DNA of 63,287 bases, the filler included, from Kipferlia bialata (Eukaryota): the NCBI GenBank assembly GCA_003568945.1. It is 5 parts of 5 records of this genome, joined end to end, with 100 filler letters (N's around TTAATTAATTAA, not from the genome) between each part and the next. Parts side by side here need not be neighbours in the genome. Positions count along the whole stretch, not along the records: positions 32,759 to 48,915 come from BDIP01000620.1; 4 more parts are not named here. One strand, written 5' to 3'. The translations under genes and the position numbers were made by a program. The first letter of the stretch is position 1, and each line of letters starts with the position of its first letter. Of the stretch, positions 1 through 63,287 are shown one piece after another. The notes under the pieces are model-generated. The model searched no databases. It saw nothing but the letters and a program-made list of their open reading frames with translations, and was not told where the DNA came from.

Positions 1-13426: not shown

Positions 13427-14304
13427 ATGCTTGAGTCCATGATACTGTCCAGGGTGCCCACCCGTGCCGAGGCCTCGGACGTGGCCACCGCCATCTACGA
13501 CGGAGCCGACGCCGTGATGCTGTCGGCCGAGACTGCCGTGGGGGTGGACTGTGTCAACGCAGTGGCTACGGTGCGGGCATGTCATACATTCACTCTCTTT
13601 CTCTTCCATGTTCACTCTCCCCCCCTTTGACTCATCCTGCAGATGCGTGATATCGCCAACATGACCGAGAACGATGACTCCGGTCTGTACCAGCAGCTGG
13701 TCCACTCCAACCAGAGTCAGAAGGACATGCACGGGTGCGTGGAGAGAACCCACACCTCCGATGCCGTGTCCGTGGGAGCTGTGTCGCTAGGGAGGGCCAT
13801 ATCTGCCGGGGCCCTGGTGGTGTGCTCCATCAACGGAGGCACTGCCCTTAGGCTCGCCAGACTCAGGCCAGACAGGCCCGTGGTGGTCCTCACAAACAGC
13901 AAGAGGACGGCACGTATGCTTACCCTTGTGTGGGGTGTGTCCGTGCACGTTTACAAGGTGCGGGTGTGTTTCATTGCGGTGCTGTATTCTCTAGATGTGC
14001 ATTGTTGTATTTTCTCCACTCTACAGTGTCTCTGACCCACTAGGGCGAGATTGAGACATGGGACCATATGGTTGCCACTACTGAGACCGCTGTCTGCGGC
14101 TCTGGCATCGTGGCCCCAGGTGAGACTGTGGTCATTGTGGCCAAGGCCCCGTTCGTCCCCCCAGGAGGCGTTGGCAAGAGAAGGGGGGGTTGCAACGCGG
14201 TGTTTGTGCAGAGAATGGCCGGCAGTGCGGCCATGTCCACCGTGTCCTCGGGGGCAGTCACCCCCTCCTTCCCTCCCAAGCTCGGACAGATGCAGCAGTT
14301 CTAG
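13427..14304 (+). CDS. pyk: Pyruvate kinase, 3' fragment (3 exons)
   Basis: [39 protein letters not shown] (PK barrel C-terminus), then alpha/beta domain [12 protein letters not shown]...[11 protein letters not shown] and GETVVIVA...GCNAVFV. The 5' part is missing at the poly-G/T/C join ~13341-13412. Confidence 0.92.
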
Positions 14305-14633
14305 GCGTCGTAGTATTTCGACGTGAAGGATGTAGTGTGTGAGATATAGGGTGTGTGAGAGCCAAGTGCACTTGCCATCCTGGGTGTTGTGTGTATATTA
14401 ACATGTATTTATTCATCTGCATTTATGGCCTTCTGGCAATCGGCAGGTAGAAGTAACATTAGCGAAGCAGGAAGATAGATCCCTGTCATAGTTGGTGATG
14501 GTGTTAATCTGATGTACTGATATGGGGGCAAGGGATACATCCTAGATATAGACCTTGGGAGTCACGAGCTACGTAGTGTTTCCAAACTATGTGGCCGGAC
14601 CCCTACTCGTGACTCTACCTCACACGATGTCTT

Positions 14634-16171
14634 TCACTTTGTCTCTATGGTCATCGTGTAAGAGAGGGAGAGTGTCTCTCCCTCAGCCAGGGTCACCGCA
14701 TTGACAGCCGGGGTGTCGTGACAGAGATTGAAGGCGTCGTTGCAGTTGGTGACTGGCTCGACCGCAAAGTAGGGCTGGGCAGGGGGGCTACAGATGAGGA
14801 GGAGACTCAAGGTGTATATATGTATACCGTGAGACAATAGAGGGACTCCTCTCCCAGTATCAAACTCTGTATCAGAACCACACGTCTTTGACACTGAAAA
14901 CCTGCCCACCTGTAGAGGACCCAGTGCGGTGCCTGGCTCTCAAGGGTGAGGGACATGGCATCTCCGTATGTGATGGCCACCGACACAGTCTCAGCGGAGG
15001 GGTCCCTGATGAAGATGTCATCCACGGTAGAGTCCGTGGGGAAGGTGTGTGCGGTGCCTGGGGTGGGACGAATATGGGTATACGTAGAAAACTATTCTAT
15101 CTACTGCGGGGCCATCCTATCTATTTCATTATACCCCTGGCCCTCACCTGAGAAGTCGAGTGCCTCTGGGATAGGCACAGTCTCTCCCGACCTTGGCAGA
15201 CAGTTGTCAAGCTCGTACACCCCACCGAGGCCTGGGGATTAGTACCGTACACTATATCTCTATATACCACAACATCAGACACGCCGGAAAACAGCACAGT
15301 GCAACGACGCCCCACCTTCCACATGTATCTGTATCATATATACTGACACTGACACCAACTCCCACCATCTATATGTATCTGTACCATATATATATACACA
15401 TATATACTGACCCTTCACCTTCGACCTGTATCATATATATCTGTACCATGTATACCTTCGACCTGTATCTGTGCGCCATGCCCCCTCCACTGTCTGGCGA
15501 AGTAGGGGTGGGTGCCGGTCCCATAGGGCAGGGGAGGGGCAGAGGTGTGGGTGACAGCTGTAGTCACGGTGAGGGTCGTCACCCCGGCTGTAATTGCAAG
15601 CTTGTAAACAACCTGTGGGTGGAAAATGGCAGTGTTCTTGCTTGTAAAATAGAGCAGAGATTGTGCCACTGAACCCATTCTACCGCTGAAGCACCAGAAT
15701 AGTACTGATACTGACAATGTGCTTCCAGTGACCCACCCTGCCGTGGAAGGACCCAGGCCATGAGAGACCCCTCGGCCCATACTTAGTCCCGGCCTGGCAG
15801 GGTGAGAGTGAATGTCACTGCCTCGAGAGTCATAGAGTCAGTGAATCAGCATGAATACTACACCCGTAACTTTGTACTGACACGGGTACTGATACCTTGT
15901 AGTCGGTCTCGAGAACAGTATCAGTATCAGTACCAATATATACAATACATTCATACTGACACTGGTACTGATACCTTGTAGTCGGTCTCGAGAACCAGGG
16001 TGTCCTCTGTCCTGCCAGTCAGGGACCAGGGCATGTGCCTGCCAACCCCTGAGGGGAGCGAGAACGAGTATTGATGTATACAGTGCACAGTCCATACCAT
16101 GCAACGCGTTGTAGTCAGCCTCGCCCAGAGTATACTCAACCCCGTTGGCTGAAAACTTGGCATCCTTTACC
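14634..16171 (-). CDS. Aldose 1-epimerase (galactose mutarotase family), 5' partial
   Basis: RVKDAKFSANGVEYTL...NALHG, PLPYGTGTHPYF (catalytic His), YFAVEPVTNCNDAFN (catalytic Glu), TLAEGETLSLSYTM; interrupted by GT-AG introns. Confidence 0.85.
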
Positions 16172-16285
16172 CTGAGTGTGATAGAGACACACAGAGAAAG
16201 AGAGAGAGGGAGACAAAACACTATAGACCAGTAGGACCAGTATGTGGGGGGGGGGGGGGGGGGGGGCGGGGTGGTGTTGGGGGAG

Positions 16286-16385
16286 NNNNNNNNNNNNNNN
16301 NNNNNNNNNNNNNNNNNNNNNNNNNNNNNTTAATTAATTAANNNNNNNNNNNNNNNNNNNNNNNNNNNNNNNNNNNNNNNNNNNN
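16286..16385. other. Artificial scaffold-concatenation linker N44-TTAATTAATTAA-N44
   Basis: 100-nt spacer with stops in all six frames; identical structure four times in the window. Confidence 0.97.
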
Positions 16386-16446
16386 TAATAACATAAGTTA
16401 ATAACATAATAATAACATAACAAAATAACTAATAACACCTGCTATT

Positions 16447-19180
16447 ACCTGAGCCCCTTGGGAAGAGGTGCCCAGGGTATGCGTCTGGCACACAGCCCCA
16501 CACCTCCCACTCACCGGATATGGTGTTGTAGGCAACGCAGTGGGAGATCTCCTGGATTGAGATGGACATGGTACTAAGTCAGTTATGCACTGTACATGTA
16601 TAGGCAGACACAAAGAAATTTTCTCTGCTGTGGAACTGCAGTATTCTTGCATGAGTAATGCACTCATTGTATATACCAGTCCTACCTCCTTCAAGTCAAA
16701 CTCTGTCAGACACACATGGGTGAACATGACATGACGCCCTATGGGAATCATCCTGTGGTCAAAGCAATGCGCCTTACTGAGGGATCATGCCAGTGTTTCT
16801 AAAGGGGTAGCAACACGTATGACCCCCACCTGTTGTCCCCGTGGTTGTCTGGCCTGTGGAAGGGTCTCCGCCCACACTCCTCCCACCCACCCCGGGGTGT
16901 GTATGCATAGAGGTGGGTGAGGGTGAGGACATAGAGGGTGTCTGCACACACACACGCCATGGAGACCTAGGGGTCAGGCTATACTCAGCATCATATAGTC
17001 TATATGCAATATGTTAAAGGGGCCATGAATGCATTGCATAGTGTATACACACAATGTATAGTATACATTGTATACCCAACGCACCTTGAGTCCAGGGGGT
17101 GTGGCAGCAGGGACCAGGCCTAGCTCTTGGGCCTGGGGGTGAGGCTACATATACACCAGGTATGTATGGGTCAGAGCATCGGCGCAACCTCTCACAAAGC
17201 CCCATAGAACTTCTAGGGCATAGAATTGACATGCAGGTATCTGAGATTCAAACGGTTCTCATACCATAGACATGTCTAGTCAGAGTATACGAGGAATGAT
17301 GATATATGTGGTACTTCTCTTGCCTCTGGGTCAAAGCGCCACATCCACTGGTCAGCATCACCGATCTGCCTGGGGATAAGATGGAAGGCTCTCAGTCATA
17401 TATCGATAGAACCAATATGAGTTAAAGTCTAACACACAAGGTGGACGTCTGTCTGGCATAGCCACATATCGCCATACTATTACCTACAACTATGGAGTTT
17501 ACTATTTCCCCCTTACCGTAGGATACGCATATAGTATATGTGACATATAGTATATGTGACATATACGCAGTCATTGGGGCTGCAAATATCCTATATCACA
17601 TTTCTATACAGCTATATGCAGACAGACAACTAGGGCTTCAAGAACATATAATTATACGTATCCTATCGTAGCATAGTGTTGTCTGAGATATCGTACACAT
17701 GACCAAACACACTTACCCTAGGACATAGAGACAGTCGTCGAGTCCCTCACACACACCGCTTTGTATACCCCGAAACTGATCCTGCAGGGCTGGGATGGGA
17801 CAGGGCAGCTGGGGTGAGTATATACATATATACATGTATATGGAGTATATATGTATATGTATATGGGAAAGGGCAGCTGGGGTGAGTATATACATATATA
17901 TATATAGTATGGTGTATATATATTTATGTATATATACATATATATGGGAGTAAGAGAGAGCAGCTGGGGAGCATTAATAATGCTGCATTATCATAGAGTC
18001 AAATACATATAACGGAAGAGGATGAACAAGTGACGTACCGAAAGCCACAGCGTATTCCAGTACCGCCGTGAGTCTCTGTCTCCTCTGTACATGTCAAGAG
18101 GGGCCATGGCAATGCGTCTGGGGTGGGTGATCTTGTGTCCATGGATAGTGACACTTCTAAAGTGTATACCGCATGTAATTAGTGTGTATGACGTAATGTA
18201 GTCAGTGGATAGTTTAGTACTATTATAATATTCCGTACTCTCTACAATGTATTACAGACCTGCCGTTGATGTACTGATATACCATGCCCCCTATGCATGC
18301 ACTGGGTGTGGGGTACAGAACATCCTTGGTCTCTCTCGTCATAACAGAGTCGTCCTGCGAAATGAGGGTCTCAATGGCATACATACCAAAGCCCTAGAGA
18401 GAAAGAGAAAGAGGGAGATTTGCGCTAGCTACATGCATGTCCTGTTACAGATATGATTTTGCACTATAATGCACTACAATATATAGAGCCTATATACCTG
18501 CATATCCTCTCTTTCAGAGAGGACTGTATCTCCATCCAGTGTGTACATCATGTTGTCTGGGGTCAGTATACAACTTCTACACATAATACTAGGTGTTACA
18601 TAGGGCATATAAGTATTGTACACAATCCACCGGGTAAGCAGTGCATACCGAGGCAGAATATATAACGCCTCGGTCTACTAGTATTCTCATATATGTCTGC
18701 ATATTCTAATATATATATTTGTATGTCTGTGTGTACTTACATCCAGGTCCATATCGCCCCTGGCTCCTCATCAGAATGGTCTCGCTCCCGACTGGGATGT
18801 CGAGGGAGCGGGCCTGCATCATCTGGGTCTGCAGCATAAGATAGAGTTAGACATATACACTTCTGAGTATCATATGCTTCATATTCTTATAGATGCTGGT
18901 ACTTTGCCTGCCCCTTCGTTTCTTCTCTTGTTAGGAAGGTGTCAATATCAGTGACAGCATCATACCTGCATCACTATAATCGTGGATATCTACAATATAA
19001 CAAATGCATTAGAAGTGAAGTACTTTCTACTTTGTGCCTATTAGCTAAGAGATTGTACTGAATCATGTATGCACAAATATATCTTTACTTTGTGTACAGT
19101 ACCTCTCCTTTTGTGTCTTCCACTTTGAAGAAGGGGGGTACAGGCTCAATGATTCGAACACAGTTCTCAGTGGAGTCTGG
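16447..19180 (-). CDS. Hypothetical multi-exon gene (unresolved)
   Basis: Repeated minus-strand acceptor/donor-bounded GC-richer islands (e.g. 17716-17809, 18740-18830); product not recognised. Confidence 0.4.
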
Positions 19181-19775
19181 GTGGTGAGAGGAGGGATACT
19201 GTTGGAAAGGAGAGGGTGAGACGGGTGGAAACGTCTGTATCAGTATGAATAGAAGGAGTGATAGGTCTACAATGTAATTTTGTCATAGATACACACATAA
19301 GCAAGTATGTATTCCTCTTTTACTTGTGTATACTCCTGACAGCCTTCCCACCATACTTTGAAAACAAACCAAGGCAGAGCAGTATAGAACTTGGAGTATT
19401 TCCACCTGTGTAGATCTCTTCAAGATGCTCTAGAGACATTTGGAGAAATTCTCTCTGGAGTGAGTGAAGGTGAGTGAGAGAATTTTCAAGGTCGCACAAG
19501 AGAGAATGAGGACAATCATTTGGCAATTATGTATTCTATCACTGTGTGATGGCCCGGAGGGGGGAGAAGGGGAGGGGGGGGGGGGGGGGGGGGGGCAGGT
19601 GCTATACATACATATTGAGCGAGTACATCCCCGGCATGAAGAGTACTATCAGTGATACTTGGGGGCGGGGGGGGGGGGAGCAGCTTGCTGTCCTTGTAAT
19701 TATGTACGGAAAGCATACAACAAGTAGGAAGTAGGTAGAAGTCAGTATATGCATACGTATCCTACTACTATACCT

Positions 19776-20160
19776 CAATGTCACTGGGCAGCAGCAGCTT
19801 GCTGTCCTTGTTGATGATGCTGTCGAACTGGGGGCCAGAGATCTCCCTGCCATTGACCTGGAAGGCCTAGGGGTAAGGTATATATAGGGATAGGCAAAGA
19901 TAGAGGGAGTCGACTGGTTAAGGGCATCAAGGAAAATTGGGGGGGGGGGCGTTAATGAATACAATATAACATATATATATACATGGCAAGGTGTGTGGTG
20001 GCAACTGTGGGGACATGGAGGTGGAGAGGACCAAACGAGACAAAGAGTCGCAACGTCGGTATCATCATTTATGCATTGAATACCATCACATCTATATTCC
20101 GATTCTCACACAGCAGGGTTACCTTGGCCAGGGGTCGAAGCACGCCAGTGGTCACAGAAC
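19776..20160 (-). CDS. Hypothetical gene fragment
   Basis: Exon AFQVNGREISGPQFDSIINKDSKLLLPSDIE (~19776-19867) bounded by AG/GT, plus an upstream exon ~20121-20160. Confidence 0.35.
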
Positions 20161-20557
20161 TCAGCATTGTAGTATGTTAGAAGAGGGAGGGGTTACGTGA
20201 GACAGCCAAGAATAGAAATGATCCAGCTGTCAGATCTAACGGCTCTCATTGAGCACCGTTCTCTCATTGTCGTGTCGGAACGGCGTCGGAATACCCCAAT
20301 CCCAAGTGAATGTTACATCAAGTTAGGCCTACGACATTATGTGCAATGTAGCGTTGTTTGGTACCCGCTGAGCCCTCAAGCTCTTAGAGTTACCTTAGAG
20401 TTGTGACATACACCTCGAGAAATATCGATACGGTTTCTCAAGATCATTCTGGAACACTTCTGACATAAGGGTTCAGGTTCGAAGAAACCAAAAATGAGGT
20501 GCCGCCAGTGTTGGCTCGCATTGCTTTAAGGAGAGAAGTGGACTTAGTCTCCTCGAA

Positions 20558-20931
20558 ATGAACGACGATGTGCAGGAGAAGAAGAAGTGAGTCCGGTATA
20601 TATCTCATACGCAGTGTTACCTATCCCCATGTTCTGGAAGTCTGTACTTGATGTCATATTGGAGTAGCATCTCTCCCCCTATTACATTGATGCTTGCTGT
20701 CATTCACCCCAGGGTGACATTCCGGTCCTACCGGCCGTATGACCCTGAGATGCGTGATCTGATGCTCCCCCTCCCACCTAGGTGTGTGGCATACCGAACT
20801 GATGTGTGGTGTGGTATATAACCCCCCGCGAACACACACATATATATACTCTCTGGTTGTGTTTTGGTCTCCCTCTTACAACAGGGAGAACGTGGCTGCC
20901 GCCGTAGAGTCTGCTGTGGAGGACTGGAAGG
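20558..20931 (+). CDS. 5' part of a small protein, possibly Cwf18/CCDC12-like splicing factor
   Basis: Stitched MNDDVQEKKKVTFRSYRPYDPEM...ENVAAAVESAVEDWK; the FRSYRP.D motif resembles the Cwf18/CCDC12 L.FRNY.P.D motif. Weak; cut near the poly-C run at ~21092. Confidence 0.35.
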
Positions 20932-21091
20932 GTGAGTGGTACTGATTCGTATTCAATTGAGATGGATATGATGATTATTGTGCTTGTATTTCTTGCTTGA
21001 ATACGTAGCTCTATTGACGCAGCTCTCTATTTCTGATTGTCTGACGTACAGCGGACCATATTTTAGTATATCATCCATCGTTTCCCTCTGT

Positions 21092-21131
<40 letters not shown>

Positions 21132-21228
21132 CCCCCCCCCCCCCCTCCCCCCCCCCCCCCCCCCCCCCCTCTCCCTCCCATCAAAATCCTCTATTATTGA
21201 GGATGCTTCTATATGTACTAACCCCAGG

Positions 21229-22210
21229 CTGACTTGTGTCTGTTTGTTGCTCACTCTGTCTCCTCCCTATCCCTGTTTGTCCAGACACGTCGCAAGTACC
21301 CCCAGACCAGGATGGTCCTGGTGTCCAGGGCAGGTAGTGTATTTGTGGGTATTGCATATGATATTAGTGTACACGTACCCTCAGTTCCCCCCCACCCTCA
21401 TTTTGCCCTCTGCCCTTTGCCGAAAGTAGTTTCTCTCTCTCTCCACCTCTCACCCCTAGGTCTCCCCTTCTCCCCCTCTGCCGATGCCATCCAGGTCTCT
21501 CTCTCTCTCTCTCTCTTGATATATATATATATATGCCTAATACCCAGGTCTCCCCTTCTCACCTTCTGCCGATGCCATCCGGGCGAGTGGCACTGCCATG
21601 GTATCTGCCCACACCCCCTCTGGTACAGGGCAGGGGAGGGAGAGAGAGGTGTTGTTGGACCAGGGCATCAAGGACGGGATGAGGCTCAGAAGCAACGCAT
21701 TCTCATTCCTCGGCCACCTCCTAGGTATACATTTCTTGTCAATGTGTATATTTGTCATATATATATATATATATATGTATATGCTATTAATACTGACCCC
21801 AAGGTCTTGTATGCAGTGGCATATGTGGCCCCAGTGGTAGTAGGTCCAAGAAGGATGACCCCGACGGTGGGCCAGGCCTGGACCTCGAGGCACAGGTGGT
21901 GGAGAGTGTGCAGGGGGGGGTATCTTCCTCCAGACCCTCCAAACCCAGTCGCAAGGGCAAGGGACGCAAGGGCCACTCCCTGCCTCGTTCTGCCGGTACC
22001 CACAGTGTGTACAGACTGGTATCATCTGCAGAGGGCACTGACGATGCCGCACCTGCCGTGTGGGTGGTAGGGGCAGACACTGGCATGGAGGACATGGGGG
22101 ATATGGGGGTGGCTGTGCCTGGGGAGGCCCCCCCTCCTGCCTCTGGGTCCCACTGGGGTGGCAGTGCAGAGCCAGTCGCAGAGGCAATGGGGCTGGTATA
22201 CGATATGTAG
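21229..22210 (+). CDS. Hypothetical protein, 3' part
   Basis: Exons 21229-21332, ~21548-21724 and a terminal low-complexity exon ending ...AEAMGLVYDM* (22210). Confidence 0.45.
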
Positions 22211-22423
22211 AGATAGATATGTAGGAGATCAATAATAATAGAACCACTTCCTGGTTGAGTACAATTATGCCTGAAACTCATTTCACAACTCTGTTTGATT
22301 CATTAGATTAAGTCTCCGAAGAATTCTCCGAATATCCTACTCTGTGCCAGAAAGTCGTCCATTCCCTGTCACACACTCTCTTCGTCTGTCGTATTCCACT
22401 CCAACAGTAATTACCTGCCAGAG

Positions 22424-25124
22424 ATGACAGACAGACTACAGGTATGTGGTATCAAGGAGTCATATGGTGCTTTTTAACGCAATGGGCAAGCGTTATCTTG
22501 TCTCTATTCTTCAACTGTTTGTATTGCCCTCTATAGACTACCCTGCAGCTCTATACCTCCCTCTAGCTATGTTCTCCGCTTCAACTGAACTAGTAATTAT
22601 CCTGCTGACAGTGCATCTACTTGCAGGGTTGTGTTGGTTCTTGTTTGATACTACTCTTGTCGTTGTATATGTGTTGTCATATGTCCTTCACACCCTCACC
22701 CCAGGAGCTTCACGAGGCTTCGGAGTCGTCCTTTGGATCCCCAGGGTCCTTTTCGTACACCAAGCATGTCTCTGGCAGTGGCACCCACCCCTGCATGGCC
22801 TTACCAATCGATAGCATGGTGGAGGAGAGTGAGACGAGCAGTGAGGGCACAGCTGCCATAGACGGGGTCACATACCTGCATGACGAGGCAGAGGTGGGTG
22901 GATGTGTACTTTGTATATATATTCTCTGATACATGATGTCCCTGTACCCCCCCCCCCCACACACACACTCAGACACAAACATACCCTCACCTCTTTCTCC
23001 CTGACCCTACAGTCCTCTACTTCTGATAGACACTAGACTGTAGACCCCTTCTCTTTCTCCTCAATATATGTATCCTCATCCTCACCCCAGGCCCTTCTGA
23101 TCAAGGCCAAGACCGGCCTTGTTGCCATCTATGAGAGCCAGGGTGTCATGGAGGAGTGCATCGGGGTGGCAGACAGCCACGCAGCATACGCCAAGCATGC
23201 AGAGCACGTCGGTGGTACGTACAAATCTCTCTCTCTCTCTCTCTTTGTTGCACTGTGTACATTTACATTGCTTCTCCCTGACCCCCAGGAGTGCGTAGTG
23301 CCCTCCGAGAGTGTATGACTGTCCTACAGACACTCAGGTTGGTCTCACTCTATATCTTTGACATATCCCCCCTCCCCCACACGCACAAGTAGTAATCATT
23401 CAATCACTGCTACCAACGCAGTACAGTAGATTATCTCTCTCACTCCCTCTCACCCTAGGGACAACATCAATGCCACTGTCGAGGATGGGGAGATTGTCAA
23501 TGGCAAGCCAGTCAAGGGGGAGAGGGAGATCCGCACCAGTGGCTCCCTCATCAACATTGCCATGCACGCTGGAAACAAGGTGGGTCTCACTAACACACAC
23601 TAATATACTATATACTATATACAATGTACTATACACTATATAGTATATATTGTATACTAACCCCAGATGGTCATTGCCACCAAGGTCAAGAAGCACAGGG
23701 CACACAGAGCAGGGGAGCAGGGAGAGGCAGAGGCAGAGGCAGAGGGGCAGGAGGCTGACACACCTGCTGAGACTGAGGCAGGTGAAGACGGCGAGGGAGA
23801 GGGAGGCAATGGGATCCCCAACTTCTCCTCGGCTGCCCTACCCCCCAAGCCACCCCTTCCTTCCTCTAGCAACCTAGCCACTCCTACCCCTGCCCCCTCC
23901 CCTGCCTCCCCTGGCAATGCCCAGCAGGCAGAGCCCGTTGAGATCACCCCCACCCAGAGGATGTGTGTCGCGGCATACAGAGAGCTGCTGGTCAGGTGTG
24001 TTCCCTTCACTCTCTCTCTCTATCCCCCCTCTCCCGGTATATATATGTATATATACAGTGTATAGTAAAGTTCTCTCACGTATAGGTTCAACGACACCCT
24101 AGCTGAGTTCATGGTGTCCCAGAGTGCTGTCAGAAGCAGGATGAGGGATACTAGCCAGAGGCTCATGGACGTCGTCACAGCATCGCCAGGTATATACTCA
24201 TACAGAAGTATATATACAGTGTATATCACCCACTCACCCTTCAGGCTCCTGCCATGATCTGGTCTCCACCCCCAACTTCACCAGTGCCCTTATTGATAAT
24301 GGGGCACACGACACAGAGGCAGGAGAGGAACAAGGTATGGTGATGAAAATAGCGTCTGTGTATACCCAACAATGATACATATACACATAGATATCCTCCT
24401 CACCCCCCTCATACATATATATACTAATGATATATATGAATGTCTTCCTACCCCCCAGGTGACATGGAGAAGGGCACCTTCCTTGCACCTGTCAGAAGGA
24501 GGATGCTCACACACGGGGACCTTGAGTTTGCAGTCTCCACACAGAGGTATTTATATAATACACTTACATCCCTACATAGCGGTTACGTGTGTGTCAACTA
24601 TATTGTGCCCCTCACCCCAGAGCCGGCCAGGTCCACCACATGTGCGACAGCATCACCGAGCTGTACCATCTGGCATGTGACGCCAACCTGCTACTCGATG
24701 ACCAGGTACCACCATATAGTAGTGTGTCAATTGTGTGTTATGTCTCAGTGTAAAGAGTATAGTGTCGTATATCGTGTAGCACTGACGCCCAGGAGGACAA
24801 GCTCTCCTACATCGTGGACAAGGTCGAGGCGTCCAGAGCAGACCTCAGACAGGCTGCACTCGATGTGGAGGGCACCTGGCAGCACAGGTACGTCTCTCAT
24901 TATTTCTACACGTTGTGTAAGTATTGCTATTGACCCCAGGCGCCGTGCCCGTGGGTGCTGTGTCAAGTGGGGCATCTGCTGCACCTTCTGTCTCATCATC
25001 ACCATCCTGCTCATGCTCGTGGCAGCGGCTGTCGGCAGGAGCTTCATAGGTGAGATACATATGAAGAGAGATTTGTTGATAGTCATTATTTCACTGTTAG
25101 TATGTCTCTGACCCAGGCATGTAA
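22424..25124 (+). CDS. Syntaxin (Qa-SNARE)
   Basis: N-peptide MTDRLQEL; C-terminal SNARE helix ITELYHLACDANLLLDDQEDKLSYIVDKVEASRADLRQAA with zero-layer Q; basic RRAR then a Cys-rich tail-anchor TM (CCVKWGICCTFCLIITILLMLVAAAV) and stop. Confidence 0.8.
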
Positions 25125-25565
25125 GGTGCACCTCACCACATTGCCCCTGTTCCTATGCTGTGTCCTGCAGCCCCCCTTTTCCCAGCTATCCCACTCGCCC
25201 TGTCCCTTTTGAAGGGCCTTCACCTACTGTTTCCATGTTTCATATCCCATTCAAGTTCCGATGACCTCGTGACTTGTGTATACGTCATTGTATTATACCA
25301 TATTGTGTGTCTTCCATTAAGGAGCCTGACATTGTCTCCACTGTCAAATAGACATACACACCCATTCTTCTCTGGTGTACTCGGGCTCAGATATCTACAG
25401 TATTTACCTTGGAAGAGTTTGTCGTTCTCTCAACGACATCTCTCAATCATTCACAGGTTGTGAATCACAACTCTTTTGTTTTGTCTATTTGAATCCTCCT
25501 GCGTCGCTGTCATGTCACCCTCAGACATCTCACTGAGGCACGTCTTCAGTATATCTCTTTCTCTC

Positions 25566-28500
25566 TTACTCCTCCTCCTCCTCCTCCTCCTCCTCCTCTA
25601 TTGACCCGGTCTGACCAGGAACAGGGCAGGGCTTGACCTGGGATAAGGAGTTTACACAGAGGAGTTTACACAGAGGAGTAAGGGAAACTTATTATAGTGG
25701 ATAGAGAGAGTTACCTTCCAGATCCTGTCTGCATACTCCTTGACACTCCTGTCAGAGGAGAAGTGGGCCATGCCTCCTGGGGGTCAGCACAGGTCATCAT
25801 ACTATATAGGAGAAGAATACTGACACGGCAGTGCAGTATCATGGCATATGTGTTTGATATTCTGCATGTACCTGTGAGGTTGATGCTGTTCTCTGTCCAT
25901 GCCTTGGGGTTGGCGAAGGCACGGTCGGCCTGGGCCTGGGCCTGGGGGTAAGAGTGAAGTACAAACACAAACCAGACACTATAGCACAATTAGTACTTTG
26001 TGAATACCAAGGCATACCTTGATGTAGCTCTGGAAGTCGTGTGCCACCAGCCAGTAGTCTGTGCCGGACCTCATCTCGTCACAGATGGCACGGTAGGCAC
26101 CGGCACCAGTGATGCCTCTGGCCCTGCGATGAGACTAAATATATTAATGAGGATATATATACATATGAGAATGCCCTCAGGCCCTATGGACAAGGCACGT
26201 ATTGGTTATTGACAAAAACCCCATACCTCTCCTCCTTGCTGAGCAGTGCAACGATCTACAAATAGGGTATATATATATGTATATGTATGTATAATCATAG
26301 TATTACATACAGAGTCTGTGCATACCTCTCCTCCTTGCTGAGAAGTGCCCCACTCTCTATGAATGATATCACTCTGTCGAGGTCAGTCGGGATGGTCTCG
26401 GCCTCGCCCCTGGGAATCAGTATCTTAGATACATCACTACCGTACTTCCCTTGATATTGGACAGACACATGATTCTAGTACCAACCTAGCGTATGCCGCC
26501 CTGACGTCCTCTACCTCCTTGGCATTGGCTCCAAACATGAAGAGCTTCTCCTTGCCCACCTCCTATCGTGTAAGAAATGGGGCAATATCAAATATTTGTG
26601 TATTGCTGACAGTATCCTACCTCTGCGATCTCTATGTTGGCACCGTCGTATGTGCCGATGATGTTGGCTCCATTGAGGGCAAACTTCATGTTGCTGGTGC
26701 CAGAGGCCTGGGGTGAAAGTGAACATATATCCACAGAGACACACTAATACGTGTAATTGGTATACTCACACTTACACAAATAGATATGTGTGGTGAATTA
26801 CTGTTAACTTTACCTCCATTCCGGCTGTTGAGATGTGCTCAGAGATGTCGGCTGCAGGGATCAGGATCTCTGCCTTGGACACGTTGTAGTCAGCCACGAA
26901 GAACACAACCAGGCTGGGGTTAGAGAGGTACACTATATATAATAGTAGCTACACGATAGATGTAAGAGAGAGCGTAATACCCCTGACCTGTTCCTGGTGA
27001 CTGGGTCGTTGTTGATGAGCCTGGCTGCTGACACAATGAGCTGGATGATCTCCTTGGCCCTGGGAGTCAGCATGTCACACACAATGGAGATGATGCTATA
27101 CACTCTGTTGTATACCTGGTGTATGCAGGGGCGGCCTTGCCAGCAAAGATGATGACCCTGGGCACAACGTGGGGGATGGACTCTGTGCCTGGGAGTGAGA
27201 GTCAGCAGAGAAGTCGACAACTCCTCAAGTAGAGGGCTATACATACATGGACTATGCACTACTATATATATACCTGTCACTAGCTCGGCATAGTCCTTGA
27301 GCCTGAGGTACCGGAGCAGAACCTGTGTCAGACATATATATTTACATTCACAAACCGTAAATTGAATAGCCTATAGTGCGTGATTGTATGCTGCTCATAG
27401 CAGTGTACCTGGAGTATGTTCATGAGCTGCCTCTTGTACTCGTGTATCCTCTTGATGTGCACCACAAACATGGCATTGGGGTCGAGGGTGGGGGGGTTGG
27501 GGTCGTCCTGGCATTCAGCATCAAACAGACTCTAGTATCCCTAGAAAATGAATATATATCCACTGTGTGTGTGTGTGTGTGTGTATACTACAACTCATAC
27601 CTTGAGCTGGGTGGTCTTGAGGAACAGGATCAGTCTCTCCTTGGCCAGTCTCTTGGCCATCAGCCACTGCTGCTGCAACTTGCGAGAGGTGGCATGGTCC
27701 TTGAGGCGGCACAGCTGCTCGATGTCCTACACGGTGAGAGGTGGAGAGGATGTGAGTAGTACTAGATGAATATAGGGATGAAATATGGGAAAAGAGATTA
27801 CGAGTGGTAGACGTATACCCATATGTACCTTGGTCCAGTCCTCTGATCCAAGGGTGTCAGTGATGACATGGCTGGGGGTCAGACAAGGACACATCGTGTA
27901 GTATATGAACTATGGATGCAGGGGCCTCACCTGAGGTATGGGTTGCACTCCAGCAGCCACCTCCTGGGGGTCACTCCGTTGGTCACGTAGGTGAAGCGCT
28001 TGGGGAACATCTCGTAGAAGTCCCTGGGGGTGAGACACTGTGTAAATACAAACTACGCGATGAGTCAATTGCCAATACCTGAACAGCCTGTCCTGAATGA
28101 TCTCTCCGTGTAGCCTTGCCACGGCATTGACCGCATGGCTACCGACAATACCCAGGTGGGCCATCCTGACCTGGGCGTTAGGCGACATACATCAGGGTAA
28201 TCATAGTCATACCACACTGATGGACCAGATGACATGTCATGCACTATACACTCACCAGCTGTGTGTGGCCCTCTGCTATGATGGAGACACGCTCAACCCT
28301 GGGGGTGAGAAGAGAGTGAATACGCCTTGAAACGGCCACAGAGTATATGGTGAAGTAGCAACACTCTTACCTGCTTTCGTCCCCTGGGAACCTCTTTCTG
28401 ACACAGGAGAGGAAGGTGCAGTTGATGTCAAAGATGATCTGCATGATCCTGGGGTTAGAGGACATCCCATGATATCCACACTAACACATAGTGACTGTAT

Positions 28501-31500
28501 CATTGTATATATTTCTCTATACCTGGGCAGCAGCTTCTCCATGACTGGCACAGGCCATGTCTCAAGGGCCTCTGGCAGCACGGTGTGGTTGGTGTAGGCA
28601 AAGGTCTGGGGGGTCAGTCCACATAGATAATATAAGCGCAATACAATAATATGTACATACATCAGCCATACCTGCACACATACAGCCCATGCCTCACCCC
28701 AGGGCAGTCCCTCCTCATCTAGCAGGATACGCATCAGCTCTGGGGGTTAGAGGATGCCATGATGTGATCATACATATCTATTTCGTACATATGATATATA
28801 CATATGAGCGCGATTATGCTATCTCACCTGGAATGGCCACGGCTGGGTGTGTGTCGTTGATCTGGATGGCATTGTACTGACCAAACTCCAGGAGGGAGCG
28901 GCCACTCTTGCGGTACCTGGGGTGAGACCAATCATAATACATGTGTTGATGTGTAGCTAAATGATAATTAGTACTACACTCACCTCCTGACAATGTCCTG
29001 CAGAGATGCACTGGCAAAGAAGTACTGCTGCTTCAGGCGGAGCTCTCTGCCCTACAGAGTTAGAGAGGCAAGGATGAGATGCAAACACATATGATACATT
29101 CTGAGAGAGAGAGTATATGAATGAGAAGATACTGGTGGGTGTATGAGTGTGTATGCCTCTACCTGAGGGGTACTGTCATCTGGATAGAGCACACTGGTGA
29201 TGTTCTCGCACTCCTGCCTGAGGGCGATGGCAGCGGTGTAGTTGCCACTGGGGGTAAGATGGGTAGAAGAAGAGATACCTCAACAAAGGGAGAGGGAGAG
29301 AGATACTAACCGGTTGAATGACATGAGGTCGAAGTCATGACTCGGCTTGGACTGCCAGAGACGGAGGTTGAGGGTGGTGTTGGTCTTGTAGCCTGAGGTA
29401 AGGAGAGATACAGTCTTAGAGTCTATAGCGAGGGAGAGAGAGAAAGAGAGAGACACCTAACCTGGGATGGGCAGGTCATATGCCACGGCCAGCACCTCCA
29501 TGTCTGGCTCCCACACAAACTTGCCCTGATGATAAGGGGGCAGAGGGGGAGAGAGAGAGAGAGACTAGCAGTGAATACAAATATAGTTACATACCTTGTA
29601 TCCGTCCTCCAGCTCAGCTGGGGTGGCCTTCCTGACAAACCCGTACATGTTGACAGCATAAACAACGTCAAGGCGCTCAATCTCCCAGGGAAAGCCTGCG
29701 GTTAGGGAAAACACAATACACCAACACCATAGCTCATTACTAGCCATGGTATACATATATGCATATACATAGGGATACCTCTGCTGAGCCAGAAGTCTGG
29801 GAACTCGGACTGCTTCTCCTCGATGATGGACTGGGTGAACATGCCATAGTCTGGGGGATGAGTAACAGTTATACTATATTCACACCTATAATGTACTATG
29901 AGGAGACACTTATAGCATGTATACGTACTGTATCTGAGGCCGTATCCCCAGAGGGGCAGGTCCAGGGCAGCAGCACTGTCCAGGTAGCATGCGGCCAGTC
30001 TGCCAAGGCCTCCATTGCCAAGGGCAGCATCTTGCTCCTGGGGGTGAGGTATATACGTATATATATATATTTATATAGGTATGTGTGTGTATATACACCT
30101 ATTGGGTAAAGGACATGGTCGCATCCTGCTCCTGGGGGTAAGACACTTGAGTGAATACATGTATATACAACACTCATATTAGGGCACCATACCATTTAGG
30201 CATGAGGATAGTGGAGTAAAGATATACCACTGGTATATACCCACCTGGTTGTAGAGGTCCTCCAGCACAAAGCCAAGCTCCCTGAGGGACTCTCTGTAGA
30301 CACCTGGGGTGAGACAGTGTGTGAGGATAATTCAACAGCAGTATATGTACAGATGAGGATAGGTGATACCACTTGCCCCTACCCCACCTGATATGTTGAG
30401 GGATGTGAGTGCGTTGGCGAGTGTCCTGCCCAGCAGATACTCGATGGACAGGTAGTACACCCTCTTGGGGAACACTTCGTTGAAGTACCTGGGTGTCAGT
30501 TCATGTACAAACATCGTGTAATATTATTACGTGTATCGTCGTGTAGCATACGTACTGCTGTGTGTCGTTGAAGTACTCGAGGAGCCTGTCCCTGACACTG
30601 TATGCCGTGGCCATGTAGGCAGAGTGGTGGTCGATGGTGAATCTGGACCTGAGGTCAGAGGGAATAGAGAGAGAGAGGAACGATACACATTGGAATAGAA
30701 ACACTAACCTGGCGAGAGTGTACTCGATGTGTGTGACAATCTGCTTCTGGATGGCCTCGACTGTTCTGGGCTGGTACTCGGATAGGATCTCCCACAGCTT
30801 GGTGGTGTCATCGACAGAGCCCTGGGGGTTAAGAATGGAGGTAGGAGAACATAGATANNNNNNNNNNNNNNNNNNNNNNNNNNNNNNNNNNNNNNNTAGG
30901 AGAACATAGATATATGTATTATATAGACAATAATATGGTGTCATCGACAGATCCCTGGGGGTTATACGTCTCAGTGTTCCCCTCTCTATATATACAATGA
31001 TATACCTTGTCCTCTGCGGCTGCACTGAGCTGTGCCCTCACTCTGAACTCATCCAGCCAGTCCCTGGGGGTAAGGGTATATGCATATATACGTAGGGGGC
31101 AAGTGTAAAAATACTGACATATGGGTATACATTCAAGATACTCATCCAGCCAGTCCCTGGGAGTAAGAAGAGAGATATGTCAGACATATATGCATAGATA
31201 CTGACACTGACCATCGGTATTGATCTCCACACACATATGTATGAAACCCACCTGAACATGCCGTCGTTGTCTGCAGGTGCTGCACTGCCCTGGGCTAGGA
31301 GGTCTCGCATGGCCCTGCGGGGTGAGGTTGATATGTATACATACGTATAGTTACACTATCACGGGCGGTCACGCATGGCCCTGGGGGGGGGAGATTGATA
31401 TGTATATATATATATATGTATATTAACATATATAAATATATACGTATACGTATATACATCCGTATGTACAGATATGGATGTACAAATACACACCTAGCTG

Positions 31501-32537
31501 GCAGCAGTCTGAGCACCGGCCCCTTGTCACCCTCCATGCCAGGCAGGTTGTCAGTGGACCTGGGGGTAAGGGACAGGAGAGGGTATAAATATATATGTGT
31601 GTGGGTGTGGGTGTGGGTGTATGAATGGAGGTTGTCGATGGACCTGGCGGTGGGAGAGGTTGACAAGTAGATCCCGTAATAAGAGTATGTATCGTATATA
31701 TACACACGTTGTCGGTGGACCTGGGGGTAAAGGACAGGAAAGGAATAGGGGAGAGAGGGATGTGGAAGAGTATGACATTGACATCCCGCATCAGAAGAGT
31801 GAACATATACTACTTGGTGTACATACAGTCATAGGTGTATATATATATATTATACCTGCTTCTGACCAGAGCACTGAGCTCAGTCTTGGTCAGACCTGGG
31901 AACCCAGGTGAGAGTACACTGTCTGGGGTGGCTAAGCCAAGGGCATGGCCGGCAGGGGCTAGGGGTGAGATATGTATATATGGATACACATATATACAGA
32001 GAAATCGAGAATACATGCACACACCTTGCCCAGTCCTGTGCTTCCTCAGCACCCTCAGCTGCTCCTTCTGCACCGTGTGGTTCCCTAGGACAGGGGTGGG
32101 GGGACCACCGGGGGTGGCCTCGGCCATGACCTAGAGTTAGACGGAGACAAAATATGTAAACAGAGAGAGGTGAAGAACCGGAGGAGGGTCTCTAGCATAA
32201 CTCCACGTCAGAGAGAGAGGGAGAGCTGTGTAATCAAATCCACACTATACATACACACCCTAGCCACTGGGTCCCTTCTGCTTCTGAGCATGGCCAGAAG
32301 GGATACATCACTATACATGTATATATCTAAACATACTATATACTATAATATTCACACACCCTAGCCACTGGGTCTCTCCTACTTCTCAGCATGGCCAGGG
32401 GGTATATATCACTATACATGTATATATATGTAATTGTATGTATGTATATAATGTATGTAAGTACCCTAGCCACTGGGTCCCTCCTACTTCTGAGCATGGC
32501 CAGGGGAGAGGTGGAGCCAAAGTCAGGGGAGGCAGCC
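25566..32537 (-). CDS. Glycogen/alpha-glucan phosphorylase (GT35), many exons, long N-terminal extension, 5' partial
   Basis: [110 protein letters not shown]-lysine motif [14 protein letters not shown]; ends [14 protein letters not shown]...poly-E*. Confidence 0.96.
32259..32505 (-). repeat. Three copies of exon end [13 protein letters not shown] + GT donor
   Basis: Copies at ~32260, 32360 and 32465. Confidence 0.95.
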
Positions 32538-32658
32538 TGAGGTCAGAAAGAAGGGGGTGAAAGGAGAGATAGCCTAGGGCGGGGGGGAGGGGGGGGGGGG
32601 GGGGGGGGAGGGCGTGTGTCGGGCGTGCTCTGCCTCGGAGTGCCGCAGCTGGGACAGG

Positions 32659-32758
32659 NNNNNNNNNNNNNNNNNNNNNNNNNNNNNNNNNNNNNNNNNN
32701 NNTTAATTAATTAANNNNNNNNNNNNNNNNNNNNNNNNNNNNNNNNNNNNNNNNNNNN
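32659..32758. other. Artificial scaffold-concatenation linker
   Basis: N44-TTAATTAATTAA-N44. Confidence 0.97.
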
Positions 32759-35700
32759 ACAGTGGGAGAGAGACAGACATCACAGATGTGGTGGTGCGGC
32801 ACCTGCTAGAGGCCTCTGGGGACAGAGAGAGTGACCTACTCAAGGACATACACAAGCTGCTCCCTAAGCGGTACCAGTCTAACAAGAACGGCCTCAAGGT
32901 GGTGTCAAGGTGCCAGATAGAGGCCACGCTGCGTGTGCTGCTAGCTGAGACACAGTCCATAGTGCAGTGCCTGCATGAGAGGGAGGGGGGTCTACAGGGG
33001 GTGCTAGAGGGGTGGCTGCATCAACAGCCCCCTGACACTGGCACAGCCTCCCGAGTGGCATTGAAGGCTGTGCTAGGGGGACTGGAGGAGTCTCTGCCCT
33101 ACGACAGAGTACTAGCCAACAGAGGGTACGGGGTGTGCCAGACACTCCTGGGCCAGCTGGACTCACTCATTGGTGTATACCAGGCCAAACTGATAGCTGG
33201 TGCCACGACTGGGCACGGCCTCTCTCTGCCTGAGTCTCTGGGGGTGTCGAGGAGTGTGATACTCAGGCAGGACCTACGTAGTCAGTACGGGTCTCAGTAC
33301 AGCGAGGACAAGTACGTGGCGACAGAGGGGGTGGCGGGACTGTACTCAGACTTCATGGAGCAGGTTAGTATGCCATATACATGTGTATTCGTGAGTCCCT
33401 CGTCCTCACTGTATATATATATATATATTCTCTACATTATTCTTATTGCGTCCCTCCAACCACATGTTCCCTCACCCCAGGCCACCACCGGTGACGATAC
33501 CCCTTCCCAGCCCCTGCTTGTCCTCCTTGCAGACATGGGCATGGGCAAGACATGGGCCGCCACGCACCTCACCCTGGCCACGGCCAAGGACCCCTCCCTA
33601 TGCACCATCCCCTTCTACCACTCCCTCCGCAAGCCAGTGGCTGACGGGGCCCTCGGGTACTTTGGGGCGTCCAACCCCGTCCAGGCCGGCACCCACTGCG
33701 CCATGCTGCATGCCAGGAGGGGGTGCCGCACCCTCCTTGTCCTGGATGGGTTTGACGAGATAGCGGTGGAGAGGGAGAGGGTGGACACGATAAACTGGGT
33801 GTGCAGCTTCCTGGAGGTGAGTTCATTCTCCATATTCTGTGTATGCCAGGTTTATGATTCTGTATGGAGTGGCCATGTGTTTACGATGACATTGTTCTTT
33901 AATATTTCCAGTCTGGCATCTAACCTCCTTATCCAGCTTACCCTGTACTCACCTCCAGTCTGCTAATGGCACTGCCCTGGCCGTCATCACGTGCAGGGGC
34001 AGTGTCTGGTACACCGAACAGTGTGTCGATGATAGTAAGGAGAGGCTGGTTGCCCTGACCTACCGTGCCACCGCTGAGTCTCTCTCTAGCGGTCACTGCT
34101 GCCCCCTTACAGACACTGAGGTGGGGGATGCTCTGTCCAGGTATGGCCTCCCTGCCGTACCCCCCTCCCCCCTCAGAGACATGTGCCAGAGACCATTCAT
34201 GCTGCGTATCGTCAGCACCCACTTGGCAGTGACCAACACCCTCCCCGACCCATCCGACCCTGAGGCCTTCCTGCCTGTCTTCATAGACCTCAAGGACACT
34301 TCCACCCACACCATTCTCTACCGCATGGGCGTCTCCAAGGGGGTGAGGAGGCACTGCCTGCTCCCGTTCCTCAAGCTCTTGAAGGGCGATGCCGGATGTG
34401 TACTCAGTGACTCTGACGATGCTGTCCTTACCCTGACCCAGCACACCCTGTGGCAGAGGCTGCAGTCCTCAGGTCTGATATTCTCAGAGATACTGCCCTT
34501 CGAGGCCAAGTATAGCATCAGCCCTGTCTACCAGTCTACAGTGAAGCACCTGATGGTGGTGGCAGGGCTCATGCCCCCACCCCCTGTACGACCCCCTCCC
34601 CCAGTACCAGTGGTTGACAAGGCTAAGCCCAATGCCTTTGCCATGCTCTCTGCAGCACTGGCGTCGGGGTCGATAAGAGCACCCTCCCCAGGAGACCAGG
34701 TATATGGTGGTTGGACAATGGTATAACTTCAGTATCACATCTGATGCCAGGCTGCCGTCGAGCACACAGAGAACCCCCCTGCTGTTGACCTGCCAGCACC
34801 CCAGGAGGAAGGGGAGGAGAGGGAGAGCGAGGGAGAGGGAGAGGCATCCGTCGGAGATGCAGATGCAGTGGGTTGGAGTCTTACTCGCAGCTTCTCTATG
34901 TGGTCGCCCTTTGGTACCAAGAAGCACACTGAGCCCGCAGAGGAGGACAACCCTCTTCTGCTGGGCACCCCTAGGGAGCAGGCCTGTGAGGCAGTGCGTG
35001 GGTGGCTGAGGGTGTCGGGGCAGCATGCGGGGCAGTTGGGCGTCATGCTCTCTGCCTGTCTGCCTAGGGTACCCACCGCTGCACACACACTTCAGGAGCA
35101 CCTCGCATATGTGCAGACTCTCAGCAATGTCGTGACTGAGGGCACAGCCGCTCTGGAGGCACTGTCCGAGGAGGCCCCTCTGCACGATGCCATCATAGGC
35201 TGTGTCCCCCCCTTCCCCATGGTCAGACACCTGGCAGACATAGGCACGTACCTAGCAGACAAGACCATACGTAGAGAGGCAGGACCAGTCCTGAGTGGCC
35301 TTGCATCTTGGTAAGTGCATTTTGTAGAAACAATTATTGCTAATGATTAGTGTTCCTAGAAGTTGAAAACACGTATAACGTTACACTACCCTTACTTAAA
35401 GGAAGACGGGGTCCGTCACCTTCCTCAAGGAGGGTCCTTGTGTTCTTGTGGACAGCATTGGAGCCTATCACTCCACTCTGCCAGCAGAGTGTGACGAGGT
35501 CCTGGGACTAGAGCGGGTAGGACAGTACCTCCGACTGGCGGAGAGCACTGACACGACTCCGGAAGAGTTGGATGGACGGGTGCGCCTCGTCAAGCTCTGT
35601 GAGAGCCTTGGTGTATCCTCTCGTGTCTGGATGACCAAGATCCTCATGCAGCCTCGCAGGAGAGTGGTTGCAGAGATGTGTATGGCGGTACGTTTCCCAC

Positions 35701-38700
35701 AGTAAGGTCCCCTATACACAAGGCACCAAATACCCACTCATAATCAGGTCAGAGCCCCCAACGCTGCTGGTATCAAGACAACCAAGAACAGGGACGTGTT
35801 TCTCCTCACCGACCTCCTAGTGGTGAGACGGGACCACCAGTACATGAACAGCGACAAGAGCGTCACTCACCGCATTCCGCTGGAGGATATAGAGGTAAGC
35901 GGCGTGTTTGCTTCTCCGAGTCTACAACTGCAAGTACAGACAATACTCTTCAGTGGTTCTTCCAGTCTTCCTGTTCTAGTCTCACTTCAGGTGACATATG
36001 AGGGACCCGTCGGTGCTCCTACCAGAGTGACTCTGCAGGTGAACATGTCAAGTCCCTGTGTATGACTGAATAGATACCAGCCCCCAACAGTGCTATCTCC
36101 ATTGACTTCAGGCCAACAATGTGCGGCTCGACTCACTGTTTGAGGACGATGCAGCTGCAATAGGTCTCATGATACAACAGACACAGGTGGGTAGGCGAGT
36201 ATATAGAGAGAGTGTGTTAGGTTTTGTCAAGTGCAACTGCTAGAGATACATAGGGTTCCCTTCATAGTACTATTACTCACATAGGAAACAGCCAAGAACC
36301 ATTCTGAGGATCCTCTTCTCCGAACAGCACTTGCAGAAGCCATTGATGGAGAGGTGAGTGTGATCAAATATGGTTATATACTCTCCTCTCTTGTATAGTG
36401 GTCCAACCCCCAGGCCCCCGACTTCACAGCCCTCTGTGTCCAAATCAGTGGCTTGATAGACTCCGAGAGGTTAGTATATCCATGTAACGCAATGCAATAG
36501 GAGCGTAACTATACTAACTATATATATACTAACACCAGCTATCTTGCAGCATACGAGAGCATGAATGCGCCCTTAGAGATTTACAGGAGGCTCTATGACA
36601 GGCTCGATACCCTATATGGCTTCGGTGAGTGCATATAGAGTCTATATGATATAGACTATCCTGCCACTCAAGTATAGATGAATGTGTATTCCCATTCTCG
36701 TGCACCTCTCTCTAGTTTACTACACTTACACGTTCTCCTCTCACCCCAGACCTAGGTGCTGTCATGCAGTACATGCGGGCCCTCCACACAGGCCAGCACC
36801 CTGAGCCCCCCTCCCCCCTACACCCAACAGAGCATTCCCTGCAGCTGACAGGGCCCAACCTCAGGCTGCTGTCGGTGCTGGAGCCCCTGGGTCCCCTCAG
36901 AGCCAGGTTATTGCTGCTACACACTATAACAGACACACATGTACCTTAGTTTAAACTACAACCCGACCTGACTCTAGGCTTAAGACAGCCATGATTGAGG
37001 ACACCCCCCTGAAGTGGGTACATCTGGCAATGGAGGGACAGGTTGAGGAGCTACAGTACGTGTCTGGTGATGTCTGACAACTCACTGCATAGAGACATGT
37101 ATACCATACGTGTATGTTAGTGTTTCCCACCTCAGGTCCATAGTGTCAGTCTTCAAGGCCCAGATGGGTGAGGCAGGGGTATATGCAGAGGGGGTGGAAG
37201 AGAGAGAGGGAGAGATGAAGTCCACCTGGCTAGACGGTGCCTGGGACACTCTGCACACAGACACGTATAAGAAGGGTATGGGTATCAATTATACCGTCCA
37301 ATACCAGTATAGTAGTAGGTTGTCGATATCTCAAGTGGAACATGCCCTTACTCTAGCCCTGAAGCTTATGGCGGGTCTGACTGGCGTCCAGGATCGCCTA
37401 GATATGTGTGCTAACATATCAGACACCCTGCAGGTGTGTTGTGTATCAGTCTTTAACTATCAAAGGCAGTGAAGTGTATTTACAGTTCTCTTGTCTCTAA
37501 CGCAGTTCATTGCTCTGCACGTGGCCCCAGTCTTTGCCCCGCTGCCCTTGCTCCACGTGTGTGTGTCCCTCAACCACAACCTGCTGGATGTGGTGAGTAT
37601 ATGTATATATATAGATATATAGATATATATATAAATTCATATATATATATATATATATATATATGGAGACATTTAGAAAGACAATGCTCTTTACCATCTC
37701 TAGGAATACCAGACTCCCATGTGCTTATCTTAGGTGGTGAGGCAGACGGTTGAGGCCTTGATCGTAGATACCACGTCTACCGACACGGCAGACGTCGTGG
37801 CTATGTTCACATTCGCCAGATTCTATGAGACCTCGCTATTCCAGCTCGGTACGAGTAGCATGTTCTTTCGCATTCTTGCAGTATGCGCCCAAATGACTAG
37901 CCAGTGTTGATGAACATCGAGAGTCTGACATAACTATTGTCAGTACTATGGTGTTTCAACGTCTAACATCACTAGGAGCCAACTGGCTTGTGCCTGTTAT
38001 GCCAGTCCATGCAGGTGGACCCTACCGTCGGATAGACCCTACAGAGGTCCCATACCCACAGGTACATAGCTGAACTCTATATAGTATATGCATGGGTATC
38101 TACCTCCCAACACTCAGGATGAGCTACCTCCTGGAGTGGCAACAAGGGCACGGTTCTCTCTTCTAGGTACACAGCCACTAGCAGTGTGGTGATGGTGCCA
38201 TCACTGATGGTGTCCCACCAATGTCTACTACTATTCATGTTGTTGGCTACGCCACCCGTCTAACTGTAACCTCAGACGCCCTCACTCCCCTCTGCAACGT
38301 GTTCCAGAGTCGTTTCGTCAGGCTCATAGGCACCCGATGGATCAAGACATACCACACCAAGTACAGCAGGTATACAGTGCCATGTAATTGTTGAACATAG
38401 TGTAAATCATGCATCTGTTTAGCCACTGGGACTGTCAATATCAATGAGCAGCCAGAGTCACATTATAGTGTCAGTCACCATCTCACCTTTCAGGATTCTA
38501 GGCCACATCGCGTCTCTGGTTCATACACAGGACGTGTCCAGGGTTAGTCGGTGACTCACTATATGTATATTCCGGGGACCAAGGCTCCACTTATCGCAGT
38601 TCCACCTCATTGTCAATGACAATGTCAATAGTATCAGTATAAGTATATGTATAAGTATTGACTCAATGCCAGGTGGACGGTGTCGTGGTAGTGGCCAGTG

Positions 38701-41461
38701 GGCACCCTCACACACGCATCCCCACTCTATTCCTGACAGCTATGCTAACAGAGATGACGGGAGCGGTGGAACGTGCAGGGGTAGAGGTATGATGCAACAT
38801 GGAGATACTAGGGGTGACTATTGGTTGCATTCAACACATGCTCTCACCCCCAGCTGATGGGTCCTCTGGGCCGTGCCATTGTGGAGTCCCTGGGGGGTGT
38901 CTGTGACACCTATTCAACAGCAGTGGCAGGTCGGTTATCAACCACTGTGCACAACCACCCAGTGTCTTCATTCTGCCCACTCACATCCAGGTCTGGCTGT
39001 AGATATCCCCAGTGACTTCCTGGGCCTTCCCCTTGTGCCAAGCGATGCAGAGGGTACAGACCACATGAGGTACAGGGATACAGTGTAGATGTAGATAGTG
39101 CGGTACATTTGGTGTCCCTGTCACCTTTATCACACTAACATCAGTCCCAGCACCTCAGTGGCCGGGATGACCGTCCCCTTTGACAGAAAGGTGACTGCAT
39201 GTCTCACTCTGTATTGCGTGACTCACTTACGTCAGGCCCTAGCTGTACTGTCTAACGACATCACCACTCTACACGATGACCTGGAGAAGGTGGCTGATGC
39301 ATACACCGCTGTGACACAAAGACACGGCGCTGACATGATATGTGTAACTGAGGTAGTTGGTATGCGTATCTTGTTCAGGCAGTCACAGATGTATATATAT
39401 ATACATTAATATATATCACCACTAGGCACAGGACGGTCTGGATAAGGTGCAGGGTCGCCTCTTAGAGATCCGCAAGTCTCTTGTCAGGCAATTGGCAAGG
39501 TAATATTTCGCTATTTCTTGACACATGGTATGACAAGTACCACCCATATATATATATATATTCCGTCCCTCACTGCCAGGTGCATGTTCAACACCCCTGG
39601 GGTGGTCGAGTTCAGCCATCACATCCTGTGCCCTGAGGTGGGGAAGGCCTCAACACCAGTCGCAGTTGTTGAATAGCTGTCTGTGATTCAGTACTTACCA
39701 TTATGATAATGAATTCATATGTATATACAGAATTATTTACTTATCCTTACTCCAGTGGTGCCAGGACGGGACTGCACAGTACACAGGTATATTAATGAGT
39801 AGCCACGACGTATCTAGCCACCCCTAATTGACAATTGGCAATTGTCATGATGGTAGAGTGTAATAACCATTACTCATGATGATCACTCACTCATACTACT
39901 TCCACCTTCCTACCACTCCATACCATTCCTAACACCCTAGTCCCCGCCCTCATTGCCCTGGAGAAGGTCCTGATGCGCACCGAATGCAGTGTGTACCCCC
40001 ACTCCAAGGTACTCAAAATGATTGTTGCAGCTGTCAGATGATTCCTTATGGATACGACATACCTAGTGAATCCAAGCCAAATGCTTTCAGTTGCGTACTT
40101 TCCAGTCACATTGCATATAGAGCGACTCTGTGCTGTATGTCTTTATGGATGAGAGATGATTTCTCACCAATAGGAGCTGTTAGCGTATGCTATTCCCACT
40201 CGGCTGATATCGGCTTACATTTCCGGTTGTCTGCTCAGGTAATACTTATATACACTGAGTGAGAGTGGTTTGGTTCAAGTGTTGCTTCTGTCTGACCCTA
40301 GGCTCAGTGGGCGGGACTCGGATATGAGACTCAACACCAGGAGGAGGGACACATCAGTCGACAGCCACACCCTTCAGGTACTGCACATATTATAGTCCCT
40401 ATCCTGAAGTATATACAACAGTTGAAACCGGCAAGTTGCATTGTTGTCTGGCAGTAGTATGTGATAGTAACCTCCTGTTGTGTCATAATCGTGTACGCTG
40501 TCTCTTTTAGATATCAATCTCCTCGTATCATAACAACTATCACTATTGTTACATGGATTAGTATTTGCGTGTTCCTAATCCTTCAGAGTCCGCACGTCCG
40601 GGACCGTGTCCAAAAGGATCTCCACACAATAGGTTGTCTTTCGATCCTGCAACAGTATCTGCTGCTAACATGGGTTTAGATACAGGCCATTTCCTATAGA
40701 TATCATAGTTAATACTATGCCCTCACACAGGTGCCTTCTTAGAGTCTCAGGTGGCCACGATGCTGCCTACCAGCTATCGCCTGAGGTTTGTCACCAGATT
40801 CACTGCACAGATCCAGGTTGGGCTCGACCTGATCCGTCTGGCAGGCATGGACTGTCCCGGCACACTGCTCAAGGTGATGGCGGGAGATGTATGCATATCC
40901 AATGGAGGGGTGTGTGTCCTACTTCTACTAACATGCAGGATATATGCCAGGGGTTCCTAGGTGGGCCTCACAGTCTGACAGAGGAGAGCGCTCGTCTGCT
41001 TCTGTCACTCCGGTATGTTGGTCTATATATGTGGAGCGAGTCTTCAAGGGTTGTATTCTCTGCAATCTCTGTTCCTTCCTTCTCACATCCCAGGGGGCCA
41101 GCTGGTGTGACTGGCACTGACATCACACACGACACACTCATAGGTAACTCGTTGCACAATGGTCTGTCGGGTCGTCGTCTTCTCTGTCTGTCTATATCTA
41201 TGTTTATAACCATCCATGTGTCTCATACCCCAGACGAGGTCAGGTCGGTGCTGAGTCCAGCTAAGGTGGCTAGACAGCTGGACGGGGGGTCAAGGTGAGT
41301 GCATGATACATACGTTCTGGATTCCACCCCGTTGTGGAACTGGGGTTTGTCCTTCTCTTTTGTTGTATAACCCCAGGCTCTCCCATGAAGAGAAGGTGTT
41401 CCTAGCTGTGTCCCAGTACAGTGATATGAGGCAGAGGAGGAGGGCCCTAGGGATATTCTAG
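32759..41461 (+). CDS. Large STAND/NACHT-like P-loop NTPase with winged helix, Pro-rich linker, degenerate DH-PH module and long C-terminal region; 5' partial
   Basis: Walker A LLVLLADMGMGKT (~33515-33552), Walker B LLVLDGFDEI (~33733-33762), sensor-1 AVITCR, HD1 MCQRPFML, WH LQSSGLI; later LMQPRRRVVAE and RDVFLLTDLLVV resemble the PH domain that follows Dbl domains. The downstream exons I checked (39.4-40.4 kb and terminal exon) are phase-consistent with TAG at 41459-41461. Confidence 0.72.
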
Positions 41462-42036
41462 GGAGCAAGTCGAGTGAGTCACTCGAAGTGACACAGTCAC
41501 TGACATCAGCTGCTGTCAGTGACCCTTGCGTCAGTTTGGTTGTTGTGCTACCTCTTAGAGTTGGGCATGCTTGCCGTAAGGCAGGCCACGTTTGGATGAT
41601 CGTGGTCCTCTATCAAGTGGGGGATCCTATTTTAATAGATATGTAGTGGTATGCGGCACCAGTAGCTGCCTGTATTTCGAAGGGAGAGATTAGGATTACG
41701 TATAGTTATGTGATAGGGCTAGTCAAAAACACAACTGTCTCTCTTAGCCTAAGAGAGTCTCTTAGGCATCTGGTATGCTAGTATATTCAAGCAGTCTGAC
41801 ACTCAGACTCAGGCTGCGAGTCTCAGCTGGGGGATGTATAGAGGATGCTACTCTCTCCAGAACATGGTCTGTGAGTCACAGCCTGTGACGCTGACCATAT
41901 ACAGCATTGGCAGTGTATATTCCAGGCACATTGTATTCATTTAGCGCTGCCAATACGTAGTGTACTCTGATGTCAAAGGACCAACACATATCCGGATACG
42001 ATACCACCACCAACTGTAGCACTAAGATAGGATCTA

Positions 42037-45000
42037 TCATGCCTGCATATATAAATACAATATCATACCTGGGCCTTTAGCACCATCTCCCCCCACTTCA
42101 CAGCCCTACTGACTGACAGTGTTCTCATGGAGAGACCTGGCTCCTAGATGTAAGTCAGAGATCGTATCCATTCAGTATAGGTATGTAGGTCCCTATTTAG
42201 AGACTAAATTGTACTAGTTAGTAGGAAGCGTCCATTACACTGCAATTTCTGATGCCTGAGTGTAGATGGTGAAAGACTAGATATAGGTATTGGTTCCTCA
42301 TACCTGCAGGGTAAGTGTGGCAGTCACGTCATCCTGCTCTTCCAGTGTAACCTGACGTCAACGTCACAAAGAAACCCTTTGAATGGGACTAGCTACACTA
42401 TTGTAATCAGATGAAACGCTATATTGATCTCCAACATATGCCTACCTCTACACTTTCCAGTGGCAGCTCTCTGATGAGAGTCATACTCTCAGCCGAGTCT
42501 ATTGGCCCCATCACCAACAGTATATCATTGAGAAGGTACACGGTGTGCTCGTTGGGTGGTGAGATCTGGAGGATACTGCACGCCACCTGGGTTGAGATAT
42601 ATGACTCCAGAGAAGTCTGAATAGAAAAGGTCAGATAGTGACGAGTATACAGTGTATCGGTGTACATACCTCTAGCTCCATCTTGCCTATCAGGCATCTG
42701 TGTGGCTGGAGTAGGGACTGCCGCATATCTACCATGTTGGCCCCGCTAAGGTCGTCGCACAGCTGCAGCAGGGAGTCCTTCTGGTCAGCCTGGCGCTTCG
42801 TCTCATTGGCACCGTCTGCGATGGCTGATAGCCTATCGACAGCAAGTCTCATACCCTCCAGCTCTGGATGCCCTGTTGGTGTGTGCTTCATGTACTCCTC
42901 GGCCAGCATCTTATAGCGCATGGTGCGTTGCACTGGTTCTATGATGAGTGACAGCATTGTTCTGCGGTGAGGAGGAATGTGCGGGGAATCTCTTCGGGGG
43001 AAGAGAAACAGGGCAATTGATCCATAGACTCTGCAGTGATGATCGTGTGAAAGTGACTACTATACACAGCTTAGCATATATACCTTGGTGGCTCCACAGA
43101 CTCAGCGAGGTCCAAGCTCCTGGACTCTTCACGTGACAATGCCTTATGAACCGCAGGCTCTGTTATCAGGGTCCGCAGTGCCTCGTATTGACCTATGTAC
43201 GGCTTAAAGTGACAGATCTGGGGGGCTGTCTGTATGAACACATCCCCGAGGGTGGCTCCTGAGACAACCATATTCTCAAGCGCCGTGATGATGTTGGAGC
43301 TGACTTCTCTCACAAGTGTGACGTTACGGGTATGTCTACTGAGGGACTCACTCTGTACGCCCTTGAGGGACTGGGACGCACCGTGTAGCCTAGTGAGGAG
43401 CTCAGCCATGCGACTGTTGAAGGTGATCTCAGTCTGCAGTACCTCCTGTACCACCTTCAGTCTTTGGTGTGACACACTGTCAGTGCTATCGAAGAGAACT
43501 TGGGCCAGAGACACGTGTACAGGAGAGAGGGTGAAGAGAGCAGCTTGGGTGCAGGAGTGGTCAAGGACTCCAGACTTCACCTCAGCCTGCCACTGCGAGT
43601 GCCCAGCTGGGGGTTGGAGACTACCTCACTACTTTACAATTTGCTCAAAGAAGGTACCCTGATATGCATTCAACTGACCCAGTGGTACATATATTACATG
43701 TCACATATGTATTGACTCTCATACCTGTGGACCTAGTGATCCCGTCCTGTCTCCACTGAGTGTGAGACCGACATGGAAAGGTGTTCAATTAACAATACAG
43801 TGATTAGAAAACAAGTGTGAAGAGGTATGTTAGTGGCGATCATGCATATATGTCAAACACGATCACAGTACGTTGCCAAGTGAATACCTCAACTCCAAGA
43901 ACACTCTCAGACAGAAGGCCTACCGTTGACAGACACCTGGGTATTGTTAAACAGTTGATGGTTGGTTATGTATGCCTTCCAGGGGAGTATAAGTAGTGTT
44001 TAAGGTATATTGACTATGACACTGTAGTGGCTGTATATGCATATGCCAAACAGAAGTAGGCATGGATGGGTATTACCTCGACATCACGCTGAGTACAATC
44101 TCCCTCCTAGTGTCCAGTAGGCAAGTGACGATGGAGTCGAGGAAGGGGAGGCGCTAGTGGTTAGGAGAGTCAGGATCAGACAGTGTGTTCAGGACTGACT
44201 CCGTATGGGTGTGAGCTCTCAGAGAATAGTCATTTCGGTGTTCCTACCTCTGCAACTATTGGCATGTCAGTAATGTCTGCCTCAAGTCCAAGGGTGAATG
44301 TATCTGCTACCATGTTCAGACCCACAATCATGGATGTGATGTCATTGGAGAGCAAACACAGGGTCTGGTGGTGAGTGTAAGGATTATAGTCAGGACCGAG
44401 TGAATAGGGGATACTATTCGGGCCCTGAATTTCAGAGGATACTCTTAACGGACTCTGAATGCAGTAGTTACAATGTTACCTCCACCATCGATAAGACCAC
44501 TGGTTCCTCCTCTGTGCTTTGCAGACTAGAGTTAGTAGGTATAGAGAGTGAATGATATATGGAAACATCTTAAGTGAAGATAACTGCTCAACAATGGTTG
44601 ACAGTGTACTCTGTATACCTGATGCGGTACTGGTTGCTGACTGCTGCTGGTTCTGTACTATCAAAAGAACCAGTGTCCTCTGTGTGTAAGGATAAGAGCA
44701 ATGTATAATAGTATATTGTGCAAGTGTATGAAGGAACGAATACTCTGTGGTAGCTATTTTGAAGTAGTTTATGAGTAAACTGTATCCTCAAAAGAGGTGT
44801 ACTCACCAGTCATTCCACACAATGACACCCTCACAGCCCTACCGAGGTGCCCCCTGAGCTGGCCTTAGACTGATCACGGAACACATCACAACAGATAAGA
44901 GGCATGCATGGATATAGTGAAGAGACAGTGACACGGTGCGACTCTTTAGAGAGATACCTCTGGTGTTTGGGACAATGAGTGACATGCAGAGTGAGAGGTA

Positions 45001-48000
45001 CTGTTGACCACCGTACGTATCTCAGCCACTGCGTTAGAAACTGAGGTGTCTTGATACATCCTTAAGATGTTGCGCCTGAAGAGATCACGCAAAGGTGTAT
45101 AATAGGTCACCAGATTTGTACTGTGTCAATCTAATACATACGCCGTGGACATGTATATACAAATGAGTAGACAGAGAGAGTGCTGGACATACACCACAGA
45201 ACCCTACCTGTGGCCTGGGTGTTCTTGTACAGAGTATCCCATGCTTCCTCCAGCCAGGTGGACTTCATCTCTCCCTCTCTCCCTTCCACTCCCTCTGCAT
45301 ATACCCCTGTCTCACCCATCTGGGCCTTGAAGACTGACACTATGGACCTGAGGTGGGTGATGGTGACATACACATATGGTAAACATGTCTCTATGCAGAG
45401 ACTATCTAGACACCATCAGACACGTACTGTAGCTCCTCAATCTGTCCCTCCATTGCCAGATCTACCCACTTCAGGGGGGTGTCCTCAATCATCGCTGTTT
45501 TCAGCCTAGAGTCAGGTCGGGTTGTTGTCTATCCTGAGGTACATATGTGTCTGTTAGAGTGTGTTACAACAATTACCTGGCTCTGAGGGGACCCAGGGGC
45601 TCCAGCACCGACAGCAGCCTTAGGTTGGGCCCTGTCAGCTGCAGTACATGCACTGATGCGTGTAGGGGGGAGGGGGGCTCAGGGTGCTGGCCTGTGTGGA
45701 GGGCCCGCATATACTCCAGGACAGCACCTAGGTCTGGGGTGAGAGGAGAACGTGTATGTGTAGTCAGGAAGAGAGAGCTGGGGATGGTAGAAACACACAT
45801 TCGTAGTAATAGAGAGACACTAGAATTTACACGCACTCACCGACGCCATACAGGGTATCGACCCTGTCATAGAGCCTTCTGTATATCTCTAGGGGCTCAT
45901 ACAGGCTCTCGAACGCTGCAAGATAGCTGGTATTGGCATGAGACAGGAGGATACTGTTCTCTAACTATATCCATTAGAGATACATCCTACCTCCTTGAAT
46001 CTATGAATGCTCCAATTTGTGAATACAGAGCCGTCCAATTGGGAGTCTGAGGTTAGGGTCCGTACATTGGCGGACTGGGGTTCAACAAAGGTTCCAATGT
46101 GGGATCTAAAACCCACCTCTACGTCCATTACATCATCAAGTGCCATGACCAGAACAGGGTCCTCGCCTGTGTTCTCTAGTGCTTCCTTCAGTTTAGAGGG
46201 AGACTGTGAAAGAAAACAACTACCAAGCAAATGTTTAATGTCTTGACCACAACCACCACAGCGCTATACCACTTATACAGCTGTATTACACGTTGCATAT
46301 CCCTAGTGATACCTGCGCCCTCTGTACAAGGAGACCAATGTGGGAGGCACCAGGGTCAGGGTCATGCAGGGACCGCATGGTGACAGCCTTGGACTTGGCC
46401 TGATATCAGCAGTATTCTCTTGGGAGTCTCAAGCATCTAGACGTATAACTCTGCAGTCGAGAAAGCGAAGAAGCCCCACTGGGACTCCCCACACAGCTAT
46501 GTGCCCAATTTCCTACCTGTATAGTGACTGTGGTGGGTGCTCTGACCGGACCCGTGTAGGTCACCTGGAGTAACTACAGTAAAGAGATGTGTCTTTGTTA
46601 GATTTCAACACGTTGTCTCACCTGAACATCGTCGAGGCCAATCTCATGTAGGACACTGAGGTCTCTGTTGGTCATGTGGTCTCTGGTTATCACAATGCGA
46701 TCTGTCAGCAGATACACATCCCGGGGCTTGGTGGTTGTGAGACCTGCCCCATTAGGTGCTGTCACCTGTCATGAGCACAGAAGAGTAGGACTCAGAGTAG
46801 CATGGATACATAAGCACATGGTATGTTACGCATCGGCCTGGCAAAGTAGCAGACACACCTCCAGCACCATAGAGGCCACCACGCCCTGTCTGGACCGACC
46901 CAGCTTGGTCTTCTGGCCCCCACTCATCATGCCGAGACGCTGCACTAGCGCCATCAGCCGTACCTTTTCGTCGAGCCCCTCTGACGTGATGTCAGTCCTG
47001 TCAGCCAGTGTCAGGTACAGCTCAGCACGCTGCAGGTCTTTGCACTGCTGACTCTCCGTGGGAAGGGAATCGCGGTAAGAACCCAGGTTGCGTAAAATGG
47101 CATTTTGACTCCTCTTGATGTTGTGGGTGAGCTTCTTCCTCCTGTGAATGAGCATGGATGGTATCATGGAGATTGCTTGGAAATCCAAGTAGAGACTCTG
47201 GCCACACTGAATGTCACAGACTATTTACAAAGCTTTACTTACCAGGCCTTAAGCCCTGCTAGTGACTCTCCAGCCTGTCGACAGACTGTCTTCTCCCCTA
47301 GGTATGTGCCTATGTCTGCCAGATGTCTGACCATGGGGAAGGGGGGGACACAGCCTATGATGGCATCTGATAGGGGGGTGGTCTCGGGGTGTGTCCTCAG
47401 AGACTGGGCACACACATCGGTGACCTGGCGAAGAGAACTCACATATGATATGTGCTGTTGCAGTGTAGTAGCTGCCGTAGGGACTGTCTGTAGACACCCA
47501 GAGAGCATGTGCCCGAGCTGATGAGTGGCACCCTCGCATACACCCACCCAGCACACGAGTGCCTCCAGTGCACGGTGTCTGGCATCGGAGGGGGTCACAG
47601 GTGGGGTGGTCTCCTCAACACGGAGAGACCCCCTAGAGAGAGACAGCGATCCAAGCCAGGACAATCGGCGTGGCCTGGTCTCACCCAACCTTCTGTTGTG
47701 TGGGCAGTCACCCTCATCAGAACAGGGGACGTCCTACGAGTTATTAGACATTAGAGTGTAGTGTCCAAAACGTTGTACCATTACATCAAACAGGTAACAT
47801 GGTGTATTAGTGTGGTGCTAATACCTCGCTAGCTCTGACAGGCTCTGTGGAACTGACGCTCTTGCCGTTGGAGGGCCACGACTTGTGGCAAGACCTCTGG
47901 GAGTTGTGCTGTGGAGTTGGAGCTGTCGTAGACACCTGTGTATTAGAAGCGTCAGCGCAGGTCGGAACTATGCAATGTATTATATTGCCAAGAAATCAAT

Positions 48001-48915
48001 TCAATCGAAGGTCGTTCAAACTATAGTGTATGATAAATATTGATAGTGCTCATATATATACATTGTTGGAACACAGCAGCAGTGGTAATACATACACATG
48101 ACCGTGCCATACCTCTGTGTCTGACAGGTCCCTTGGCACTTGGGGGTGAGGGACTGTTGGGGGTCTAGGGGGTGTGTGGCCGATACCGTGCTTGTCAATC
48201 AAGTGCTGCACGGTGGCTTGGAACACAGGTGCTATACTGTATCTAATTCCATCTGGCCCGGCTGTTACATCCAGTAGGCCAGAGGACTCAAACCTGGGCC
48301 ACAGAGAGAACGACGTCAGCCTCTGCACCTTGGTCTCATTGGACGAGAGTGTCTCCCTCGCATTCCCTCCCAACAGCTTCAGGAATGGGATAAGACAGTA
48401 CCTTCTGACTTGCTTCGTGACCCCCATGTGGTAGAGGACTGTGTGTGTGGATGTCTCTTTGGGGTCGATGAAGAGAGACAGCAGCGCATCTGGGTCTGAG
48501 GGGTCGGAGAGGTCCAGCTGGCCCAGCAGTGTCTGGCACACCCCGTACCCCCTGTTGGCTAGTACTCTGTCGTAGGGAAGGGACCCCTCCAGTCCCCCTA
48601 GCACTGACCCCAGTGCCACTCGGGAGGCTGTACCAGTCTGAGGGTGCTGTTGATGCAGCCACCCCTCCAGCACCCCCAGCAGACCCCCCTCCCTCTCATG
48701 CAGGCACTGCACTATGGACTGTGTCTCAGCCAACAGTACACGCAGCGTGGTCTCTATTTGGCACCTTGACACCTCCTTGAGGCCGTTCCTGTTGGACTGG
48801 TACTGCCTAGGGAGCAGCGTGCGTATGTCCCTGAGTAGGTCACTCTCTCTGTCCCCAGAGGCCCCTAGCAGGTGCCGCACAACCAGATCTGTGACGTCTC
48901 TCTCTCTCCCACTGC
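42037..48915 (-). CDS. Paralog of the 32759 gene lacking the NTPase core, ending in a canonical RhoGEF DH-PH module; 5' partial
   Basis: 48050-48880 ORF nearly identical to the N-terminus of the 32788 ORF; 47239-47688 and 45131-45836 match 34868-35314 and 36716-37270. DH motifs QRLKVVQEVLQTEITF (CR1) and SLIIEPVQRTMRYKMLAEEYMKHTPTGHPE (CR3); PH LLQPHRCLIGK, HTVYLLNDILLV, AVKWGEMVLKA. The DH-PH part could be a separate gene. Confidence 0.72.
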
Positions 48916-49015
48916 NNNNNNNNNNNNNNNNNNNNNNNNNNNNNNNNNNNNNNNNNNNNTTAATTAATTAANNNNNNNNNNNNNNNNNNNNNNNNNNNNN
49001 NNNNNNNNNNNNNNN
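48916..49015. other. Artificial scaffold-concatenation linker
   Basis: N44-TTAATTAATTAA-N44. Confidence 0.97.
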
Positions 49016-49138
49016 ATGGGGGGAGGGGGGGGAAGGGGGGGGGGGGGGGGGGATGACGAGACGCCTATCAGAGGCTCCCACACCAACACTATAACACATG
49101 TTGCATTATACAGTCTCCAGTACACCCACACCCATGTA

Positions 49139-49297
49139 CCTGTTATACTTGCATGTCTCTGAGCTTTCAATGGCACCAACATCAGCACCGTGGTCAAAGA
49201 GAGTCTCGTAGTCAGGGGGGGTCACGGACCCACATCCCTGGGCTAGACACGCACTGTAGAGAAGTAGCACTATAATACCAGTGGTGAATACACTCAT
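49139..49297 (-). CDS. First exon of a putative secreted protein (3' truncated)
   Basis: MSVFTTGIIVLLLYSACLAQGCGS... signal-peptide-like start followed by a GT donor. Confidence 0.45.
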
Positions 49298-49769
49298 GGA
49301 TTGAAAGAAGGATGAGCTGCACAGAAGAGCGGTTCAACTTCATTGAAACTACTCAACTGACAGTGTAACACTGTCAGTGTTCTATTTAGCAGCTGCTGGT
49401 ACACCTACTCACACGCCCCTTGAGTATGGATGTATCATCTTATCCAGTAACAATCATGACCAGCATAGTTAGAACTGCAAAACTCCGTGTCATAATAGAA
49501 GGGAAGACATGTAATGCAAGTCTTCGTCTTCGCCTGAGTGCTCAATGCAAAGTGCCACCTTAAACGCATGGCAAAGCCAAACCCCTCATCGGGCGTTCAC
49601 CATCAAGAGGGGGGGGGGGGCGAGTAGTGGTATGGGTACATCACTCCTCCAAGTGAAACAGCAAGGGCAACAGTACCACTGATACTGCTACCTACCCCAA
49701 GGGCAGTGCCTGAGCGGCTGTAGGGTCTAGATCCCGTTGATACACTAGTCTCTCTCTACCCCATGTGCT

Positions 49770-52700
49770 CTGCCTGTAGGATAACTAGGCAGGTGCCGGT
49801 GGTGCCAGAGGAGGGGCCCTGGGGGTTAGGACACATATGTATATGAAGAGAGAAACAGAAAGAGAGAGAGAGAGAGGTGCCAGTGGAGCCAGAGGAGGGG
49901 AAAGAATACATATAGAACAATTACACTTACGTATAGAGAGAGAAAGAGCTACTTGTACGGGCAGAGAAGGGTTTGTATATGATTACAGAGACATAATATA
50001 TACACATATGATAGATCTCTCTCTCTTTCCCTCGGTGTCTCGCCAGCCAGACTCTCTCTCTATATACATACGATATATATATCCATAAACACACTTTATA
50101 CCTGTAGGAACACCCCCTGCCCCCTGATGTCCATGCCACCTAGTATATATATAAATCTATCTATACATATATATTTGCATATAGAGTATGAACTATATGT
50201 ACCTGTAGGAACACCCCCTGCCCTCTGATGTCCATGCCACCCAGGGACGGGAGGTCAAACCTAGGGGTTAAACTGGCACTAAAGAGAGAGAGACAGATCG
50301 AGAGGGATAGAGAGAAGAACAGGCCAAATCAGGAAGAGGAAAACGGAGTCAGAGAGTGGGAAAGAACATAAACACCTCGATGTAGGGGTACATACCTATA
50401 GCTGTGGTCTGTCCCCAGTTCCAGCCTGTCTGTGCTGTGTAGGTGTCCCTCCCTGGCTAGTGCAGTGTGGATAGATGGGAGAGATGGGGTGTCAGGGTCG
50501 GTGGGGACAGACAGGGAGGGGGATCCACTGTAGACTGCCTGGGTGTAAATATAAGAGAGTTAATGTATATGCTTATCCACAGCAGACCGCATGATGATAA
50601 GTGGTGGATAGTGGAAACATGCACAATATAGACTGCTAGTGATAAGGACTCGCATTGAACTGAATCTGCTTCTGACTTAGTATCTTCTACTCATTTACCT
50701 ACTCCTTACCTTGAGTGGCCCCCCACAGAGGTCTGCCAGTATGGAAGCAGGGAGGTAGGCAGGGAGGGAGAGGGCGGTGTCAGAGACTGGGGGTGAGTCA
50801 CAAGAGTATTCATTACTGGTAGGAGTGTACATACATTCACACAAATATACGTCTACTAGTGCCACAATCTCTGCAATGGCATGGGCCACTACAACAAGAC
50901 GCGAATAGATATGAATGCACTTGTGAGGTGAAATAGTAGGTATATAGTAGATATATAGTAGATATATAGTAGGTATATAGGGTGCTGCACCTGTGACTGG
51001 CACTAGTCCCCTGCCCCGGCACTCAAGAGTATACATACACACATATATATCAACCATTAGCATATACTACTAGCGCCACTGTACCTGTGACTGGCACTAG
51101 TCCCCCACCCCCAGTACTAAGGTGCAGAGGGAAGGGGGGTATGGGCACAGGTACGTCATCTGGTGTGGCATGGGGTGACATGGGGTTGGGAACGACAGCG
51201 GGGACAGCGGTGACGGAGGTGGTCAGGATGGAGCCATGGGAGACTAGGGATAAGAGAGTGAGAATTAGAGAGGTGGGGGCACATATAGACAGAGAGAGAG
51301 AAAGGATGGAGGTGGTCAGGATGGAGCCATGGGAGACTGGTTAGGTTAGAAAGGATTGTACATATACATATATATATAGACAGAGAGATAGTGGTGATAG
51401 AGATCTCTCTCTCCATACCTGTGACTGCGGGTGCCTTGAGTGTGACTGTTAAGGGCAGGACAGTGCCAGGGGTGGAGGCAGCCTGGAGTGAGGATATTGT
51501 GCAGGGAGAAATATATATATATATATTTACTGATACGTGGTAACTACCACCTGAGCAGTGGGACATTCAATAATAGAACTGAGCAGGCAATCTTCAGAAC
51601 ACACTCATATATATATACATATCTATACCTGTGCCAGCGTGACACTAGGGAGTGGGGCATCTGCACCAAGGGGGGCACCCGCAGAGACAGTGGGGCCTGG
51701 GGGTGGATCGGGTATACATATTTTTAAACTCGACTTCTACACAATGCATATAGAAACACCTGTCAACTGAGCACCACAAAGATTCTCTCTCTATATATAG
51801 TATGAAGATGTGTACAGTCTATAGTATACGTAGTATATTGCATGCATACCTGTCAGGTGTGCCCCCCTGTCTGCACTTCTGACAGTGGCAATGTCACGGG
51901 CCCTGGGGGGTAAGAAACAAACATATATACAGAGAGGGAGAGAAAGGGAGCATAAGAGTGCTTTACCTGAATTGCGTCCGGGTACAATAATATGTATCTG
52001 TACATATGCATGTGTATACACTCATATGCACACACACAATTGATAGCGTTTGGGTGCCAAGTACATATAAATATAGAGAGAGGGGAGGGGAGAGAGAGAA
52101 TAAGGTACAGGGAGTGCATACACATACGAGTATACCTGATTGCGTCAGGGTGCCAGTCCCCGAGGATGGACATCTTCTCGACACTGGGTCAGGGAGGGGG
52201 GGGGGAGAGAGAGAGAGAGAGGAGAGAACAAAGCTTGTATCCCTCTAGGAAATATTCCTCTATATACATGTGTGGATGTAAACCCGTACCTCTCCTCCGA
52301 TATCTGTATGACTGGCCTCCCCGCCTCAGTGTTGGCTGTACAGAACTGGACATAGACCCAGTTGTGGGGGGAGTCCTGTTGTTAGACTACTATATATCAC
52401 ACATAATCATATCTATTTATATAATCATACTTTGGAGGCCACATACATATACCTACAACGATATATTATAGTATCGATTCGCTCTTATGTTCCTGGAAGT
52501 AGTCGATGTCCCCCGAGTGGTGGACACCAAAGGTTGAGAGAATGAGACCATGTATCATTATAATATACTACATATACTATACAATGCAAATATATATACA
52601 GTTCATGACGTGTACCTGGAAGTAATCTATGTCCCCTGACTGGTGTAAATAGGTGTTGCTATGCATTATAGTACATACAATGGAACAACGTATACAGTAA

Positions 52701-55700
52701 AGTACATGTTTATAGTACATATGATCCTGTGTACCTGAAAGTAGTCGATGTCCCCCGATTGGTGTACATAGGGTGCACCGTGCTCTGGGAGAGTGACACC
52801 ACTAGAGGTGGATGGTCTAGTGGTGTCAACGAGATCAGACTCGTCCTCGTCAGAGTCGTCCTGGGTATCAGACAATACTTGGACAGAGAGCCCCCCCGAA
52901 TATAGTATATGTCTCTCGTACCCAACATCTCCCACCAATACATTATCACACTATACTGTATGTATATACATATAAATACCTGCTACGAGAGTATCTCATC
53001 CTGTGTCTACCCCCCATCACCCGACCATATGTTATCATACTATAGTATATTCATGTATTAATACCTGCTCTGAGAGTATCTCGTCCTGTGTGTACCCCCC
53101 ATCCCCCATCTCGGTATACTCATACGTACACATATATTATAGTTGTCGCATCTTTATATATATACCTGCTCCGAGAGTATCTGATCCTGTGTGTACCCCC
53201 CATCCCCCATCTGGGGCACAAGGGCAGGGAAGGAGGTGGCATGGGCGTCATATTTCTAGAGAGTTAGTGTATGGAGTCACTGTAGACAGTATAGGAGCTG
53301 AATGTATGCAGTATGTTCAGTATATGAGTAGAAGAGGTATAGGTAGGGACGTGGCATGGGCATCATACTTCTAGAGTGAGTGTATGGAGAGAGTATGTAC
53401 AGTATATACAACAGTGTGAATATATGAAAAATGAGAGAGAACAAGCCAGTGGGCGTGATCCCTCTTGGAATCAAGGCATGTTTGAGTGATTCATTAAGGT
53501 AAATCTAACACCCCGCTGTATGGGAATACCTATACATATAAAAGTATGTATGTACAAACCTACCTTTCCAAACAACGTAAACCGTGTGGTCTCAAGCTCC
53601 TTCTCAAATGCACCCCCTAAGCTGAGGGACAGAGTGGTACCGTCACCTGGACAGGCATACACAGTGGGTCCCTGGGGGGTAAGCACGGGTGAGTGTACGG
53701 TGTACGGTGTACGGGGTAGGTGGGGCAGTACGAGATGGGATATACAACATAAAGTAGAGGAAGCGATGTATACTATAGGAAGTGATATATCCTGTACCTT
53801 GTCAGCGAGTACCAGTGTCTTGATCACTGGCACTATGCGCCACATGCGTGTAGGTACTAATGTATATTATGAATATACTGTACCTTGTCTGCCAATACCA
53901 GTGTCTTGAACACAGGGACTATGCCCATACAGTCCACAGTGACACAGGCCAGAGAGCCCTTCTCTTCAACTGATTCAGTCTCTCCCTCTCTCCTTCTGTG
54001 TCGGTGAACTGTGGGCTCTGTGGTGGGGGTGTAGCCATCAAGCCTAGGGTAAGCAGAGGAAGAGAGAGTGCTGATGAACATGTAGAACTAAATATATATA
54101 AATATATATATAGATCGGGTACTATCCCCACCTCCCTATTATGGCCATGCTGGTAGCCTTGTCCCTCAGTCTGTTGCCATCGGCCTTGTAGATCTGGGGT
54201 CAGGTGGGGTATATATAAATATATCTATATATGTATATATCGAGAGGGAAGAATAGAGAGATACCTAGTTGCCATCGGCCTTGTAGGTCTAGGGGGTGAG
54301 GTTATATCAATACACACTATTATATATACTATGGTAGGTAACAGCATCCCTATATCAGGGGGAGTACCTATATAGATAGGACACAGTGTCATTGTCTTTG
54401 TATGTATCTAGGAGCGGGGAGTATTCCACTGCACTTATACATAGTCAATTCACACACACAGAAATATACATTTCTATCCATACCTGTCCACTAGTAATTG
54501 CGGGTATGCTCAGGGTGGGTGGTATGTACATACATGTACCTATACACATATACACAGATAGAGACCAATGTTATTTAGATACACACATCTATACCTGGCC
54601 ACTAGTCATTGCGGGTATGCTCAGGGTGGGTGGAAGGTGGGACACGGGGAGACGACGAATGGTCCAGGACTCATGCAGGAGGACCTGATATATGCATCCA
54701 TATACTGTTTCATTTTGTAAGCATTTACAATACATTAAAACAATGAAATGTATTCTGGTCCAGGACTCAAGCAGGAGGACCTAAGGTATCAGTTCTGAAC
54801 ACGCAGAAAATATATATAAGTATAATTATACCTCATTTCTGAGCTGACAGGGTAGTGTCTCAATAGCTGCAGAGGGTGAGTCCCCTGTCTGTGTGCCATA
54901 CTCATACGGGTCGGCAGGTATGCTTGGGGTCAGTGCCATATTCTGGATATATTCATACACATTCATAGCAAACTATTGTTAGTGACTAATATATATCAGT
55001 ACCCTTACCCCAGTCTCCTGTCTATGGCTGTATGGCTAGTCCACTGCTGTACAACCATGGCCATCCTCCTGTGCATGCGCATGGCCTGGGGGTTAGGGGT
55101 TAGGGGATATACTATAGATACAGATGAATGTATATGAGTATGTACTTGTCATACCTTGTGGTGCAGGGATGGGTCCCACGTGGCCTTGGGTGCTATGACA
55201 CCTGGCAGGACTAGGGAGGTGGCAACCTGGGGTGTAAGTGGGTGTGTCACAAGTGTATATATATAGAGAGAGAGAGGGATGCAGTACGAGGGAGGAGGCC
55301 ACTTGTTGTGTGTAGTTGCGAGTGCGGGATAGAGGGAGTCAACAAATGAATACACTGTATACTCGTATCCTACAAAGGAGGTATTGGTGATAGAGGTGAC
55401 TTGGGGGATTGACAGCGCATGCAGAACAGGATTTGAGGTGAAAGCACACTTCTGCCCAGAGAGATAGAGACAGAGAGAAATACACACCTTGCCACCGCAC
55501 ATGAGGACATTCTGTCCAGTCTTGTGGAAGTAGGTGTAGGAGGCCTAGGGGTGAGACAGACAGTTATGAATATACATGAAATATAATTACTATAGGTATT
55601 AAATACGTGAACACGAAAATTTGCATATAGTCACTTACCTTGTGGACCCTGATGATGGAGCCTGGGAGCAAGGGGAGGGCGTGCTGGATCTGCAGTGAGG

Positions 55701-56219
55701 ATGAATCTTTACGGTAATATGATTGTAAGTAAATCAGCGAAATTATACCTGCGGGTACTTCTTCTTTATGAACAGTGTCATTCTGACCATCAAGGGCACC
55801 GATGATGGGTCCTCCCTATGCTCTAGGGCACGGGCATGCAGTTCCCTCTGTCTCTCTCTCTCCTTCTCCCTAACAGTACGGGGACTGTCCACCCTGGGGG
55901 CTGGAGGTGAGGGTATGTTACATATGGGTATATGAACAAAGGCTGGATATAAGATGCATCTACATACATGTATACACCATTCGGGGACTGTACTCTCTGA
56001 CACCAAAAAGTAATTGATACCAATAGCTTATCCTACCAGCTGTTGCTATCCAACCCCCCCTCAACATGTGTACATGTGAATATAGTCCATGTACAGTGGT
56101 ATGAGTATACGCTATCCTACCTGCCGTTGCTATCCCCCCCTCCCTCTGCAGAAGGGCTGCCCTCTCGGCCTCGTCTCTCTTCTGCTCGTGCTCCTCTCTT
56201 GCTCTCTCCTGAGGGTGAG

Positions 56220-56253
<34 letters not shown>

Positions 56254-59200
56254 CATACATATATCCATTACACACACCTCCTGCCTAGCCAGTTCGTCTG
56301 TGAGGCACACTGTAAAGGGGTCTATCAGGGTCATGGTGATATAGGGATCATCGTTGGCACGCTTCTGTCTGAGATGAGGATATGTACTACACTCCCATAA
56401 TACATGTATTAATATGTACACGGATACATATATACCTAGGCAATGCAGCGTCGAGTACCACTGCCAAGAACGATGCCTCTGGCTTGGCATGGCTATTGAC
56501 CTGTCGGCACTTGTGGATGGTGTCAATGGCCTTTGGGTTAGAGCTGTATATAAATACACTGTGGTGCATAAGAAATGTCTTCATATGTCTGCACTGGAAC
56601 AACACTAGTACAGAATGTAGTACCTCCTTCAGATATGTGTACCCATCCTTCTTCTCGACAGAGTTGTTGCCTATCCGGCGTAGCTCATTGCTGCTGAACC
56701 TGTGTTTAAGAGGAATACACAGCTACATACAGGAGGTCAGGACGCTACATACGATATACTTGTGAGCATATGTGTATACATGTGGTCGCTCTTACCTCTT
56801 AGCAAATGTGGGCAGCATGGGTGACACTGGTGAGTCTGCACCCTCCTGGCCCACAAGGTGCCTGGGTGAGTATGTATACGAATTACACATCCAGAGAAGA
56901 ATAATCACTCAATATATTAGTGTACCATTATCCACCTAGGCCTCTTCCTGGGCCTGGGAAAGGATACACATGCATATACATAAGGTATCCGATCCATTTC
57001 TATCTGTATATATACGTGTACATGCGTGTCTCTACCTGGGTCTCTTCCTTGGCCTGGGACACGTAGCACGTACTACTGGGGTGGGAGGAAGAGGGAAAGG
57101 GGGGGGGGGCAGCAGAAATAGAGAGGAAATATACTTAGGCAGATGGATGACTGTTGGGAGATTGTTGGTGAAAGGTGTACATTTGATCATACCTAGCTCG
57201 TATGAGTCTGTGTCCTGTTGGAACATGAAGTGGGGCATGGTGTCTGAGAGTCTGACATGAGAGAAAGACAGAAGAAGAGAGAGAGAGAGATGGGGTAAGT
57301 GTGAAGGTGACTGAGAGCCTGACATGAGAGAGAGAGAGGGATATCAAGCAGCATATGCCGCAGACCCAGATAACTGGTGTCTTCCCCACCTGTTCTTGCC
57401 CTTTCCCCACTCCATCGCGAGCTCTCTCTATATACACACATACACACACACACATATATATTTATACATTTGTGTGAATACTCCATTGCACACGAGTCCA
57501 TAAATTGTTATATAGATATATGTAGATATATATAGATATATATGTACACTCATATTCTCACCTGTACTTGCCCTGTCCCCACTCCAGCCTGGCTGTCCGT
57601 ATGAGGTCGTGGTCAGCTCGAGAGGCCTGATTTAGTCATAGAAATACACTTCGATATATGATAATATCTTGATAAATACGACAGAGATGAGGACATAATC
57701 GGCACAAATATGTCCCTCGTTTTCACAATACGTGTTCCAACGGACTTAGTAGCGGTCATGCTTCCCATCCTTAAGCATTCCGTATATTCAGAGGGCCAGA
57801 ATAGCCATAGAGCATGAGTTATTGGCATATCTCTCTCTCTATATATATTGATGTATCCATACATACCTGCACCAAAGGACTAAGTAGGTAGCACTCGTGC
57901 TTCCCATCCTCTAGCATCCCATGGATCTGGGACCTGACCGCCAGAGACTCAATGCCATACACAACACCTGCAATAAGGGTGTAGAAGGAGAGAGAGAGGG
58001 GGTGAGGAGAGAGAGAGAGCCAGGGCCTCAATGACATACAAGACACCAGCAATAAGGGACAGACCATCCCTACCGTACACAACACAGAGAGAAAGTAGGC
58101 ATAGAGAGAGAAAGAGTACCTAGTCTGAACCCTATAGTGGTAGAGTCCCCCTGTGTCCTGATCCTCATACAACATATCAGGGAGGGGCGCATACGGCTGG
58201 TGTCAGAATCATCTACATACATATATATATAGAGAGAGAGAGAGTGAGTGAGAGAGAGTGAGAAAGTAGCATATCAAGGAGTGGCGCATACGGCTGGGGT
58301 CAGATATATATATATATAGACAGAGAGAGACGGAGAGACGGAGAGAGGGAGAGGTGGCATATCAGGGATTGGCGCATACGGCTAGGGTGAGGGGTCCTAT
58401 ATAGATAGATAACCTACTCATAGACAGATGCCTACAGCAACATATCCACTATCAGATGCCAACACCATACACTGTACACACATTTGAAGTTATATACTCA
58501 TATGTATGATTACACACTGGGCCCATACCTGTCGTACTGCATGAATGCATCCACTATCATGAAACAATATAATGCAATATATACGTACAAACATTCATCA
58601 GGAATCTATACCTCTAATACATCACTCATTCCATATATACTCATCTATATGCCCATACGTACTAAGTATGATTATACCTGTCATACTGCATGAATGCATC
58701 GACTATCAGAAACTCATAGAGGACAGGGGGGGACAAATAGATACACACCCGTATGCTCATGTATTAACAAATGTATATATACCACACCTGTCGTACTGCA
58801 TGAATGCATCCACTATCAGAAACTCATAGAGCACAGGGGGGGAGGGGGCATCATCGTCAGAGTAGACCTGGGAATAAGGGTGTAGAGGGAGGGAGAGAGA
58901 GAGAGGGAACAGGCGGGGAGGGCATCATCGTCAGAGTAGGCCTGGGAATAAGGAGAGAGAGAGAGAGAGAGAGCGGGAGGGATAGTGTCATCATGAATGA
59001 GAGAGTCTGGGGATTCAGGGGAGAGATGGAGATTGGGGGGGAGGGGGGGTATTCATATACTTCTGCACCATACCTCCATGTCCCTGTCCAGGAATATATA
59101 TTAACACAAGTATATATATTCTCTCTTTCTCTTTATATATACATATATACATATATAATCTCTATACCTCCATGTCATTGTGCACTCTGTGTGTGTCAGT

Positions 59201-59400
59201 GCCCATGGGGGAGAACTCCTGAGGGTAAGGAGAAGAGGAAGAGAAATAGAGAGAGAGAGAGAGAGAGAACTCCATAGTCCTTGAGGGAGAACTCCTGAGG
59301 GTAACGTCGATATATATCAATATATAGAGAGAGAGGGTAATGGGTGGGAGAGAATGAGAGATACACAGAGTCATGCTGTTGGAGACCTCCTGAGGATTAG
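49770..59400 (-). CDS. POT1/TEBP-alpha-like telomeric ssDNA-binding OB-fold protein (OB1 core in exons ~55490-56700); gene limits uncertain, 5' partial
   Basis: Stitched GYTYLKE...SFLAVVLDAALPRQKRANDDPYITMTLIDPF-[charged insert]-VRMTLFIKKKYPQIQHALPLLPGSIIRVHKASYTYF matches, from recollection, the TEBP-alpha/POT1 OB1 pattern (YEY..L...FYAVVIDATFPY...ICSLKIVDPT...LVLY...LPII...GDIIRVHRA). Confidence 0.62.
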
Positions 59401-59499
59401 ATCAATAGAGAGGGAGATAGGAGACGCGGAGAGAGATAAATTGAATGATGAAGGGGGGGGGGGGGGGGGGGAGAAAAAAAAAAAACAAAAACCCCTTTG

Positions 59500-59599
59500 N
59501 NNNNNNNNNNNNNNNNNNNNNNNNNNNNNNNNNNNNNNNNNNNTTAATTAATTAANNNNNNNNNNNNNNNNNNNNNNNNNNNNNNNNNNNNNNNNNNNN
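59500..59599. other. Artificial scaffold-concatenation linker
   Basis: N-run, TTAATTAATTAA, N-run. Confidence 0.95.
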
Positions 59600-60084
59600 G
59601 AGAGGGTGGGGGGGGGGGGGGGGGGGGGGGGGGATATCGGGACCAAACTACAACATGCACAATATAATGATGTGTATTCCAGCATTCCTGTGTTAGGAAT
59701 GAGAAGTGTATGTTGACCAATAATGACAGTAATGGTACCATAGCAGTATCATAGCAACTCCACCACTCGTACTATTAGCAATGATGAGAGGATACTGCAC
59801 AATACAGCCATGATAATAATATGTGGAATCCACACACTCTAAACAACAGGAGAATAGCGAATATCGATATCGACCACAGATACAGTGACTTCATCAATAT
59901 CGTATATGAGAAACAATACAATAGAATCCAGCATCTCCGCTCTACCCCCCGAATATCACGCCAATACGGCTAAGACACACACAACTGCCGTCCTATGTCA
60001 ATACGACAGAGACAATCGCATATATGAGGTTTTCTCCTACAGTCGGTACCGGTACCGACTGATATGCACATGAGTCTGTCTCAC

Positions 60085-60183
60085 CTTGTGGTACAGGGCG
60101 CTGATGTCATAGGGTCCCACACGGCATGCAGAGACTGCTGCCACCAGGAGTACAGCCACAACCACCAGCTGGCGCCCAATCAT
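60085..60183 (-). CDS. First exon of a putative secreted protein (3' unresolved)
   Basis: MIGRQLVVVAVLLVAAVSACRVGPYDISALYHK then GT donor; signal-peptide-like. Confidence 0.45.
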
Positions 60184-60669
60184 CGTGGTATGAGAACAGA
60201 GGAGGCCTCTTCAAGCGAGCGTGGCTACCCCCTCATGAGGCAAAAACATTGAGTCAACATCATTGACTGTCATTCAAGTTCACATTCTGTCAGTCTTATT
60301 CATTGACCTTGTGGGCAAACAACAGAAGGACACGCACCTTCATTGTCACAAATACCCCCTTCAAGCATTGAATACCCTCGCCAAATACGACAATGTTTCT
60401 CTATCTCTCGAATACAAACAAGCCTCACGCCCCAAAGAAGACGTTATAGAAATGTGGCCGGTGAGCCTAATCGAATCAATGATCATACCACTGACTGCAA
60501 GCAATAACTACCAGTCCAGATATACAGCATATACCCTTGCTGTCCAAGTGACACATCGAACTGGATGGATTGAGAGAAGACCGACTTGTGCCGATGCACC
60601 CTAAGATGTCTCTAAAGATGGGAGCACTCTATCCTCTCTCTCTCTCTCTCTCTCTCCAATGAGTGTGTG

Positions 60670-61363
60670 CATCTCAGAAGTGTGCATCTGTCAGCAGGGA
60701 CTGTGTGAAGTGGTCCATGACACTGGCCCTGGATACAGTGGCTGGGGGTAACTAAGAATAGATATATATAGAGAGAGAGAGAGAGAGACAGAGACAGAGA
60801 GAGAAAGAGAGAGAAGTTGCTCATGACACTGGCTCTGGATATAGTGGCTATGGGTCAGATGGAGATATGTGCAAACACACAGTGAGGAGAGAGAGAGAGA
60901 GAGAGAATGTCAAGAGTGTGTGGGGATCAGAAACAGTGCATACCTAGAGAGGGAAAGAGATTGGCCAGTACAGAGAGACACACACACACACTATATCAGT
61001 CTGCCAAAAGAGACGCAGTGGATATATACTATACACATACCGGGCACTATGAAGTCGAGAGGGGGCAGGGAAGGGGCCTGACCAGTGATGCCTGGGGGTG
61101 AGACACATAAGTCTTAATATAGAGATACGTACCTCTCCAGCTCCTCTTGAGGAATGTGTATAAACATCTACAATACAAGCATCTACTGTGCCACAGTATA
61201 AATATACAGATGCAGATAGATCCATACCTCTCCAGCTCCTCTTGAGGAATGTGTTCTCCCTCTTGTGCCACAGGGCAAAGGAGGCATCGACCTGGTATCA
61301 GAGGGAGGGAGAGAGAGAGAGAGAGAGAATAGTAACACAGGGCAAAGGAGGCATCGACCCAGG

Positions 61364-61413
<50 letters not shown>

Positions 61414-61870
61414 GTATCACAGCTCAAAGGCTGGGAATGAGTACATGTACAGAGTGTGAGAGATAGCCATTGTACAGGGCTTATGTACCCAGGGAACAGG
61501 CAGTATAAAACACTCCGCTGCATTAGACTGAACCGAAGGGGGAACCATAATGAGAAAGACAACTTAGAGAAATGTCACAACGGTACCGGTACCGGTACCG
61601 GTACAAACCAATTCAGCGATACACATGCACACGCAGCGCAACACAGCCCTATACAACGTCAAATCACCTCCAAAAACTCGGTTACGATGGAGTGTGGAGT
61701 GTAGATGAGTGGATGCAATCAGAGAGTGACCTCAATATGTGGTGTTACTACACACACTATGTCCTCACCTGCCTCAGAATCTCCTGGCAGGAGTCGTATC
61801 TCTCAGCAAGTGCCACAATATTCTTCCTCTTCTCATTGGGGGAGACCCCGCTTCTCCTCCACCATAGCAT
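60670..61870 (-). CDS. Small hypothetical multi-exon protein
   Basis: MLWWRRSGVSPNEKRKNIVALAERYDSCQEILRQ | VDASFALWHKRENTFLKRSWR | GITGQAPSLPPLDFIVP | terminal exon ~60670-60742. Confidence 0.45.
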
Positions 61871-62055
61871 GGTATAGGCAGCCTCCAATATGGAGCAGTT
61901 GAGAATGTGCTCTCGCTGACTACTGGCTTTTTGATTTGTTAACCCTTTAGTGATTCTCACTGCACCCCTATTTCAGTCAGTCGTGTTTGCGCACATCAGA
62001 GTCAAATCCAAATCGGTGCAGGTCGACTGGGCTCTCTAGAGCTCTGGTGTGTGCA

Positions 62056-63231
62056 TGGTAACATCTACCAAGCGACATGGCGATGGGCCGTTTTTGCTAG
62101 AAGATACGGAGAGCGAGGAGTGTGAGCTGCTTGGGTCTGAGGACGCAAAGCCCCTGTCCCGCATGGCCCAGTGGAGGTAGGCCTCTCTCTCTCTCTGTCT
62201 CTCCCTCTCCTGTCACTCTATGTGCACAGTCTTTACCTGCTGATAGACATCTTGACTCCATTACTGCACTGTCGTGTCTTTTACGCCCATTAGTCTCCGT
62301 CCTCTTTCTCAGTTCCTATCGATATATGCTCATTAAATACCAATCCAAGGCTATGCTGGCGTATTGGATTCCCCACCTGGTCCCACCCCAACACCATGTT
62401 GGTGTATGCCACCATACTAGTCTTTGTGTGCCAGGTAAGTGCTTTGGATCTCTTTGCGGCATGTCGGTATATGCATATTTTTATATATATACTCACAGTA
62501 TATCATAGCCACTCTCCGAACAAACCACCAATGTATCTATCTCTCTCGATATATGATAAGATAGTGGCCACAGTACTAGTCGTCGTATACCAGGTATCCA
62601 TCTCTCCCTCCGTTTTAGTCACTGTGTGCATGTGTGTTTCTTCCCAATCCACCTTGTGAACATTCCTTTCGACTCTCTCTCTCTCGCTGTCTCTCCAACC
62701 CCCCCCCCCCCCCCCCCATCACTCTCTCTTTCTGTGAATTATGTTTGTATCCTCTTCTCTATACGATTGTCACCATGTTTTACACCTCTCTCTCTCCCCC
62801 TCTCTCTCTCTTTCTCTCTGTCTCTCATTATACCCACCCTCACCCCAGGCCATGGTCACCATGTTCTACACATCTCTCTCTCTCTCTCTCCCTCTTTCTC
62901 ACACTATGTATATATATATGTGTGTGTGTTTCTCTCACCACAGGCCATGGTCACCATGTTCTACACCTCTGTGGCCAGTTGGGTGGTGTGTGCCATGACA
63001 AACACATGTACAAATCCAGGTATTAAATTAATACTATTAATTGAGTATACATATATCCTCATATCCATTTTATAATATTAATATATATAATACACCTGTA
63101 CATGCACAAACCGAGGTATTTCTCTACTCCTGTATGGATATGGTGACAAAGACTGCACTAGTGTTTTGAAAACACTGTTTTGCCTCTCTCTCCCTCTCTA
63201 CCCCCTAACTCCAGGTGACTCTGACAACAAT

Positions 63232-63285
<54 letters not shown>

Positions 63286-63287
63286 CC
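62056..63287 (+). CDS. Putative membrane protein, 5' part
   Basis: MVTSTKRHGDGPFLLEDTESEECELLG...AQWR | LCWRIGFPTWSHPNTMLVYATILVFVCQ | AMVTMFYTSVASWVVCAMTNTCTNP; runs off the window. Confidence 0.5.

What the first reader, a model, noticed from the sequence alone, without database searches (positions are those of the whole stretch)
32759..36420. NLR-like STAND/NACHT NTPase fused to a Dbl-type DH-PH-like module in a protist
The order is N-terminal helical domain, NBD (ADMGMGKT; LLVLDGFDE; VITCR), HD1 (CQRPFML), winged helix, poly-Pro linker, a helical DH-sized region and a PH-like region. STAND proteins are established switch/immune receptors, normally ending in LRR, WD40, TPR or ankyrin repeats. 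I see no such repeats here, and coupling to a RhoGEF-like module is not an architecture I recognise. Hypothesis: a receptor linking sensing to Rho/actin signalling, or an integrated decoy for effectors that target Rho signalling.
Basis: partly seen in the sequence, partly recalled or inferred. Interest (0 to 1): 0.72.

Follow-up and report, generated by a model that had tools for sequence, protein, structure and literature searches.

The report
NLR-like switch carrying RhoGEF and Sec6
In the free-living anaerobic protist Kipferlia bialata, one predicted gene joins an immune-type NACHT switch to a likely inactive RhoGEF (DH-PH) module and a shortened exocyst Sec6-like rod, a layout repeated in its paralogues, and these captured parts likely act as bait for microbes that tamper with the cell's membrane traffic.

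Summary
The locus is K. bialata KIPB_003295 (1,748 aa, 5' end lost at a scaffold gap, exons to 41461). Order: helical N-terminus, NACHT-type NTPase, DH-PH, then about 770 aa of a Sec6-like CATCHR rod.

DH-PH homology rests on a paralogue-built profile (77 bits; shuffles at most 2), four shared intron positions, language-model neighbours and fold matches. The catalytic motifs are gone, so it is likely a pseudo-GEF. The rod is 31% identical to the organism's stand-alone Sec6-like protein but lacks its first ~140 residues, which probably mediate exocyst assembly.

The fusion recurs in two independent loci: KIPB_000736 (NACHT-DH-PH-Sec6) and KIPB_004599 (NACHT-DH-PH), both above Pfam cut-offs. Related NACHTs end in MORN, Kelch or LRR. 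All real hits were K. bialata.

Best reading (0.45): an NLR-like sensor with integrated decoys, convergent with plant NLR-Exo70 fusions. Rival: a STAND-regulated Rho/exocytosis scaffold. Function is untested. RNA shows splicing, but the key junctions were not displayed, and one RNA joint would truncate the rod. No description was found in the searchable literature.

The parts
32763..41461 (+). Gene 1 (KIPB_003295, P0001, 1,748 aa, 5'-partial): helical N-terminus - NACHT - HD1/WHD-like - linker - pseudo-DH - PH - Sec6-like rod
   Evidence: RNA-type contigs give cover in every bin from 32759 to 41921
32763..33363 (+). Exon 1: family-specific helical N-terminal region and pre-NBD segment; about 65 further residues are probably lost in the gap
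   Evidence: aligns from residue 67 of the complete paralogue P0008; shared with paralogues
33529..33552 (+). Walker A, ADMGMGKT (Ala at the first Gly position, as in 4 of 7 paralogues)
33733..33759 (+). Walker B, LLVLDGFDE
33983..33997 (+). Sensor-1-like VITCR (label recalled)
34130..34567 (+). HD1- and winged-helix-like region (labels inferred from position; not folded here)
   Evidence: conserved in paralogues
34574..34966 (+). Pro-rich and acidic linker containing the 51-nt intron 34700-34750
   Evidence: low pLDDT in the exon-4 model
34967..35561 (+). Degenerate DH domain (aa 633-800), catalytic motifs absent
35649..36293 (+). PH domain (aa ~830-935)
36426..41404 (+). Sec6-like CATCHR rod (aa ~960-1730) lacking the first ~140 residues of the stand-alone protein
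37357..37433 (+). 77-nt annotated exon skipped in one RNA contig; skipping shifts the frame and would stop translation near aa 1163
39191..39235 (+). In-frame 45-nt GT-AG intron missed by the public gene model; a 14-residue gap lies nearby in the alignment to P0007
42066..48913 (-). Gene 2 (KIPB_003296, P0002), tail-to-tail paralogue: same N-terminus, NBD/HD1 deleted at 48512/48511, pseudo-DH-PH, partial Sec6-like pieces, then a second DH-PH with the motifs kept
   Evidence: an independent DNA contig spans the deletion point (record 8)
42066..43454 (-). Motif-retaining DH-PH of gene 2 (RhoGEF E 3.6e-17); its 4 introns match those of gene 1's pseudo-DH-PH

Best explanation
The predicted protein joins a NACHT-type NTPase to a DH-PH unit without the RhoGEF catalytic motifs and to an N-terminally shortened Sec6-like rod, and it likely works as an NLR-like sensor in which these captured host modules are bait. 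Shown: the domain order, the loss of GEF motifs, the truncation relative to the stand-alone Sec6-like protein, and recurrence in paralogues. Inferred by analogy with STAND receptors and plant integrated-domain NLRs: the PH domain and rod would hold the protein at Rho/exocytic or phagocytic membranes. Binding or modification of the pseudo-DH or rod by a microbial effector, or a disturbed Rho state, would release autoinhibition. ADP/ATP exchange would then oligomerise the NACHT, and the helical N-terminus would carry the output. The trigger and the output are unknown.
For: The modules sit in the usual sensor position, C-terminal to the NACHT core, where four paralogues carry MORN (2), Kelch or LRR-like ends. 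The DH has lost CR1 Thr/Ser-Glu, the CR3 Q-R motif and helix-6 Asn-Glu; such residues are needed for exchange (PMC5727386 and PMC13327543, passages). It still shows dN<dS against gene 2: pseudo-DH 0.48/0.93, PH 0.44/2.1, Sec6-like part 0.06/0.15. A stand-alone Sec6-like gene exists (KIPB_004451), and the integrated copy starts near its residue 140. Exocyst subunits assemble through N-terminal CorEx helices (PMC12626893, passages), so the copy is probably free of the complex. Gene 1 keeps Walker B DGFDE and TCR, whereas the paralogues with better DH motifs have DGLQE and TST. Mosaic divergence between the neighbours (dS 0.15 against 0.9-2.1) points to recombination. Precedent: barley RGH2-Exo70 (bioRxiv 10.1101/239541, passages).
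Against: No ligand, pathogen or immune phenotype is known for this organism in what I read. P0001 is below the Pfam NACHT cut-off and has Ala at the first Walker A Gly. Paralogues keep most DH motifs, so the ancestral fusion may have been an active GEF. One RNA contig skips a 77-nt exon and would cut the rod short. The linker-DH and PH-Sec6 splice joints were not among the 15 of 36 joints displayed. The neighbour is tail-to-tail and lacks its NBD, so it is not a classic helper. The dN/dS values are pairwise against a possibly decaying copy.
Confidence: 0.45

Rival explanations
1. Output rather than bait. The family is a STAND-controlled Rho/exocytosis scaffold in which nucleotide-driven opening exposes DH-PH and the tether rod to steer actin and secretion, for example at the feeding site. 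Gene 1 would be a non-catalytic Rho-binding member.
For: KIPB_004599, KIPB_000736 and gene 2's second DH pass the Pfam RhoGEF cut-off (49.3, 54.5 and 63.6 bits against 27.6) and keep CR1 [ST]E and Q-R-x-x-R-Y; 2 of 3 keep Asn-Glu. RhoGEF and exocyst act in one pathway (recalled; the exocyst's link to GTPase signalling is in the PMC6784791 abstract).
Against: Gene 1 itself lacks the motifs. The three motif-retaining DHs have Glu before the CR3 proline, where Lys is usual (position recalled; a CR3 Lys is named as important). Those NACHTs have DGLQE. No separate sensor domain would remain.
Confidence: 0.27
2. Address label only: the PH and CATCHR rod merely dock a STAND at a membrane compartment, where it senses lipid or organelle disturbance without bait binding.
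For: PH and Sec6-like parts are conserved. MORN-ended paralogues are also plausible membrane binders (function recalled).
Against: It does not explain why a whole DH is kept, nor a ~770-aa rod in two diverged paralogues.
Confidence: 0.13
3. Gene-model merging, or neutral shuffling of decaying duplicates, with no single functional protein.
For: The models are AUGUSTUS predictions (PMC5874029 section 7). The key junction joints were not displayed. There is an exon-skipping, frameshifting RNA joint. Gene 2 is deleted and mosaic.
Against: The same order occurs in three loci at about 30% identity, and in KIPB_004599 the DH follows the NACHT core with almost no linker. The connecting introns are 51 and 60 nt, in frame, GT-AG. 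RNA contigs lie on both sides of the 34700 intron, and record 12 stops at the donor with 45 further letters. dN<dS throughout. The three DH-bearing NACHTs group at 100/98.
Confidence: 0.15

Closest known systems
Plant NLRs with integrated domains, especially grass RGH2-Exo70F1 (bioRxiv 10.1101/239541)
   Same: A STAND NTPase fused C-terminally to a partial copy of an exocyst subunit whose stand-alone donor persists; decoy or localisation role proposed
   Different: NACHT-type rather than NB-ARC; no LRR; Sec6-like rather than Exo70; an extra pseudo-DH-PH; no head-to-head helper; a free-living unicellular metamonad
Fungal and animal NACHT NLRs (PMC4986451)
   Same: Central NACHT, variable N-terminus, exchangeable C-terminal modules within one family
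   Different: The C-terminus is not an ANK/WD/TPR/LRR repeat; the term RhoGEF does not occur in that paper's main text
Dbl-family RhoGEFs and pseudo-GEFs such as Bcr-Abl DH-PH (PMC5727386)
   Same: Tandem DH-PH fold; loss of catalytic residues as in pseudo-GEFs
   Different: Fused behind a NACHT and ahead of a CATCHR rod
Exocyst Sec6/EXOC3 and other CATCHR rods (COG4, Munc13 MUN, Tip20)
   Same: Helical-rod fold (Sec6p 2FJI Z 12.4, rmsd 4.0, 242 aligned; COG4 Z 13.7, rmsd 4.9, 225 aligned); 31% identity to the organism's Sec6-like protein
   Different: Lacks ~140 N-terminal residues; part of a multidomain STAND
NLR/pyrin guarding of Rho GTPases in mammals (PMC8084149, search listing and start of abstract only)
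   Same: Concept of monitoring Rho tampering
   Different: There the monitoring is indirect (recalled); here a Rho-pathway module is in the same chain

Membership tests
NACHT/STAND NTPase | Walker A GxxxxGK[ST] | tested here: met
   ADMGMGKT, with Ala at the first position; Gly in 3 of 7 paralogues
NACHT/STAND NTPase | Walker B hhhhDGhDE and sensor-1 Arg (motifs recalled) | tested here: met
   LLVLDGFDE, VITCR
NACHT/STAND NTPase | Pfam PF05729 above the gathering cut-off | tested here: inconclusive
   P0001 17.6-20.2 bits, below 26.7; 3 of 7 paralogues pass (26.8, 32.8, 36.4)
NACHT/STAND NTPase | HD1 and winged-helix domain after the NBD | tested here: inconclusive
   region conserved among paralogues but not folded
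NACHT/STAND NTPase | ATP binding and oligomerisation | not testable with these tools
   needs biochemistry
Canonical NLR | C-terminal superstructure-forming repeats | tested here: not met
   no repeat family in Pfam at E<=1; the C-terminus is DH-PH plus CATCHR
Canonical NLR | Recognised N-terminal effector domain | tested here: inconclusive
   helical family-specific region with no Pfam hit; 5' part missing
Dbl RhoGEF | Tandem DH-PH fold | tested here: met
   shared introns
Dbl RhoGEF | CR1 Glu, CR3 motif, helix-6 Asn-Glu | tested here: not met
   criteria
Dbl RhoGEF | Nucleotide exchange on Rho | not testable with these tools
   needs an assay
Sec6/EXOC3 | CATCHR helical-rod fold | tested here: met
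   Atlas neighbours all CATCHR; structural matches from a low-confidence model
Sec6/EXOC3 | Sec6 rather than another CATCHR subunit | tested here: inconclusive
   indirect: 31% to P0007, which hits PF06046 at E 1.3e-6, 27.7 bits, below 29.7; P0001 and P0008 have no direct PF06046 hit; COG4 scored above Sec6p
Sec6/EXOC3 | N-terminal CorEx assembly helices | tested here: not met
   match to stand-alone P0009 starts at residue ~138-141; assigning that stretch to CorEx is inference
Integrated-decoy NLR | Stand-alone donor gene retained | tested here: met
   KIPB_004451
Integrated-decoy NLR | Linked head-to-head helper NLR | tested here: inconclusive
   downstream neighbour is tail-to-tail and lacks the NBD; the upstream side is a scaffold gap
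Integrated-decoy NLR | Effector binding triggers defence | not testable with these tools
   no effector known

The most novel reading that the evidence does not exclude
A free-living metamonad has independently evolved integrated-decoy NLRs. A NACHT family swaps C-terminal modules and has captured a RhoGEF unit and the exocyst subunit Sec6 as baits, with an apparent division between NTPase-intact/GEF-dead and GEF-like/NTPase-altered members. This converges on plant NLR-Exo70 fusions in a single-celled bacterivore.
Probability: 0.35. Interest if true: 0.85.

Novelty: new variant of a known kind. Interest (0 to 1): 0.64.

Why it matters
Integrated-domain NLRs are known mainly from plants, where the captured domain reveals what pathogens attack. 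A NACHT-DH-PH-Sec6 family in a bacteria-eating metamonad would extend that logic to unicellular eukaryotes. It would name Rho signalling and exocytosis as the contested machinery. If the rival is right, it is instead a STAND switch wired directly to a RhoGEF and a vesicle tether, a coupling I did not find described. The paralogues give natural live/dead pairs for testing either view.

Tried and rejected
No whole genome was held, so no genome-wide count was possible; family size is a lower bound (7 NACHT proteins seen).

A single-exon AlphaFold model (aa 561-746, pLDDT 63) gave no Foldseek match at E<=0.001. Sequence searches of the PDB with P0001, alignments A1 and A4 and P0007 found nothing relevant, and A2 found mostly MORN proteins and no NACHT protein.

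A word-based search with aa 975-1748 among shorter proteins found 0 of 7,998 candidates. The P0010 search found only itself among 7,990 and even missed P0008, so it says little about absence elsewhere. Three metagenome loci are treated as spurious; the one inspected lies antisense to a bacterial gene. PADLOC gave 0 hits for 4 proteins and NCBIfam only far-below-cut-off hits.

The missing 5' exon was not found in the window. RNA cover is absent over most of gene 2; I do not use this as evidence of silence. A closer RNA look at the junctions was not obtained, and the loci of the paralogues were not seen at DNA level. Alignment A3 was misaligned and discarded. No complex was predicted. Three look-ups of earlier findings returned nothing.
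Full report
Identity and extent. A search with the NBD-containing frame returned 6 proteins among 7,995 candidates, all named Kipferlia bialata by their source. The best is this locus, KIPB_003295 (P0001, 1,748 aa, partial). Its peptide maps to 37 exon runs from 32761 to 41458 on the + strand. I rebuilt the first 16 exons by hand: 15 of 15 introns are GT-AG, 51-142 nt, with no stop, and the product equals P0001. The gene starts at a scaffold gap. It aligns from residue 67 of a complete paralogue, so about 65 residues are probably missing.

NTPase. Walker A (ADMGMGKT), Walker B (LLVLDGFDE) and VITCR are at aa 218, 286 and 322. Pfam NACHT is the top hit but is below cut-off (20.2 bits for the exon frame, 17.6 for the whole protein; cut-off 26.7). 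Three of seven paralogues pass it, and all seven align through NBD and the following helical region. HD1 and WHD labels are inferred from position. Four paralogues end in MORN (2), Kelch (1) or a weak LRR (1).

DH-PH. (a) Gene 2 in the window has a clear RhoGEF domain (E 3.6e-17; P-Rex1 is the top PDB hit), and P0001 769-932 matches it at 28% (pairwise E 3e-11). (b) A profile of three motif-retaining K. bialata DH-PH units scores P0001 768-933 at 76.7 bits; the best of 200 shuffles scored 2.0. The DH N-half alone is weak: 17 of 500 shuffles scored as high for gene 1, and 1 of 500 for gene 2's degenerate copy. (c) All 4 introns of gene 2's second DH-PH (phases 2,0,0,0) fall at matching positions, within one alignment column, in gene 1. 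(d) All 10 Atlas rows shown for aa 625-945 are RhoGEF clusters, top score 0.90. (e) An AlphaFold model of aa 633-1748 from a 4-row alignment that includes a motif-retaining paralogue has mean pLDDT 45, about 55-70 over DH-PH. It shows a helical bundle followed by a seven-strand PH, and all 34 Foldseek rows shown are DH-PH GEFs (best E 1.6e-6; TM-scores about 0.3, high rmsd). Catalysis looks lost: aa 633-670 hold only E636 and E640 and no Thr/Ser-Glu, P-x-Q-R-x-x-R-Y is absent, and helix-6 Asn-Glu reads Asp-Thr. CR1 Glu and CR3 Lys (PMC5727386, passages) and Thr plus Asn-Glu (PMC13327543, passage) are named as catalytic. A pseudo-GEF is therefore inferred, not shown.

For aa 975-1748 the 10 Atlas rows shown are CATCHR or related tethering subunits; a Sec6 cluster ranks second (0.91) and shares most features (169). 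A full HMMER search of aa 633-1748 against 1.84 billion representatives gave 7 hits, all K. bialata. P0007 and P0009 are two pieces of stand-alone KIPB_004451. P0007 is 31% identical to P0001 1202-1730 and hits Pfam Sec6 at E 1.3e-6, 27.7 bits, just under the 29.7 cut-off; P0009 has only weak hits to other CATCHR N-termini. The wide structural search ranks COG4 (Z 13.7, rmsd 4.9, 225 aligned) and Sec6p (Z 12.4, rmsd 4.0, 242 aligned) first, with Munc13, Tip20, Sec10 and Sec15 further down among unrelated helical bundles. That part of the model has low confidence, and such Z values are common for helical proteins. So CATCHR is well supported and Sec6 is probable. The integrated copy begins at about residue 140 of P0009. 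Exocyst subunits assemble through N-terminal CorEx helices (PMC12626893, passages), so the copy is probably not built into the complex.

Recurrence. KIPB_000736 (1,521 aa) has NACHT 32.8 and RhoGEF 54.5 bits, a PH and the same rod; KIPB_004599 (887 aa) has NACHT 36.4, RhoGEF 49.3 and PH. In an unrooted tree of 7 NACHT cores these two and P0001 are split from the MORN/LRR/Kelch members at 100/98. They keep CR1 [ST]E and Q-R-x-x-R-Y but have DGLQE and TST in the NTPase, the mirror image of gene 1. They also have Glu before the CR3 proline, so their activity is not assured. I saw these two only as predicted proteins.

RNA. Run X2 behaves as RNA. Of 36 joints, 15 were displayed; 10 belong to X2 and all are GT-AG. 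By my comparison, 8 match annotated introns, 1 is an unannotated in-frame 45-nt intron, and 1 skips the 77-nt exon 37357-37433. That skip would shift the frame and stop translation near aa 1163 if later splice sites are unchanged; this counts against a full-length rod being the only product. The skipped exon lies in a stretch that aligns with P0008 and P0011, so the inclusion form is probably the conserved one. The linker-DH and PH-Sec6 joints were not displayed. Contigs lie on both sides of 34700-34750, and record 12 stops at 34695 with 45 unlaid letters, which fits splicing but does not show it. DNA contigs of X1, possibly the source sample, run unbroken over 32964-35215 and 35200-36756.

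Neighbour. Gene 2 is a tail-to-tail copy that lacks NBD/HD1 (P0001 135-407); a DNA contig spans the deletion point. Divergence between the copies is mosaic: dS about 0.15 in the N-terminus and the start of the rod, 0.9-2.1 in WHD, DH and PH; dN<dS in all 5 regions. This suggests recent exchange between paralogues. The estimates are simple pairwise ones.

Mechanism. I commit to an NLR-like sensor with integrated bait (0.45), because both captured modules have lost what their ordinary job needs (GEF motifs, assembly helices) while staying conserved, and because they occupy the exchangeable position of the family. The closest precedent is RGH2-Exo70F1 of grasses, where decoy or localisation roles were proposed (bioRxiv 10.1101/239541, passages). 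Rivals are a STAND-regulated Rho/exocytosis scaffold (0.27), a mere membrane address (0.13) and a merged or decaying model (0.15). Every functional step is inferred.

Novelty. Kipferlia + NACHT gave 2 papers; I read passages of one (PMC7539657), with nothing on this architecture. Kipferlia + exocyst gave 0. NACHT + RhoGEF gave 24, of which 20 were listed, none about a fusion by title (listing only). NACHT + Dbl homology + STAND gave 1 unrelated paper. Integrated domain + NLR + Sec6 gave 17, 15 listed; passages of 2 were read, and one 'Sec6' was Sec66. The genome paper's main text has no NACHT, Rho or exocyst (PMC5874029, passages and section 7). PMC6784791, PMC7145615 and PMC4986451 were seen as passages. 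No supplements were read; domain tables there, or subscription papers, could list this combination, and automatic databases already label KIPB_004599 with both Pfam families. Verdict: a real, apparently undescribed variant of STAND proteins, seen so far in one species, with untested function.

Noticed in passing
window 42066-48913 (-): Gene 2 model ends in a second, motif-retaining DH-PH after Sec6-like fragments; it may be a chimera of several family members or two merged genes.
   Followed up: partly
window 32760-33162 vs 48914-48512, and 36531-37257 vs 45934-45226: Blocks of 91% and 85% DNA identity (the second includes introns) between otherwise ~50%-identical paralogues; both contig ends fall in the same duplicated exon.
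   Followed up: partly
P0003, P0005, P0006, P0008, P0010 N-termini: A shared small-residue hydrophobic stretch (V[P]-x-A-x-x-x-x-T/A-x-G pattern) precedes the helical region; it could be a membrane-inserting output segment.
   Followed up: no
window ~28000-31000 (-): Glycogen/starch phosphorylase exons (PF00343, E 4e-21 and 8e-19) left of the gap.
   Followed up: no
window 32253-32532 and 31544-31743: Three copies of a 74-nt unit (spacing 101 and 105) and two of a 39-nt unit, resembling tandemly duplicated small exon-intron units of the minus-strand gene.
   Followed up: no
window 13631-14032 (+) and 15418-15837 (-): Pyruvate kinase C-terminal domain (E 5e-14) and a weak aldose 1-epimerase hit.
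   Followed up: no
window 5902-6042 (-): Weak tblastn match to the charged stretch of P0003 (E 0.009), probably low complexity.
   Followed up: no
window 32703-32714, 48960-48971 and two further gap pairs: Paired 44-N gaps enclose a 12-nt spacer (TTAATTAATTAA where read); these look like artificial joins, so flanking genes need not be true neighbours.
   Followed up: no
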